The position numbers and the translations under genes were made by a program. Shown here piece after piece: positions 1-64,000 of a DNA stretch of 64,000 nt (position 1 is its first letter; each line of letters opens with the position of its first letter). The notes beneath the pieces are model-generated. The model was not told the DNA's origin. It did no database searches and saw only the letters and a program-made list of their open reading frames with translations. The stretch spans positions 330,651 through 394,650 of the forward strand of contig NC_090604.1 of assembly GCF_000497125.1 (NCBI RefSeq), written 5' to 3'. Source of the stretch: Spironucleus salmonicida. Lineage: Eukaryota.

Positions 1-676
1 TGCCAGCCGCGCGCCCGAAATACCGAACCAAAAACCGCACTGCAATACACACTTCGGAAGGAACTGCTGCGACAACGGCAGCTGCTCCTTTTCCGTTGAT
101 TTCGCGCGCATACCGCTCTGGGATAACTAAACCTCCAAATCTGACCGGCCGCAAAATGCCTTCCTGAAGCTACATAGCTGCAGACTTCCAGCTCAGTACT
201 GCCTGGCCCCACTCCTTAGCAGTACAGATGTCTTCATTTAAAATCTTAATCTGGCACAGCTGTGGGGGGCGGAAATTATAAATTTGTCTTGAGCGAGGGT
301 TCAAGGCTTGAAAGTGCAAATTTGCTATTTTTACGATTTCCCTCATTGCCGGAACACGCGGAATCGAGGCTGCGCAAAACCTGCAAATCGCTGCAAGTTC
401 CAGCCTCGAACTAAGCAGATTCTCGGTCTGTCTGGATGGAAGGGTACTGCGCGTAAGGGAATGAAAACTTTCCTGCAGCGGATAAATATTTGCGCGCCGG
501 CTTCTAAGAACGCGCATTTGGCCGTTTGCGCCTGCTTAATTGAAAGCAAAACGAGCAGGGTGAAACAATTGTTGGGCGATAAATTCAGGTTAGCATAGGG
601 TCAGACTGTGGATAGCAGGTGTAGCGTTTCGAATTAGCGCTGTGGGCGGGTATTATTGCTGGATTTTAAGTTACAT
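1..676 (-). CDS. Hypothetical protein, 5' part (runs off the window); inverted copy of 30348-31226
   Basis: ATG at 676, open in the TAR=Gln code; near-identical to the reverse complement of 30348-31022; head-to-head with the selenoprotein gene. Confidence 0.6.
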
Positions 677-813
677 GAATATTAATATTATATGGATATA
701 ATTATATAATATTTTAAGAAACCTAATATAATTCCAATCCTCATCAATAATATTATTATATAATATTAAGATGTTATACAAAACTCTCCCACTTCGAACT
801 TCCGCTCCCTCAC

Positions 814-1041
814 ATGGAAATCAAGGTCGTGATGTGTTAGTCCTGAGGCTCCATGCCCCGCTTCAAGGGTCTCCAGGCGTTCCTGAAAGGAAAGCTTGGC
901 GTAGAGGCTGCCTTCGAGTATGGTGCTCTGGGCGACTTCGAGGTCTTCGCCAACGGAACCCTCGTCTTCTCCAAAGCCAAGGAGGGCGCCTATCCCAGTC
1001 CCCCCGCGGTGCTGGCGGCGATCGAGGCGCTCGGGGCATGA
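814..1041 (+). CDS. SELENOW: Selenoprotein W / Rdx-family selenoprotein, 75 aa (MEIKVVMCQSUGSMPRF...LGDFEVFANGTLVFSK...YP)
   Basis: CxxU motif (TGT TAG TCC TGA, with TGA at 844-846) plus the Rdx GxFEV...LVFSK...P motif; SECIS immediately downstream. Confidence 0.92.
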
Positions 1042-1048
1042 AAATGTA

Positions 1049-1118
1049 AACTGAAGCTGTGACGTGGGCAGGATAAGCGCGAGCCCCTGCTAACTGAGTT
1101 TTGTTAATTTCTTCAGTT
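1049..1118 (+). promoter_or_regulatory. SECIS element, GUGA_AA_GA type
   Basis: Helix I AACTGAAG(1049-1056)/CTTCAGTT(1111-1118); GTGA 1059-1062, 12 nt, AA 1075-1076, 19 nt, GA 1096-1097; helix II GTGGGCAGG/CCTGCTAAC; apical GC-GCGA-GC mini-hairpin. Confidence 0.85.
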
Positions 1119-3049
1119 ATCTGCTATATTTCCTTTATTTGGCATTTCTATACTTCTTTTATATTGCTCGTGGTATCAACAATTTTGTAGTTAATAGTAC
1201 TTTATAGTTTCAGAATTACGCCTTACACCTAAGAATCAAATTCCTTTATTGAAACTAAGTTAATTAGCTAGGTTGCTTTTACTTATATACACAAAATTAT
1301 ACATTGGTATTGACAATTTGTTATAAACAGCAGGTTAATTCATTTATCTTGTTATCATATAGTAGATACGTTAAATATGTATTGTTATATCTAATTAGCA
1401 AACACGATCTCGGTTATTTATAAAACTTCTATTACGGTCCATAAGTATGATTATAAGTATATTTTATATTGTATTTTATAGTTTAATATTAATATTAAAT
1501 AATATCCATATGGATAAATTATATAATAATCAATAAAATTAAAGACTGTTTTAATAAAAGTTATCGCGATTCTGATGCTAAATTTCCAGAAATTTCAATT
1601 GCAGAGTTTAAAGATTTGGTAAAACAACTTTATAACTAAATACAAAACTGTTGTCTTAGATCTTTACATTATCTAAGAAGTATCATCCTAATATAGGTTC
1701 TCAAAGTATTTAAAGTGTCTTTGAATCATTTTTTACATATAGCTTCATTATTGCCTATTAAATCTCCGCTATATTGTTAAGTATTCATCGATATTTTCGA
1801 AAATAATATTTATATGTTATATTCAAGTTACAGATATAAATTTGGTAACTAGGATATATACTAATTACGCACCATTAGAGTTATCGATTTCAATTTTTTA
1901 GCAATGTGAATTGTTTTTTATATGTTAACTTAAATTATTACGTCTCTATATACCCAAACCCATTTTGACTAGAATTTTGTGTTTAAAAATGCAATGAAAC
2001 AACAAAATTGTTATAAAAGAATGATAAAGACTTATTTTATGTTACGCAAAAATGTGAATTATAACCAGAGATGCTCTTATAATACCAATTTTCCTCTGGA
2101 ATTAGATGTTCTACATCTCCATATGCTACTCAAGACCTTTTAATGTGCTTCTTGTAGCATCATGATTTGCACTCTTTTGCATAATAGCAACTAATATCTG
2201 TTTGTTTTCGTGCTTACGCGCCCCTTCTTGTACCAGAAGACAATAGATATAGCTTGAATCTCATGACACGAAATATAAAATAATCGACAGATAAGCTTGA
2301 ACTGATTATAGAATGCCTTACGAACGGATATGGCGAGGTTTTCCACTTAGATTCTAACGCCGTAAATCTATCAGACTTTTCCAGTAAAATAAAGTAAAAT
2401 CAGGAAAATTTAGCAGCAAAGCAGCTGGTACGTGCCTATTTACTGTGTTTAACGGCGTTCCTGGAGGCATAATCGCATCGGCCGTAGAAGAGAAGTCGAG
2501 ACACTTTTATTATATCATTAATGTTATAATTATATCATTATATGTATAATACCAAAAACGTCATCACAGATTTCTAGCCTCGCAATTCATCTAGAAACTG
2601 GATTATCGATATCTAATGACGCCTAGCCCATCATCCAGTACTTTGATATCACCTCCTCCACTTACAACCCGCATACAGTAACATTACCACTTTCCGAGCG
2701 ACTGCTAACGCACCTTAACGCACTAGTGAACAACGAATCGCTGCCGACGAACCCGACGGTGAACTTAACGTTAGCAACACAGAAAATTCTTATATCACAT
2801 TTCCTAATTTCAATTTCAATTCAATTTTCCACTCCCAAAATTCACATTTCCGAAGCGCTCAAATTCCCCAAATTCAGCTTCCGGAAGTCCTTTTCGCACT
2901 TGCCAGTCGCCGTCTTCGGGCTCGCAACCCTTGAGGTAGTACTTTTGAGCCGTGAATTGACGCGATTTGCAGCGTTTTGAGCCTCATGCACCAGGAGCAA
3001 ACCGCGGGTTCGCTCGCTCTGCTGATTTTGGGTATGTTCGGTATTAATC

Positions 3050-3091
3050 TTCCAGATCGAGAGGTCATGGGTTCGACTCCCGTTGATCTAC
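3050..3091 (+). pseudogene. 3' half of a tRNA (Trp-CCA-like), 5' half absent
   Basis: TT CCA GA TCGAG AGGTC ATGGG TTCGACT CCCGT TGATCTA C then T6; no D-arm or 5' acceptor strand upstream. Confidence 0.6.
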
Positions 3092-3219
3092 GTTTTTTAA
3101 TTTCGCAACAGTTAGTATTCCCGCACATTCGCCCACTCCCAAAACGCCTTCCGCGTGTGTTTTAGCCGCAAATTGAACCCACTGAACCTTGCTCGCTTCA
3201 ATTTCCGCGTTTCGCAAAA

Positions 3220-4030
3220 TCGAGGTATATGCTCTGCGACCTTTTCAGTTACTATTTGGTCATCCAGAATTCTTCTTGTCGTAGGTATTTTCTTGCTTCT
3301 CTTAGCAAGGTGAGATGCTAATTCTCCGGTTGAGCCCACGCCATTAAGATGCCAGCAATCGCCATAGTTTCTATTTTCTTATTTCAGCTCTCGTTATCTC
3401 TAGTAATCCGAATTTCTATAAACTTACTGTCAGGTTCGCAGGCAGCGCAATGCCCGCCTATCTGAGTGCGGCAGTCGGCACGCACCGGAGCTATGTTTTA
3501 GCTAATTACAGGCCGCGCAGTATACAGCGCCTAGTACGTGTAGGCAGAGTCGCTGGATATGTTCCGCGGTGAAATATTAGCCGTTCCAAATTACCGCAAA
3601 TCGTAGGGCAGATACCCTCAGGTATTATGAGATAGATGATGTTATCTATCTCAGCAGATACTTTTCACCATGTTCTGGGGCATTTCCCACCACACTTTCG
3701 GCGCCTCTTGGCCGGGAGGTCGTGGCAAAGTGCTCCGATTCCACCGTAGTCGCCGATGAATTCTCTAGCTCCAGAGAGAAAGTGTTGCGGCACTGCAGGC
3801 AGGTGTTCGCATCGGAGAACGAGGTAAATACGACATTGGTCATTTCCATAAAGGCTCCAATGAGGAATTCCAAACGTGCAATTCCTGGGTTTACCTGGCG
3901 ATATAGTTTTAGCACGTGGACTTCGCAGTAGTATCCATATTATGTACCTATACTGATTGCACAAGGTGGGCGCAGGTTCACAGAAACAACCAACTTTCGG
4001 GTCTCGCCTGGTGTGGGCAGGCCGGAGGAT
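3220..4030 (-). pseudogene. Decayed CRMP-like relic (approximate limits)
   Basis: Inverted copy of ~26990-27800; residual GYYCE, SDANTCLQC and AIAGI..VGSxGELASHLAKRSKK motifs with frameshifts. Confidence 0.5.
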
Positions 4031-4866
4031 CAGCTAAACGCATACGAACGGGTCGGGGTAGGATGGAAACACAGGCGGTTGGAGTTTTAAAGATAGAGCA
4101 GTTCCGTTGGAAGGTAGCGAGACACGGGGAGGTGGGTGCCCAGGGGTTGAACTAGCGTACCGAAGCATGTTGAAACGAATTCCTTCTTAGGGATAATGCA
4201 TCAAAAATATTACAATGGCAGCTTGCATAAAATCGGTGGGAGGAGGCTAGGCAGTGAGAGCACTGCAAATAACAAAGGAGCATGCCCGTAATATAGGGGT
4301 AGGGATAAAATGCTGCGTCTGCGCTAGGTGCGAAAGTGCGGCAGTGAGCAGGCGTATAGGGCCAATGCAAATTTATGCAATTGCTGGGTAGTTTATAGAT
4401 GTTTGATCTATAATAGTTTAAGATACCTGCTCGGGGACAAGCTTTCCGCCAGAAACGGCCATTAGCTGGGTGCCGAACTTTCTGGATACCGACTGAGGGT
4501 GTAAATAGTGTGCTGGTAGACTGAAACCTCTTAATAAGGGTCCTGGGGTGTTTTATAATATTGGGTATCACATCAATCCTGCTAGGTATGCATTATAAAA
4601 CTGAATGCTGAATAATCTACATTTATATATAGTAAGATACCGCAGTAGTAAAATGACGTCCTCAGCTAAATTTTGCTGAAACTGCGCGGCCCTAGCAGAA
4701 ATGCACTCATGGCGAGTAGTAGTCTTTACTGGTCACGCTACAGTCTAAATTGCCAATGTATCATGCCATTGCTCGAAGTCGGCTTTAGCACCTCTCGACG
4801 TGCATACTATTGAAATATCCGAGTGGAAAGCTTAGCATAAACGTGCAGGAACGTATATATTACCAA

Positions 4867-5934
4867 TCACTGTTACTCCACTCTCTTCTTCGCCTTTCTA
4901 ATGAAATAATAAGCCAGGCCGCCACCAATTGCCCCAACGACCAACAAGACTCCAATGACGATGCCCGTGACTGCCCCACTGCTCAAATTCTGGCTATTAA
5001 CTTCCGGATCTGGATTAGACGGCGTGGGAACTACCGGGACCGGAACAGGTGGGGAAGGCGGCACAGGTCCGGGTACAGGAGCAGGTGGTGTGGGAACATC
5101 CGGTTCGGGAGTTACCGGGTCTGGACCAGATGGTTCTGGAGTAGGTGGTTCTGGAACAGGGGGTTCTGGAATATTTGGATCTGGAGTAGGTGGCTCAGGA
5201 GCAGGGGTCTCAGACCAGCACATCCCGCCAATGAGCTTAAACCCAGTTGCACAGTCCCTACACGAACTACCTTTTGTAATAATAGCATTAGTAAGACACG
5301 TTTTGCACTTATCTAACGTAGAATTACAGGAAGCGCAATTGGTAGCGTACCTACATATACAGGCTGAATCAAGCCCTTCAGCACAGGGTGTAGCCACTCC
5401 CTCCTTGCAGTAGTTACCATCTGTAATATCATCACATTTAGGAGTACATGTACCTTGAATTGTCGTAATATGCGTTCTCCAATCGCACGAGTTGCAAACC
5501 GTCGCCGAGGAGCAAATATCGCAGTCATCAGCACATTTCACGCACCTCTTTGTGGACATATCGCAAAATGTTGAACGTTGACCCTTGCAGTCTTCATTAT
5601 TATTGCAGACTCTGACGCATTTGCCATCTTACATTGTGAACCCAACGGCGCATTTCTAGCACGAATTGGAATCGGCACATTCAGCACAATCCTTTTAGCA
5701 GTCAGAGCAAACTTTTCCATTAAGATAAGATCCAGGGAGGCAAGTGGCGCAACTTCCTCCTGAACATGTCTTGCAGTTTGTTGTCACTATATTATATTCA
5801 CAGTAGCAGCCCTGGCCGAATTTCATGTCTTCTGTGCACGGTTTACAGGGAACACTTATATAATCAGTAGCTGGGCAAAAATGATCTTCCTGGCACCTAG
5901 TGATACGGATAGTACATGTTCCAGGATTTGTCAT
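4867..5934 (-). CDS. Cysteine-rich membrane protein (CRMP, VSP-like), 355 aa, long Pro-rich stalk, tail [10 protein letters not shown]
   Basis: One ORF when TAR=Gln; CxxC/CxC repeats; [31 protein letters not shown]. Confidence 0.93.
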
Positions 5935-8111
5935 TTTAAAAATAGAATATGGTATTTCATCTGATAATATATAAGCAACCCGTTTTTTGGTTTTTAACCT
6001 TCATGAGACATGCATATATATATATTACTTTATGCTATAATTTAAAACCAAACTCAAATATTTTTAGTTTGTGATTGTTATATAATGTCAAATATATGGC
6101 ACAAATATAAAAGAAACTTAACAAGACAAAGATATTGAATTTTATCTAACTGAACGCCAAGACAACGAGCAGCAGCCCACAATCAAGCGTGCACCGCTCT
6201 TGCCCATTTTCCAATACTTCCACTCCAAAATATATTTAATATAATATTACCTTCTAATTATACAGCTGCACTCCAAATTAGTAACCCACATTATTATACA
6301 CTTACTATCAGATTTAGACAAAGTCGGCCCACCAGCGTAAATGTCCTTTGGCGTTTGCACCTCCCAAAGCCGCTAAAACGCGAGTTGACACTGTCCAAAT
6401 TGCGGCACCTAAACATTGTAGTTCCCTTTATCCAGGAGCGCAGCCCCGTTGCACTGCATTTCTTGGCATCGGCTATTGTACCTATTTCGTTCCAGAGTCA
6501 GATTTTTTGGCACAGAGCCGGCCCGAGCAGCATGCGTCTAGTTGCAGCAAGTGTAGCGGTGGGCAGGCCGTGTGCTGCTCTGGGTTCAGCTTGTCGAGCT
6601 GGGACGCCATCCAGAGCTACGAGGTAGCGGTGACCGTCTACACCGTGGGAGACCGCATAGGAGGCTGTAGCGGGGTGTCCGGCTGGATTTAGGTCGTCGA
6701 GGTGTAAATGTGAGATATTTTTGGGTTGAAGCGGGACAGGGAATATGTATTGTTATAGTCTGGGCTGAACTATTTTGCTAAATGGAGGGGTGAGGAGGCT
6801 GGTCAGGGGAAGGATGGGGCGATTCACTGTGTCTAGCAGTGGATGGGATAGTTTCTAATTCTTTTTGGAGTAGGAGGATGGGTAGAGTCTCAAATCCAAA
6901 AATAATTGCGCTTTTTGTTGGCGGAATACAGAACAAAATTTACCGGTCAGCAAATACTAATGATGGCTTGGATTTGTTTTACTAATGGTTTTTATGTTGC
7001 CTATCGCATGATTCGAACAGCTGGGAGTGAAGATGCGCCAAATAAACCTAGATTTGGTCGATTTGGACTGTAAAGATAGTGGAAATCTATAATTTTACTA
7101 TAAAAATAAAACTCGTATTGGGGTATTTAGGTTGCAGAATTTTCACGACATTATTGTTTGATTCCTAGATCTTATTTAAGTATTTTTTGATAAATTTTGG
7201 AGTCAATATTTATGTTGTTAATCAAAACTTATATTCAAAATACATAGGTAGATCAAGGGTATACTTTGTTTACAGTGAGTATTTGAAAGAGAGCTGCAGT
7301 GATTCGCAGAGGTTTATTTTTTAATTGTTCTCATATTTATTAGATTTTACTACGCACTTATTATAATTATAATCTAAATACTAATGTCTGCTTACTGTCG
7401 CACATTTAACTCATATAGAATTAAATGTTACGATAAATATTTATTTTCGAAATAGTATATTTTTAATTAATATCATTTAGCTAAAAATATATTAATACAT
7501 AATGAAGTTTTTGTGTTAACATCGTTATACAAATGTTGTTCATTCTTGTGGAGTCAATTAATAACATGGCATCTGATTGTCATCAATAGATGCAAGTAAA
7601 CCAAATATTTAGTTTGCTAATATTTGAAGTACTATTAATTTAACAAATGAGAAATAATAAGTGATTAAATTGTAGTATAGTTTACACCAATTCCAGATAA
7701 CACTATTTTTCAAATATTTTATTCACAATATTTACGAATAACGAGCTGTACCTTTTTTCTAAAAGGATCTAGCACTAGTAATATATATTATTAGGAAGCA
7801 GAATGTGTAGCCATATACATGAAAAAGCTTCCTATACAAGATCAGATGTATTGATATTAAGTAATAAGTCGCGATTATCAAGCACATACATCTGCACTTA
7901 TCGGGTTTCAAGAAGTTAGCTATGTTATGGTTTGCAACGTGAATTAGAAAGTGACTTATCTTTTTGAAAACCTGGTAAATGCAAATTTGTGGGCTGTGAA
8001 TGGTGAATTACTACTTTACTGTATTTATAGAGTTTCAAAAAGCTTCGATATTTTCTTGTTCATATCTCGAATGACAAGCCTGGAAACTAGCATATATATT
8101 TGTTTTGTGAT
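4890..8111. repeat. Arm of a second inverted duplication (partner ~34645-37710)
   Basis: 5935-8111 is nearly the reverse complement of 34645-36819; similarity continues into the CRMP gene. Confidence 0.9.
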
Positions 8112-8595
8112 GGAGATCTGCTACTAAAGTAAAAATTACACTTTGAATCACTAACAGTGCAGATTTTCTATAATAGATTTTAAATTATATGTATATTTAA
8201 AATGAAAATGATATGAAAATGAGCTTTATAGTCGATTCTATCCGTGAAATATATTTATTAACTTATTCAATACTTGGGTATACATGAGTAATAAAATTAT
8301 TAAAAAGTGATTAAAATAACTAACGTAATAAACTTTTTAAGGGATAATATTTTTCATACAACACCCGGATTTCTTTATGAATAACTGCCATACACTATAA
8401 TTTTTTTAATATAATCCATATAACTTCTCCACCAATACTACATGCTGCTGTTGCTGTCATGCCATCACAACATTTTACTTCCAGTTAAAACACAATAACT
8501 GCGTTGGTTTACCAAAACTCGCCATTACATCTTAAATACTTGAAATACAGAAAATCTTTTTCATTGGCTCCCATTAAAAACTCTATAGCAATTAT

Positions 8596-9240
8596 TCATC
8601 CGAAAATATTACCCTACAGATCGCCCGACGCTATTAATTATTGCAATACATAATATACCGCATGTATCAACTTCACCCAGCTAATCTTGCCATTCTAGCG
8701 CTATAATTTTCCACAATCGCGAACAGTACCTCCCGAAAATTGATCTATTGACTACAATTTCTCCATTTTCTCAACCAATAATTCAGCAAATGCACCCTAT
8801 CCAGCTACACTACCCATCTTAAGAAATTGCTTAACTGCCTGCAGATCGTTTCTACTGATACAACGAATTATCTTCCTACAAACCACTTAACGGATACAAG
8901 CACTATTCCAGCTTAGCCCTTCGCTAATTTTGTAAAACCACGCTACTTTACGATGATAGCAGACGCCGATGCCTATCCGTAGCTGCTCCAACCCGTTGCA
9001 GCGCATCGCTAGCGTAAAATCCCGAAAATGCGTCTAGATACACCTTAAAATAGAAACGGATAACTTGTATAATACAATATATTCAATCCGCACCATTCCA
9101 AATCTGCAGCAACCCAATATCCAATCCAAATTGACCACACACGCTCTACCTTCTTTATACTGCGCATACTGTCTTAGAAACTTATAAACGTCAACTTCCG
9201 CCCCAAAATCACTTATAAACCACAATTAAAAACTTACCAT
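8596..9240 (-). CDS. Possible hypothetical protein, 214 aa
   Basis: Open from ATG 9240 to TGA in the TAR=Gln code; weak BRCT-like 'VVNLDWILGC' only. Confidence 0.25.
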
Positions 9241-9581
9241 ATTTTATATAATATTAACTTAATATAAAAAAGCAAAAAACGCAAATTAATTCTACCGCAT
9301 TTCCGCTCAGCAAAACCGCAAAATCGAAGCCAGAAACGGCCGGGGCGCGCGCCGATTCCAGAGAAAGTTTCGTGCGAATTTCGCTTTTCAGCAAATGCCT
9401 CAAAATCGAAATGCCGCCATCCGAACGCCGAGAAAACGACATTTTGAGACAAATTCGCACGCAGGAGCAGCCGAAACGGTCCTTATATACCCTGATAAAT
9501 TATAAAATTAGAAAGGAATTATCTATTATATAGGATATAATAATGTATATATTTTTAATTCACCACTCCACTACAATTAAT

Positions 9582-10094
9582 ATGCCCGACATGAACATGA
9601 TATGGCTAGTTATCAACCTTGTTAGTGCGGTTTTGCTTGCCGTTTCGACCATAAATGCGTTCCTCTTCGCCACCGCCAGCGCGGTTTTCACATCTCTCCT
9701 TTTCCTTTTCGCTGAAATTCTCATCTGCATCATCCCCTGGACTGCGGCGCTTTTGCCTTATTTCGGGTTCCTGAAATCGGGTGTTGGCGCTCCGCTCCTT
9801 TTAATCATTATAGCCTGTTTTTATATATATAATATATAAAATTTCTGCAGCAGATGGGACTTCTGCTACGGCCAAATTGTTGGTATAATCGTTGTGGCTG
9901 CGATGGTGGTGGAGCTGGTGTTCAAGAAAGACGAATTAAGCGCGGAAATGCAGAAGGCAGGGGAGGGCGTGAGAGCGAATACTGAGTTTGCGAAGGGGGA
10001 GTTTAAGAGCAGGGGGAAGGGGAAGTAGAGTTAGGGGTAGTAGGACGAGAAGTAGCAGAATGAGATCACAACAGGCGAAGAGCTTGTTGAGTGA
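9582..10094 (+). CDS. Multi-pass (about 4 TM) membrane protein, COPI-associated/TVP15-like, 170 aa
   Basis: Hydrophobic helices; YFGFLKSGVGAPLLLIIIACFY; paralogues at 58210-58713 and 63028-63552; upstream CCACTCCAC; ends GAG TGA. Confidence 0.75.
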
Positions 10095-10203
10095 ATCAAA
10101 TGAACGTTTTTGCAACATGTTGTTCTTGCAAGTATTTTAAAATAATTGATATTGGGTACAAAAATAATAGGTATTCCTTATATACTGTATAAATATAAGA
10201 TAT

Positions 10204-10277
10204 GCCGGTATAGCTCAGTTGGTTAGAGCGCGACACTAGTAATGTCGAGGTCTTGGGTTCAAATCCCAATATTGGCT
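10204..10277 (+). tRNA. tRNA-Thr(AGT)
   Basis: Full cloverleaf; anticodon arm CGACA CT AGT AA TGTCG. Confidence 0.97.
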
Positions 10278-10391
10278 ATTTATGTAAAACACGATTTATT
10301 TAAAGATGAAGTGTTTAACTGTAAAATTTTATGATATACGTTATTATATATTAAAAATTTAATTAACACTTTCACCACTTCAATATCAATC

Positions 10392-11402
10392 ATGGATAAA
10401 ATAACTAACTAGTGGAAAAAAGTAGTTAACAAGCTTTCCGACATTGAAATACTGATTTAAGCAGCAACAACTCATAAAACTACCTGGGGTCCAACAACCC
10501 AGGATATGGATAAAATTATCATGATGCTTCCTTCTGATCGCGATCGTGGGATCAGATATATATTCATGACAATGTAGGAGCCGAAATCTGACTGGAGAAC
10601 GGTTTATAAGTGCTTGCTACTAATAGAATACATGTCTCTCAATGCTGACGAACAAACGTTAGATTATTTAAGACGTCAAATTCACGATGTTAGACGCATG
10701 ATGCAGTACACATTCAGAGATAGCGAAGGAACTGACAAGGGAATCAATATCCGTAAACGTGCTGAAAGTGTAGCAGAGGGCTTAGAAGACTAGGATCTTT
10801 TCCAAAAGAGAGCTGAGAACTAGCAGAACAAATCCAAGTACACTTAGGCAGTTGGAAGTGGATTTTCAGGCAACTATTAGTCCCAATCTAGTAGTTACCC
10901 TGCTGCTCAGTCATATGACTCTGGTAATGGTTTTTTGTCTTAAAACCAATATCCTCCTTAAAATTCATATTAACCTCAGTAGAACTAGTTTGCTCCTTAA
11001 CAGCAAACCAACAACTATGCAGCAATGCAGCCTTCTAACCAATTCGCGCCCAAGTAACCTGTTTAAAATCAGTATGCACCTCCACAAAATCAGTATGCTC
11101 CTTAATAACAAAACTAATATGCCCCTTAATAATAGAATTAATATGCTCCATAATAACAGAATTAATTTGCACCACAGCAGCAAAACTAATTCGCACCGCA
11201 GCAAAATACGTCAAATCAGCTGTAATTTGCACCCGTGCCTGCATAGAATTAATATGCTCCCCCGCCTCAGGCCTAATAGGTGTTTTAGGCTCCAGCGTAA
11301 CAGTAGTAGTTCGTTCCATAATAGCAGTAGCAGTAGGCCCCACAATAAGTTAAGCAGTAGGCACCCAAAGGAAACTTGCTTGATGATTTGCTAGATTTCT
11401 GA
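10392..11402 (+). CDS. ENTH-domain (epsin-like) protein, 336 aa, Q/P-rich tail ending NLLDDLLDF
   Basis: ENTH motifs 'TWGPT', 'DWRTVYKCLLLIEY', 'DKGINIRKRAE'; many TAA/TAG Gln codons; clathrin-box-like C terminus. Confidence 0.92.
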
Positions 11403-11575
11403 GTGAACCATTTTTAAGCTTCATTTAACCTAGAATTTGGGATCGATCCCAACAGGAAATTACGCTAATTTTAGATAAATATCCCATTAAATATAAGTGA
11501 CCGTAATAATTTGTTTGAGCCTGGCTCGAACTCTGGGTTGAAAAAATAAAGAAATTTTAAAACTCAAACATTAGA

Positions 11576-11815
11576 TCACAAGTTGCCGGCGTGGAACTTC
11601 TGGTTGATTAATCTGAGGTGAGACATACGACCAGTACCTTGAGTTCTTCTGGCTAAAGCCTTCTGAGACCAGTTATACTTTCTCATGTGAGCCTGAGGGA
11701 AGGCACATGAAGCACACTGGCCTTTCTGGATATGAAGGGAATGCTTGCCGCAACGAGGGCAAGTCTCGTGAAGACGAGAGTGACGTTTACCTTGAGCTTA
11801 AGTACCTTTGGTCAT
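11576..11815 (-). CDS. RPL37: 60S ribosomal protein L37 (eL37), 79 aa
   Basis: MTKGTQAQGKRH...CPRCG...CASCAFP...YNWSQKALARRTQGTGRMSHL; missed by the ORF track because of a TAA at codon 6. Confidence 0.97.
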
Positions 11816-11983
11816 TCCGCACGTGGAGTGGAATTGAGAAATTAAAATTACTTCATTTACTATTATTATATCTTTATTATCTTTATTACCAAAAAAGTTT
11901 TCCAGCCCAATTTTTCAATTTAACATTATTATACATATTAACCGTACATTCCATATTCCGCTTCTTACCATTCCAAATTTTAT

Positions 11984-13099
11984 ATGCTGCACGCTGCTTT
12001 TGTAGACCAAGTCCGCACACAACAGACCCCGTCCCGCGTTACGATCGCGAAACTGAACCCTGAAAATCAAACACACGACCGCCCCCACTCCTACGCTTGC
12101 ATCGTCGCAGGGCGCTCCCCGACCTCGGATATAGTTTTGCGCGACCCCTCAACTTCGCGTCTACACTGCATAATATACTTCAAAAACGACACTCCTTTCA
12201 TCCGCGACCTCGATTCCAGAATCGGAACTATCGTCAACGGCCAGCAAATCCCGTCATTTAAAGACTTCCCAGTCGCCAAAAACGACGTAATTTCGCTCGC
12301 TGGAGAGCGCTTTTTGATCGTCAGTTTCGACCAAAAAGGAATGAAAAGCGTCGTTCCCGCTTCAGAAATCCTTCAAGAAACTGTAGTAAACTGCCCATTT
12401 TGCGGCGGACAAGCATATTCGTTTTCCGAGGCCATGAAGGCCGTTATAGCCGAAATTGACCTCGTGAGCGCCGAAAACGACAAAATGCTGAAAGACTAGT
12501 AATATTAGAGGGAGCGGATAGTCGAAATTCAATCGAATTTGGCTCGAATTTACTCGCTCCACTCCGCGCATTACGCGAATGTGATATAAGGCAGAAACTT
12601 GATGAACGAAGAAGCGGAAAATAGAGCGAATTTGGAAGGGGAAGAACTCGTGAAAGAGGAGCTCAGAATGAGCCAATTGAGTCAAATTAGCGCTAAAATG
12701 GAAGAAGAGGCCAAAAAAGTGCAATTTAACGAAAAATCACCCGAAATCATCAAAAAGAGCGTTTTTTCGAGCTTTGTGAGCCTTTTTAAGAGCAAAAAAG
12801 CCGAGGAGGGCGAGCCTGAGGCCAAGAGCGTTCGCGAGCACAAACCGACGCCTTTTGCAGGTAAAATCGAATATGAGGAAGAAGAAGCGGAAAAGGAAGG
12901 GAACGATAACGTGTTAGAAACTGTATAATAATAGGTTGTTGAAGAAAAACACGAAGGAGAGGAAGAAGAGAAAAATGGAGTGGAAATGGAAGAAAGTGCT
13001 ACTGAGAAAGGCGAGGAGCAGTAGGAGAAGAAGTCTGAGAGTAGCGATAAGCCTCCCAGTTATCATTTCGAGGGCGAACAGAAGCAAAATGAAGAGTGA
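11984..13099 (+). CDS. FHA-domain protein with CPFC motif and Glu-rich C terminus, 371 aa
   Basis: FHA motifs GR..SD, SRLH, DLDSRIGTIVNG; ORFs 11984 and 12599 fuse in one frame; ends GAG TGA. Confidence 0.88.
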
Positions 13100-13393
13100 T
13101 GAGGTTTAAGCTTTTTGGGTAGAAGTGGATAAATTGGTATATATTGTATAATAATGTTGTTTAGATATGAAAATGGAATGTTAATATCTAAAATAACATA
13201 GTTTGGAGGGGTGCAGATATTGAATTTTTGGTGAAAACATATTTTTTACTGAGCAAAATGGATAGTGTGGAATTTTATAAACTGCTAGCTTATGGATAAT
13301 AATACATGTTTCATAATTTGGTTTTTACTTGAGAAACTATATTAAAGATATAATGTATTAAATAAAGAGTGTGTATTTCAGAGTTTCATAAAA

Positions 13394-13582
13394 ATGAAAA
13401 CACCGGAATTAGAATCAGACACTAAGGTGCTTCCTGGCATCCGCAGGATAAAGACCGAACAGTTGGCGCGCACAACGTCGTTCTTCGACCACACGCTCGA
13501 AATTTTTGACGATGGTGCTCTGATGGCCTTGTTGGACCAGAACGAGTCCGCAGATGCAGTGGAGTTTATTCAAGCAATGTGA
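13394..13582 (+). CDS. Small hypothetical protein, 62 aa
   Basis: AAAAATG start, TGA stop, GC higher than flanks. Confidence 0.5.
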   Translation: MKTPELESDTKVLPGIRRIKTEQLARTTSFFDHTLEIFDDGALMALLDQNESADAVEFIQAM

Positions 13583-13595
13583 GATATACTATAAA

Positions 13596-13814
13596 TCACT
13601 TCTACTCTGTTCTTAATACATGGGTAAAATAGTCTATACCAGCCTTGCTACGCTTGTCGATGGCCAGGAGAGCATTCCTTGAACTGAAAGTGCGGCTTGC
13701 GGAGGTTGGCGGGGTTGGAATATGCTATAATGGTGTCAGAATGGTTGAACAGGGATCTTCGGACACGTACCTTTGACTTAGGCGGGAAAGTGAAGATTTT
13801 ATTCTGCTTTCCAT
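13596..13814 (-). CDS. Small hypothetical protein, 72 aa (MESRIKSSLS...)
   Basis: AAAAAATG start, open in the TAR=Gln code, ends AAG TGA. Confidence 0.5.
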
Positions 13815-13980
13815 TTTTTGATTTAAGAAGGAGCAATTTGGCGGTAAAATATCTTCCTTATTTATTTATAATAAGACATCTAAATTTTATTTTGTAGAAT
13901 ACTTGATAAGGAGCTTGTCTAACATGTGCAATATATCTGTGCTGCTAAGTCGTAAGTCGTGACAATAAAGTTAAATATGG

Positions 13981-14142
13981 TCACTCTCCCTTACTAGTCT
14001 CGCTTCCCCTTGAGCTATTCTCATCTGAAAAATCCCTGGCCTCCCTTCCGAACATCTCTGACAACTGATCCTGGTCTTCGTCTGGTATATAGTTTGTGTA
14101 TGCGCGCGATGGCTGTGAAATGACTGATTGCTGCCCTCCCAT
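13981..14142 (-). CDS. Small protein, 53 aa, N-myristoylation-like start MGGQQS
   Basis: Open frame ending GAG TGA; MGxxxS. Confidence 0.5.
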   Translation of the reverse strand: MGGQQSVISQPSRAYTNYIPDEDQDQLSEMFGREARDFSDENSSRGSETSKGE

Positions 14143-14539
14143 TCTAAAAGTGGAATGTAATTAAAATGATAATATTATATACTAATATTCATACTATACT
14201 GAAAATCGATTAAACCGAAAAATAATTATTAAATATAATATCAATATTTATCAAATTGTCAAAAAAGTGAATTGTTAATATTTAAACATAAACCGACTCA
14301 AATTTTATCAAATTAATCATAGATTGCTGCTAACGGTTTAACCCACTAATCCTAATTATTATCAATCTTCTACAACAAATTCACCTATTTTACGAAAAGA
14401 AACCTCTATCTTTTAATATGTTTGACTCTTCCACTCCACTACTTCTGTACACTTAATAGCACCCAAAACATTATCTTGCGATTCCTGTACTACTCCACCT
14501 CTCTATATGCACATCTTTTATATACTATGCAATTTACAT

Positions 14540-14612
14540 GCTCGTTTAGCTCAGTAGGTAGAGCGTTTGTCTGATAAGCAGAAGGTCCTGGGTTCGAGCC
14601 CCAGAACGAGCA
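14540..14612 (+). tRNA. tRNA-Ile(GAT)
   Basis: Full cloverleaf; TTTGT CT GAT AA GCAGA; followed by a T-run. Confidence 0.96.
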
Positions 14613-14648
14613 AATTTTTTTCAAAACGGAAATCGCGTAACAAACCCA

Positions 14649-16133
14649 TCAAATCATGTCGTAGTCGTCTCCCCCGAATCCCCTGTCGTCCAGCTGGAAC
14701 TGGAATTTGCCCTCGTCCGACCCCTTGGACTGCGCCAGAATTCGCTCGATGTCGTCGTCCAGGCACCCCTCTTGCGGCGCCAGCCGCTTCACTTCAATCT
14801 GCTCAACCTGCTCGAATCCTGACCCCAAACAACTCAGATAGTTGTTCTTTTCATCTTCAAAAATTTGAATTACATTTTGATTTTCCACTCCTTTTTCATA
14901 ATTTTCCACTCCTTTCCCTTCCTCTCCACTGAGCTCCTCGAAACTGTCCAAAACGACCCGTGAACGCGTCCGCGCGCCCTGAATTTCGTCTATTTGATTC
15001 TATTCATTTTCGTATATAAACTCCCTTTCATTTTCCCTTCCATTCGCCTAAATTGGCGTTCTGAAGCCATCGCTCGTTTCGCGGCGCTGCAGGTCCTCGT
15101 CGTCAATCCCAAAGCCCGCGTTGTGCACAAACGACTGCCCGCGCGGCGGCGCTTCGTCCGAAAGGCTCATTTCCGAAATGCTCATTTCCTGATTTTCGGA
15201 GCGGAATTCGACTTCTGGGCGCGTATTGTTAACAGAACGCGAACGCGCATTTCGAATAGCCTGTTTTGTGGGCGAAACGCTCGAAATAGGAATGGAAAAT
15301 TGTTTTTAAAGTGAATTCTCAAAAGTGTTTTCCGCCGCAAATGCTGAATTTTGACCAATTTTCGGGCTGCGGGCGGTGCCACTTTTCAGGAGGTCGTCCT
15401 GGACGATTATGAGGCGGCACTCGCGGACCTGCTGGATGAGCTCGTTAACGCGTTTGCGAAGTCGCTTGTTATCGCGATTTAGCGTTTGAATTTGCAATTC
15501 TAAAACGACTTTTCGCTCCTTTTCGGAGCATTTTTCTAGTTGAAATTATGCATTTTCGCGTTTCTGGCGCTCGATTTCTCTGTCTTTCTGCTCGATTTTG
15601 GTCACTAGCAGGCCGATTTGGGCAGCCTGGCGCTTAATTTCCGCGTTGAGTGAGTCCGTAGCCAGGCTCGAACTGTTGACCTGCTGGTTTGTATCCGTGC
15701 GGATATTCCGCCCCTGCACGTTAAGCCGTGCGATCGAGTAATTTATTTGGTCGTTCTAAGTTAGTTAATTTTAGTTGTCGCTGAGTGGAATCGCGACGGC
15801 GCGGCGCTGCCACTCTCCGAGCTGGTCCTGGAGCTCAAGGATCGCGTCCTGGAGGTTCTCGCGCTGCCTCTCGCCCTGCAATGCTTCCTGTTCGCGGAGG
15901 CGGAGGCGCAGGGCGAGGCTGTCGACTTGCTGGAGGCCGTTGCGGATCTGGTTCGTGAGCTGGTTCTGCGCCATTTCGGCGCGGCCGAGCGCGGCCTTCA
16001 GGGCGAGGTTCTCCTGCGCCTGGAACGTCGGCCGTTCAGACAGCGCGTTTGTCTGCTCCGCGGCTAGCAAAATCAGCTGCTCCGCGTGCCGCAGCTGCTG
16101 CTTGAGCGCGTGGTTCTCCTGGATCGCGTCCAT
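14649..16133 (-). CDS. Coiled-coil hypothetical protein, 494 aa, acidic C terminus
   Basis: Track ORFs 15771-16133, 15306-15497 and 14649-14951 are one frame joined through TAR codons. Confidence 0.8.
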
Positions 16134-16376
16134 TTTCGAAAGTTGCGCGAGTGGAACTTATTATATTCTATATAATAATGTTAAGTATGGGTTTCAAAAT
16201 CGCCTTTTTGCGAAATATTTATTAATATGTATAAAAATATATTAAAATTTGCACTTCTTTTTAATTTTATGTTATATAATTATTATATAAAATCTTATAC
16301 TATTTCACTTTAAAAACCAAAAACCATAATAACATTATTATACAATTTATATCATATAGTATTTCCAGATTTGCGT

Positions 16377-16613
16377 TCAGACGAGCCGCAGCTCCGGCTC
16401 CTCGTCGCTACCCTCAGCAATGTCCTCCAGTGCGTGGCTCCCCCGCCCAACAAGTCTGCAGATTTCGCGCTTCCGCGGCAGCATTTTGTTCTCGAATTGG
16501 ACCGTTTCAGGCAAAATTGGGACTTGCATTTCCGTCGCAAGCACCATTGAGTACTTCGAGTTCGAGCGGCTGAAGCTGAGTTCGCACGCGCGCGCGCTCA
16601 TGCACTTGCCCAT
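16377..16613 (-). CDS. Small protein, 78 aa, start MGKCMS (possible dual acylation)
   Basis: GC-rich ORF in AT-rich flanks; TGA stop. Confidence 0.6.
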   Translation of the reverse strand: MGKCMSARACELSFSRSNSKYSMVLATEMQVPILPETVQFENKMLPRKREICRLVGRGSHALEDIAEGSDEEPELRLV

Positions 16614-16805
16614 TATATGAAATATATTTATAAACATATAATAATGATATTTTTTTATTTAATTATAACGCATTATTATATATTATATATCTATATTTTC
16701 CCCTTCCATATTAAAAGTCAAAAGATATTTATAATCACATAATAATACTAATTTCCCCTTCCAATTCATCAAATTCAGCAAATTTTCCCTTCCCCACACC
16801 TCCAA

Positions 16806-18329
16806 ATGGACACGCAAACGCACCTGACCCAGAAGCAGACCGACGTCCGCACCTCCAACATCCTGGCCGCGCGCGGCATCCTGAACCTGCTGAAATCCTC
16901 GCTGGGCCCGCGCGGGCTCGACAAGCTGCTCAAAACGCCCCAGAACACGCACCTGATCACCAACGACGGCGCCACGATAATGAAACAGCTGGAGGCGCGC
17001 CACCCGATCTCCAGAATGCTCGTAGAGCTCTCCCAGTCGCAGGACTCCGAGGCCGGCGACGGCACGACGTCCGTCGTGCTGATCTGCTGCCAGCTGCTCC
17101 AGGAGGCCTTAAAACTCATGAATCTCGGCCTCCACCCCCAGCAAATCTCGAACGGCTACCAAAAAGCCGCTACCGAAGCGCTCAAAATACTCGATAATAT
17201 GTCTTAAATAGTCGATCTTTCTTCCACTCCTTTATTGCTCCAAATCGCGAAAACGACCCTTTCCTCAAAAGTCATTTCCTCCTACAGCGACACGTTGGCA
17301 CCGCTCATCGTTCGCTCAATTCGCACAGTTTTTGACGGCAAAAACGTCGATTTGCGCGACATAAAAATCGTGAAAAAACTTGGTGGAACGGTAAGTGAAA
17401 CGGAAGTACTTGATGGTATGGCGATAACGAAAAAACCAGATAATAATGTTATTATATAATAATAATAAGTAAAAGTTTCTTTAATTAATTTTGCGATTTC
17501 CGCTCCAAAATCAAATCTCGATTCCCAAATTGTCGTTTCTGACGACAATCAAATCAACAAATTGCTCGAATAGGAAAGGAAAATCACTCTAAAACTCTGC
17601 AAATAGATCGCTAAAAGTCAAGTTAACGTCATTTTCATCCAAAAATCGATTCTTTCGAACAATCTGTCGGATATGGCGAGTTATTACCTCGAAAAGCTCA
17701 AAATTCAGGTTTTCTCGAACGTCGATAGCGAGGACATGAACTTTTACGCCAAAGCGCTTAATATTAACATTGCCACTTCGCCCGACGAAATTCAAATTTC
17801 TACGGTAAAATATAATACATCTAATAATATATATTATTTAATACCTGAAAATAATAGAATTGCCACAATTGTGGTTCGTGGAGCGAACAAATTGATAATC
17901 GACGAGGCGCACCGTTCGATTCACGACGCGCTTTGCGCTGTGAGGTGCCTCTTCAAGTGCAATTATTTGGTTCCTGGTGGCGGTGCCGTTGAGAGCGAAA
18001 TTAGCGTCAAATTGATGGAAATGAGCAGCCAGCAGGAGGGCGTAGATCAGTATTGTTTCAGGGCTTTCGCGGACGCCATGGAGATCATTTTGCTCACTTT
18101 GAGCGAAAATGGTGGTTTTGGGCCGATTTAGAAGGTTATTGAGGTCAAAAAATAGCATCAATTGGGGGAGTGGAAAATGGGAATCAATTTGAATTCTTAG
18201 GGAAAAATTGAGGATATGCTCGAAAAGCAGGTTTTGATGCCGAAACTTGTCAGTTTGAGCCAGATTCAGCTCGCTGTGGAGACTGCGAGGATGATTTTGA
18301 AGATCGACGATATCGTTATTGGGAGGTGA
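16806..18329 (+). CDS. CCT4: T-complex protein 1 subunit delta (CCT4), 507 aa
   Basis: SLGPRGLDK, TNDGATIMK, AGDGTTSVV, RSIHDALCAVRCL, PGGGAVE, MILKIDD; continuous only if TAR=Gln. Confidence 0.93.
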
Positions 18330-18441
18330 TTGGATTTTCAAGTTTATGGATATTGTGTTAGTATGGGATTATATATAGTTGTTTCTTGATGATAAAAAGG
18401 AGAGATAATTAGGGATCTTATAATGTATGCATATTTTTTAT

Positions 18442-18512
18442 GCTGAAATAGTATAATGGTAGTACAGTCGGTTGTGGTCCGACTGGTCTGAGTTCAATTC
18501 TCGGTTTCGGCA
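18442..18512 (+). tRNA. tRNA-His(GTG)
   Basis: Cloverleaf; GTCGG TT GTG GT CCGAC. Confidence 0.95.
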
Positions 18513-18618
18513 AATTTTAGGCGAGTTGAGAATGATGATTTGAGCCCGAAGCGGTCTTTCAAGGTGAGGTTTGGCTGATTACAGCAGCCATAACGGCTAT
18601 AAGCAAAAGCTTCCAAAT

Positions 18619-18692
18619 AGCCAATATTGGGATTTGAACCCAAGACCTCGACATTACTAGTGTCGCGCTCTAACCAACTGAGCTATACCGGC
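18619..18692 (-). tRNA. tRNA-Thr(AGT), identical to 10204-10277
   Basis: Reverse complement of the first copy. Confidence 0.97.
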
Positions 18693-18803
18693 ATATCTGG
18701 ATAATTATTTAGTTAAGATCAACATAGCAATGATTTAAATAATTATTAGTGGTGTATTATGTTATAATAATCGTTATTAGCATTTTACTTGATCGTCCAA
18801 AAT

Positions 18804-19040
18804 ATGAAAATCGAATTTATCATTCTCATAGCATCCATTTCCGCGTTACTTGGTCTATCCGTACTCGCAATTATTCTCAAACTTACACTAAAAAAGAACA
18901 AGAAGCAACCCATAGTCTTAACAGTCGCAACGCCCAGTAAATATAAAATCAAGAATGGGTTCAAGGTAACTCCTGCGAGCCCAGGAGTAGAAATGCACGC
19001 ATATCCATCCCCAAACTACACGGAATGCAGGGCTGATTGA
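18804..19040 (+). CDS. Small single-pass membrane protein, 78 aa
   Basis: N-terminal hydrophobic helix followed by KKNKK; TGA stop. Confidence 0.6.
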   Translation: MKIEFIILIASISALLGLSVLAIILKLTLKKNKKQPIVLTVATPSKYKIKNGFKVTPASPGVEMHAYPSPNYTECRAD

Positions 19041-19066
19041 GCGAATTATTATAGTTTAAAATGAAA

Positions 19067-19384
19067 TCACAGCATCTATGGCAACTGAGGAGGTAAATAT
19101 TACTCTCCAGCTTGGTTTACATTAGGTTGGCTCACAGCCTAGTTTCTAAGTAAAATATCGATTTAATGATCTTTCTATTGTTATCTAATCATATTGTTAT
19201 TCAAAACTTCCAAGATTACCTTTGACTGCTTCTTTATTTTAGAGAAGCACAGGCAAAACACAACGGAAAATACTATAAATATTAATATTAATAATACTAG
19301 CAATACTATAATCGCTGCAGACATTTCTTCTAATGTGTCTGCATCTTTTCTTTTGTCGTCACCCATCTATGAAGTGTGAAACAT
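19067..19384 (-). CDS. Small single-pass membrane protein, 105 aa
   Basis: TM followed by FCLCFSK; similar to 22661-23062. Confidence 0.65.
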
Positions 19385-19926
19385 AAATATTTGTATTTAC
19401 ACAATAATATAAAATATCTGCATAAATTTTACTAAAGATACACCTGTAAAATTTGTTTGTGGCTCAAGATGATAGTGTGTAGTAATTAATATAGCATGTA
19501 CCATTCCGGTCATTCACCAAAATATTACAGAGAAATTATTTTCAAAACTACTTTACTTTATATAAAAATACTAATTAATATTTTTGTATACTTTATCTAA
19601 GAATCCGTATTCTTTCTAATAATGGTGATTTTATGATCTATTGTCTCGTTGTTCAAGGGGGAAGCATGGGGTTCAATCAAAACGATTAAAGATAAGAGAG
19701 CAGCTAAGAAAGCTCTAAAGGAATAAAATGCTGTTGCCCCTGGAGCCCAATCCGAAATTACTGAAAAGCCTTGCTGACAGCAATGAAGTTATGAACGTTA
19801 AACAAGCAGCGGTGACTGAACTAGAAGAAGATAATCATTTTAGTGAATGAGTTGCATATTTAACATTTTACAAAGATTGTCGACAATATAAATACAAAAT
19901 ACACGAACAGTGGCTCTATACCAAAC

Positions 19927-20244
19927 TCACTACTAAATCTCTCTAGCGCTAGAAACTGAGCACGGTAACGTGTTGTCTGAAATCAAAACACTGGGTACCC
20001 ATATTTGCTCAGCTAAGACAACTTCACAATTATGCTCATGAGTATCATTTATTGTATAGACGATTTTTGTATCGAGTGGCTCTTCAACTGAGTTTACATA
20101 CTACCGTTTCTGGTTTTTGAATACTTTAACAATTACGTAACAAAAGTATGAAACTCCTGCGACTATTAAACAGACAAGGAGTACTATGATCGTAATAAAG
20201 ATGATCTCTAAGGTAGTCAGTTTTGTGTTCTAATAAACTGACAT
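19927..20244 (-). CDS. Small single-pass membrane protein, 105 aa
   Basis: MSVYQNTKLTTLEIIFITIIVLLVCLIVAGVSYFCYVIVK...; ends TAG TGA. Confidence 0.65.
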
Positions 20245-20473
20245 TAATGAAAATTGATACTACTAATATAAATAATATAATAAATATACTAGGTAAAATT
20301 AAAAACTTAAATTATAATTCTACAATAGTTTTAAATTATATACAAGTGGGAGAAAAGCTAAGTACGCTTTAAACCCGTACTTCGCAGAATCTTTATAATT
20401 AATCAAAAACTGATACTACTTTGTATTATATTTGTTAAATAATTATATATTTAGGCTTAATACTATTAAAATT

Positions 20474-20555
20474 CGACACCTATGGGATTTGAACCCATGC
20501 GCACAACGTGCAAAAGATTTCTAGTCTTTCGCCTTAACCACTCGGCCAAAGTGTC
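20474..20555 (-). tRNA. tRNA-Ser(AGA)
   Basis: AAAGA CT AGA AA TCTTT, long variable arm, G73. Confidence 0.96.
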
Positions 20556-20919
20556 ATAACTATTTATGAATATAAATATTAGGCTATAATTACATCTGCA
20601 TAATAATTTTTAAAATTAATAACATTAACTATTTATATAAAATAAAATAAAAATTATAGTTATTTGAATTTTTAATCATGTTCAAGTAATAAAACTTAAG
20701 TAATTAATATCTGGAGATGTACTCCACAGTGGATCGCAATTTTCACTATATTCTGGCAACGATAATTTCTCTATAAGACCTAACTTGCTAGTATTCTAAT
20801 TACTGAATAGGGATTAAGATTCCACTATGATGCAAATAATCCTACCTTGTTAACGACAGAATTTTCTTATATACAAAATCTATAATAACATCCTAGATTC
20901 ACCAAAATTCTTTTACCGT

Positions 20920-20991
20920 GGGAAATTGGTCTAGTGGTATGATTCCTGTTTTGGGTACAGGAGGTCCCGGGTTCCATTCCCGGATTTCCCC
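20920..20991 (+). tRNA. tRNA-Pro(TGG)
   Basis: GGGAAAT/ATTTCCC acceptor stem; CCTGT TT TGG GT ACAGG. Confidence 0.95.
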
Positions 20992-21239
20992 AATATTTTT
21001 ATTATATGCTGACTTTGCTCTTTATTCCATTCTATTAATAGTTTTACCCTCCAATTACCCATATATCCACTCCTCTCTCGCCATAACCTCGCCAGAAACA
21101 TTTACGTTGTATTTCACAATTCCCACTCCGTGGTTTATTTTTACTACCATACAATCTAATATTATCGCATAATCGACTAAATTTTTACTTGCCAAAAACC
21201 ATTCTTTCCCATACCTTACGAATTCACATATTGCTAAAA

Positions 21240-21428
21240 ATGAACTTTAATTTGCAGCTCCAGGATTTCATTCCCGTCATCAGCTTCAACAAGGCGCACT
21301 CTGCGCGCGTCGTCCCGCAGCGGGAGATTATTCTCTACAGGGAATGGAAGGACTTCATGCAAAAAATGAGTCAGCAGAAGGTGGAGCTCATCCAGCTCGC
21401 AGAACGGGTCCACGGGCTGCACGAGTGA
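21240..21428 (+). CDS. Small hypothetical protein, 62 aa
   Basis: AAAAATG start, GC-rich codons, ends GAG TGA. Confidence 0.55.
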   Translation: MNFNLQLQDFIPVISFNKAHSARVVPQREIILYREWKDFMQKMSQQKVELIQLAERVHGLHE

Positions 21429-21553
21429 GTTGAACTGCCGATTTTTCAGTTTTGCAGAGCAGTTTTTATGAGTTTTTATGAGTTTCTATGAGTTTTTTAT
21501 GAATTTCTCGAACTCGCTTCGCGCCCGAACCCCGCAAACACAATATTAACAGC

Positions 21554-22150
21554 TCACTTTTTAGACTTGGAATCGCGTCTAGCCTTCTCGTTTGAGAATC
21601 TGTGCTTGGACCTGAGGTTTCTTAACTCCTGCATTGCGGCATAGCACTCCATTTTGGGGAAATCGGCAACTTTGGCGGTGGCGATAACGGGGGCAGACAT
21701 CTTGAAAGTCATGGGCTTGCAGACCTGGGTCGCAGCTTTGATCTCTTCGGCAGAGGCATCCTTCTTGAAAATGACGATCTTGGAGTTGTAGGCGTTGAGT
21801 CTGTCGACGTTTCTCTTGAGAGAGATTTCGCTCTTGTTGATACGACGCGCATCAACGGAAATGCCGACTTGGCGGGCGCGGATTGGGGTCATGCCGACGG
21901 CCTTAAGCTCGGCAATGGAGAAACCACGGCCTTCACGCTGCTTGAGGTTGTGCTTGATAGAGCAGGAGGTGACTACGGGGCGGAGAGTGGAAGTAGGGCG
22001 GGGGAAAGCATGCTTGGCCTTTAAGACACGAGCAGCACGTCTGGCCTGGGCACGGAAGGGCTGGTTGAACCATGTTTTAACGAGGCTAGGACCTTTACGC
22101 TGACATTTCTGTCTCTTCTGAGTGGAGAAAGCAAGATTGTGGCCGGCCAT
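21554..22150 (-). CDS. RPL13: 60S ribosomal protein L13 (eL13), 198 aa
   Basis: VKTWFNQP, PRP..LRPVV, GRGFSIAELK, GISVDARR motifs. Confidence 0.97.
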   Translation of the reverse strand: MAGHNLAFSTQKRQKCQRKGPSLVKTWFNQPFRAQARRAARVLKAKHAFPRPTSTLRPVVTSCSIKHNLKQREGRGFSIAELKAVGMTPIRARQVGISVDARRINKSEISLKRNVDRLNAYNSKIVIFKKDASAEEIKAATQVCKPMTFKMSAPVIATAKVADFPKMECYAAMQELRNLRSKHRFSNEKARRDSKSKK

Positions 22151-22158
22151 TTCACGAA

Positions 22159-22167
22159 GTGGAGTGG
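22159..22167 (-). promoter_or_regulatory. C-rich upstream motif CCACTCCAC (also at 11823-11831 minus, 9563-9571 plus; CCACTCCA at 60737-60744 minus)
   Basis: Same 8-9-mer lies 6-10 nt upstream of the ATG of RPL13, RPL37, the 9582 gene and the 60730 Myb gene. Confidence 0.65.
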
Positions 22168-22660
22168 TTGCTTAAAATTGAAATTGAAAATATTAATATT
22201 AATATATTTGTATTATAGTAAGTGTAAATTCTTTTTTAGTAAATGCGAGTCTAGAATAATGTCGAAATTTGAATAATTTAAGTTTTGTTACTCGTTTGAA
22301 GGTTCTAAATAGTAAAATATGAATATTTTATAGTTAGCTTGACAGAAAAAATAGATGAAATATCATAATAGCTGAATAAGCAATTTATAGCTATTTTTGG
22401 TAACTATATTATTGGATATTTCATTAATAAATTCATTTTTTCACTTGATTATACCCACTATATTGAAGAGATTATAATTTCAGAATATTTTATCACTTAT
22501 TTTCTAAATACATTTCTGTATTTGCTAAATTGCTACATGTGCTGCCTATAGTCGCTATATTGATCATTTTTAGTGAGAATGAGCTGTAGATGATAATTTA
22601 TTATTGATTCAAATAAATAGATATTACATAATAGAAAATAACTCAAACAAATCTTTTACT

Positions 22661-23062
22661 TCAATGGTACAGCTTTGGGAGTTCTGGGAATACTTGCGGT
22701 GGCTTAATTGTGTTGTCATTCTGCGAATTTATAGGAGGCAAAATTGTGACATTATTCTTTGAAGCCGAAGCGGCAACTCTACCTCCCCAGGCAGTAGGAA
22801 GTCTCACTTAATTTATTTGCATATATTGATTTGGGGCTGCTGTGGAATTTATGACATTTGATTGTATCTAGCTGTTGGTAGTAATTTCTTAAACACTGCA
22901 TATACAATTCTCCATCATGATTTTATACTCCCGCTGCACCTTATTGAAGAAGCAACAAAATGTAATAGAACCACCGATGATGAATGCCATTAAGAGAACA
23001 ACTATAGCTATAAGAACCGCTGATGTATTACTTAAATCGTCATCATCCCTTAGCACCTTCAT
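22661..23062 (-). CDS. Single-pass membrane protein, 133 aa
   Basis: DDLSNTSAVLIAIVVLLMAFIIGGSITFCCFFNK; Pro-containing tail; paralogue of 19067-19384. Confidence 0.65.
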
Positions 23063-25110
23063 TTTTTAGGGATAAAGAGACTGACCTAAATAAAATGGAA
23101 AAATTGCATATTATTATATTTTAATTAAATTATATTAATAAATTATCTACAGAATTATATTAATATATAATAATTATAAGTAAAACGTAAGTCGTATAAT
23201 ATTTAATTTGCTTATATATAATAATTTGCATTAATCCGTAACACTATCAAATAATTAAAACTTAAAAACATGAATCATATATAAATATAAACCAATATTA
23301 TTTATATATAAATTCATCCAAAAAATTCTTAATATTTGTTTAACCGTATAATAACCATATATAGTTTGAAGGAAATGATGGGAATGTATTTCTCAGTTGA
23401 AACATTCAAACAGGATAAAAACTACTCCAAAAGCGAGACTGCCATACAATAATTGAATAAAGAAGAATTGGTGCTCTTCTCGACAGATAAAAAGTGATCT
23501 GACTTTCCAACACACTACAAAATCAGCACCTGCTCAACTTTGCATATCCAGCTCTAATTTACAACTCAATACTCGAATAATGCAGAATCGCTAATGCACA
23601 CCGCCGTCTGCCTTCAAATGCAGCCAATTCGATCACGATCTGCGCATGTCTACAATTGATTTTGCCCTACGCTATTCAATTTTATATTTACGTCTTATAC
23701 CCGTTATATACACCAGCCCTGTTCATCGCAGGTCCATTTTTGTGATGTACTTGATCGTAAAATTTAAAAACATATTAATTGATTATTATACATTATATAA
23801 CATTTAATTTTTCCAGTTTCTGTTAAACTTAAATTCCCAATTGTGTGCGTCTGCAGGGCAGTTTTGGGCGCAATTTGCGCTGATTTGCAGGCGCGCTAAA
23901 GAGGAAACTCCGCATTTTGTTGCATTAAGTGAAGCGCGAAATTGGTAATTTCGACATTTTTGAGCCATTTGCGTCCGTTGGATCAATTTAATTTTATGTT
24001 AGAAAATTCGATTTATTAGTTCGGCGGGAAATCGGTTTCTGGGGAGCGGAATAAATTGTCTTATTTCAGAATATATTGGATAATGAAAAATAAGAATTTT
24101 GTGTATAATTGTATACTTTTCGTTATATCAGTTAAAAATTCGTTATATCAGATATAACGAATAAATTTTTTACTATTATCTATTATATGTATAAAATTCA
24201 TATAATTAAAATTATTTAAGGTCCTACAAGCAAGGTTATTGGTTAAGTAATAAGGCTTCTTTGTGAAATAAACTAGGAACTTGTGGTGCGAGAAGCCAAA
24301 CGCAGAAAGCAACCAATTGTGCTCTGCGATTGAAATAAATTGTATATAAACAGTTATAAACTGAAATGGAATTATTTGATTTTACTAGTATTTAAAACAT
24401 ATAATAATTATATTTTGCATTTTACAAATCAGGCGATACAAAACTTTCGGATCAGCTTCCAAGTGTCCAGGCCTGCAGTATCTTGGTGCTCACTGCACTT
24501 GCTGCAACTAGACGCATGCTGCTCGGGCCGGCTCTGCGCCAAAAAATATGCCGCTGGAAAGAAATGGGCACAAGGGGCGAGGCCAAGAAATGCAGTGCAA
24601 CGGGGCTGCGCTCCGGGATAAAGGGAACTACAATGTTTAGGTGTCGCAATTTGGACAGTGTCAACTCGCGTTTTAGGGGGTTTGGGAGGTGCAAATGCCA
24701 AAGGACATTTACGCTGGTGGGCCGACTTTGTCTAAATCTGATAGTAAGTGTATAATAATGCGGACTATCAATTTGGAGTGCAGCTGTATAATTAGAAGGT
24801 AATATTATATTAAATATATTTTGGAGTGGAAGTATTGGAAAATGGGCAAGAGCGGTGCACGCTTGATTGTGGGCTGCTGCTCGTTGTCTTGGCGTTCAGT
24901 TAGATAAAATTCAATATCTTTGTGTTGTTAAGTTTATTTTATTTTTGTACAATATATTTGACATTATATAACAATCACAAACTAAAAATATTTGAGTTTG
25001 GTTTTAAATTATAACGTAAAGTGATATATATGCATGTCTCATGAAGGTTAAAAACCAAAAAATGAGTTGCTCATATATTATCAGATGAAAAACCATATTC
25101 TATTTTTAAA

Positions 25111-26157
25111 ATGACAGATACTGGAACATGCTCTAATCGTAACACTAACTGTAAGGCAAATCATTTTTGCCCAGCCATCAATCATAATACAGTTGCCTGT
25201 ATTCCTTGCACAGAAGACATGGAATTAGGTCAGGGCTGCTACTGTAAGGATAATAAGGTGTCAATAAATTGTAAGGAATGCAATGGTACTTCTTGTTCAA
25301 CATGCCTCCCTGGGTCCTTTCTCAATGGAACCATTTGCACTAAATGCCCAAAGGGTTGTGCTGAATGTGCCGACTCCAATTCGTGCTAGAAATGCGCCGT
25401 TGGGTTCACAATGTAAGATGACAAATGCGTCAGAGTCTGCAATAATAATGAAGAGTGCAAGGATCAAGGTTCAACATTTTGCGATATGTCCACAAAGAGG
25501 TGCGCGCCGTGTGGTTAACACTGCATAATTTGCTCATCGGCGACGGTTTGCAACTCGTGCGATTTGAAAACACATATTACCACAATTTACGGTACGTGTA
25601 CTCCTAAATGTAAGGATATTGAAGATGGTAACTACTGTAAGGACGGTGTTCCTAAACCCTGCGCTGAAGGGCTTGAATCTCCCTGCTCATGTAGGTATGC
25701 TTCCAATTGCGCTTCCTGTAACAGTGCATAGGATGCCTGTGATACGTGTTTGCCTAATGTTATTAAGGGAAATGGTGGTAGGTGTAGGGATTGTGCAACT
25801 GGGTTTAAGCTTATTGGCGGGATGTGCTGGCCCGAGACCCCTGTTCCTGCACCCCCTGCTCCTGAACCACCTACTCCAGATCCAAATATTCCAGAACCCC
25901 CTGTTCCTGAGCCACCTACTCCAGAACCATCTGGTCCAGACCCGGTAACTCCCGAACCTGTGCCGCCTTCCCCACCTGTTCCGGTCCCGGTAGCTCCCAC
26001 GCCGTCTAGTCCAGATCCAGAAGTTAATAGCCAGAATTTGAGCAGTGGGGCAGTCACGGGCATCGTCATTGGAGTCTTGTTGGTCGTTGGGGCAATTGGT
26101 GGCGGCCTGGCTTATTATTTCATTAGAAAGGCGAAGAAGAGAGTGGAGTAACAGTGA
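25111..26157 (+). CDS. CRMP, 348 aa, Pro-rich stalk, tail [10 protein letters not shown]
   Basis: Continuous with TAR=Gln; CxxC repeats, TM, ends CAG TGA. Confidence 0.93.
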
Positions 26158-26989
26158 TTGGTAATATATACGTTCATGCACGTTTATGCTAAGCTTTCCA
26201 CTCGGATCCTCCAAGAGTATACAGGTCGAACAGTGTTAATGCTGACTTGGAGCAATGATATCATAAGTTACAATTTAAACAGTAATAGACCCAGAAAAGA
26301 ACACGATCCCCCATGCGTACACTTCTTCTAGGGCCGCGCAGTTTCAACCAAATTTAGCTGAGGACGTCATTTTACTACTGTGGTATCTTACTATATATAA
26401 ATGTAGATTATTCAGCGTTCAGTTTTATAATGCATACCTAGCAGGATTGATGTGATACCCAATATTATAAAACATCCCAGGACCCTTATTAAGAGGTTTC
26501 AGTCTACCAGCACACTATTTACACCCTCAGTCGGTATCCAGAAAGTTCGGCACCCAGCTAATGGCCGTTTCTGGCGGAAAGCTTGTCCCCGAGCAGGTAT
26601 CTTAAACTATTATAGATCAAACATCTATAAACTACCCAGCAATTGCATAAATTCGTATTAGCCCTATGTGCCTGCTCACTGCCGCACTTTCGCACCTAGC
26701 GCAGACGCAGCATTTTATCCCTACCCCTATATTACGGGCATGCTCCTTTGTTATTTGCAGTGCTCTCACTGCTTAGCCTCCTCCCACCGATTTTATGCAA
26801 GCTGCCATTGTAATATTTTTGATGCATTATCCCTAAGACGGAATTCGCTTCAACATGCCTTGGTGCGCTAGTTCAACCCCTGGGCACCCACCTCCCCGTG
26901 TCTAGCTACCTTCCAACGAAACATGCCTATCTTTAAAACTCCAACCGCCTGTGTTTCCATCCTACCCCGACCCGTTCGTATGCGTTTAG

Positions 26990-27800
26990 CTGATCCTCTG
27001 GCCTTCCAACACCAGGCGAAACCTGAAAGCTGGCTGTTTCTGTGAACCTGCGCCCACCTTGTGCAATCAGTATAGGTACATAATATGGATACTACTGCGA
27101 AGTCCACGTGCTAAAACTATATCGCCAGGTAAACCCAGGAATTGCACGTTTGGAATTCCTCATTGGAGCCTTTATGGAAATGACCAATGTCGTATTTACC
27201 TCGTTCTCCGATGCGAACACCTGCCTGCAGTGCCGCAACACTTTCTCTCTGGAGCTAGAGAATTCATCGGCGACTACGGTGGAATCGGAGCACTTTGCCA
27301 CGACCTCCCGGCCAAGAGGCGCCGAAAGTGTGGTGGGAAATGCCCCAGAACATGGTGAAAAGTATCTGCTGAGATAGATAACATCATCTATCTCATAATA
27401 CCTGAGGGTATCTGCCCTACGATTTGCGGTAATTTGGAACGGCTAATATTTAATCGCGGAACATATCCCGTGACCCCGTCTGCACGTACTAGGCGCTGTA
27501 TACTGCGCATCCTGACATTAGCTAAAACATAGCTCCGGTGCGTGCCGACTGCCGCACTCAGATAGGCGGGCATTGCGCTGCCTGCGAACCTGACAGTAAG
27601 TTTATAGAAATTCGGATTACTAGAGATACCGAGAGCTGAGATATGTTAAATAGAAACTATGGCGATTGCTGGCATCTTAATGGCGTGGGCTCAGCCGGAG
27701 AATTAGCATCTCACCTTGCTAAGAGAAGCAAGAAAATACCTACGACAAGAAGAATTCTGGATGACCAAATAGTAACTGAAAAGGTCGCAGAGCATATACC
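26990..27800 (+). pseudogene. Decayed CRMP-like relic (approximate limits)
   Basis: VSVNLRPPCAISIGTQYGYYCE resembles [37 protein letters not shown] resembles [16 protein letters not shown]; remnant TM/basic tail. Confidence 0.5.
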
Positions 27801-27932
27801 TCGATTTTGCGAAACGCGGAAATTGAAGCGAGCGAGGTTCAGTGGGTTCAATTTGCGGCCAAAACACACGCGGAAGGCGTTTTGGGAGTGGGCGAATGTG
27901 CGGGAATACTAACTGTTGCGAAATTAAAAAAC

Positions 27933-27974
27933 GTAGATCAACGGGAGTCGAACCCATGACCTCTCGATCTGGAA
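27933..27974 (-). pseudogene. 3' half of a tRNA (Trp-CCA-like), second copy
   Basis: Reverse complement of 3050-3091. Confidence 0.6.
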
Positions 27975-29905
27975 GATTAATACCGAACATGCCCAAAATC
28001 AGCAGAGCGAGCGAACCCGCGGTTTGCTCCTGGTGCATGAGGCTCAAAACGCTGCAAATCGCGTCAATTCACGGCTCAAAAGTACTACCTCGAGGGTTGC
28101 GAGCCCGAAGACGGCGACTGGCAAGCGCGAAAAGGACTTCCGGAAGCTGAATTTGGGGAATTTGAGCGCTTCGGAAATGTGAATTTTGGGAGTGGAAAAT
28201 TGAATTGAAATTGAAATTAGGAAATGTGATATAAGAATTTTCTGTGTTGCTGACGTTAAGTTCACCGTCGGGTTCGTCGGCAGCGATTCGTTGTTCACTA
28301 GTGCGTTAAGGTGCGTTAGCAGTCGCTCGGAAAGTGGTAATGTTACTGTATGCGGGTTGTAAGTGGAGGAGGTGATATCAAAGTACTGGATGATGGGCTA
28401 GGCGTCATTAGATATCGATAATCCAGTTTCTAGATGAATTGCGAGGCTAGAAATCTGTGATGACGTTTTTGGTATTATACATATAATGATATAATTATAA
28501 CATTAATGATATAATAAAAGTGTCTCGACTTCTCTTCTACGGCCGATGCGATTATGCCTCCAGGAACGCCGTTAAACACAGTAAATAGGCACGTACCAGC
28601 TGCTTTGCTGCTAAATTTTCCTGATTTTACTTTATTTTACTGGAAAAGTCTGATAGATTTACGGCGTTAGAATCTAAGTGGAAAACCTCGCCATATCCGT
28701 TCGTAAGGCATTCTATAATCAGTTCAAGCTTATCTATCGATTATTTTATATTTCGTGTCATGAGATTCAAGCTATATCTATTGTCTTCTGGTACAAGAAG
28801 GGGCGCGTAAGCACGAAAACAAACAGATATTAGTTGCTATTATGCAAAAGAGTGCAAATCAGGATGCTACAAGAAGCACATTAAAAGGTCTTGAGTAGCA
28901 TATGGAGATGTAGAACATCTAATTCCAGAGGAAAATTGGTATTATAAGAGCATCTCTGGTTATAATTCACATTTTTGCGTAACATAAAATAAGTCTTTAT
29001 CATTCTTTTATAACAATTTTGTTGTTTCATTGCATTTTTAAACACAAAATTCTAGTCAAAATGGGTTTGGGTATATAGAGACGTAATAATTTAAGTTAAC
29101 ATATAAAAAACAATTCACATTGCTAAAAAATTGAAATCGATAACTCTAATGGTGCGTAATTAGTATATATCCTAGTTACCAAATTTATATCTGTAACTTG
29201 AATATAACATGTAAATATTGTTTTCGAAGATATCGATGAATACTTAACAATATAGCGAAGATTTAATAGGTAATAATGAAGCTATATGTAAAAAATGATT
29301 CAAAGACACTTTAAATACTTTGAGAACCTATATTAGGATGATACTTCTTAGATAATGTAAAGATCTAAGACAACAGTTTTGTATTTAGTTATAAAGTTGT
29401 TTTACCAAATCTTTAAACTCTGCAATTGAAATTTCTGGAAATTTAGCATCAGAATCGCGATAATTTTTATTAAAACAGTCTTTAATTTTATTGATCATTA
29501 TATAATTTATCCATATGGATATTATTTAATATTAATATTAAACTATAAAATACAATATAAAATATACTTATAATCATACTTATGGACCGTAATAGAAGTT
29601 TTATAAATAACCGAGATCGTGTTTGCTAATTAGATATAACAATACATATTTAACGTATCTACTATATGATAACAAGATAAATGAATTAACCTGCTGTTTA
29701 TAACAAATTGTCAATACCAATGTATAATTTTGTGTATATAAGTAAAAGCAACCTAGCTAATTAACTTAGTTTCAATAAAGGAATTTGATTCTTAGGTGTA
29801 AGGCGTAATTCTGAAACTATAAAGTACTATTAACTACAAAATTGTTGATACCACGAGCAATATAAAAGAAGTATAGAAATGCCAAATAAAGGAAATATAG
29901 CAGAT

Positions 29906-29975
29906 AACTGAAGAAATTAACAAAACTCAGTTAGCAGGGGCTCGCGCTTATCCTGCCCACGTCACAGCTTCAGTT
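29906..29975 (-). promoter_or_regulatory. SECIS element, second copy
   Basis: Reverse complement of 1049-1118. Confidence 0.85.
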
Positions 29976-29982
29976 TACATTT

Positions 29983-30210
29983 TCATGCCCCGAGCGCCTC
30001 GATCGCCGCCAGCACCGCGGGGGGACTGGGATAGGCGCCCTCCTTGGCTTTGGAGAAGACGAGGGTTCCGTTGGCGAAGACCTCGAAGTCGCCCAGAGCA
30101 CCATACTCGAAGGCAGCCTCTACGCCAAGCTTTCCTTTCAGGAACGCCTGGAGACCCTTGAAGCGGGGCATGGAGCCTCAGGACTAACACATCACGACCT
30201 TGATTTCCAT
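29983..30210 (-). CDS. SELENOW: Selenoprotein W / Rdx-family selenoprotein, second copy
   Basis: Matches 814-1041; Sec TGA at 30180-30178. Confidence 0.92.
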
Positions 30211-30347
30211 GTGAGGGAGCGGAAGTTCGAAGTGGGAGAGTTTTGTATAACATCTTAATATTATATAATAATATTATTGATGAGGATTGGAATTATATTA
30301 GGTTTCTTAAAATATTATATAATTATATCCATATAATATTAATATTC

Positions 30348-31226
30348 ATGTAACTTAAAATCCAGCAATAATACCCGCCCACAGCGCTAATTCGAAACGC
30401 TACACCTGCTATCCACAGTCTGACCCTATGCTAACCTGAATTTATCGCCCAACAATTGTTTCACCCTGCTCGTTTTGCTTTCAATTAAGCAGGCGCAAAC
30501 GGCCAAATGCGCGTTCTTAGAAGCCGGCGCGCAAATATTTATCCGCTGCAGGAAAGTTTTCATTCCCTTACGCGCAGTACCCTTCCATCCAGACAGACCG
30601 AGAACCTGCTTAGTTCGAGGCTGGAACTTGCAGCGATTTGCAGGTTTTGCGCAGCCTCGATTCCGCGTGTTCCGGCAATGAGGGAAATCGTAAAAATAGC
30701 AAATTTGCACTTTCAAGCCTTGAACCCTCGCTCAAGACAAATTTATAATTTCCGCCCCCCACAGCTGTGCCAGATTAAGGTTTTAAATGAAGACATCTGT
30801 ACTGCTAAGGCGTGGGGACAGGCAGTACTGAGCTGGAAGTCTGCAGCTATGTAGCTTCAGGAAGGCATTTTGCGGCCGGTCAGATTTGGAGGTTTAGTTA
30901 TCCCAGAGCGGTATGCGCGCGAAATCAACGGAAAAGGAGCAGCTGCCGTTGTCGCAGCAGTTCCTTCCGAAGTGTGTATTGCAGTGCGGTTTTTGGTTCA
31001 GTGTTCCGGGCGCGCGGTTGTCAAAGGTCGCATCTCTGGACCCGCCACCGGCGTTAATGGGATGGCAAGCGTATTTGACGCGTATTTAGCGCAGGGTTTC
31101 CGCTTTCGTGCATTTCTAGATAGTTTGCAGGAAGGTGGTGCGCAAGCTGGGCCTCTGGTGAGTTTTCCAGGTGCTGAGTCGGCGGAAGTTACGTATTTTA
31201 GGAGTAGGGTATTTGGAATCGAGTGA
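30348..31226 (+). CDS. Hypothetical protein, 292 aa
   Basis: ATG 30348 in frame with track ORFs 30507 and 30870; ends GAG TGA. Confidence 0.65.
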
Positions 31227-31774
31227 GGTTTAAAAGGCGATTGTAAATTGAGGTGTTAAAGAACTATTTATCTGGTAAGGGAACGAAAAAAGTATTTGAT
31301 GAAATCGTTTAAGGAATTAGAATAAGGCAATTGATATAGAGTAATTAGATTTAAATTAAATAAGGACTAAGTAGAATCGCTAGCTTTATTATATGATAAA
31401 CATTTATTGAGATAAAGATACTAGATGAGATAGTAGAGTGCAATACTTATTAGTTAGCACATAAATTAATAGTAAATCGTATGTTCTGGTATTTATAATA
31501 GATTGATCTGCGGTATTATGCGCGTAGAATTCTAACCTGTAAATTTAATGTAAAAGTATTAAGTGGTGAAACTATATAGGAGATGTAAGTTAGTTTATAT
31601 TATTAACAATAAGTATGAGATGCGTTTATAGAAAACTGTTTCTATTATTCAGATCATTAATATTTTAGACTGATATTATATAATATAAAGTATAATTGTT
31701 AATTTTCATTTAGTAATGATAAAATCAGACTGAGCGAAAATTATCGGATACAGTATGCATTAATTATCAATCAC

Positions 31775-32734
31775 TCATTCAAGAATATTAACAGCTCCAG
31801 TATCAGTGCTAACTTAATTCTTCCTACTTTTCCTCATTATCACTATCACAGTACCACTAATCGCACCTACAACCGCTAATGCGCCAATAATAATACCAGC
31901 GATTGCACCGCCACTGAGGTTACTTTTATTTGAAGTAGGGTTAGATGGGTCAGCAGGTACCACTGGTTCCACTGGCTTCACTGGTTCCACTGGTCTAGTC
32001 GGGATTTTATCATTAAGCCAACATTTTCCATTGAGCATAGTATATCCTTCAATACATTTGGTACATTTTCCGTTCTCATCTTTCTCCATACCAAGCAAAC
32101 ATGTTTAACAGCTATTGCGGTCTTCAGAACATGTGGCACAGTTTTCAGCACTACCACATGTGCACTCTGAAGTGCTATCTTTAGTACAAGTCGCAGGGGT
32201 TCCATTATTACAATACTAACCTGTTTCTAACCTACCACATTAATCAATACACTGGCCATCAATCGTTAAAACGTAATCTTGTCCACTGCATCCAAGACAA
32301 AAGTCTGATGACGAACACTGAGAGCATCTTCCGGTACACTAGTCACAAATGTTCTTTTCTACATTACAAAAATAGTCATGTGCAGGAGAGCATTAAGAAT
32401 TGTCCGTGCATGAAGGCCTACAGGTAATAGCTGTTGTATCAAGTGTGTACCCCTCGTTGCACTTAGTACATCCTTTCCCAGGGGCACATTCTGCACAGTT
32501 TAACGCACAGTTCTACTTTTATAGAGTTCTCTACATCAAGAATTTGGAACATTTCCCATTAGCACACTCAAGGCAATTTTCAGTCATCTGATAATCTTAG
32601 CAGAAGCACCCTTGGCCTTGTTGTATATCATCTGAGCAGGGTAAACACTAAACTTACTTAGCATCTGTGGCGGGACAGTAATGATTTTACTTGCACTGCT
32701 AGGAGGTTGTAGAACATGTTCCTGAAGCTGTCAT
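31775..32734 (-). CDS. Divergent CRMP, 319 aa, PVE/PVK stalk, longer tail (RKSRKNQVSTDTGAVNILE)
   Basis: MTASGTCS...HYCPA...GQGCFC; TM LSGGAIAGIIIGALAVVGAISGTVIVIM. Confidence 0.9.
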
Positions 32735-33717
32735 TTTAAACTCGGTTATTTTTGGGTTACTTGGTATTTGTTAAGATATTATATATTTTTGGAATTTAAG
32801 TAAATTCCATATCCATTAGTTATAAAAATCTATACTTTAATAAAAACACAAATAATCATTTTATCACAGAAACATGTATTCATGTATGATTGTTATAATT
32901 AATTAATATTATAGTGGACTATCCCGAAAAACCGTTTTTACTTACTTCTAGTATAAAATTTATATAGGTTATTAAAGGAGTACTAAGATATAATATTTTA
33001 GTTTATAATAATAATCAACAACATACTCAATATGTATCAAATTTTAAATAAATTATATATAATACTTTGTATTTATTATTACTGCTATCTAACATTATCT
33101 TAAAAACCAATATCTAAATAAAACGGGTTTAAGGAAGTATCAGTCGATTATATACAGCCGTTATGTATTCTTAATTAATTGACATAAATAAACAATTACT
33201 ATAAATAATCAATTATCTTACACTAAACCTTAATATTCGTGCAACTTTACTCGGAAACTCCGAAATGCAAGTTAAGACTTATAGTTATGCCTAGTTTACA
33301 CAACTTAATGCTAGCAATGCCTAAATTAACTTATTATGTTAACTCCAACCTACCAGTTCTTGTTAACATCAATTAAAAAGTATAAGGTTATAGTTGGAAT
33401 TAGGAGATAGCTCCACTGGATATTTTTGATCTTATGCCATAAAATACTACAATTTTTAATAATTAGCTATTCGCAATAAATATTTTCATGCGGGTTGCAG
33501 CTGATTTAGCGGTTAAGCACTATTCGTAGCGTAAACTAAGCTGTGCTCAAAGAGCAATGATTGCAACCTACGCCTAAATTAGAGGGTTTGCGTATAATTT
33601 ATAGAAACAGCACGAGTACCTGGAACCTCTATTCAACTAACGCTGATTACAAAATGAGGCTGATTCTACACGATAAATTGTAGACATTAATTTACCTAAC
33701 TTTTAATATTCCATATC

Positions 33718-34056
33718 TCATACATGTGTTCCTTCGTATCCATAAAAACTATCCTCTACTGTAAGGTTAGTCATAGCAAGTCCACTGTGTGACATCAAAT
33801 AATCACATTCTAACACAGAGCCTTTGCCATGCTGCTTTAATAGGCTGAACTTTATTTTGACTTTTACTTGTATTAATGTTACAGGTGAAAATGCATGCTT
33901 TCTGTTCATTGGGGATTTACAGTTATCATCATTGATTTCCTAGTATGCATTCCTGCTATTGTTTGATTTTATAGAAGGGGCATGCTGTAGTTATTTTTGC
34001 TTCTAACCGATTAAGATAGCTTTCTAAGCTTTTAATAGTGAAGGCAAAATGTTCAT
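33718..34056 (-). CDS. Hypothetical protein, 112 aa
   Basis: Extends the track ORF upstream to ATG 34056; CCACCTCC motif upstream; TGA stop. Confidence 0.45.
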
Positions 34057-34644
34057 TATCTCGGAGGTGGTTCATGGCCTAAAGTGGTATTTGGCCTCTA
34101 AATAGATTGTAATAGTAATATAAATATATTTATATGTAAATAATATTTTTTACTTTAATATAAAACATATAATACTCATAATACTTAGAATAAGTTATAT
34201 TTATTTTACTTGAATACATAAGTTATAACCAAGAAGTGCAGAGTGCAAATTACAATATTACTCGTGAATCATGATACCTAACATATATACTCATATGATG
34301 TTTAGTTTAGCACGAGGAGTGAGAATTGAAATCATGTTTCGCTATTTTCGAAACGCTTATTATTAACAAGTTTGTATCAATCCTTAAAGCGATATTATTA
34401 TATTTTACCCTGCGAATAGATGATTCACAGAAATGGTATACATACAATATTGTACGACATACTATTTGGAACTTAAGATTTAATAGTTTCTTTATATTTA
34501 TATTCAACATTGAGTGAACTTTTTAGTTATACTATTAGAATAGGTATATTATAGTTATCATATCGCCCAAAACGTGTTTAAAGGAGTTTGCAACTGGCAA
34601 TGCTACGTTTATATTACTTCATGCACGTCTACTAGCAAGGGACT

Positions 34645-37600
34645 ATCGCAAAACAAATATATATGCTAGTTTCCAGGCTTGTCATTCGAGATATGAACAA
34701 TAAAATATCGAAGCTTTTTGAAACTCTATAAATACAGTAAAGTAGTAATTCACCATTCACAGCCCACAAATTTGCATTTACCAGGTTTTCAAAAAGATAA
34801 GTCACTTTCTAATTCACGTTGCAAACCATAACATAGCTAACTTCTTGAAACCCGATAAGTGCAGATGTATGTGCTTGATAATCGCGACTTATTACTTAAT
34901 ATCAATACATCTGATCTTGTATAGGAAGCTTTTTCATGTATATGGCTACACATTCTGCTTCCTAATAATATATATTACTAGTGCTAGATCCTTTTAGAAA
35001 AAAGGTACAGCTCGTTATTCGTAAATATTGTGAATAAAATATTTGAAAAATAGTGTTATCTGGAATTGGTGTAAACTTCACTACAATCTGATCACTTATT
35101 ATTTCTCATTTGTTAAATTAATAGTACTTCAAATATTAGCAAACTAAATATTTGGTTTACTTGCATCTATTGATGACAATCAGATGCCATGTTATTAATT
35201 GACTCCACAAGAATGAACAACATTTGTATAACGATGTTAACACAAAAACTTCATTATGTATTAATATATTTTTAGCTAAATGATATTAATTAAAAATATA
35301 CTATTTCGAAAATAAATATTTATCGTAACATTTAATTCTATATGAGTTATATGTGCGACAGTAAGCAGACATTAGTATTTAGATTATAATTATAATAAGT
35401 GCGTAGTAAAATCTAATAAATATGAGAACAATTAAAAAATAAACCTCTGCGAATCACTGCAGCTCTCTTTCAAATACTCACCGTAAACAAAGTATACCCT
35501 TGATCTACCTATGTATTTTGAATATAAGTTTTGATTAACAACATAAATATTGACTCCAAAATTTATCAAAAAATACTTAAATAAGATCTAGGAATCAAAC
35601 AATAATGTCGTGAAAATTCTGCAACCTAAATACCCCAATACGAGTTTTATTTTTATAGTAAAATTATAGATTTCCACTATCTTTACAGTCCAAATCGACC
35701 AAATCTAGGTTTGTTTGGCGCATCTTCACGCCCATGTGTCCTAAGCATGCGATAGGCAACATCAAAACCATTAGTAAAACAAATCCAAGCCAGCATTAGT
35801 ATCTGCTAACCGGTAAATTTTGCTCTGTATTCCGCCAACAAAAAGCGCAATTATTTTTGGATTTGAGACCCTACCCATCCTCCTACTCCAAAAAGAATTA
35901 GAAACTATCCCATCAACTGCTAGACACAGCGAATCGCCCCATCCTTCCCCTGACCAGCCTCCTCACCCCTCCATTTAGCAAAATAGTTCAGCCCAGACTA
36001 TAACAATACATATTCCCTGTCCCGCTTCAACCCAAAAATATCTCACATTTACACCTCGACGACCTAAATCCAGCCGGACACCCCGCTACAGCCTCCTATG
36101 CGGTCTCCCACGGTGTAGACGGTCACCGCTACCTCGTAGCTCTGGATGGCGTCCCAGCTCGACAAGCTGAACCCAGAGCAGCACACGGCCTGCCCACCGC
36201 TACACTTGCTGCAACTAGACGCATGCTGCTCGGGCCGGCTCTGTGCCAAAAAATCTGACTCTGGAACGAAATAGGTACAATAGTCGATGCCAAGAAATGC
36301 AGTGCAACGGGGCTGCGCTCCGGGATAAAGGGAACTACAATGTTTAGGTACCGCAATTTGGACAGTGTCAACTCGCGTTTTAGGGGCTTTGGGAGGTGCA
36401 AATGCCAAAGGACATTTACGCTGGTGGGCCGACTTTGTCTAAATCTGATAGTAAGTGTATAATAATGTGGGTTACTAATTTGGAGTGCAGCTGTATAATT
36501 GGAAGAGAATATTATATTAAATATATTTTGGAGTGGAAGTATTGGAAAATGGGCAAGAGCGGTGCACGCTTGATTGTGGGCTGCTGCTCGTTGTCTTGGC
36601 GTTCAGTTAGATAAAATTCAATATCTTTGTCTTGTTAAGTTTCTTTTATATTTGTGCCATATATTTGACATTATATAACAATCACAAACTAAAAATATTT
36701 GATTTTTGTTTTAAATTATAGCGTAAAGTGATATATATATGCATGTCTCATGAAGGTTAAAAACCAAAAAATGAGTTGCTTATATATTATCAGATGAAAT
36801 AACATATTCTATTTTTAAAATGACAGATACTGGAACATGCTCTAATCGTAACACTAACTGTAAGGCAGATCATTTTTGCCCAGCTACTGATAATATAAGT
36901 GTTCCCTGTAAACCGTGCACAGAAGACATGAAATTCGGCCAGGGCTGCTACTGTGAATATAATATAGTGACAACAAACTGCAAGACATGTTCAGGATGAA
37001 GTTGCACCACTTGCCTCCCTGGCTCGTATCTAAGTGGCATATTTTGCTATGACTGCTCAAAGGGTTGTGCTGAATGTGCCGATTCGAATTCATGCCAAAC
37101 ATGCGCCGTTGGGTTCACAATAGAAGATGACAAATGCGTCAGAGTCTGCAATAATAATGAAGACTGCAAGGGTCAACGTTCGACATTTTGCGATATGTCC
37201 ACAAAGAGGTGCGTGAAATGTGCTGATGACTGCTCAGTTTGCTCATCGGCGACGTTTTGCAACGTGTGCAATTGGGGTACTCATATCACAACTATAGATG
37301 GGAGGTGTACTCCTAAATGTGATGATATTACAGATGGTAACTACTGTAAAAATGGAGTGGCTACACCCTGTGCTGAAGGAATTGATTCTGCTTGCGAATG
37401 TGGATTAGCTACCAATTGCGCTTCCTGTAATTCTACGTTAGATAAGTGCAAAACGTGTCTTACTAATGCTATTATTACAAAAGGTGGTTCGTGTAGGGAC
37501 TGTGCAACTGGGTTTAAGCTCATTGGCGGGATGTGCTGGCCCGAGACTCCTGCTCCTGAGCCACATGGTCCAGACCCGGTAGTTCCCACGCCGTCTGATC

Positions 37601-37710
37601 CAAACCCGGAAGTTAATAGGCAGAATTTGAGCGGTGGGGCAGTCACGGGCATCGTCATTGGAGTCTTGTTGGTCGTTGGGGCAGTTGGGGGCGGCCTGGC
37701 CTACTATTTT
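34645..37710. repeat. Partner arm of the second inverted duplication
   Basis: Reverse complement of ~4890-8111 (shorter Pro stalk in the gene part). Confidence 0.9.
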
Positions 37711-37731
37711 GTTAGGAGGGGGAAGAAGTGA
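36820..37731 (+). pseudogene. CRMP with in-frame TGA at codon 60 (36997-36999), otherwise intact (303 codons)
   Basis: KTCSG*SCTTC; paralogues have GGA or AGA at this codon. Confidence 0.75.
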
Positions 37732-38177
37732 TGAAAATTGTTATTTATGAGAAGAAGTTAACTGGGCAAATATAGTAGGTAAAGCTCAGGCGGATACTTC
37801 CTTCATTTGAGGGTATAACTGCCTGAGCTAGGTTAGGGTATGTAATTACGACTAATTGTGGTTCTGCAGTGAGGAGTGTTTTATCGTTCTCTATGAAGAC
37901 GCTTGAAATAAAATATGGTTAAGATTATTATATTTAGAAATTTTACGATTTTTACATCTTAGTTATTTACATCTATTAGTAATACCGTTAGCAAAAAGTA
38001 AAGTCTCAGAAAATAGTTTTTATGAAGGTATATTAAATGATAATTAGCAAATTTAAGTAATTTTACGGAATGTACAATTTACTATATATAAGATATAGTA
38101 CCATACCTTTACTTGCGAAACCTAAAAACTAGGTTATTTATCATATTATCCATTCCATGGTCCTGTAAAATTGTAAA

Positions 38178-39032
38178 ATGACCACAACAGGCACATGTAC
38201 ACGCACTGACACAAAGTGCAAAGCCGGTCACTTCTGCCCCACGAGTGGCATGGTCACAGTAGACTGCATTCCATGTGAAAATGACATGAAATTCGGTCAA
38301 GGCTGCTATTGTGTGGATGATACAGTTATCACAAACTGCAAGACGTGCTCTGGAGATAATTGCGCCACCTGCCTCCCTGGCTCGTATCTCAATGCAAATA
38401 TCTGTTCTAGATGCTCAAAAGGTTGTGCCGAATGTAGCGATGCTGACTCATGTCAGAAGTGCGCCGCTGGGTTCACAATGGAAGGTGGTAAATGCGTCAG
38501 AGTCTGTGGTAGTAATAAAGACTGCGATGATGAAGTTTCAAAATTCTGTGATATATCCTAAAAGAGGTGCGTGAAGTGTGCTGATGATTGCACAATTTGC
38601 TCCTCTGCGACGTTCTGCAACGCGTGCGATGGGAATACTCATATTACCACAATTCACGGTACGTGTACTGTTTTATGCAAGGATATGGAAAATGGTAACT
38701 ACTGCAAGGACGGTTCTCCTACACTCTGCGTTACAGGGCTTGATTCTGCCTGCAAGTGCGGATTTGCACAAAATTGTGCTTCGTGCGACACTACTTTAAA
38801 TGGTTGTGAAACGTGTTTGCCTAATGTTATTAAGGGAAATGATGGTACTTGTAGGAATTGTGCTAGTGGGTTCAAACCCATTGGCAATATGTGCTGGCCC
38901 GAGTAGCAAGGGACTGGGACCAATAAGATCGGGACTGGAGCGATTGTGGGCATCGTGGTTGGTGTTTTGGTGGTCGTTGGAGCAGTTGGGGGCGGTTTAG
39001 CTTATTACTTTGTTAGGAGGGCGAAGAAGTGA
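38178..39032 (+). CDS. CRMP, 284 aa, no Pro stalk, tail RRAKK
   Basis: Continuous with TAR=Gln; ends AAG TGA. Confidence 0.93.
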
Positions 39033-39532
39033 GGTGCATGATACAATTTAAGGCAAATTAGGTGGATGGGTGCTAACTGTGCTTTTGGAGTTTGGGATTA
39101 TAAGGATTGTAGGCATCATCGTCTTAAAGCTAAAATTAAGGTGAAGCAGGTAAAGACAAGTTGAAAAACGGGGTAAGGAGATTAGACCAGTAAAAATAGA
39201 TTCGGAGTAATATCGAACTAGAATAAACTTTAGAGCTTTAATGTAGGGATACTTGGGAGTTTGCTATCGAATATACATACTCGATTTAGATGATTGCCTC
39301 GGTTTCAACTTTGGTTTAACTGTATATTACTTAATAGTAGTATAAATAAATAAAAAGTAACAAAAAACACTTTCTATTACTTGATATTAATACATAATTA
39401 TTAAATTTTAATTATTATATTAAATATAATATTAAGTATTTATATGAAATAGTATCCTGTTTTTTACCTGCGAAACTGAGAAACGAAGTTATGTGCTGAA
39501 TTATCGATTTAATTTGATACTGTAAAATAAAA

Positions 39533-40387
39533 ATGGACACAACAGGAACCTGTACTAGAACTGACACAAACTGCAAAGCCGGGCACTTTTGCCCAACGAC
39601 TGGAACGGCAGAAGTAAATTGCGTCTCCTGCAGTGAGAACATGACTTTTGGTCAGGGCTGCTACTGCAAAGATAAAGATGTGACTACAAATTGCAAAGTG
39701 TGTACTGGAGAAGCATGCACCACATGCCTCCCTGGATCTTTCCTTAATGGTAATGTGTGTACAAAATGCTCAAAAGGCTGTGGGGAGTGCACGAGTTTAA
39801 ATGCATGTCAGAACTGTGCTGAGGGGTACACAATACAAGAAGATGAATGCGTCAGAATCTGCAATAGCAATAAAGACTGCGAGGATGAAACTTCAACTTA
39901 TTGCGAAATATCTATTAATAGATGTCGCAAATGTTCTACTGATTGCACAATTTGCGAATCGCCAGATTTCTGCTACGCGTGTAATGGGAATACTCATGTC
40001 ACAACGATAGCTGGATAATGTGGATTGAATTGTGAAGATTTAACCGATGGTAACTACTGCAAGTACGGAACGGCCATGGTCTGTGATGAAGAGATTAATT
40101 CTGCCTGTAAATGCGGAGTAGCATCAAATTGCGCTTCTTGCAACGCCGAATTGAATGCCTGTGATACGTGTTTGCCTAATGTAGTTAAGGGAAAAGATGG
40201 AGCCTGCAATGCATGTGCTGTTGGATATAAATTTATTGGCGATATGTGCTGGCCTGAGTAGCAAGGGACTGGGACCAACAAGATAGGGACTGGGGCGATT
40301 GTGGGAATTGTGGTTGGTGTTTTGGTGGTCGTTGGGGCAGTTGGGGGTGGTCTGGCTTATTATTTCATTAGAAAGGCTAAGAAGTGA
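39533..40387 (+). CDS. CRMP array type A, 284 aa, tail RKAKK
   Basis: Continuous with TAR=Gln. Confidence 0.93.
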
Positions 40388-40777
40388 TGCATAAACAATA
40401 AATGAATGAATCATAATAAATCATCCATTAATATTAATGCTTCGAAAGACATTGTAAGAAACTCTCCAGTGTTTACTTCTAAATATTAATAATAAAGAAA
40501 CTTGAAATTTTACTATCAAATATCAATAGTTTATTTATATTATTTTAAAATATATTAATTTATTCGATGTAAGTTGGTAAATCGTAGTAAAAATCGTTAA
40601 TATGTAAGAAAAAACGGTTTTTATATCGTGATATCATTAATTAAATTTAAACTTATACAAATGTTAAGGGAAAATAAATCAATATATACTAAAAATAATA
40701 AACTATTATTATTTGTGAAACTACGAAACTAAGTAAGTTGCTGTATTATTCATAATAATTGTCATCTAAAATTAAAA

Positions 40778-41632
40778 ATGGCGGATACTGGGACTTGTAC
40801 TAAAACAGTTACAACCTGCAAAGCTGGTCATTTCTGTCCAACTACAGACACAACTTCAGTAAGCTGTATCCCCTGCACCGAAGACATGAAGTTCGGGCAA
40901 GGCTGCTACTGTGAAGATAACATGGTTACGACCAATTGCAAGACATGTTCAGGAAGAAGTTGCTCAACCTGCCTCCCAGGCTCTTTCCTGAGCGGGAATA
41001 TGTGTTAAAAATGCTTTAAAGGCTGCGGCTAATGCACCGATTCTAATACCTGCCAGAAGTGCGCCGACGGGTATAAACTGGACAATAATGAGTGCGACAG
41101 AATCTGCTCTAAAAATGAAGACTGTCAAGATGATGCTTCGACTTTTTGCGAGATATCCTTAAAAAGTTGTGTGCCGTGTGGCAATAAATGCTTAATTTGC
41201 TCCTCTGGGATTTTCTGCAACGCGTGCGATGGGTCTTCTCATGTGACCACGATCGATGGGAAGTGTACACCGAATTGTGAAAATTTGGCCGATGGTAACT
41301 ACTGCAAAAATGGTGTAGCTACGCCCTGTGTTGCAGGGCTTGATTCTGCCTGCAAATGTTAATTTGCTCGAAACTGCGCTTCGTGCGACAGTTCTTTAAA
41401 TGGATGCGAGACGTGTTTGCCTAATGTTATTAAGGGAGAAGATGGTACTTGTAAGGATTGTGCTGTTGGGTTTAAGCACATTGGCGATATGTGCTGGCCC
41501 GAGTAGCAAGGGACTGGGACCAATAAGATCGGGACTGGAGCGATTGTGGGCATCGTGGTTGGTGTTTTGGTGGTCGTTGGAGCAGTTGGGGGCGGTTTAG
41601 CTTATTACTTTGTTAGGAGGGCGAAGAAGTGA
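40778..41632 (+). CDS. CRMP array type B, 284 aa, tail RRAKK
   Basis: Continuous with TAR=Gln. Confidence 0.93.
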
Positions 41633-42132
41633 GGTGCATGATACAATTTAAGGCAAATTAGGTGGATGGGTGCTAACTGTGCTTTTGGAGTTTGGGATTA
41701 TAAGGATTGTAGGCATCATCGTCTTAAAGCTAAAATTAAGGTGAAGCAGGTAAAGACAAGTTGAAAAACGGGGTAAGGAGATTAGACCAGTAAAAATAGA
41801 TTCGGAGTAATATCGAACTAGAATAAACTTTAGAGCTTTAATGTAGGGATACTTGGGAGTTTGCTATCGAATATACATACTCGATTTAGATGATTGCCTC
41901 GGTTTCAACTTTGGTTTAACTGTATATTACTTAATAGTAGTATAAATAAATAAAAAGTAACAAAAAACACTTTCTATTACTTGATATTAATACATAATTA
42001 TTAAATTTTAATTATTATATTAAATATAATATTAAGTATTTATATGAAATAGTATCCTGTTTTTTACCTGCGAAACTGAGAAACGAAGTTATGTGCTGAA
42101 TTATCGATTTAATTTGATACTGTAAAATAAAA

Positions 42133-42987
42133 ATGGACACAACAGGAACCTGTACTAGAACTGACACAAACTGCAAAGCCGGGCACTTTTGCCCAACGAC
42201 TGGAACGGCAGAAGTAAATTGCGTCTCCTGCAGTGAGAACATGACTTTTGGTCAGGGCTGCTACTGCAAAGATAAAGATGTGACTACAAATTGCAAAGTG
42301 TGTACTGGAGAAGCATGCACCACATGCCTCCCTGGATCTTTCCTTAATGGTAATGTGTGTACAAAATGCTCAAAAGGCTGTGGGGAGTGCACGAGTTTAA
42401 ATGCATGTCAGAACTGTGCTGAGGGGTACACAATACAAGAAGATGAATGCGTCAGAATCTGCAATAGCAATAAAGACTGCGAGGATGAAACTTCAACTTA
42501 TTGCGAAATATCTATTAATAGATGTCGCAAATGTTCTACTGATTGCACAATTTGCGAATCGCCAGATTTCTGCTACGCGTGTAATGGGAATACTCATGTC
42601 ACAACGATAGCTGGATAATGTGGATTGAATTGTGAAGATTTAACCGATGGTAACTACTGCAAGTACGGAACGGCCATGGTCTGTGATGAAGAGATTAATT
42701 CTGCCTGTAAATGCGGAGTAGCATCAAATTGCGCTTCTTGCAACGCCGAATTGAATGCCTGTGATACGTGTTTGCCTAATGTAGTTAAGGGAAAAGATGG
42801 AGCCTGCAATGCATGTGCTGTTGGATATAAATTTATTGGCGATATGTGCTGGCCTGAGTAGCAAGGGACTGGGACCAACAAGATAGGGACTGGGGCGATT
42901 GTGGGAATTGTGGTTGGCGTTTTGGTGGTCGTCGGCGCAGTTGGGGGTGGTCTGGCTTATTATTTCATTAGAAAGGCTAAGAAGTGA
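42133..42987 (+). CDS. CRMP array type A, 284 aa
   Basis: Copy of 39533-40387 with synonymous changes in the TM codons. Confidence 0.93.
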
Positions 42988-43377
42988 TGCATAAACAATA
43001 AATGAATGAATCATAATAAATCATCCATTAATATTAATGCTTCGAAAGACATTGTAAGAAACTCTCCAGTGTTTACTTCTAAATATTAATAATAAAGAAA
43101 CTTGAAATTTTACTATCAAATATCAATAGTTTATTTATATTATTTTAAAATATATTAATTTATTCGATGTAAGTTGGTAAATCGTAGTAAAAATCGTTAA
43201 TATGTAAGAAAAAACGGTTTTTATATCGTGATATCATTAATTAAATTTAAACTTATACAAATGTTAAGGGAAAATAAATCAATATATACTAAAAATAATA
43301 AACTATTATTATTTGTGAAACTACGAAACTAAGTAAGTTGCTGTATTATTCATAATAATTGTCATCTAAAATTAAAA

Positions 43378-44232
43378 ATGGCGGATACTGGGACTTGTAC
43401 TAAAACAGTTACAACCTGCAAAGCTGGTCATTTCTGTCCAACTACAGACACAACTTCAGTAAGCTGTATCCCCTGCACCGAAGACATGAAGTTCGGGCAA
43501 GGCTGCTACTGTGAAGATAACATGGTTACGACCAATTGCAAGACATGTTCAGGAAGAAGTTGCTCAACCTGCCTCCCAGGCTCTTTCCTGAGCGGGAATA
43601 TGTGTTAAAAATGCTTTAAAGGCTGCGGCTAATGCACCGATTCTAATACCTGCCAGAAGTGCGCCGACGGGTATAAACTGGACAATAATGAGTGCGACAG
43701 AATCTGCTCTAAAAATGAAGACTGTCAAGATGATGCTTCGACTTTTTGCGAGATATCCTTAAAAAGTTGTGTGCCGTGTGGCAATAAATGCTTAATTTGC
43801 TCCTCTGGGATTTTCTGCAACGCGTGCGATGGGTCTTCTCATGTGACCACGATCGATGGGAAGTGTACACCGAATTGTGAAAATTTGGCCGATGGTAACT
43901 ACTGCAAAAATGGTGTAGCTACGCCCTGTGTTGCAGGGCTTGATTCTGCCTGCAAATGTTAATTTGCTCGAAACTGCGCTTCGTGCGACAGTTCTTTAAA
44001 TGGATGCGAGACGTGTTTGCCTAATGTTATTAAGGGAGAAGATGGTACTTGTAAGGATTGTGCTGTTGGGTTTAAGCACATTGGCGATATGTGCTGGCCC
44101 GAGTAGCAAGGGACTGGGACCAATAAGATCGGGACTGGAGCGATTGTGGGCATCGTGGTTGGTGTTTTGGTGGTCGTTGGAGCAGTTGGGGGCGGTTTAG
44201 CTTATTACTTTGTTAGGAGGGCGAAGAAGTGA
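43378..44232 (+). CDS. CRMP array type B, 284 aa
   Basis: Copy of 40778-41632. Confidence 0.93.
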
Positions 44233-44732
44233 GGTGCATGATACAATTTAAGGCAAATTAGGTGGATGGGTGCTAACTGTGCTTTTGGAGTTTGGGATTA
44301 TAAGGATTGTAGGCATCATCGTCTTAAAGCTAAAATTAAGGTGAAGCAGGTAAAGACAAGTTGAAAAACGGGGTAAGGAGATTAGACCAGTAAAAATAGA
44401 TTCGGAGTAATATCGAACTAGAATAAACTTTAGAGCTTTAATGTAGGGATACTTGGGAGTTTGCTATCGAATATACATACTCGATTTAGATGATTGCCTC
44501 GGTTTCAACTTTGGTTTAACTGTATATTACTTAATAGTAGTATAAATAAATAAAAAGTAACAAAAAACACTTTCTATTACTTGATATTAATACATAATTA
44601 TTAAATTTTAATTATTATATTAAATATAATATTAAGTATTTATATGAAATAGTATCCTGTTTTTTACCTGCGAAACTGAGAAACGAAGTTATGTGCTGAA
44701 TTATCGATTTAATTTGATACTGTAAAATAAAA

Positions 44733-45602
44733 ATGGACACAACAGGAACCTGTACTAGAACTGACACAAACTGCAAAGCCGGGCACTTTTGCCCAACGAC
44801 TGGAACGGCAGAAGTAAATTGCGTCTCCTGCAGTGAGAACATGACTTTTGGTCAGGGCTGCTACTGCAAAGATAAAGATGTGACTACAAATTGCAAAGTG
44901 TGTACTGGAGAAGCATGCACCACATGCCTCCCTGGATCTTTCCTTAATGGTAATGTGTGTACAAAATGCTCAAAAGGCTGTGGGGAGTGCACGAGTTTAA
45001 ATGCATGTCAGAACTGTGCTGAGGGGTACACAATACAAGAAGATGAATGCGTCAGAATCTGCAATAGCAATAAAGACTGCGAGGATGAAACTTCAACTTA
45101 TTGCGAAATATCTATTAATAGATGTCGCAAATGTTCTACTGATTGCACAATTTGCGAATCGCCAGATTTCTGCTACGCGTGTAATGGGAATACTCATGTC
45201 ACAACGATAGCTGGATAATGTGGATTGAATTGTGAAGATTTAACCGATGGTAACTACTGCAAGTACGGAACGGCCATGGTCTGTGATGAAGAGATTAATT
45301 CTGCCTGTAAATGCGGAGTAGCATCAAATTGCGCTTCTTGCAACGCCGAATTGAATGCCTGTGATACGTGTTTGCCTAATGTAGTTAAGGGAAAAGATGG
45401 AGCCTGCAATGCATGTGCTGTTGGATATAAATTTATTGGCGATATGTGCTGGCCTGAGTAGCAAGGGACTGGGACCAACAAGATAGGGACTGGGGCGATT
45501 GTGGGAATTGTGGTTGGCGTTTTGGTGGTCGTCGGCGCAGTTGGGGGTGGTCTGGCTTATTATTTCATTAGAAAGGCGAAGAAGAGAGTGGAGTAACAGT
45601 GA
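44733..45602 (+). CDS. CRMP array type A with swapped tail [10 protein letters not shown], 289 aa
   Basis: Type A body; 3' end and flank match the 4867/25111 class. Confidence 0.92.
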
Positions 45603-47200
45603 TTGGTAATATATACGTTCCTGCACGTTTATGCTAAGCTTTCCACTCGGATATTTCAATAGTATGCACGTCGAGAGGTGCTAAAGCCGACTTCGAGCAA
45701 TGGCATGATACATTGGCAATTTAGACTGTAGGCTACCTTAGTAAAGACTACTACTCGCCATAAGTGCATCTCTGCTAGGGCTGCGCAATTTCAACAAGAT
45801 TTAGCTGAGGACGTCATTTTAGTACGACTGTATCTTACTATATATAAATGTAAATTATTCAGCGTTCAGTTTTATAATGCAGACCTAGCAGGATTGATGT
45901 CATCGCCAATATTATAAAATACCTCAGGACCCTATTAAGTGATCTCAGTCTACCAGCACACTAGTTCCATTCCGGTTCGGTATCCAGAAAGTTCGGCACC
46001 CAGCTAATGGCCGTTTCTGGCGGAAAGCTTGTCCCCGAGCAGGTATCTTAAACTATTATAGATCAAACATCTATAAACTACCCAGCAATTGCATAAATTC
46101 GTATTAGCCCTATGTGCCTGCTCACTGCCGCACTTTCGCACCTAGCGCAGACGCAGCATTTTATCCCTACCCCTATATTACGGGCATGCTCCTTTGTTAT
46201 TTGCAGTGCTCTCACTGCCTAGCCTCCTCCCACCGATTTTATGCAAGCTGCCATTGTAATATTTTTGATGCATTATCCCTAAGACGGAATTCGCTTCAAC
46301 ATGCCTTGGTGCGCTAGTTCAACCCCTGGGCACCCACCTCCCCGTGTCTAGCTACCTTCCAACGAAACATGCCTATCTTTAAAACTCCAACCGCCTGTGT
46401 TTCCATCCTACCCCGACCCGTTCGTATGCGTTTAGCTGATCCTCTGGCCTTCCAACACCAGGCGAAACCTGAAAGCTGGCTGTTTCTGTGAACCTGCGCC
46501 CACCTTGTGCAATCAGTATAGGTACATAATATGGATACTACTGCGAAGTCCACGTGCTAAAACTATATCGCCAGGTAAACCCAGGAATTGCACGTTTGGA
46601 ATTCCTCATTGGAGCCTTTATGGAAATGACCAATGTCGTATTTACCTCGTTCTCCGATGCGAACACCTGCCTGCAGTGCCGCAACACTTTCTCTCTGGAG
46701 CTAGAGAATTCATCGGCGACTACGGTGGAATCGAAGCACTGTACTGAGACTATCTGCTGCGGGAGTTAATATCATTTATGTCATAGCACCGGGGCGTGTC
46801 TGCACTTCAATTTCCCATAATTTGGAACAGCTAATATTTCACCGCTGAACATCTGCAGCGACTCCGTCTGCAAATTTTGGTCACAGTGAACTGTGCGGCC
46901 TGACATTAACTAAAAATTCGTTGTGGTGCGTGTCGAATGCAGTACTCCGATAGGCGGTAATTGCGCACCCTGCGGAAATGACTGCAAGTTTATCAGATTC
47001 GGATTACTAGAAATAACGCGGACTGAGGTAGGAAAATGGAAACTATGGCGATTGCTGGCATCTAGATTGTCGTGGGCTCAGTCGGAGAGGTACCATCTTA
47101 GGTTGCTAAGAGAAGGAAGAAATGGTTATCTGATAAAAATATTCTGGATGCCCAAGTGATATCCGAAAAGGTCGCGGAGCACATGTAGCAATTTTGCAGA
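45560..47200 (+). repeat. CRMP 3'-flank module (also ~26110-27810, ~3215-4915 inverted, partial ~52525-53030), containing the CRMP relic
   Basis: Near-identical to ~46737, then diverged similarity to ~47200. Confidence 0.85.
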
Positions 47201-48276
47201 CCCTGTTTGCATATGTATAGGAACTGGATTTGGAAAGCGCAGGCCGATAACGTCTGGTGCGTTAGATTTCATGAGAAATATACGCCAGCCAGGCCCTATT
47301 ATGTTCAGCAGCTTTTGACCTATATTCTGGGAAAATTCTGTTCGCGGTCACGAACTAGTCTGCAGTGTTTTGAGGAGCTCCTTGTTCGGTAGCACGCTCC
47401 TATCTGCAATTCTTACTATACTGTTATATAGAAATATTAAATACTTTATCGAATTAGAACCTGGCAAAATCGGGCTAGCGACGCTCTTCCAACTCGGGTA
47501 CCGGCCTTTCGCGCGGAAAGTACCGAAGCCTCGCATTCAGAGCGGATTCGAAACGGGACCTTTCATCTAGTTCCATATTCTATACTATATCAGTTTACAT
47601 ATAGTAATCCCATTCTACGGCTTAGGCACATTTCGCTCAAGTTCAATAGCGCGTAGCCACCGCCCGAACCACTTGACGTCCTGGCTTACTACGCTAAGGG
47701 GCATGCATTTACGAAGTCGTGTCAGAGAATGCATCGTAAATGTGAAAAGAGAAATACCGACCCCCGTGTTATTCGGCCTAGGAGGGTTTGTTGCTTTTTG
47801 ACCGCTCTGATTAAGAGGTTGTTGGAAGGAATTGTTATCGTAAATAAGTGTATATAAGAGCATATTGAAGTTGTGGCTTATTGGATTATTTGTATATTAT
47901 ACGCTAGAGTAAGATTTTAGTTTCTTGCAGAAAGAGGACAGGTAGTTGCTAACAAGCTAGCTGGGAGTTCCTGCTAGTAGTTAATGGTGTGTTGCACTGG
48001 CGAGAGGATGCATAAACAAGTGTAATTAAATTAATTAAAATACTACGAGGTCTGTGTTTATTAACTATAAACCGGCATGATATATAACTAACTGTTACCA
48101 AATTGCTGTTTTGGATTATTTATGCCTAGGATGCTATCTACTCCATATTATCATATTTTCCCAGAATAACACCTTATTTCGGTATATATCTATTTTATAA
48201 AATAAAATAAACATGGAAGAAACAACGAACATAATTACCATATTAATATAATATCATAATATTATCATTAGCCAGA

Positions 48277-49815
48277 ATGCTCATAATTGCTCTGTGCGCA
48301 TCGGCCCCAAACTGCTTCTCCACATAATCGTACTTAGAGGGAGAAATACAGTCCAGACTATTGTCTATCTTCCTCATACCTCAGGTGCCGCTGGACCCCC
48401 TCTGCCTCGCGCTTGACGGTACCGACGCCGCTGCGGAGCTCATTTACGAGGGTGCAGCGACCAGCGGTATCCCCGTATTCACAGCTATTCCTTTTGTCTA
48501 CCGTGCCAACGTCACGAACGAGGTCGTATTTTCGATAGCGAGCCTCCGCCCAGCGCTGATCACGACCCTGATCGAAATAGTCAGCGCCGAGTACGTCGTG
48601 AAAATCCAGAAGGCAGGCGACTACCGGGGCACCCTTAACCAGATTAAGTACCTGAAAACGGACGTCTCCTCCTGCTGGAGCAACCTGGTCTTCTCCTATT
48701 CTGCGATCTAAGGTGACGAGAAGATATTTTTTGAACTGTCACCGAATGACTGCACGATACCGGAGGATGCGAAACTGTACCCCAGGATCACCTTTTAGCA
48801 GAATACTACAAATCTCGTCATGAATGAGTTTGAATAAGGCACCGACGCTGGCGACTACAAGCATCCGTACGTTCACAACCAGGTCACCCGTTGCTAACTG
48901 CAGTGTAAGGAAATTGTTGATGCGATTTAAAAGTAAACGTGCTTGACTATAATTGACTTCATTACTACCAATTTGTAGTACAGATTTGGTGTGGTGCTTA
49001 TTTACGATACCGTCGGAATCGAGACGATAGTTATTTAAGACGCAATACGGCAGTAAGCCGAGGGGTCATTAGCGTGCGGCGAGAAAACCAGCATTACGTG
49101 CTATTTGAACCCGGATAGTTATATTTTGTACCATGATCAGTTCCGCAGTCATCCGGAGTGTGTAATTAGTGCAGATAGTGTTGTTGCAGACTTCAGCTCA
49201 ATGCTTACCTACTAGGACCAAATTATTCTGGCAACTACGGAGTATTCGCTAGAAATATACGGGACAACGTAATATTTTGTGAAAGCAAGAGATCTGTCCA
49301 AGGAGTTTAAGGAAAATATGACGCTGTACGCCTAGAGCATTTAGCGCGATGAGGATGGTGGCATAAGTGGCCAGTTCTACATGCGGGTTTAGGTTGTCAA
49401 ACAATGCATTTATTTAGCTGTTATTACTGTCTCAGGTCGCGACAAGATTGCCCTCCAGATCCGCAGCACCTTCGACGACCTTTGCAGTAATATTACCGAG
49501 ACCATGGAGCTGCTGATAATTAGTAGCAGGTTAGAGGTCGTATTCTAGCAGGCATTCGAAATCGCCATTGACTCGAAGGCGGCGATCCAGTCCATAGAGT
49601 ACCAGACCAACACGGACGTCGCTAGCATCCTGGCCGCGAACCCGGGCTCCGTGTTCACGGTCCGCGGGCCCAGCTTCTACATGGCGAGCGCTGAGATCAA
49701 CTACGACAATTACGTGATGTTCCTCGCGATATAGCTCTCCTGTTTCGCGTTGTTCCTGGTCGCCGGGCTGGCGACGGTGTTAGTGGTGATCAGGCGCCAG
49801 GCGATGGCCGAGTGA
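48277..49815 (+). CDS. Type I membrane protein, 512 aa, short N-terminal signal and C-terminal TM
   Basis: Read codon by codon with no TGA; MLIIALCASAPNCFS...; TM YVMFLAIQLSCFALFLVAGLATVLVVI; ends GAG TGA. Confidence 0.85.
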
Positions 49816-50924
49816 GGTTTCCCGTGCAATAGTATGCTGTCCCACCATCAGCTGGGCATTCCCTCCCAATGTGGAGTGTTCCAATACAAATATCAACGCC
49901 CAAGTGATGAACTGCACTCAGTTTACGTCTAGCAGTGCCGGCGCGGGATGAACCGTTTTGTGTTGGCCTGAGCGTGTAGGCATCACCGTGCTCGCACTCA
50001 GATCCAAATCCCGCGCAGAGTTCACTTGTTGCCTAAAGGGAAGAAACCAGACATACGAGTTTATACTCAGACCACCAACCAACTATCCCCCATTGCCGAA
50101 ACCGCATCGTGAAGGTACCCCACAGGTCCTTCCAAAGTTGACTGTCCGATGACCGTGCATCCAAGACGTAGGCAGCGTGATCGGATCCTCTAGCACAAAA
50201 TGGCGCTGAGATATTAGTAGGATGGTTGTTGTAGCGAGGAATGGATAATGATAATAATTTTATTTTTGCTTTACACTGAATGGGTCAGCTGGTGGTGCTA
50301 GACACGCTGCACCCGCATATCCTACAGTGTAAGTGGGCTCTCTGCATCATAATGACCATAGCGAAAGTAAATTTGAGATGAAAGGGCATTTCACATTTAG
50401 TCCTGAATTTTAATTGTTCCGGAACTTCACGCGGTAGGCTCTAGGCGGCGTGGGGACGTAGCTGGCCTTTAAATATCAGATCTCGCTGCATATTGCTGCC
50501 TGGCTGGGGCATGCAGAGCCTCCGCGCTAGTACACTTTCCGAATGGAAATGCCCTGGGTGTCGCTGGCGTGCCTCTACACGACTAAGCAAACTTATCTAC
50601 ACATAGACCACCGGTATCGCTACGCCCTGCTACCATGTGCTCCAAAACCATTCCATGTGCTCGCGTTCGTCCTCGTGTCATGAAACCGTAGAATATCCCC
50701 TGAGCACTCGATTTGGCGTACTGAGCATGAATAAGGTATGAGATTTATCAACTGCTGAACCTTACAGGGGCGCAATACAAGGAAGCCGCTGGCATGCACC
50801 TCGTGAGACGCCAGGCCCCTGGGAGGTACTAAGTCAGACCCTCGCAGCTCTGGATGGCGTCCAAGCTCGCGAAGCCCAATTCGCAGAAGGTTGCCAAGAT
50901 CACCCCCTCCATATTTACTGACAC

Positions 50925-51528
50925 TAGAAGCATGCTGCTCGGGCCGGCTCTGCGCCAAAAAATCTGACTCTGGAACGAAATAGGTACAATAGTCGATGCT
51001 AAGAAAGACAGTGCGACGGTGTTACGCTCCGGGATAAAGGGAACTACAATGTTTAGGTGCCGCAATTTGGACAGTGTCAACTCGCGTTTTAGCGGCTTTG
51101 TGAGGTGCAAAAGCCAAAGGACATTTACGCTGGTGGGCCGACTTTGTCTAAATCTGATAGTAAGTGTATAATAATGCGGACTATCAATTTGGAGTGCAGC
51201 TGTATAATTGGAAGAGAATATTATATTAAATATATTTTGGAGTGGAAGTATTGGAAAATGGGCAAGAGCGGTGCACGCTTGATTGTGGGCTGCTGAGCGG
51301 TGTCCTGGCGTTCAGTTAGATAAAATTCAATATCTTTGTGTTGTTAAGTTTATTTTATTTTTGTACAATATATTTGACATTATATAACAATCACAAACTA
51401 AAAATATTTGAGTTTGGTTTTAAATTATAGCGTAAAGTGATATATATTTGCATGTCTCATGAAAATTAAAAACCAAAAAATGAGTTGCTCATATATTATC
51501 AGATGAAAAACCATATTCTATTTTTAAA
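50925..51528 (+). repeat. CRMP 5'-flank module (also 24496-25110, ~36205-36819, 5935-6553 inverted)
   Basis: About 600 bp highly similar upstream of four CRMP genes. Confidence 0.9.
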
Positions 51529-52566
51529 ATGACAGATACTGGAACATGTACTATCCGTATCACTAACTGTAAGGCAGATCATTTTTGCCCATCTACTGAT
51601 AATATAAGTGTTCCCTGTAAACCGTGCACAGAAGACATGAAATTCGGCCAGGGCTGCTACTGTGAATATAATACAGAGACAACAAACTGCAAGACATGTT
51701 CAGGATGAAGTTGCACCACTTGCCTCCCTGGCTCGTATCTAAGTGGCATATTTTGCTATGACTGCTCAAAGGGTTGTGCTGAATGTGCCGATTCGAATTC
51801 ATGCCAAACATGCGCCGTTGGGTTCACAATAGAAGATGACAAATGCGTCAGAGTCTGCAATAATAATGAAGAGTGCAAGGGTCAACGTTCGACATTTTGC
51901 GATATGTCCACAAAGAGGTGCGTGAAATGTGCTGATGACTGCTCAGTTTGCTCATCGGCGACGTTTTGCAACGTGTGCAATTGGGGTACTCATATCACAA
52001 CTATAGATGGGAGGTGTACTCCTAAATGTGATGATATTACAGATGGTAACTACTGTAAAAATGGAGTGGCTACACCCTGTGCTGAAGGAATTGATTCTGC
52101 TTGCGAATGTGGATTAGCTACCAATTGCGCTTCCTGTAATTCTACGTTAGATAAGTGCAAAACGTGTCTTACTAATGCTATTATTACAATAGGTGGTTCG
52201 TGTAGGGACTGTGCAACTGGGTTTAAGCTTATTGGCGGGATGTGCTGGCCCGAGACCCCTGTTCCTGCACCCCCTGCTCCTGAGCCACCTACTCCAGAAC
52301 CATCTGGTCCAGACCCGGTAACTCCCGAACCGGATGTTCCCACCCCACCTACTCCTGTACCCGGACCTGTGCCGCCTTCCCCACCTGTTCCGGTCCCGGT
52401 AGTTCCCACGCCGTCTAGTCCAGATCCGGAAGTTAATAGCCAGAATTTGAGCAGTGGGGCAGTCACGGGCATCGTCATTGGAGTCTTGTTGGTCGTTGGG
52501 GCAATTGGTGGCGGCCTGGCTTATTATTTCATTAGAAAGGCGAAGAAGAGAGTGGAGTAACAGTGA
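51529..52566 (+). pseudogene. CRMP with in-frame TGA at codon 60 (51706-51708), otherwise intact (345 codons)
   Basis: Same TGA as the 36820 copy; long Pro stalk and RVEQQ tail. Confidence 0.75.
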
Positions 52567-55390
52567 TTGGTAATATATATTTTCCTGCACGTTTATGCTA
52601 AGCTTTCCACTCGGATATTCCAAGAGTATGCAGATCTAACGGTGCTAAATACCACTTGGACCATTGATATGATATGCTACACTTTAAACTGTAGACTACC
52701 TTAGTAAAGACTACTACTCGCCATGAGTGCATTTCTGCTAGGGCCGCGCAGTTTCAGCAAAATTTAGCTGAGGACGTCATTTTACTACTGCGGTATACTA
52801 GTATATAAATGTAGATTATTTAGCGTTCAGTTTGATAATGCATACCTAGCAGGATTGATGTCATCCCCAATAATATAGAACACCCCAGGACACTTATTAA
52901 GCGGTGTCAGTCTACCAGCACACTAGTTCCATACCAATTCGGTATCCAGAAAGTTCGGTGCCCAGCTAATAACAGTTTCTGGCGGAAAGCTTGCCCCCGA
53001 GCAGGTATCTTAAACTATTATAGTACAAACACTAGCACACCCTATAGCTCTACTCACCATACTAAATATGAAACGTGCTAAGATAATTTTCTAATGACTT
53101 ACGCGATCCGCACAGAAGATTCAAAGAGCTGCAAGACTATTCGAGTGCCACTGAATAATACACATAGCGAAATAAACCGTTCGCCAATGTCTCATTCGAA
53201 CATACAAAATACCAGACCGCTCCTATGACTGCAGAGAATGATCCGCTCTATCGGGAACGCTGCACAGCCATAATATAAGTAAGGGGCATTATTGATGTAG
53301 GTTTCTGGTCAATTCTGCTCTTGGATTCTCTAATTCACAGGCTACCTATAATAACTGAAGCCCCAGAACGGCGTTCAGGAATTACTAAATGCACCACAAA
53401 TTACTAAGCAGCCCGTCGTAAAAGCATGAACCCGTAGTATCTACTTTCAAAACCGTCAAACTCATTTTTATGACCTCGATGCGCTCATAACCATGATTTT
53501 TCGTTTTTCAACCGAAGCCGACTGAAACGTACTTTTACGACATATTACTTACTACCTCGTAAATTACACGTAAAAATGGGCTGCAGCGAAAGCTCTAATT
53601 GCCCAGCTATAACGTGAACGCTGCACAGCAATAATAAGAGCTTTCTAGCAACTTTCTGCTCAATTCTGCCCCTGGACCATCCAATTCAGATGATAATTAC
53701 AACAATTGAAGACCCAGAACACCGGATTTGAATTAATTAATTCGCCGCAAATTGCACGTAAAAATGGGCTGCAGAGCTGCTGGTTCACATCGAAAATCAG
53801 CATCTGCTTGGAGGAGTAGTAGCTAAATTTGTAATTTATTTAAGGTAATTTTGCGCATCTGTTTAAAGTAATTTTCCTTGCAGATAAAGCAAGTATATGC
53901 TGTAAATGTACCAGAAATAGAAAATCGCAGCAGTTGCGCCAAGATGGAAATATGAAAGTATAAATTTTAATTTTCGTGCACCTTATTCCTGCTTAAAACG
54001 GTTTAAGGCGTAATGACTACCAGTTCGAGGTGAAACAGCCGAATTGGAGGCTAAATAAGCTAGTTTGCTGCGGTCAAATGGTAATTTTAGCGGTAGGTGG
54101 TCAATATGTAAATAATAATAATTATTATATATAAGTGTATATAAATAATAACAATAATTATTATATATAAGTGTATATAAATAATTATATGTATAATTTT
54201 ATATAATTATGTATATATTATTTTTGAAAATTTTGAAAGTTTTAATGGTTTGAATATTTTGCTTTACAATCGCTAATGATAAAATATCGAAAGTTTCAAA
54301 ATGATGTAAATGTATTGGGCGGTGATGATTGAGGATTTTAGAAGATTTACATTTAGCGAGAAATATGTACACGGAATACCAGTGTGACAGAAGACTAGCT
54401 AGAAGGTGAGGCCTTAGCTCATTTGTGATGGTCCTAGCTCGCATAGAATACGCAGAGTGTGCATATTAAGCATAGAAATTAAAATTTCTTACATGGTTAT
54501 TTTACATGCTATGGGTATATTCGTATGCGTGTTTTACTCCAGTGGCTAACCAAGTTATATATGAACTTTAGTATTTGGTAGATTTTAAATTTGCGATTTA
54601 TGACTCTCAATAATTTAAGCACTATATAGATAGTTCATCAGCAAAGGATATCTACTGTAGAGCAGCTGTACTGGTAGAAGAATGCACTGCCGGGAGGTTA
54701 TGGCACGATCTAAAAAGATCCACACTAAACCATGCAGAGCAGTAGGTAAGTTAAAGTAGAAAGTCAATAGGATAGCACCTTTGAATTGGGCCATGGGCCA
54801 TGCTAGTAGGACTCCGGTGAGTCTATCTAGAACAGGCAGAATGGATCCTAATTGGTAGGACAGTATCGCATTCTTTAACCTGGTACTCCTATTCGATATT
54901 GTAGATAGGCTAAGTCATGTGTCCAACACCAGGCACGGCCTCACTATCTAAGCAAGGCAGTTGCAGCTATTCTCGATTCTAATTCACTAGCACTATTTAT
55001 GACTAGTGGAAACAGGTCGAAACCAAATTTTAGAAAATAATATATGATTCGGATGTTATAGTTAATCATATCAAAAATATTAGCTTTTAGTTTGTTTTCT
55101 CGCATATTCAAAATCAATACTATAATGTAATTATATTACCTTTACTTAAAAATTTTCTAACTTATTTTTGCAGTATACTAGTTTTCATAATGTTTATATA
55201 AACACATTTGAAGCGAATTACGGACATTATCCAAATTATTGCATTTAAGTCTATTACTCATCCACGACGATATATTTTATTTTTAGAATGATTTTATTTA
55301 CGTTTTTATTTATATATTATCACATATTAAAAACTAAAAACTAAAAGGCTTACTATATTGCCTAATTTTTATCACTACCTATAAACCAAA

Positions 55391-56167
55391 ATGACAGATT
55401 CGGCAAGCTGCACCCAAACGACCCCCAACTGCGCATCCTGCGACAACAAGGTATGCACCGCCTGCACACCCGGATACCACCTCTCCCAAGGACTCTGCGC
55501 CCCCCACCAGCAGAGCGAGAGTCCAGCCGATAAATCTGACCCAAGCGATCCCGTACCTCCGGAACCGGCAGAAGAGACATGCACCACGAATCAGTAGTGT
55601 CGTGACAAAGGCTCTGGGTTCTGCGACGGCACCAGTAAAACCTGCAAGCCTTGCGCTACGGGCTGCAAGACCTGCACATCTTTCAAATTTTGTGCGGAAT
55701 GCGACACCAGTACCAACAAGCCCACGACCTTGATAACTGGTGAGTGCGCGCCGTTCTGCAATGATAATAGGTCGCATGTATACTGCTCCATCTCCGGTTT
55801 AATGAGCTGCAATCAGAATTCCACGTCCCCGTGCGTGTGTGATGGGCCTAAAAACTGTGCCGAGTGTACTGACGATTCGAGGAGCTGCTAGTCATGTTTG
55901 ACAAACATGAAAAAGGGCACCGACGGGACGTGCTCGGAGTGCGCCGATGGGCTCATCAAGATAGGTAAAATCTGCACCAAGGACGATGTGGTCGCCGGCG
56001 AGGTCCCTGTGCCGCCTGGTCCCAACCCTGTTGTTCCAGACCCGGAAGTTAATAGGCAGAATTTGAGTGGCGGGGCAGTGGCTGGCATCGTGATTGGGGT
56101 CTTACTGGTCGTTGGGGCAGTTGGGGGCGGCCTGACCTACTATTTTGTTAGGAGAGCGAAGAAGTGA
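55391..56167 (+). CDS. Divergent CRMP, 258 aa, internal Pro/Ser linker, tail RRAKK
   Basis: Track ORFs 55391 and 55898 join through TAG codons. Confidence 0.9.
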
Positions 56168-56624
56168 TGAAAATTGTAACTGATGAGGATAAGTTAACTA
56201 AGCTGACTAGGTAAATATATTAGGTAACGCTCAGGCGGATACTTCCCTCATTTGAGGGTATAAACTACCCGAACTGGTTTTAGGCTATGTAATAATCACT
56301 AATTGGGGTTCTGCAGTGAGAAGTTTTTATCGATTTCTGTGGAGATGCTTGAAATAGAATTAATGAGTATAGTACTAAATTTGTAAATTTTAGGAATTTA
56401 TTTCTTAATGTATTTACTTCTACTAATAATACTATTAGCAAAAAGTAAAGTCTCAGAAAACTATTTTCATGAACCTATATTAAATGATAATTAGCAAATT
56501 TAAGTAATATTACGGAATGTACAATTTACTATATATAAGATATAGTACCATACCTTTACTTGCGAAACCTAAAAACTAGGTTATTTATCATATTATCCGT
56601 TCCATGGTCCTGTAAAATTGCAAA

Positions 56625-57479
56625 ATGACCACGACAGGCACATGTACACGAACTAACAAAAAGTGCAAAGCCGGCCACTTCTGCCCAGCTAATAGTGTTA
56701 CAGCGGTAAACTGCATTCCATGTGAAAATGACATGAAATTCGGCCAGGGCTGCTATTGTGTGGATGATACAGTTATCACAAACTGCAAGACGTGCTCTGG
56801 AGATAATTGCGCCACCTGCCTCCCTGGGTCCTTTCTTAATTCAAACGTCTGCTCTAACTGTCCAAAGGGTTGTGACAAATGTGCCGAGACCAATTCGTGC
56901 TAGATATGCGCCGCTGGGTTCATAATGGAAGGTGTCAAATGCGTTAGAGTATGTGGTAGTAATAAAGACTGCGATTATGAAGATTAGCTCTTTTGCGACA
57001 TATCCTCAAAGAGGTGCGTGAAGTGCTCTGATAAGTGCTAAATTTGCTCCTCTGCGACGTTCTGCAACGTGTGCGTTGCGGGGACTTACGTCACAACTAT
57101 AGATGGGAGGTGTACTGCTGCGTGTGATGGTATAAAAGATGGTAACTACTGCAAGGATGGAGTGGCTACACCCTGCGGTGCAGGGATTGATTCTGCTTGT
57201 AAATGCGGAAAGGCTTTCAATTGCGCTTCCTGCAACAGTGCTTCAAATGCTTGTGAGACGTGTTTTCCTAATTTTGTTAAGGGAAATGGTGGTACATGTA
57301 ATTTCTGTATAAGTCGTTCCAACCCGACTGATAATAAATGCTAGCCTGAGGAGAAAGAGTCTGAGGCCACCAAGATCGGGGCTGGGGCGGTTGTGTGTAT
57401 TGTGCTTGGAGGTTTGGTGGTTGTTGGGGGAGTTGTGGATGGTTTAGCTTATTATTTTGTTAGGAAGGGTAAGAAGTGA
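56625..57479 (+). CDS. CRMP, 284 aa, altered TM (AVVCIVLGGLVVVGGVVDGLAYYFV), tail RKGKK
   Basis: Continuous with TAR=Gln; 5' flank paralogous to 37730-38177. Confidence 0.88.
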
Positions 57480-57919
57480 TGAGAATTAGGAAGTATCTTT
57501 TTGATAGTTAAATACGCAGTGTGGAAATTTTTTTAATTTCAGATTTATTTTATTTGTGGTTTAATCAAAATATACAACATAGATGTAACTAACGATTATG
57601 TAAAAGGTATATTTAAGATACAAACTATACTTTCTTTTACATTCCCATGTAGGACATTTTTTACAAACCTATAATAAAATTAAAAATATTTAATTTCTAT
57701 AGAATTAAATTATAATTATATAAATAAATTCATTCAGTAGATTTGAGAATGCAAATTAATGTAAATAGTTACTGATTTGTTACTCCAAATTTGTTACCTA
57801 CTGGTTATAGCGAATCTAGAGCAATTAAGCTACTTCAAGTCTACAACCTAACAGTACTCATGAAATTTGAGACGACACCATAAATTACATTTTCTTACTA
57901 TATAATAACTATTAATCAT

Positions 57920-57990
57920 GCTGAAATAGTATAATGGTAGTACAGTCGGTTGTGGTCCGACTGGTCTGAGTTCAATTCTCGGTTTCGGCA
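57920..57990 (+). tRNA. tRNA-His(GTG), identical to 18442-18512
   Basis: Same cloverleaf. Confidence 0.95.
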
Positions 57991-58069
57991 CATTTTGATA
58001 TTTTAACACCCACCTTAGTATACTCACTTACTAAAGAATTTTCCTTACATCAAATATTCTTATAATTCA

Positions 58070-58138
58070 GGGCTAATAGCTCAGCTGGAAGAGCGCATCG
58101 GAAAGATGGTGACCGGGGTTCAAGTCCTCGTTAGTCCA
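58070..58138 (+). ncRNA. tRNA-Ala-like RNA with a truncated anticodon arm (4-bp stem, GGAAA loop)
   Basis: GGGCTAA TA GCTC AGCTGGAA GAGC G CATC GGAAA GATG GTGAC CGGGG TTCAAGT CCTCG TTAGTCC A; G3:U70, A73; A/B boxes intact. Confidence 0.8.
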
Positions 58139-58209
58139 ACTTATTAATTCCGTTTTTGCGCTTAACCTTCTTACCCATTTCATTCATTTCCAAAAACCAA
58201 AACAACCCT

Positions 58210-58713
58210 TCATTCCGGCAGCTCTATTACCTGCTCACAAGGATGTGCGTTCTCTACCGTTTCACCAGATTTTTACACCCCAATTTTCCGCAATTCCGCC
58301 ACTCCTTCATTAGCATATTTCTTTCCTTTCTACCCTGCGGCCTGCCCGACAGCGAGCGCCTGGTCCTTCTTGAAGACGAGCTCTACGATGCAGACGACGA
58401 AGACGACGCAACCAATCACGGAGCCGTAACAGCCCTGCCAACCCGCGCCGCAGAAGTTAGACAGAGAGCCGAAGTAGAAGCAGGCGAGCACCATGAGCAA
58501 AATTGGCGCCCCGACTCCGGACGTCAGACCCTGGAAGTAGGGGGTCAGCGGTGTGACCCACGGAATGAGGCAAATTACTATTTCCAACGTTAGTAGAAAC
58601 AACGATCTACAGACCGCGCTGACCGAGTTATTGAAGTAGGATAACGTCAGCACGGCGAGTAGGATCGCCATCACGAGGTTAACGATCAGCCAGAGCATGT
58701 CTATTTGGACCAT
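58210..58713 (-). CDS. Multi-pass membrane protein, paralogue of 9582-10094, 167 aa
   Basis: PYFQGLTSGVGAPILLMVLACFY...FC...W..CYG...VELVFKKD. Confidence 0.78.
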
Positions 58714-58973
58714 TTCAAGATGAAATAAAATATAATTATTATATTATAATTAACGAAAGTTAAATTTTACAGTGGAGTCGAAATAAATTGTTAAATTCTA
58801 TAATATAGCATATTTTGAAATTTGGAATTAGTTGTAGAAAAACTCAAATTGCACTAAACCGGAAAAGTAATAGTAGAATGTGAGCTAAATAAATTGGTTG
58901 AAATTACTAAATTATTTCAGGTTAAACAAAAAATAAAAAACCATCAATATTATATGATATTAATGTTAATATA

Positions 58974-59261
58974 TCAAAAGATTCTACAAACCATCGCGAC
59001 CACGAAATAGGTGAAAATTATGTACAGAAACGCGCCCTTTCTGCGCTTGTTGCCGACTAGAACCTGCGTAAGCACCGACTTCAGGTCCCGTGCCTCCTCC
59101 TCCACCAAATCCTTGGCGCTCACTTGCTTAACTTTCGTGTCCTGGAGCACCTCCGAGTCGACTTCGAGCTGTGTGCCGATTTTCTTCAGGTTTGATGTCA
59201 GCTGCTTCGCCAGCTTTAGCGCGTCGTCTGTCAGGTTGTCTTTGTATGACTCGTTCTGCAT
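58974..59261 (-). CDS. Minimal Qc-SNARE, Use1-like, 95 aa
   Basis: LTDDALKLAKQLTSNLKKIGTQLEVDSEVL heptads followed by a C-terminal TM. Confidence 0.65.
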   Translation of the reverse strand: MQNESYKDNLTDDALKLAKQLTSNLKKIGTQLEVDSEVLQDTKVKQVSAKDLVEEEARDLKSVLTQVLVGNKRRKGAFLYIIFTYFVVAMVCRIF

Positions 59262-59341
59262 TTTGAGTATATTATTTTAATGATATAATAATATGTTTTT
59301 AACCTTATTTATATATTATACAAGCCATTATGATTTAACAT

Positions 59342-59414
59342 GCTCGTTTAGCTCAGTAGGTAGAGCGTTTGTCTGATAAGCAGAAGGTCCTGGGTTCGAG
59401 CCCCAGAACGAGCA
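59342..59414 (+). tRNA. tRNA-Ile(GAT), identical to 14540-14612
   Basis: Same cloverleaf, followed by a T-run. Confidence 0.96.
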
Positions 59415-59730
59415 AATTTTTTATTTTGCGCATAGCACAGAAATCGATCGGAGAGTCAAAATTTTCATGCAAAATTTCTCTAGTCCAAATTTAAAGTAAT
59501 TCGACTTTCGGCCGTAGACCTTTCTGCAGGCTATAGACTTTTCCAGCAAAACTTTTTTACCTGCCCCCTGTTCGCCAAAATTTACCAATTCAGGATTAAA
59601 ACCAATACTAACTCCACTCGCCAATTATTGAAATAAACACTTTTACGCTACTTTCACTTTCTACGGCAAATATACAACAAAATTAAATACGTCTATTTAC
59701 TATATAATAATAGTATATATAAAAACTAAA

Positions 59731-60072
59731 ATGGGACAGGCAGCATCCGCCACGTTCGTCCAGAAGCAATTCGACGAGCTGGACAGCACTGCCAAAAAGT
59801 GGGACAAGAATGTTAAGAATAAATTGCAGCCGCAAGCTGTGCACCACACGCACACGCCGCACAAGACCATCCAGGAAAAGTACATTATTATACAGCAAAA
59901 GCAAATGGAGACACAGCTGCAAGAATTTGGGCAGAATAACGTTAAAATTACAGCGGACATGAATCTAATTTTCAGCAAGGTCAAGCCCTCTGGCGGCAGC
60001 GACATTATGGAGCTCAGCGAGGAGAACGACAGCATGTTCAGCGCGATCAAGAATAATAAGATGGAGGGCTGA
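59731..60072 (+). CDS. Hypothetical protein, 113 aa, start MGQAAS (N-myristoylation-like)
   Basis: AAAATG start, TGA stop. Confidence 0.7.
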   Translation: MGQAASATFVQKQFDELDSTAKKWDKNVKNKLQPQAVHHTHTPHKTIQEKYIIIQQKQMETQLQEFGQNNVKITADMNLIFSKVKPSGGSDIMELSEENDSMFSAIKNNKMEG

Positions 60073-60190
60073 GGATTGCACTGGGAATTTAGATTAATAG
60101 CGGCAGCAGGACACTGTATTGATGTTTTGTTATATATTATTTTATGTGAACAAATGCATACTCATATTTTATAGTCTCAGCGAGAAAAAA

Positions 60191-60730
60191 TCACATGAAC
60201 TAAAAATCCAGCATGCTGGCAGCGCCGTCATCGCTATCTCCGCCCTCCAGCAGTTAAAACCCCAAAGTTCCTCCTGCGAGCAGCGAGCTGGCCCGAGATC
60301 TAGTAAAAATCTCACCACCAATCCCATCGAGTTGAAAGTTGGCCTCGACGCCTTCGCTTCGAACAGATATGTTACTCTCCATACTGGAGCCTACTAATTT
60401 TAGAATTATGTTGTTATGCTTATTTCGAAGCTGCGATACTGAAAAATTAGGAAAATATAGTTTCTAAATTTCAGTCCAGTTTTTATTATGCTTAGTTGCA
60501 GCTGTAAGTAAGGTATCTGTTTCTTATGGTAACCAATAATGTCTTTTTGCTTGCTTCTTATCCTTATGGATAGTATAAAAATCATAGCATTACCGAGACG
60601 TTTTTGTCTGCATCAGATCCCCTACATGTTTCCAATTAATTTTACCTCCAGTTTGTAGTTACTCTTATATTATTTGCATAACTAAAGCCTGTTCTGTGCT
60701 GGTCCATTTGAAGTATTATTTTTGGGACAT
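60191..60730 (-). CDS. Myb-like protein with two repeats, 179 aa
   Basis: KWTSTEQ...INWKHVGDLMQTKTSRQCYDFY...HYWLPQETDTL...KNWTEIQKLYFPNFSVSQLRNKH; absent from the ORF track. Confidence 0.88.
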
Positions 60731-61103
60731 ATTTACTGGAGTGGTAATTACAAACAAAACATTGATATTATATAATTGAATTTAAAATTTGTGATTCCAC
60801 TTTACGATTATATAATATTATCTAAGTTTAACCCATGCATAATTAAAAATTCTGCATTAATTTCTCCACACGAATACCTTTTGTTAATAATGCTTTATTA
60901 AAATATAAACAAATCACCAAAAGGAAATTATTATAAATTTTTAAATATATAGTATGCAAATTTCTATCGCTTATAATTAAATTTTAAACATATATACTAA
61001 ATTTATAGTAATTATATAATAAGTTACAGTTAATAATTATTTTACTAATAGTATATATTATTACGCTTTGAGTTAACTAGACTACCCAAAAAATATAATC
61101 AGC

Positions 61104-61373
61104 TCATAAGTTGTCAACTCCATGCTAATTGATATAAACTTAATCTTCTTGCGATAAAAAGTTAATAATATCTATTAGAGAGTGTCCAGAAAAGTCAATA
61201 TGTGTAATTTCCTTCAATGTACTGATAATATTACCATGCAATATCATATTCTTTTTCATTTAAGTACGCATTTATTAGTATTCTTTAACTTCGGCCTTAG
61301 TTGGTTTATCTTATACTTCAAGTAATATGGAGGCAAGTTTAAAATGTTCTTCTTGTAGTTATTAAATGTCCAT
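61104..61373 (-). CDS. Possible small hypothetical protein, 89 aa
   Basis: AAAAATG start, open in the TAR=Gln code. Confidence 0.35.
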
Positions 61374-62428
61374 TTTTATATTCAACAATTAATTATTATA
61401 TAATTAATTAGTATTTATATTTGGAATTATTTTAAATGCAGATTTGTGATATGAAGAATTATAATTTAAATTTGATATAATTAATGATTCTAATAAATAT
61501 TTACCGTACATATAATAGTTGCTCATAGGAAGAATTTCGCTTACTTTATTCTTATGTTTAATAGGATATGTTAATGGAAATTAAATATTTTAAATACAAG
61601 TGATAATTTTTATAATAAAAAATCGTGTCAAAGATATTTAATTCCTAGTTTTTGAAACTTATTAACTACCATGAAAGTTTATATGAAAAAGTCTAATAAT
61701 TTAACAATACAAATTAGAGATTGCTATTAATTTAGAAACAAGTACTACATGTTTATAAACACACATATATTTGATATACGGTGTTATTTTTGTCACATAT
61801 ATAAAATTTATTAATGGAATATAATAAGTTAGTCATATTGCTAGATAAATTTATTAAGTAGAAGGAATAACATATCATCAGAATAAAAATATGTCATTTA
61901 ACTTTATATTGTTATTTATGAATTTATCTTATACCAGTCACGGCTATTTTTACCAATAGTATCATTTTAGGTAGTGTGGGCTTCTGTATTCCTTGATTTA
62001 AGAAATCATTGGATAATTGTAGCATATTAGTTTGTAGAAATTATGATAGCAAGTCGCATAGATTTATGTTATATATTATATATCTCATGATTTTTCAGAT
62101 ACTGTTAGTACATTTTGAAAACAAATTGTATTTAGGATAATTTAGATTTTTGTGGCATAATATTATTAAATTATTCACATGACAATTCACAGTAAAATAA
62201 CCAAAGTTTGAATTTATATGTTAAAATTAGTTAAAAAGTAATTAATTTTATGATATTAATCATAATACTAAATTGAATCTTATCTCTAAGCATAAAATTT
62301 AAATATACGATTGAATTTTTAATTTTTATAAGAATCAAGTATTTATAATGATATCAAATAATACATTTTCGTACATACAAATTTTAAGTATATAAGAAAA
62401 TTACCATAAAATAGTCTAATCAAAACTC

Positions 62429-62689
62429 TCATTAACCTTTGTCAATACATCCAAATAGATCGTTAACATCTTTCATCATCTCTTTCTTTTTTAATTCCTC
62501 TTTTTCTTACTCAGCTTTTGGGTCAAATTTCTTATGCATATCATGTTTGTACCATTTGTTTCTTAGAGCTTCCTCAGGGATATGTTTAAGTACCTTTTTA
62601 TGAATTTTTTGCCAGTCCCCTTCATATGCCGCGAATGCTTTTTTTAGTTGGTCAAACTCTTCAGATGTCCAATTATGTTTTCTTTTCAT
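62429..62689 (-). CDS. Single-repeat Myb/SANT protein, 86 aa
   Basis: HNWTSEEFDQL...GDWQKI...LRNKWY. Confidence 0.85.
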
Positions 62690-63027
62690 TTTAAAATGGA
62701 AGTTTTCGGAGAAAATTAGTATATACTACTAAAATTTATATAGACTAAAAAAATCTGACGAGTATTTACTTTATATTTATATTCATTATTTTGTATATTA
62801 TTGTAAGGTTTCGAAATAGGTTCAATGAATTAAAAAAATATTACGTTAATTTGATCAAAATTAGTATAAATATGATATTATTAAAATTTAGTTTACATAC
62901 TACAGTAACAATTTTATTGATATAATAATTTATAAAGATCTCTAATATTTTTAATAAATCGTAAAATTATAAATACAGGATAATAATATATTCTTAAACA
63001 TCGATTATATTAAAAATCAAATAATTA

Positions 63028-63552
63028 ATGCCTAATATGAATAAAATTTGGATGATCTGCAATATGATTATGGCATTATTTTTACTAGTATCTTCTTTAA
63101 TATCATTTTCGAATTATGCACCTACTGTTTTTAAAGCATTATTTTTTATAGCACTAGAAATCATTATTATACTGATTCCATTCATCCGCATTTTTGATCC
63201 ATATTTTTAGTTTTTAACGTTTTAGGTAACATCTCCAATATTAATATGCATTATTGCATGCTTTTATATAGATTCCTTAAGTCAGTTTTGTGGAAATGGA
63301 TGGTAAACATGCTATGGAAGTATAACTGGATATGCAATAATAATTATTTGCATAGTTGAAATAATAATGAGAAGGGATGAAGTTAATGATGTCCTTAATT
63401 AAACTGGTATGAGAACATCAAAGTCTGAACCACAAGTTTAAACAATAGACCCTGAAGTTGGTGGATTAGAACTTTCTTAATAGTAGGAATAAGAATCAGT
63501 GGAAGAAGTATAGGAGTAGAAAATAGAGCCAGGTCAGTTTGTGGAATTCTGA
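63028..63552 (+). CDS. Multi-pass membrane protein, third paralogue of 9582-10094, 174 aa
   Basis: PYFQFL...PILICIIACFY...FCGNGWQTCYG. Confidence 0.78.
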
Positions 63553-63650
63553 TCATAATTAGTAATGATATTATTACGTATTAAAAAACATTTTTAAGTC
63601 ATATAATTATTTATAGAATAAAATATTAAGGTATAGTACGGAAATTTAAA

Positions 63651-64000
63651 ATGTCGACAGAGATTTAACCTATCGAGGATGACTGCAATCAGGTAATATA
63701 AAATAATGGAGCGACAGTAGAATTTACTCCATAAAGTTAAGCAGATGAATAAAATATTATAGAAGCTGAAGAGTAATAGGAAAATTAAATAGAAGAAATT
63801 CCAAATTAGCATATTAATAGCTTAGTAACTCCAATAGAAATAATTACGGACTAGTTATAAAATTAGCAAACGTCTTCTTTAGAAAGAGTGCAAAACGTTT
63901 TCGAAGGTGCAGAAGATGATATCGGTCTTAACAACACGAAACCGATTGCCCCAGAGCAGGAATCTTCCGACTCGTCACAGAGACCAAATACACATCGCAA
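63651..64000 (+). CDS. Acidic/Gln-rich hypothetical protein, 5' part (runs off the window)
   Basis: TTTAAAATG start, no TGA to the window end. Confidence 0.55.

What the first reader, a model, noticed from the sequence alone, without database searches (positions are those of the whole stretch)
814..1118. Selenoprotein with a GUGA-type SECIS in a genome where UGA is the only stop codon
Seen: an in-frame TGA in CQSU; the gene also ends in TGA (1039-1041). A full SECIS fold starts only 7 nt later: 8-bp helix I, GUGA-N12-AA-N19-GA, 9-bp helix II with one mismatch, and a GCGA-capped mini-stem. Established: eukaryotic SECIS cores are usually AUGA, GUGA is a rare variant, and a SECIS needs roughly 50 nt or more after the UGA it recodes. 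Inference: distance alone may separate the two UGAs (Sec codon ~200 nt away, terminator too close). Standard AUGA-pattern searches could miss this element.
Basis: partly seen in the sequence, partly recalled or inferred. Interest (0 to 1): 0.8.

Follow-up and report, generated by a model that had tools for sequence, protein, structure and literature searches.

The report
Selenoprotein W gene with candidate SECIS
A small selenoprotein W gene of a Spironucleus-type fish-parasite relative is followed at once by a compact RNA hairpin that looks like the long-missing signal telling the ribosome to read one UGA as selenocysteine in an organism whose only stop codon is also UGA.

Summary
Bases 814-1041 (+) encode a 75-residue Rdx/SelW protein (Pfam E 4.4e-11) with TAG=Gln at codon 9, an in-frame TGA at codon 11 in CQSU, and a TGA stop. 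The drawn hairpin exists as described. An identical copy lies at 29906-30210 (-).

My SECIS descriptor hits only these two sites in 128 kb (about 1.1 expected without helix I, 0.05 with an 8-bp helix I). Public contigs that behave like RNA cover 817-1092 in 4 of 4 runs. One reaches 1107 and then carries untemplated A8. That implies a 3'UTR of about 66 nt, against about 13 nt reported for the species. Three expressed variants differ in the coding part but merge into one identical path over 1035-1092.

The selenoprotein and the double use of UGA were published in 2007-2014. A SECIS was reported as not found in 2010, and my searches found none in print. Verdict: known selenoprotein, probable new SECIS. 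"Distance alone" remains untested.

The parts
814..1041 (+). Selenoprotein W (Rdx family) coding sequence, 75 codons plus stop
   Evidence: Translation. Pfam PF10262 at E 4.4e-11, 43.3 bits against a cutoff of 22.6, covering residues 3-71. 97% identical to a protein that a source names 'Selenoprotein W [Spironucleus salmonicida]', annotated only from Met14.
838..840 (+). In-frame TAG read as Gln (codon 9 of CQSU)
   Evidence: Code 6 is supported by 10 in-frame TAA/TAG and 0 TGA in the 480 Pfam-matched codons of the CCT gene.
844..846 (+). In-frame TGA, the proposed Sec codon 11
   Evidence: Aligns with the second Cys of CxxC in MIEN1 (2ljk, CEPC) and a SelW-related protein (2p0g, CRQC). Lies 212 nt upstream of the GUGA core.
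1039..1041 (+). TGA stop codon of the gene
   Evidence: It is 7 nt before helix I and 17 nt before the GUGA core.
1049..1056 (+). Helix I 5' arm (AACUGAAG)
   Evidence: Pairs with 1111-1118 as 8 Watson-Crick bp. Can also pair weakly with 1099-1105 inside the mature mRNA. Covers the place (1050-1055) where a stop-linked poly(A) site would normally fall.
1059..1062 (+). 5' core GUGA. The UGA 1060-1062 is also in frame with the gene
   Evidence: frame 0 relative to 814.
1064..1072 (+). Helix II 5' arm
   Evidence: Pairs with 1086-1094 at 8 of 9 positions (G1066.A1092 mismatch, G1067.U1091 wobble). Present in the minimum-energy folds.
1075..1076 (+). Unpaired AA of the apical region, 12 nt after GUGA
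   Evidence: d=12.
1077..1084 (+). Mini-stem (2 bp) with GCGA loop, as helix III of a type II SECIS
1086..1094 (+). Helix II 3' arm
1095..1097 (+). 3' core UGA (GA 1096-1097). Possibly also the UGA to which polyadenylation is linked
   Evidence: The apparent poly(A) start at about 1107 lies 10 nt after it, inside the 9-14 nt spacing reported for S. salmonicida (PMC1805757, passage read). No further TGA occurs up to 1160.
1099..1105 (+). Alternative, weak helix I 3' arm inside the mature mRNA
   Evidence: Minimum-energy fold of 1039-1107. Seven pairs, two of them G.U, with a bulged U1052. The energy is marginal.
1106..1107 (+). Apparent poly(A) addition site
   Evidence: One contig of run X1 ends at 1107 and goes on with AAAAAAAA, where the genome reads TTTC. 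No cover in the bins from 1146 to 1615 in 4 of 4 runs.
1111..1118 (+).
   Evidence: Eight Watson-Crick bp with 1049-1056. This arose by chance in 81 of 20000 random flank pairs and 44 of 7220 AT-rich flanks. Not covered by any contig shown.
29906..30210 (-). Second, identical copy of the gene and hairpin in the other arm of an inverted duplication
   Evidence: Arms 1-3376 and 27648-31023 are 99% complementary. 700-1300 against 29724-30324(-) is 100% identical over 601 columns. Descriptor hit at 29965(-).

Best explanation
This is one of two identical copies of the selenoprotein W gene of a Spironucleus-type diplomonad. In this organism UAA and UAG encode Gln and UGA is the only stop codon.

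The UGA at codon 11 (CQSU) is read as selenocysteine. The K-turn-type hairpin directly after the stop codon is the gene's SECIS, of type II with a GUGA core. It comprises GUGA 1059-62 and UGA 1095-97, helix II, an unpaired AA and a GCGA-capped mini-stem.

The gene escapes the species' usual rule of a poly(A) tail about 13 nt after the stop. Its mRNA runs on through the hairpin and is most likely polyadenylated near 1107, about 10 nt after the hairpin's own 3' UGA. That gives a 3'UTR of about 66 nt that is almost nothing but SECIS.

The terminal UGA is read as stop because termination is the default. A ribosome sitting there would already cover or melt the base of the element 7-17 nt downstream. 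A second in-frame UGA at 1060-62 backs it up.

Shown here: the gene family, the position of the UGA, the motif and its rarity, transcription through 1092, and identity of this 3'UTR stretch (1035-1092) among variants.

Inferred: Sec insertion, SECIS function, the exact 3' end, and why the last UGA terminates.
For: Gene and code:
- Rdx/SelW family, Pfam E 4.4e-11.
- U11 aligns with the second Cys of CxxC in 2ljk and 2p0g.
- Nearest protein is named Selenoprotein W of S. salmonicida, 97% identical.
- Code 6 is needed for the window's genes: CCT, L13e and FHA hit Pfam only when read this way, and CCT has 10 in-frame TAA/TAG.
- Published for the species: tRNA-Sec, PSTK, SepSecS, a SelD-NifS fusion, eEFSec and three SelW paralogs (PMC3916229, passages read).

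Motif:
- Only the two gene copies match the descriptor in 128 kb.
- Shuffles give 1.1 core sites and 0.05 sites with an 8-bp helix I per 128 kb. The chance of one within about 150 nt behind this gene is roughly 1e-3 or less.

Transcription:
- Contigs of 4 of 4 runs cover 817-1092. Some have 0 differences from the window.
- One contig reaches 1107 plus A8. There is no cover in the bins 723-816 or in those from 1146 to 1615.
- The 3'UTR is therefore about 66 nt, against a published mean of 13.2 nt (PMC1805757).

Conservation (my reading of the contig ends, assuming words of 31):
- One variant has 10 synonymous and 1 non-synonymous differences between 867 and 1032.
- Both end where private words would end (1061-1064). 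One shared contig runs 1033/1035-1092.
- So there are 0 differences in about 58 nt. About 4 would be expected at the whole-CDS rate and about 10 at the third-position rate.

No alternative signal: there is no notable hairpin just after the Sec UGA (z -0.39 and +0.92).
Against: - Rfam 15 covariance models give no SECIS match at gathering score on the window. Nor do they at E up to 10 on 621 nt or on 90 nt.
- Folding energy does not differ from shuffles (z -0.45 to -1.27).
- The 3' core reads UGAG. The published consensus is KGAW (PMC3753652), so the last position deviates.
- The mini-stem has only 2 bp.
- That helix's 3' arm lies beyond the apparent poly(A) site. The replacement helix inside the mRNA is energetically marginal (+2.5 kcal/mol relative to helix II alone).
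- The 3' end rests on one contig of one run. The runs are only guessed to be RNA, come from one study, and contigs cannot give levels.
- The shared 3'UTR contigs have lower mean depth (351-1805) than the coding contigs (3315-13191) in X2-X4. This may be end effect, or may mean that only part of the transcripts reach the hairpin.
- No covariation could be tested because no diverged copy of the element was available.
- No SBP2 is reported for the species in the texts I read.
Confidence: 0.68

Rival explanations
1. The functional mRNA extends beyond 1118, and the SECIS includes the 8-bp helix I (1049-56/1111-18). The A8 end at 1107 would then be a minor isoform or an artefact.
For: Eight Watson-Crick pairs are unlikely by chance: 81 of 20000 random flank pairs and 44 of 7220 AT-rich flanks. 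The helix adds about -5.4 kcal/mol and has pairing probability 0.83-0.99 in the local fold of 1039-1125. Cover at RNA 3' ends is always poor, and only one contig shows the A run.
Against: No contig shown passes 1107. The 1099-1145 bin is empty in 3 of 4 runs, and the bins from 1146 to 1615 are empty in all 4. The A8 end lies 10 nt after a TGA, as the species' rule predicts (PMC1805757), and there is no further TGA up to 1160 to set a later site. The resulting internal loop (2 nt against 13 nt) is unusual for a SECIS (the usual loop sizes are recalled, not checked here).
Confidence: 0.25
2. The hairpin is conserved and transcribed but is not the recoding signal. It would serve 3'-end formation (shifting the poly(A) site) or bind another K-turn protein. 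Alternatively its identity among copies is only gene conversion. Sec insertion would then use another, unknown signal.
For: No Rfam SECIS hit. The best weak hit on 90 nt that touches the K-turn letters is a C/D-box snoRNA model (sR33, E 5.5). ERPIN found no SECIS in S. barkhanus ESTs (PMC2874811). No SBP2 is reported for the species.
Against: The full SECIS signature sits exactly where a SECIS must be, behind the only selenoprotein gene of the window, and nowhere else in 128 kb. The signature is RUGA, N12, AA, tandem GA opposite, a 9-position helix II and a mini-stem. No competing hairpin follows the Sec codon. The eukaryote/archaeal-type machinery (PSTK, SepSecS, eEFSec) is reported for the species (PMC3916229).
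Confidence: 0.17
3. The UGA at codon 11 is not recoded. The product is the 62-residue protein from Met14, as the public annotation has it, or the gene is a remnant.
For: The public model (P0002) and two unnamed relatives (P0003, P0004) all start at MPRFKG. Sec insertion has not been shown biochemically in the texts I read.
Against: The 13 upstream codons supply the first strand and the CxxU motif, and align with the family profile from position 2. A protein from Met14 would lack the redox centre. The ORF callers behind those models cannot read through TGA. The authors of PMC2874811 and PMC3916229 read it as Sec. The species has the Sec machinery.
Confidence: 0.06

Closest known systems
Selenoprotein W of Spironucleus salmonicida and S. 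barkhanus (Roxstrom-Lindquist et al. 2010, PMC2874811; Xu et al. 2014, PMC3916229)
   Same: Same protein: 97% identical to the public S. salmonicida entry over the 62 residues annotated there. The in-frame UGA is at the Sec position. UGA is also the sole stop and is linked to polyadenylation.
   Different: Those papers report no SECIS. The 2010 paper says none was detected with ERPIN and that the discrimination is unknown. The word SECIS does not occur in the 2014 main text, nor in the 11 of its 15 supplement files that were searchable. The hairpin, the long 3'UTR and the second gene copy are added here.
Eukaryotic type II SECIS elements with GUGA_AA pattern (green algae such as Chlamydomonas and Ostreococcus; the sponge in PMC3473315)
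   Same: G instead of A before the UGA quartet, unpaired AA, a helix II of 9 positions (8 paired), an extra mini-helix, and a location in the 3'UTR.
   Different: The 3' core is UGAG, not KGAW. The mini-stem has only 2 bp. The element starts 7 nt after the stop and ends about 10 nt before the poly(A) tail. A canonical helix I may be absent from the mature RNA. Rfam's models do not score it.
Sec decoding in ciliates with reassigned stop codons (Condylostoma and Parduczia, PMC4967479; Tetrahymena, recalled from Shrimali et al. 2005, of which I saw only the title in reference lists)
   Same: UGA carries both stop and Sec meaning in a genome without UAA/UAG stops. 3'UTRs are short, and position relative to the mRNA end matters for termination.
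   Different: The lineage is different (Metamonada). Here UGA is additionally tied to poly(A) site choice. In Condylostoma and Parduczia the Sec UGA lies shortly before the SECIS, which argues against a universal minimum distance.
K-turns of box C/D RNAs bound by L7Ae/Snu13
   Same: Tandem sheared G.A pairs formed by a UGA on one strand and a CUGA on the other. There is a weak resemblance to Rfam sR33 (E 5.5).
   Different: No full C box (RUGAUGA, recalled), no guide region, and the match is far below the gathering score (9.4 against 37 bits). The element sits in an mRNA 3'UTR.

Membership tests
Rdx / selenoprotein W family (Pfam PF10262) | Significant match to the family profile over nearly its whole length | tested here: met
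   E 4.4e-11, 43.3 bits against a cutoff of 22.6. Residues 3-71 match profile positions 2-73 of 74.
Rdx / selenoprotein W family (Pfam PF10262) | CxxU/CxxC redox motif after the first strand, with Sec or Cys at the second position | tested here: met
   CQSU at residues 8-11 aligns with CEPC of 2ljk and CRQC of 2p0g.
Rdx / selenoprotein W family (Pfam PF10262) | Thioredoxin-like fold | not tested
   No structure prediction was run. Sequence matches to solved Rdx proteins only.
Eukaryotic SECIS element (type II) | Lies in the 3'UTR of a selenoprotein mRNA, downstream of the Sec UGA | tested here: met
   Contigs of 4 of 4 runs cover 817-1092, and one reaches 1107 plus A8. Caveat: the runs are only guessed to be RNA and come from one study.
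Eukaryotic SECIS element (type II) | Core UGAN / KGAW with tandem G.A/A.G pairs (PMC3753652) | tested here: inconclusive
   The 5' side UGAC fits. The 3' side UGAG fits K, G and A but has G where W is expected. The non-canonical pairing itself cannot be tested with these tools.
Eukaryotic SECIS element (type II) | Conserved unpaired A's in the apical region, at a set distance from the core | tested here: met
   AA at 1075-76, 12 nt after GUGA. Unpaired in every fold.
Eukaryotic SECIS element (type II) | Helix II of defined length between core and apical A's | tested here: met
   Nine positions with 8 paired, one of them G.U. Pairing probability 0.87-0.97 for six of them in the local fold.
Eukaryotic SECIS element (type II) | Additional helix III beyond the A's | tested here: met
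   G1077-C1084 and C1078-G1083 with a GCGA loop. Only 2 bp.
Eukaryotic SECIS element (type II) | Helix I below the core, present in the mRNA | tested here: inconclusive
   The DNA encodes 8 Watson-Crick bp (chance 81 of 20000). Its 3' arm, 1111-1118, lies beyond the apparent poly(A) site at 1107. The alternative inside the mRNA is weak.
Eukaryotic SECIS element (type II) | Match to the curated covariance models (no Rfam family named SECIS reported) | tested here: not met
   No SECIS family was reported at gathering score, at E up to 10 on 621 nt or at E up to 10 on 90 nt.
Eukaryotic SECIS element (type II) | Binds SBP2 and directs Sec insertion at an upstream UGA | not testable with these tools
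   No genome is held for this window. No SBP2 is mentioned for the species in the texts read.
Box C/D snoRNA | Match to a C/D family model with C and D boxes | tested here: not met
   sR33 scored 9.4 bits against a gathering score of 37, E 5.5.

The most novel reading that the evidence does not exclude
The SECIS and 3'-end formation are fused into one device.

In an organism where poly(A) is added 9-14 nt after a UGA, the SelW stop codon is followed by the GC-rich SECIS rather than a U-rich tract. In the nascent RNA, the 8-bp helix I (1049-56 with 1111-18) sequesters the normal cleavage zone at 1050-1055. Polyadenylation is thereby deferred to the next UGA that has a U-rich tail.

That next UGA is the SECIS's own 3' core UGA (1095-97), and cleavage falls at about 1107. 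Cleavage removes the 3' arm of helix I. The mature mRNA then carries a SECIS without a canonical helix I, abutting the poly(A) tail.

One triplet would thus serve as K-turn core and poly(A) determinant. Another core UGA (1060-62) would serve as an in-frame backup stop.
Probability: 0.2. Interest if true: 0.8.

Novelty: new member of a known kind. Interest (0 to 1): 0.55.

Why it matters
[quoted passage not shown] They also found no SECIS. In addition, the species' mRNAs normally end about 13 nt after the stop, which leaves no room for one.

A concrete candidate element turns that open question into mutagenesis and 3'-end mapping experiments. The candidate has mapped coordinates, evidence that the mRNA is exceptionally extended just far enough to hold it, and identity across the expressed variants.

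As far as my searches show, it would also be the first SECIS described for Metamonada. It would be a very compact one, useful for training SECIS finders that now miss it.

The protein itself and the triple role of UGA are already known, which limits the surprise.

Tried and rejected
- Whole-genome search: no genome is held for this window. tRNA-Sec, eEFSec and SBP2 could therefore not be sought. The window itself holds no tRNA-Sec.
- Related DNA for covariation: a metagenome-contig scan and a genome-contig scan each returned one locus (L001; L002 from a Steroidobacter MAG). Both are bacterial, 55% identical over residues 28-58 only, and have no CxxU context. I discarded them as false positives.
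The two copies in the window are identical. No covariation test was therefore possible.
- RNA runs: no listed holder is on record as RNA. The four runs are 'RNA?' guesses from one study. I treat them as RNA-like because cover is confined to discrete stretches, Illumina adapter junctions appear at fragment ends, and untemplated A runs occur. Parts without cover are not used as evidence of silence beyond the 3'-end argument.
- Hairpin after the Sec codon (bacterial-type or SRE-like): nothing beyond shuffles.
- Earlier notes of this scan: nothing by sequence or by words. One note on gene conversion elsewhere in the genome.
- Supplements: no SECIS, SBP2 or SelW 3'UTR data were found in PMC3916229 (11 of 15 files searchable: files 13-15 were not fetched and file 7 is an unreadable scan), PMC1805757 (6 files) or PMC2874811 (5 files). 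The only hit was a table row naming Contig253 as Selenoprotein W1.
- Literature for the 51-111 nt spacing rule: one search found only an unrelated use of 'minimal spacing'. The rule is cited here through the legend in PMC4967479. PMC3737529 was seen in a search listing only.
- A search pairing Trepomonas with selenium terms was swamped by unrelated papers and is uninformative.
- The neighbouring transcript (300-690) was meant as an internal control for poly(A) spacing, but its strand is ambiguous.
Full report
**What is there**

Bases 814-1041 on the + strand read, under table 6 with TGA=U, as a 75-residue protein beginning MEIKVVMCQSU. TAG is codon 9 (838-840), TGA is codon 11 (844-846) and TGA is the stop at 1039-1041.

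- The protein matches the Pfam Rdx family (PF10262) over nearly the whole profile: E 4.4e-11, 43.3 bits against a cutoff of 22.6.
- Against solved structures, CQSU aligns with the CxxC of MIEN1 (2ljk) and of a SelW-related protein (2p0g). The in-frame UGA therefore sits at the family's Sec/Cys redox position.
- The nearest database protein is named Selenoprotein W of Spironucleus salmonicida. It is 97% identical and annotated only from Met14, as are two unnamed relatives at 84% and 79%.

**The organism and its code**

Under the standard code the window has 11 ORFs of at least 150 aa, against 114 under table 6. Many of the latter are noise, because only TGA stops them.

Read under table 6, ORFs match CCT/TCP-1 (E 8e-131), ribosomal protein L13e, an FHA protein and Giardia-VSP-like cysteine-rich proteins. 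The 480 Pfam-matched codons of CCT hold 10 in-frame TAA/TAG and no TGA, and these genes end in TGA. This is a hexamitid diplomonad. No whole genome is held for it.

**The hairpin**

| Feature | Position |
|---|---|
| Helix I | 1049-1056 with 1111-1118, 8 Watson-Crick pairs, starting 7 nt after the stop |
| 5' core | GUGA 1059-62 |
| Fourth quartet position | C1063 opposite U1095 |
| Helix II | 1064-72 with 1086-94, 8 of 9 paired, one G.A mismatch and one G.U |
| Apical A's | AA 1075-76 |
| Mini-stem | 2 bp with a GCGA loop, 1077-84 |
| 3' core | GA 1096-97 |

The spacing is GUGA-N12-AA-N19-GA.

A descriptor of my own ([AG]UGA, N9-13, AA, N10-35, GA, helix II at least 8/9, helix I at least 6 bp) hits just two places on both strands of the window: 1059(+) and 29965(-). 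The second is the same gene in the other arm of an inverted duplication (1-3376 against 27648-31023, 99%). That copy is 100% identical over the 601 columns compared.

Forty dinucleotide shuffles gave 1.1 core-plus-helix-II sites per 128 kb, 0.35 with helix I of at least 6 bp and 0.05 with at least 8 bp. A match within about 150 nt behind this particular gene is therefore expected about once in a thousand or less. Eight Watson-Crick pairs for helix I arose in 81 of 20000 random flank pairs, and in 44 of 7220 AT-rich 3' flanks tried against the true 5' flank.

**What does not support it**

- Rfam 15 reports no SECIS family at gathering score, at E up to 10 on 621 nt or at E up to 10 on 90 nt. 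The best weak hit that touches the K-turn letters is a C/D-box model (sR33, E 5.5).
- Folding energies are within the range of shuffles (z -0.45 to -1.27).
- The 3' core reads UGAG, whereas the SECISearch3 paper gives KGAW (PMC3753652, passages read).

**Is it in the mRNA?**

Four coded runs from one study hold part of the stretch. They are listed as 'RNA?' by guess only. Laid on 300-1700, their contigs cover 300-690 and 817-1092/1107 only. Nothing covers the bins 723-816 or those from 1146 to 1615. Adapter junctions mark fragment ends, and some contigs carry 0 differences from the window. This is the pattern of RNA from the same organism.

In 3 of 4 runs the last contig ends at 1092 in adapter sequence. 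In run X1 a contig reaches 1107 and continues with AAAAAAAA, where the genome reads TTTC. I read this as a poly(A) tail added at about 1106-1107. That makes the 3'UTR about 66 nt.

For S. salmonicida the published mean is 13.2 nt, with 122 of 134 ESTs between 9 and 14 nt, and the stop codon is proposed to act as the poly(A) signal (PMC1805757 and PMC2874811, passages read). The SelW mRNA therefore breaks the rule by just enough to contain GUGA...GA, helix II and the apical part.

Inside the mature RNA, the same 5' arm can pair weakly with 1099-1105: 7 pairs, two of them G.U, with one bulge. The nearest-neighbour model rates that pairing as marginal.

This 3' end rests on one contig in one run. 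Contigs cannot give transcript levels. The shared 3'UTR contigs have lower mean depth than the coding contigs in X2-X4 (351-1805 against 3315-13191).

**A link to poly(A) site choice (inference)**

The A8 end lies 10 nt after the TGA at 1095-97, which is the 3' core of the hairpin. That is within the 9-14 nt spacing of the species' rule.

This TGA is followed by a U-rich tract. The TGAs at 844, 884, 1052 and 1060 are followed by GC-rich sequence, and the stop at 1039 by an A-rich, U-poor one. No TGA follows up to 1160.

The zone where a stop-linked cleavage would fall (1050-1055) is the 5' arm of helix I.

The other untemplated A run seen, A10 after 690 in run X4, lies 12 nt after a TGA at 676-678. 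The strand of that transcript is unclear.

**Conservation**

The listed differences between contigs and window are 10 synonymous third-position changes and one Ala/Ser change between 867 and 1032 (codon positions worked out by hand).

Variant-specific contigs begin 30 nt before the first difference and end 30 nt after the last (838-932, 948-1061/62). This is what assembly words of 31 produce. That word length is my inference from the contig ends, not something the tool states.

It ends at 1064. From 1033/1035 to 1092 there is a single shared contig. I infer that three expressed variants are identical over about 58 nt spanning the stop codon and most of the hairpin. About 4 differences would be expected at the whole-CDS rate (11 in 166 nt) and about 10 at the third-position rate.

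This fits selection on the 3'UTR. With no variation in the element, covariation could not be tested. Scans for related DNA found only bacterial false positives.

**How the two UGAs may be told apart**

Shown: the Sec codon is 212 nt upstream of the core, and the stop is 17 nt upstream of the core and 7 nt from helix I. The next in-frame UGA is the core's own UGA at 1060-62, seven codons on.

Inferred: termination is the default at UGA. A ribosome with 1039-41 in its A site would cover or open the base of the element, so the element could not act on that codon. Any leak would stop at 1060-62.

The 51-111 nt minimum of Martin et al. 1996 is reported to be violated in Condylostoma and Parduczia, where the Sec UGA of thioredoxin reductase lies shortly before the SECIS (PMC4967479, figure legend read). 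No hairpin stands out right after the Sec codon.

**What is known and what is new**

Already published:
- A tRNA-Sec and the idea that all 64 codons can be read in S. salmonicida (PMC1805757).
- SelW with UGA at the Sec position in S. barkhanus and S. salmonicida, SelD, eEFSec and the 'triple function of UGA' (PMC2874811).
- Three SelW paralogs plus PSTK, SepSecS and a SelD-NifS fusion (PMC3916229).
- SelW expression data (PMC6397501).

The 2010 paper states that no canonical SECIS could be detected with ERPIN, and that it is unknown how termination and Sec insertion are told apart.

Literature searches:
- selenoprotein + Spironucleus returned 6 papers.
- SECIS + diplomonad returned 5 papers.
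- Hexamita inflata + selenocysteine returned 2 papers.
- In a four-term search, none of the 25 papers listed mentions Spironucleus.
- None describes a SECIS in a diplomonad.
- The library lacks most subscription journals, so this is not proof of absence.

GUGA_AA is the common pattern in some green algae and a sponge (PMC3473315), so the GUGA core is a known variant.

**Verdict**

The selenoprotein is a known one. The hairpin is a probable, previously unreported SECIS (confidence about 0.68). Its position, signature, transcription and identity among the expressed variants support it. The evidence against is that covariance models miss it and that its helix I may be cut off by polyadenylation. 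The most interesting open point is the apparent coupling between the element's 3' UGA and the poly(A) site.

Noticed in passing
window 1-4752 and 26271-31023: A large inverted duplication. Arms 1-3376/27648-31023 are 99% complementary and 3380-4752/26271-27643 are 95%, with 21.5 kb (inner arms) to 24.3 kb (outer arms) between them. It carries the SelW gene in both arms. More inverted pairs tie 5.1-8.1 kb to 24.5-37.6 and 51-57 kb.
   Followed up: partly
window 25100-57500: Ten copies of a cysteine-rich, single-pass membrane protein gene with weak Pfam VSP (Giardia variant surface protein) matches. They include a tandem stretch with a 2600-nt period at 39.5-45.6 kb. C-terminal tails read ...YYFVRRAKK or ...[14 protein letters not shown].
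   Followed up: partly
window 300-690: A transcribed stretch (contigs up to 900 nt in 4 of 4 runs). In run X4 it ends at 690 with untemplated A10 on the + strand, 12 nt after a TGA at 676-678. The + strand has no ORF ending there. The long ORF (2-676, and 292 aa in the other copy) is on the - strand and matches only a 242-aa protein with no source or name listed (P0005). The strand and nature of the transcript are unclear.
   Followed up: partly
window 919-1064 (seen in run contigs only): A third, more diverged SelW variant is expressed at low depth (40-70). It has 11 differences in the 919-1064 piece, and its upstream part is too different to be laid at 90%. It is probably the third published paralog and lies outside this window.
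   Followed up: no
window 1060-1062: The UGA of the GUGA core is in frame with the gene, seven codons after the stop. A read-through of the terminator would therefore end inside the hairpin.
   Followed up: yes
window 10204-10277, 14540-14612, 18442-18692, 20474-20991, 57920-58138, 59342-59414: Nine tRNA genes by Rfam, with identical pairs (Thr-AGT x2, Ile-GAT x2, His-GTG x2). One at 58070-58138 (44.5 bits) is not called by ARAGORN. None is a tRNA-Sec.
   Followed up: no
window 60001-64000: G+C falls to 27%, against 32-46% elsewhere. The one chance-level match of the helix-I-free SECIS descriptor (61671) lies here.
   Followed up: no

What the first reader, a model, noticed from the sequence alone, without database searches (positions are those of the whole stretch)
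58070..58138. tRNA-Ala-like gene with no canonical anticodon loop: a candidate chargeable, non-decoding RNA
Seen: a 69-nt cloverleaf with a fully paired acceptor stem (G1-C72, G2-C71, G3:U70), A73, a perfect D stem, an intact T arm, Pol III A/B boxes and a T5 run ~15 nt downstream. The anticodon arm is 13 nt instead of 17 (CATC-GGAAA-GATG): 4 clean pairs, a 5-nt purine loop, no U33 and no NGC triplet. Established: G3:U70 plus A73 is the AlaRS identity set, AlaRS ignores the anticodon, and the tmRNA tRNA-like domain uses this logic. Inference: all other arms are intact, which fits selection better than decay. It could be an Ala donor for stalled-ribosome rescue/Ala-tailing (Rqc2/NEMF type) or for non-ribosomal aminoacyl transfer. 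I know of no such nuclear RNA in diplomonads.
Basis: partly seen in the sequence, partly recalled or inferred. Interest (0 to 1): 0.88.

Follow-up and report, generated by a model that had tools for sequence, protein, structure and literature searches.

The report
tRNA-Ala-like gene lacking an anticodon
A diplomonad genome carries a well-formed alanine-tRNA look-alike whose anticodon arm is cut down to a small hairpin, so it cannot read codons; it is either a recently disabled tRNA copy or, less likely, an RNA that carries alanine for a job outside normal translation.

Summary
Window 58070-58138 (+) is a 69-nt tRNA homologue (Rfam tRNA 44.5 bits, cut-off 29). It has G3:U70, A73, intact D and T arms, and a 13-nt arm of 4 bp plus a GGAAA loop where 17 nt belong. 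ARAGORN does not call it. Contigs from 2 of 2 laid runs of a second study match it letter for letter, so it is not an assembly error. It cannot decode.

Selected function versus a young dead tRNA-Ala copy could not be decided. No genome of this organism or its relatives was searchable. The element is single-copy in the window and a specific metagenome scan found nothing. The RNA cover is unstranded and fits an antisense mRNA better. A clean hairpin is weak evidence, because 6 of 14 possible 4-nt deletions would leave one. An Rqc2/NEMF role is disfavoured.

Best reading: a non-decoding tRNA-Ala relic that could still be transcribed and charged (0.55). A selected chargeable RNA gets 0.25.

In passing: Acidimicrobiia-type contigs hold a conserved anticodon-less tRNA-Ala-like gene beside a mini-AlaRS paralogue and an aminoacyl-lipid synthase.

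The parts
58070..58138 (+). tRNA-Ala-like gene, 69 nt, without an anticodon
   Evidence: Rfam RF00005 44.5 bits. Cloverleaf MFE. Not called by ARAGORN.
58070..58076 (+). Acceptor stem, 5' strand. It pairs with 58131-58137 and includes G3 of the G3:U70 pair.
   Evidence: Sequence and fold.
58079..58094 (+). D arm: 4-bp stem and 8-nt loop. This is the A-box region.
   Evidence: The box consensus is recalled, not tested.
58096..58108 (+). Truncated arm of 13 nt: 4 bp plus loop GGAAA, in place of the 17-nt anticodon arm.
   Evidence: In the alignment the model has 9 positions where the sequence has 5.
58114..58130 (+). T arm: 5-bp stem with one G:U, and a 7-nt loop. This is the B-box region.
58131..58138 (+). 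Acceptor stem 3' strand, including U70, and discriminator A73.
58153..58157 (+). T5 run, a candidate Pol III terminator, 15 nt after the discriminator.
   Evidence: In 6 of the 8 ordinary tRNA genes of the window the first run of 4 or more T starts at +3 to +5.
57920..57990 (+). Ordinary tRNA-His(GTG) gene, 79 nt upstream on the same strand.
58210..58713 (-). Convergent ORF for a small multi-pass membrane protein (code 6), with no Pfam family. Its transcript probably runs antisense through the element.
   Evidence: RNA-type contigs run from 58706 down to 57756-57760. That the transcript is antisense is an inference.

Best explanation
The element is a copy of a tRNA-Ala-type gene that lost its anticodon. 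It sits in a tRNA gene pair beside tRNA-His. At least two changes in the anticodon arm are needed to explain its present form: a 4-nt deletion and at least one substitution. What remains is a stable 4-bp hairpin with a 5-nt purine loop.

Everything outside that arm is intact. This includes the parts used for Pol III transcription, for trimming by RNase P and RNase Z, for CCA addition and for AlaRS recognition. If it is transcribed, it should therefore give a roughly 72-nt RNA that can be alanylated but cannot pair with any codon.

I judge it most likely a gene relic with no selected function of its own. It is tolerated because a tRNA-Ala that cannot decode is harmless, whereas one with a changed anticodon would insert Ala at wrong codons.

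Shown: the homology, the structure, the identity nucleotides, the missing anticodon, and that the sequence is not an assembly error. Inferred: the transcription, processing and charging, and the absence of a selected function.
For: - It is a tRNA homologue whose whole score deficit lies in the short arm (44.5 bits against 58-71.2 for the 8 ordinary genes).
- It lies 79 nt after an ordinary tRNA-His on the same strand. The window's other tRNA-His copy at 18442 is likewise followed closely by a second tRNA gene, tRNA-Thr at 18619-18692.
- tRNA genes here occur as identical duplicates with unrelated flanks: His x2, Ile x2, Thr x2. The related Spironucleus salmonicida genome is reported to hold 145 tRNA genes against 63 in Giardia (passage, PMC3916229). 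Redundant copies that can die are therefore expected.
- The element is single-copy in 64 kb (0 further matches at up to 3 mismatches for two probes). A specific 24-mer found 0 hits in metagenome contigs.
- Its T run is at +15, while 6 of 8 ordinary genes have theirs at +3 to +5.
- By enumeration, 6 of 14 possible 4-nt deletions leave a clean hairpin, so the tidy arm needs no selection.
- The sequence itself is confirmed by independent contigs.
Against: - No decay is visible outside the arm. All stems are paired, and by my reading of the sequence the conserved D-loop and T-loop positions and the 15-48 tertiary pair are kept.
- The arm cannot be derived from an NGC arm by one deletion alone. Its loop fits the GNR(N)A pentaloop type, which I recall as a stable fold, so it looks tidied rather than broken.
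- No other tRNA relic, even below threshold, occurs in the 64 kb. The related genome is described as compact, with 21 annotated pseudogenes (passage), so relics are not common.
- RNA-type contigs of 2 of 2 runs cover the element, though without strand information.
- The parent tRNA-Ala gene could not be compared, so 'young copy' is an assumption.
Confidence: 0.55

Rival explanations
1. It is a selected, expressed tRNA-like RNA. Pol III transcribes it, it receives CCA, and the cytoplasmic AlaRS charges it through G3:U70. It stays out of decoding because it has no anticodon. It would serve as an alanine donor for a reaction outside the ribosome's A site, such as transfer to a lipid, a protein or a small molecule, or as a sensor or decoy for AlaRS or eEF1A.
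For: - All parts outside the arm are intact and the replacement hairpin is clean and stable.
- A T5 run follows it.
- RNA-type contigs cover it in 2 of 2 runs.
- Such RNAs exist. A conserved anticodon-less tRNA-Ala-like gene sits 53-135 nt from a mini-AlaRS paralogue in 5 of 6 loci holding that paralogue. An aminoacyl-phosphatidylglycerol synthase gene lies within about 6 kb in 3 of 3 loci with enough flank.
- AlaPGS is reported to use a minihelix as well as full-length tRNA (passage, PMC6103681).
Against: - No homologue or second copy was found.
- None of the 18 window ORFs scanned matches an AlaRS-like or aminoacyl-transferase family.
- The RNA cover is unstranded. It begins at 58706 in both runs, which fits the start of the convergent mRNA, so it need not come from the element.
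- The bacterial family is an analogue, not a relative. Its model scores the element 50.5 bits against 82.6-102.3 for members.
Confidence: 0.25
2. It acts as DNA or as a processing signal rather than as a charged RNA. Its intact internal boxes could bind TFIIIC and Pol III and act as a boundary between the convergent genes. Alternatively its fold could direct RNase P or RNase Z cleavage of a longer transcript, as with mascRNA.
For: - The D- and T-arm box positions are intact.
- It lies between convergent Pol II genes, in a stretch with continuous RNA cover from 57756 to 58706.
Against: - No sense-strand gene lies close upstream. By position, the nearest + strand ORF ends at 57479.
- The Rfam mascRNA-menRNA model gives 14.3 bits against a cut-off of 42.5.
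- Nothing here tests protein binding.
Confidence: 0.1
3. It is still a decoding tRNA with an aberrant arm: a 3-bp stem and a 7-nt loop that would present GAA. It would then insert Ala at Phe codons.
For: An alternative pairing of the 13 nt gives 3 bp plus 7 nt (read from the sequence).
Against: - That loop has G, not U, at position 33. The stem would be 2 bp short, so the loop could not reach the decoding centre.
- ARAGORN does not accept it.
- The MFE and centroid folds are the 4-bp/5-nt form.
- Ala at Phe codons would be harmful.
Confidence: 0.03
4. It is a sequence or assembly error in an ordinary tRNA-Ala gene.
For: No contig of DNA runs X1 or X3 was laid over 57997-58700.
Against: - Contigs of X5 and X6, from a different study and different samples, match 57967-58700 with 0 differences and 0 gaps at word depth 91-98.
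- X1-X4 hold 0.97-0.98 of the words of 57000-59500.
- The arm is not an NGC arm minus 4 letters.
Confidence: 0.03

Closest known systems
Canonical cytoplasmic tRNA-Ala
   Same: Acceptor stem with G3:U70, A73, D arm, T arm, 5-nt variable region and Pol III gene layout.
   Different: 13-nt arm without U33 or an NGC anticodon. ARAGORN does not call it. The T run is further downstream than in most neighbouring tRNA genes.
tRNA pseudogenes and tRNA-like relics
   Same: A tRNA-derived sequence disabled by a lesion in one arm. Single copy, next to a live tRNA gene.
   Different: No other decay is visible. The lesion needs at least two events and leaves a stable hairpin. The parent gene could not be compared.
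tRNA-like domain of tmRNA
   Same: Alanine acceptor through G3:U70 with no anticodon (recalled; also abstracts listed).
   Different: tmRNA has an mRNA-like domain and pseudoknots, needs SmpB and is bacterial or organellar. ARAGORN found no tmRNA and Rfam gave no tmRNA match.
mascRNA/menRNA and gammaherpesvirus tRNA-like RNAs
   Same: Cloverleaf-like small RNAs with a non-functional anticodon arm, processed by tRNA enzymes and given CCA (recalled; abstracts listed).
   Different: Those are not aminoacylated, as I recall, and mascRNA is cut from a Pol II transcript. The Rfam mascRNA-menRNA model gives 14.3 bits against 42.5. This element carries the full Ala identity set.
Anticodon-less tRNA-Ala-like genes linked to a mini-AlaRS paralogue in Acidimicrobiia-type contigs
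   Same: Full tRNA-Ala body with G3:U70 and A73, with the anticodon arm replaced by a short stable hairpin.
   Different: Those are bacterial, encode CCA, have tetraloop arms, covary, and sit beside a dedicated mini-AlaRS and an aminoacyl-lipid synthase. None of the 18 window ORFs scanned matches such a family. There is no sequence kinship beyond the general tRNA likeness.

Membership tests
tRNA (Rfam RF00005) | Score at or above the curated gathering threshold | tested here: met
   44.5 bits against 29.
tRNA (decoding) | 5-bp anticodon stem, 7-nt loop with U33 and an anticodon | tested here: not met
   The arm is 4 bp plus 5 nt. ARAGORN makes no call.
tRNA-Ala as AlaRS substrate | G3:U70 wobble pair and discriminator A73 (identity set recalled) | tested here: met
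   Read from the sequence and the fold.
tRNA-Ala as AlaRS substrate | Actual aminoacylation with alanine | not testable with these tools
   Needs acid-urea gels or in vitro charging.
tRNA-Ala isoacceptor | NGC anticodon | tested here: not met
   No NGC in the 13-nt arm.
Pol III type-2 gene | Internal A and B boxes and a downstream T run | tested here: met
   The D- and T-arm consensus letters are kept in the Rfam alignment. T5 lies at +15. The box consensus is recalled.
Pol III type-2 gene | A sense-strand transcript | tested here: inconclusive
   Contigs of X5 and X6 cover it, but they are unstranded, the runs are only guessed to be RNA, and the cover fits the convergent mRNA.
Recent pseudogene of a live tRNA-Ala gene | Near-identity to a canonical tRNA-Ala gene of the same genome outside the lesion | not testable with these tools
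   No whole genome is held. There is no tRNA-Ala gene in the window.
tmRNA | tRNA-like domain joined to a tag reading frame | tested here: not met
   ARAGORN found 0 tmRNA. Rfam gave no tmRNA match at E up to 10.
mascRNA-menRNA (RF01684) | Score at or above the gathering threshold | tested here: not met
   14.3 bits against 42.5, T arm only.
   None of the 18 window ORFs scanned matches an AlaRS-like family. R1 gives 50.5 bits against 82.6-102.3 for members and 23.5-45.7 for ordinary tRNAs.

The most novel reading that the evidence does not exclude
The element is a working nuclear gene for an alanine-accepting RNA that cannot decode. It would be a eukaryotic counterpart of the bacterial anticodon-less tRNA-Ala-like RNAs found here beside a mini-AlaRS and an aminoacyl-lipid synthase. 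It would supply activated alanine to a reaction outside codon-directed translation, or titrate AlaRS or eEF1A, while staying out of translation by design.
Probability: 0.2. Interest if true: 0.8.

Novelty: new member of a known kind. Interest (0 to 1): 0.42.

Why it matters
If it is only a relic, it is a small annotation point. It still illustrates that a tRNA-Ala gene can die safely only by losing decoding altogether, because AlaRS ignores the anticodon.

If it is expressed and charged, it would be the first nuclear eukaryotic RNA known to me that carries alanine without being able to decode. It would point to aminoacyl transfer outside the ribosome in a parasite of fish.

The by-product may matter more. 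A bacterial module of mini-AlaRS, anticodon-less tRNA-Ala-like RNA and aminoacyl-lipid synthase looks like a natural aaRS/tRNA pair kept separate from translation and dedicated to lipid aminoacylation. It is analogous in logic to the LysRS-MprF fusion LysX.

Tried and rejected
- **Whole-genome search of the window's own genome:** none is held.
- **RNA holders:** no listed holder is on record as RNA. X5-X8 are only guessed to be RNA. Their contigs give no strand, start or level, so I do not count them for or against expression.
- **DNA runs X1 and X3:** no contig was laid over 57997-58700. The tool says a hole proves nothing.
- **Paralogue detection through read laying at 85% likeness:** no other letters, gaps or joints were listed. 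This says nothing about paralogues.
- **Specific 24-mer in metagenome contigs:** 0 hits.
- **Rfam at E up to 10:** nothing beyond tRNA and a 14.3-bit mascRNA T-arm match.
- **Pfam on 18 window ORFs:** only a CCT subunit and an FHA protein passed their cut-offs. There was no AlaRS-like, Fem-like, MprF-like or transferase family.
- **Derivation by a single deletion:** I considered deriving the arm from an NGC arm this way and rejected it. Removing 31-34 would leave a loop starting G-C, not G-G. Removing 36-39 would keep U33.
- **Origin from tRNA-Pro (NGG):** rejected. The window's tRNA-Pro has a different body, and by my reading of its sequence it has G at position 37.
- **Literature on diplomonads:** searches (13 papers, listing; 181 papers, 15 listed) show no paper whose title or abstract start describes such an RNA in diplomonads.
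- **Literature on the bacterial module:** searches show none describing it. This covers only the held library.
- **Wider distribution of the bacterial family:** the pattern was found in 1 of 401 genomes sampled from the class of G001.

Full report
**1. The observation**

Window 58070-58138 (+) reads as a 69-nt tRNA-like sequence. Rfam's tRNA model scores it 44.5 bits (gathering 29; E 3.3e-06 for 64 kb against 4227 families). The 8 ordinary tRNA genes of the window score 58-71.2 bits.

In the Rfam alignment the whole deficit lies in the anticodon arm, where the model has 9 inner positions and the sequence has 5. The minimum-free-energy and centroid folds are identical. They show:
- a 7-bp acceptor stem with a G:U at 3:70,
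- a 4-bp D stem with an 8-nt loop,
- a 4-bp stem closed by GGAAA,
- a 5-nt variable region,
- a 5-bp T stem with a 7-nt loop,
- an unpaired A as discriminator.

The energy is not unusual (z -1.18; 20 of 200 shuffles fold as well), as is common for tRNAs. ARAGORN lists 8 tRNAs in the window and none here. A T5 run lies at 58153-58157, which is +15.

**2. Is the sequence real?**

Four DNA-type runs hold 0.97-0.98 of the sampled 31-mers of 57000-59500. Four runs of a second study hold 0.55-0.62. I laid X1, X3, X5 and X6 on 57500-58700.

X5 and X6 each have a 740-nt contig covering 57967-58700 with 0 other letters and 0 gaps, at word depth 91-98. That is independent of the assembly, so a mis-assembled 17-nt arm is very unlikely. 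For X1 and X3 no contig was laid beyond 57996. The tool warns that such holes prove nothing, and their word share says they hold the stretch.

**3. Setting**

The window has 0 ORFs of 250 aa or more under the standard code and 46 under code 6. It encodes a CCT chaperonin subunit (437.5 bits), an FHA protein, and many cysteine-rich single-pass membrane proteins without a Pfam family. I did not establish the species.

The element lies 79 nt downstream of an ordinary tRNA-His(GTG) on the same strand. The other tRNA-His copy of the window (18442) is likewise followed closely by a second tRNA gene. His, Ile and Thr genes each occur twice as identical copies with unrelated flanks.

The element itself is unique in the window. 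A 26-mer and a 22-mer found no further match at up to 3 mismatches. No sub-threshold tRNA relic exists anywhere in the 64 kb at E up to 10.

Its T run is further away than usual. In 6 of the 8 ordinary genes the first run of 4 or more T starts at +3 to +5. The two Thr copies have theirs at +11 and +50.

**4. Expression**

The only RNA-type evidence is the contig cover of X5 and X6, and these runs are only guessed to be RNA.
- The cover is continuous from 57756 (X6) or 57760 (X5) to 58706, with none over 57500-57745.
- The right end is the same in both runs. It lies 8 nt upstream of an in-frame ATG of a convergent minus-strand ORF (58210-58713, a small multi-pass membrane protein with no Pfam family).
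- That ORF's stop context differs from the motif that the S. salmonicida genome paper links to polyadenylation about 14 bp after the stop (passages, PMC3916229; sequence).

The simplest reading is therefore a minus-strand mRNA with a long 3' end that runs antisense through both the element and tRNA-His. This is an inference. Contigs carry no strand. The data neither show nor exclude a sense-strand small RNA.

**5. What it can and cannot do**

It cannot decode. There is no 7-nt loop, no U33 and no NGC. The alternative 3-bp/7-nt pairing would present GAA behind a G33 on a stem 2 bp too short.

From established knowledge (recalled), RNase P, RNase Z, the CCA-adding enzyme, exportin-t, AlaRS and eEF1A all read the acceptor/T half or the elbow, which is intact here. 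AlaRS needs G3:U70 and ignores the anticodon. Papers seen here agree on the acceptor stem:
- A viral mini-AlaRS charges a microhelix (abstract, PMC10036535).
- Alanyl-phosphatidylglycerol synthase uses a minihelix as well as full-length tRNA (passage, PMC6103681).

So, if transcribed, the RNA should be processed and alanylated.

**6. Selection or decay?**

I do not think the sequence alone can carry that.
- Of the 14 possible contiguous 4-nt deletions within a 5-bp/7-nt arm, 4 lie within the loop and leave 5 bp plus 3 nt.
- Two more (31-34 and 36-39) leave exactly 4 bp plus 5 nt.
- So 6 of 14 give a clean hairpin.

A young dead copy would show no other damage. There is also survivorship. Because AlaRS ignores the anticodon, a tRNA-Ala copy with a substituted anticodon would mistranslate. 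Copies that lose decoding outright are the ones that can persist.

Against pure decay, three points stand. The present loop cannot come from an NGC arm by one deletion, since removing 31-34 would leave a loop beginning G-C, not G-G, so at least one more change occurred within the 13 nt. The loop fits the GNR(N)A pentaloop type, which I recall as stable. And relics are otherwise absent from this window.

The decisive comparison, with the genome's own tRNA-Ala genes and with relatives, could not be run.

**7.

Rqc2/NEMF-type tailing is disfavoured. [quoted passage not shown]

Non-ribosomal transfer remains possible. None of the 18 window ORFs scanned by Pfam matches an AlaRS-like or transferase family.

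**8. Related sequences elsewhere, and a by-product**

- Gap sizes were 24 (49 loci), 23 (29), 22 (17, the size of the window element), 21 (6), 20 (2), 19 (4) and 18 (13).
- ARAGORN of the 120 in the script's tally. The calls are mostly at gaps 23-24, and at least one (L016) is a neighbouring tRNA gene that only touches the element.
- By my reading of the neighbouring tRNA genes listed, many short-arm cases sit in tRNA arrays or rRNA spacers and look like relics. So such lesions are not rare.

One group is different. Seven loci (4 distinct sequences) share a tRNA-Ala body with G3:U70, A73 and encoded CCA. Their anticodon arm is replaced by a 3-4-bp stem closed by a CUUG or UUCG tetraloop (alignment A1).
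- 94.8% of cells pair, and 3 pairs show compensatory changes: 1 in the mini-arm and 2 in the T stem.
- In 5 of the 6 loci that hold it, a 438-439-aa AlaRS paralogue lies 53-135 nt from the RNA gene. It matches Pfam tRNA-synt_2c at 313 bits over profile positions 2-429 of 552, so the editing and C-Ala parts are missing.
- The exception is one MAG (G002), which has no such RNA within 4 kb of the paralogue.
- Only 2 of the 80 kept genome loci are close relatives (78% and 68% identity). Both are MAGs titled uncultured Acidimicrobiia. The other 78 kept loci are at most 49% identical.
- Both MAGs also have a full-length AlaRS (622-626 bits). The paralogue is only 37-38% identical to it.
- An MprF-type synthase gene (Pfam LPG_synthase_C, 227-240 bits) lies within about 6 kb in 3 of 3 loci with 5 kb or more of flank. 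These are L057 (directly after the RNA gene), L069 and G001. G002 has none.
- The pattern occurs in 1 of 401 genomes sampled from that class, so the module is rare.

I read this as a dedicated AlaRS/tRNA-like pair that is kept out of translation and feeds lipid aminoacylation. It resembles in logic the LysRS-MprF fusion LysX described in the review (passage). Searches listed no paper describing it, within the held library only.

This family is an analogue of the window element, not a relative. Its covariance model R1 scores members 82.6-102.3 bits, the window element 50.5, and ordinary tRNAs 23.5-45.7. That reflects the shared short-arm architecture only.

**9. Verdict**

The feature is real and unusual in form, and it certainly cannot decode. 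My confidences are:

| Reading | Confidence |
|---|---|
| tRNA-Ala-derived relic that may still be transcribed and charged, with no selected role | 0.55 |
| Selected chargeable non-decoding RNA | 0.25 |
| DNA-level or processing-signal role | 0.10 |
| Aberrant decoder | 0.03 |
| Sequence or assembly error | 0.03 |

It does not bear on this locus. Interest is moderate until the genome-wide and cross-species comparison is done.

Noticed in passing
L069:1821-1888 (+), L096:959-1026 (+), L030:2767-2834 (+), L071:3630-3697 (+), L012:3369-3436 (-), L122:3879-3946 (+), L057:8400-8471 (-): A conserved anticodon-less tRNA-Ala-like gene with G3:U70, A73, encoded CCA and a tetraloop mini-arm; 3 pairs covary. 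It lies 53-135 nt from a 438-439-aa mini-AlaRS paralogue in 5 of 6 loci holding that paralogue. An MprF-type aminoacyl-lipid synthase gene lies within about 6 kb in 3 of 3 loci with enough flank. The two MAGs holding the paralogue (titled uncultured Acidimicrobiia) also have a full-length AlaRS. This looks like a dedicated AlaRS/tRNA-like pair for lipid aminoacylation..
   Followed up: partly
L004:824-892 (+), L109:1162-1230 (+), L079:2364-2431 (-), L101:1510-1577 (+): A second scaffold of G3:U70 tRNA-like genes with short arms that differ between members: 4 bp plus a 5-nt loop in two, shorter in two. No CCA is encoded and a T run follows. ARAGORN reads two of them as a CUA-anticodon tRNA on a 3-bp stem. 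Neighbours in L079 include a PAS histidine kinase and a weak DUF5518 match..
   Followed up: partly
L003:4382-4451, L038, L041, L053, L078, L047, L110, L081, L063; also L014:7001-7065, L061, L083: Partial tRNA-like elements (D arm, short hairpin, T arm, 3' acceptor strand ending in CCA or a T run) whose 5' acceptor strand does not pair. In 12 loci they lie about 270-360 nt after tRNA-Ala(tgc), and tRNA-Ile(gat) precedes that Ala gene in 11 of the 12. They may be a processing signal ahead of 23S rRNA..
   Followed up: no
L068:1039-1107 (-), L105:342-410 (+): A G3:U70 tRNA-like gene with a 5-bp stem and 3-nt loop, sitting between tRNA-Ile(gat) and tRNA-Ala(tgc). It looks like a loop-deleted duplicate of tRNA-Ala in an rRNA spacer..
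   Followed up: no
window 39533-45602: Cysteine-rich membrane-protein ORFs repeat with a 2600-bp period (starts at 39533, 42133 and 44733). Similar ORFs lie at 4867, 25111, 55391 and 56469..
   Followed up: no
window 57756-58706: RNA-type contigs of two runs share an end at 58706 and end at 57756 and 57760 on the other side. This suggests a transcript of about 950 nt for the small membrane-protein ORF (58210-58713, -), with a long 3' end antisense to two tRNA-type genes..
   Followed up: partly
window 62626-63552 (+) and 58210-58713 (-): By eye, the C-terminal half of the 62626-63552 ORF resembles the small membrane protein next to the element, so the two may be paralogues. Neither has a Pfam family..
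   Followed up: no
window 10204, 18619 (Thr); 14540, 59342 (Ile); 18442, 57920 (His): Three tRNA genes occur as letter-identical pairs with unrelated flanks. Loose ends in the laid runs show further tRNA-His copies elsewhere in the genome..
   Followed up: no
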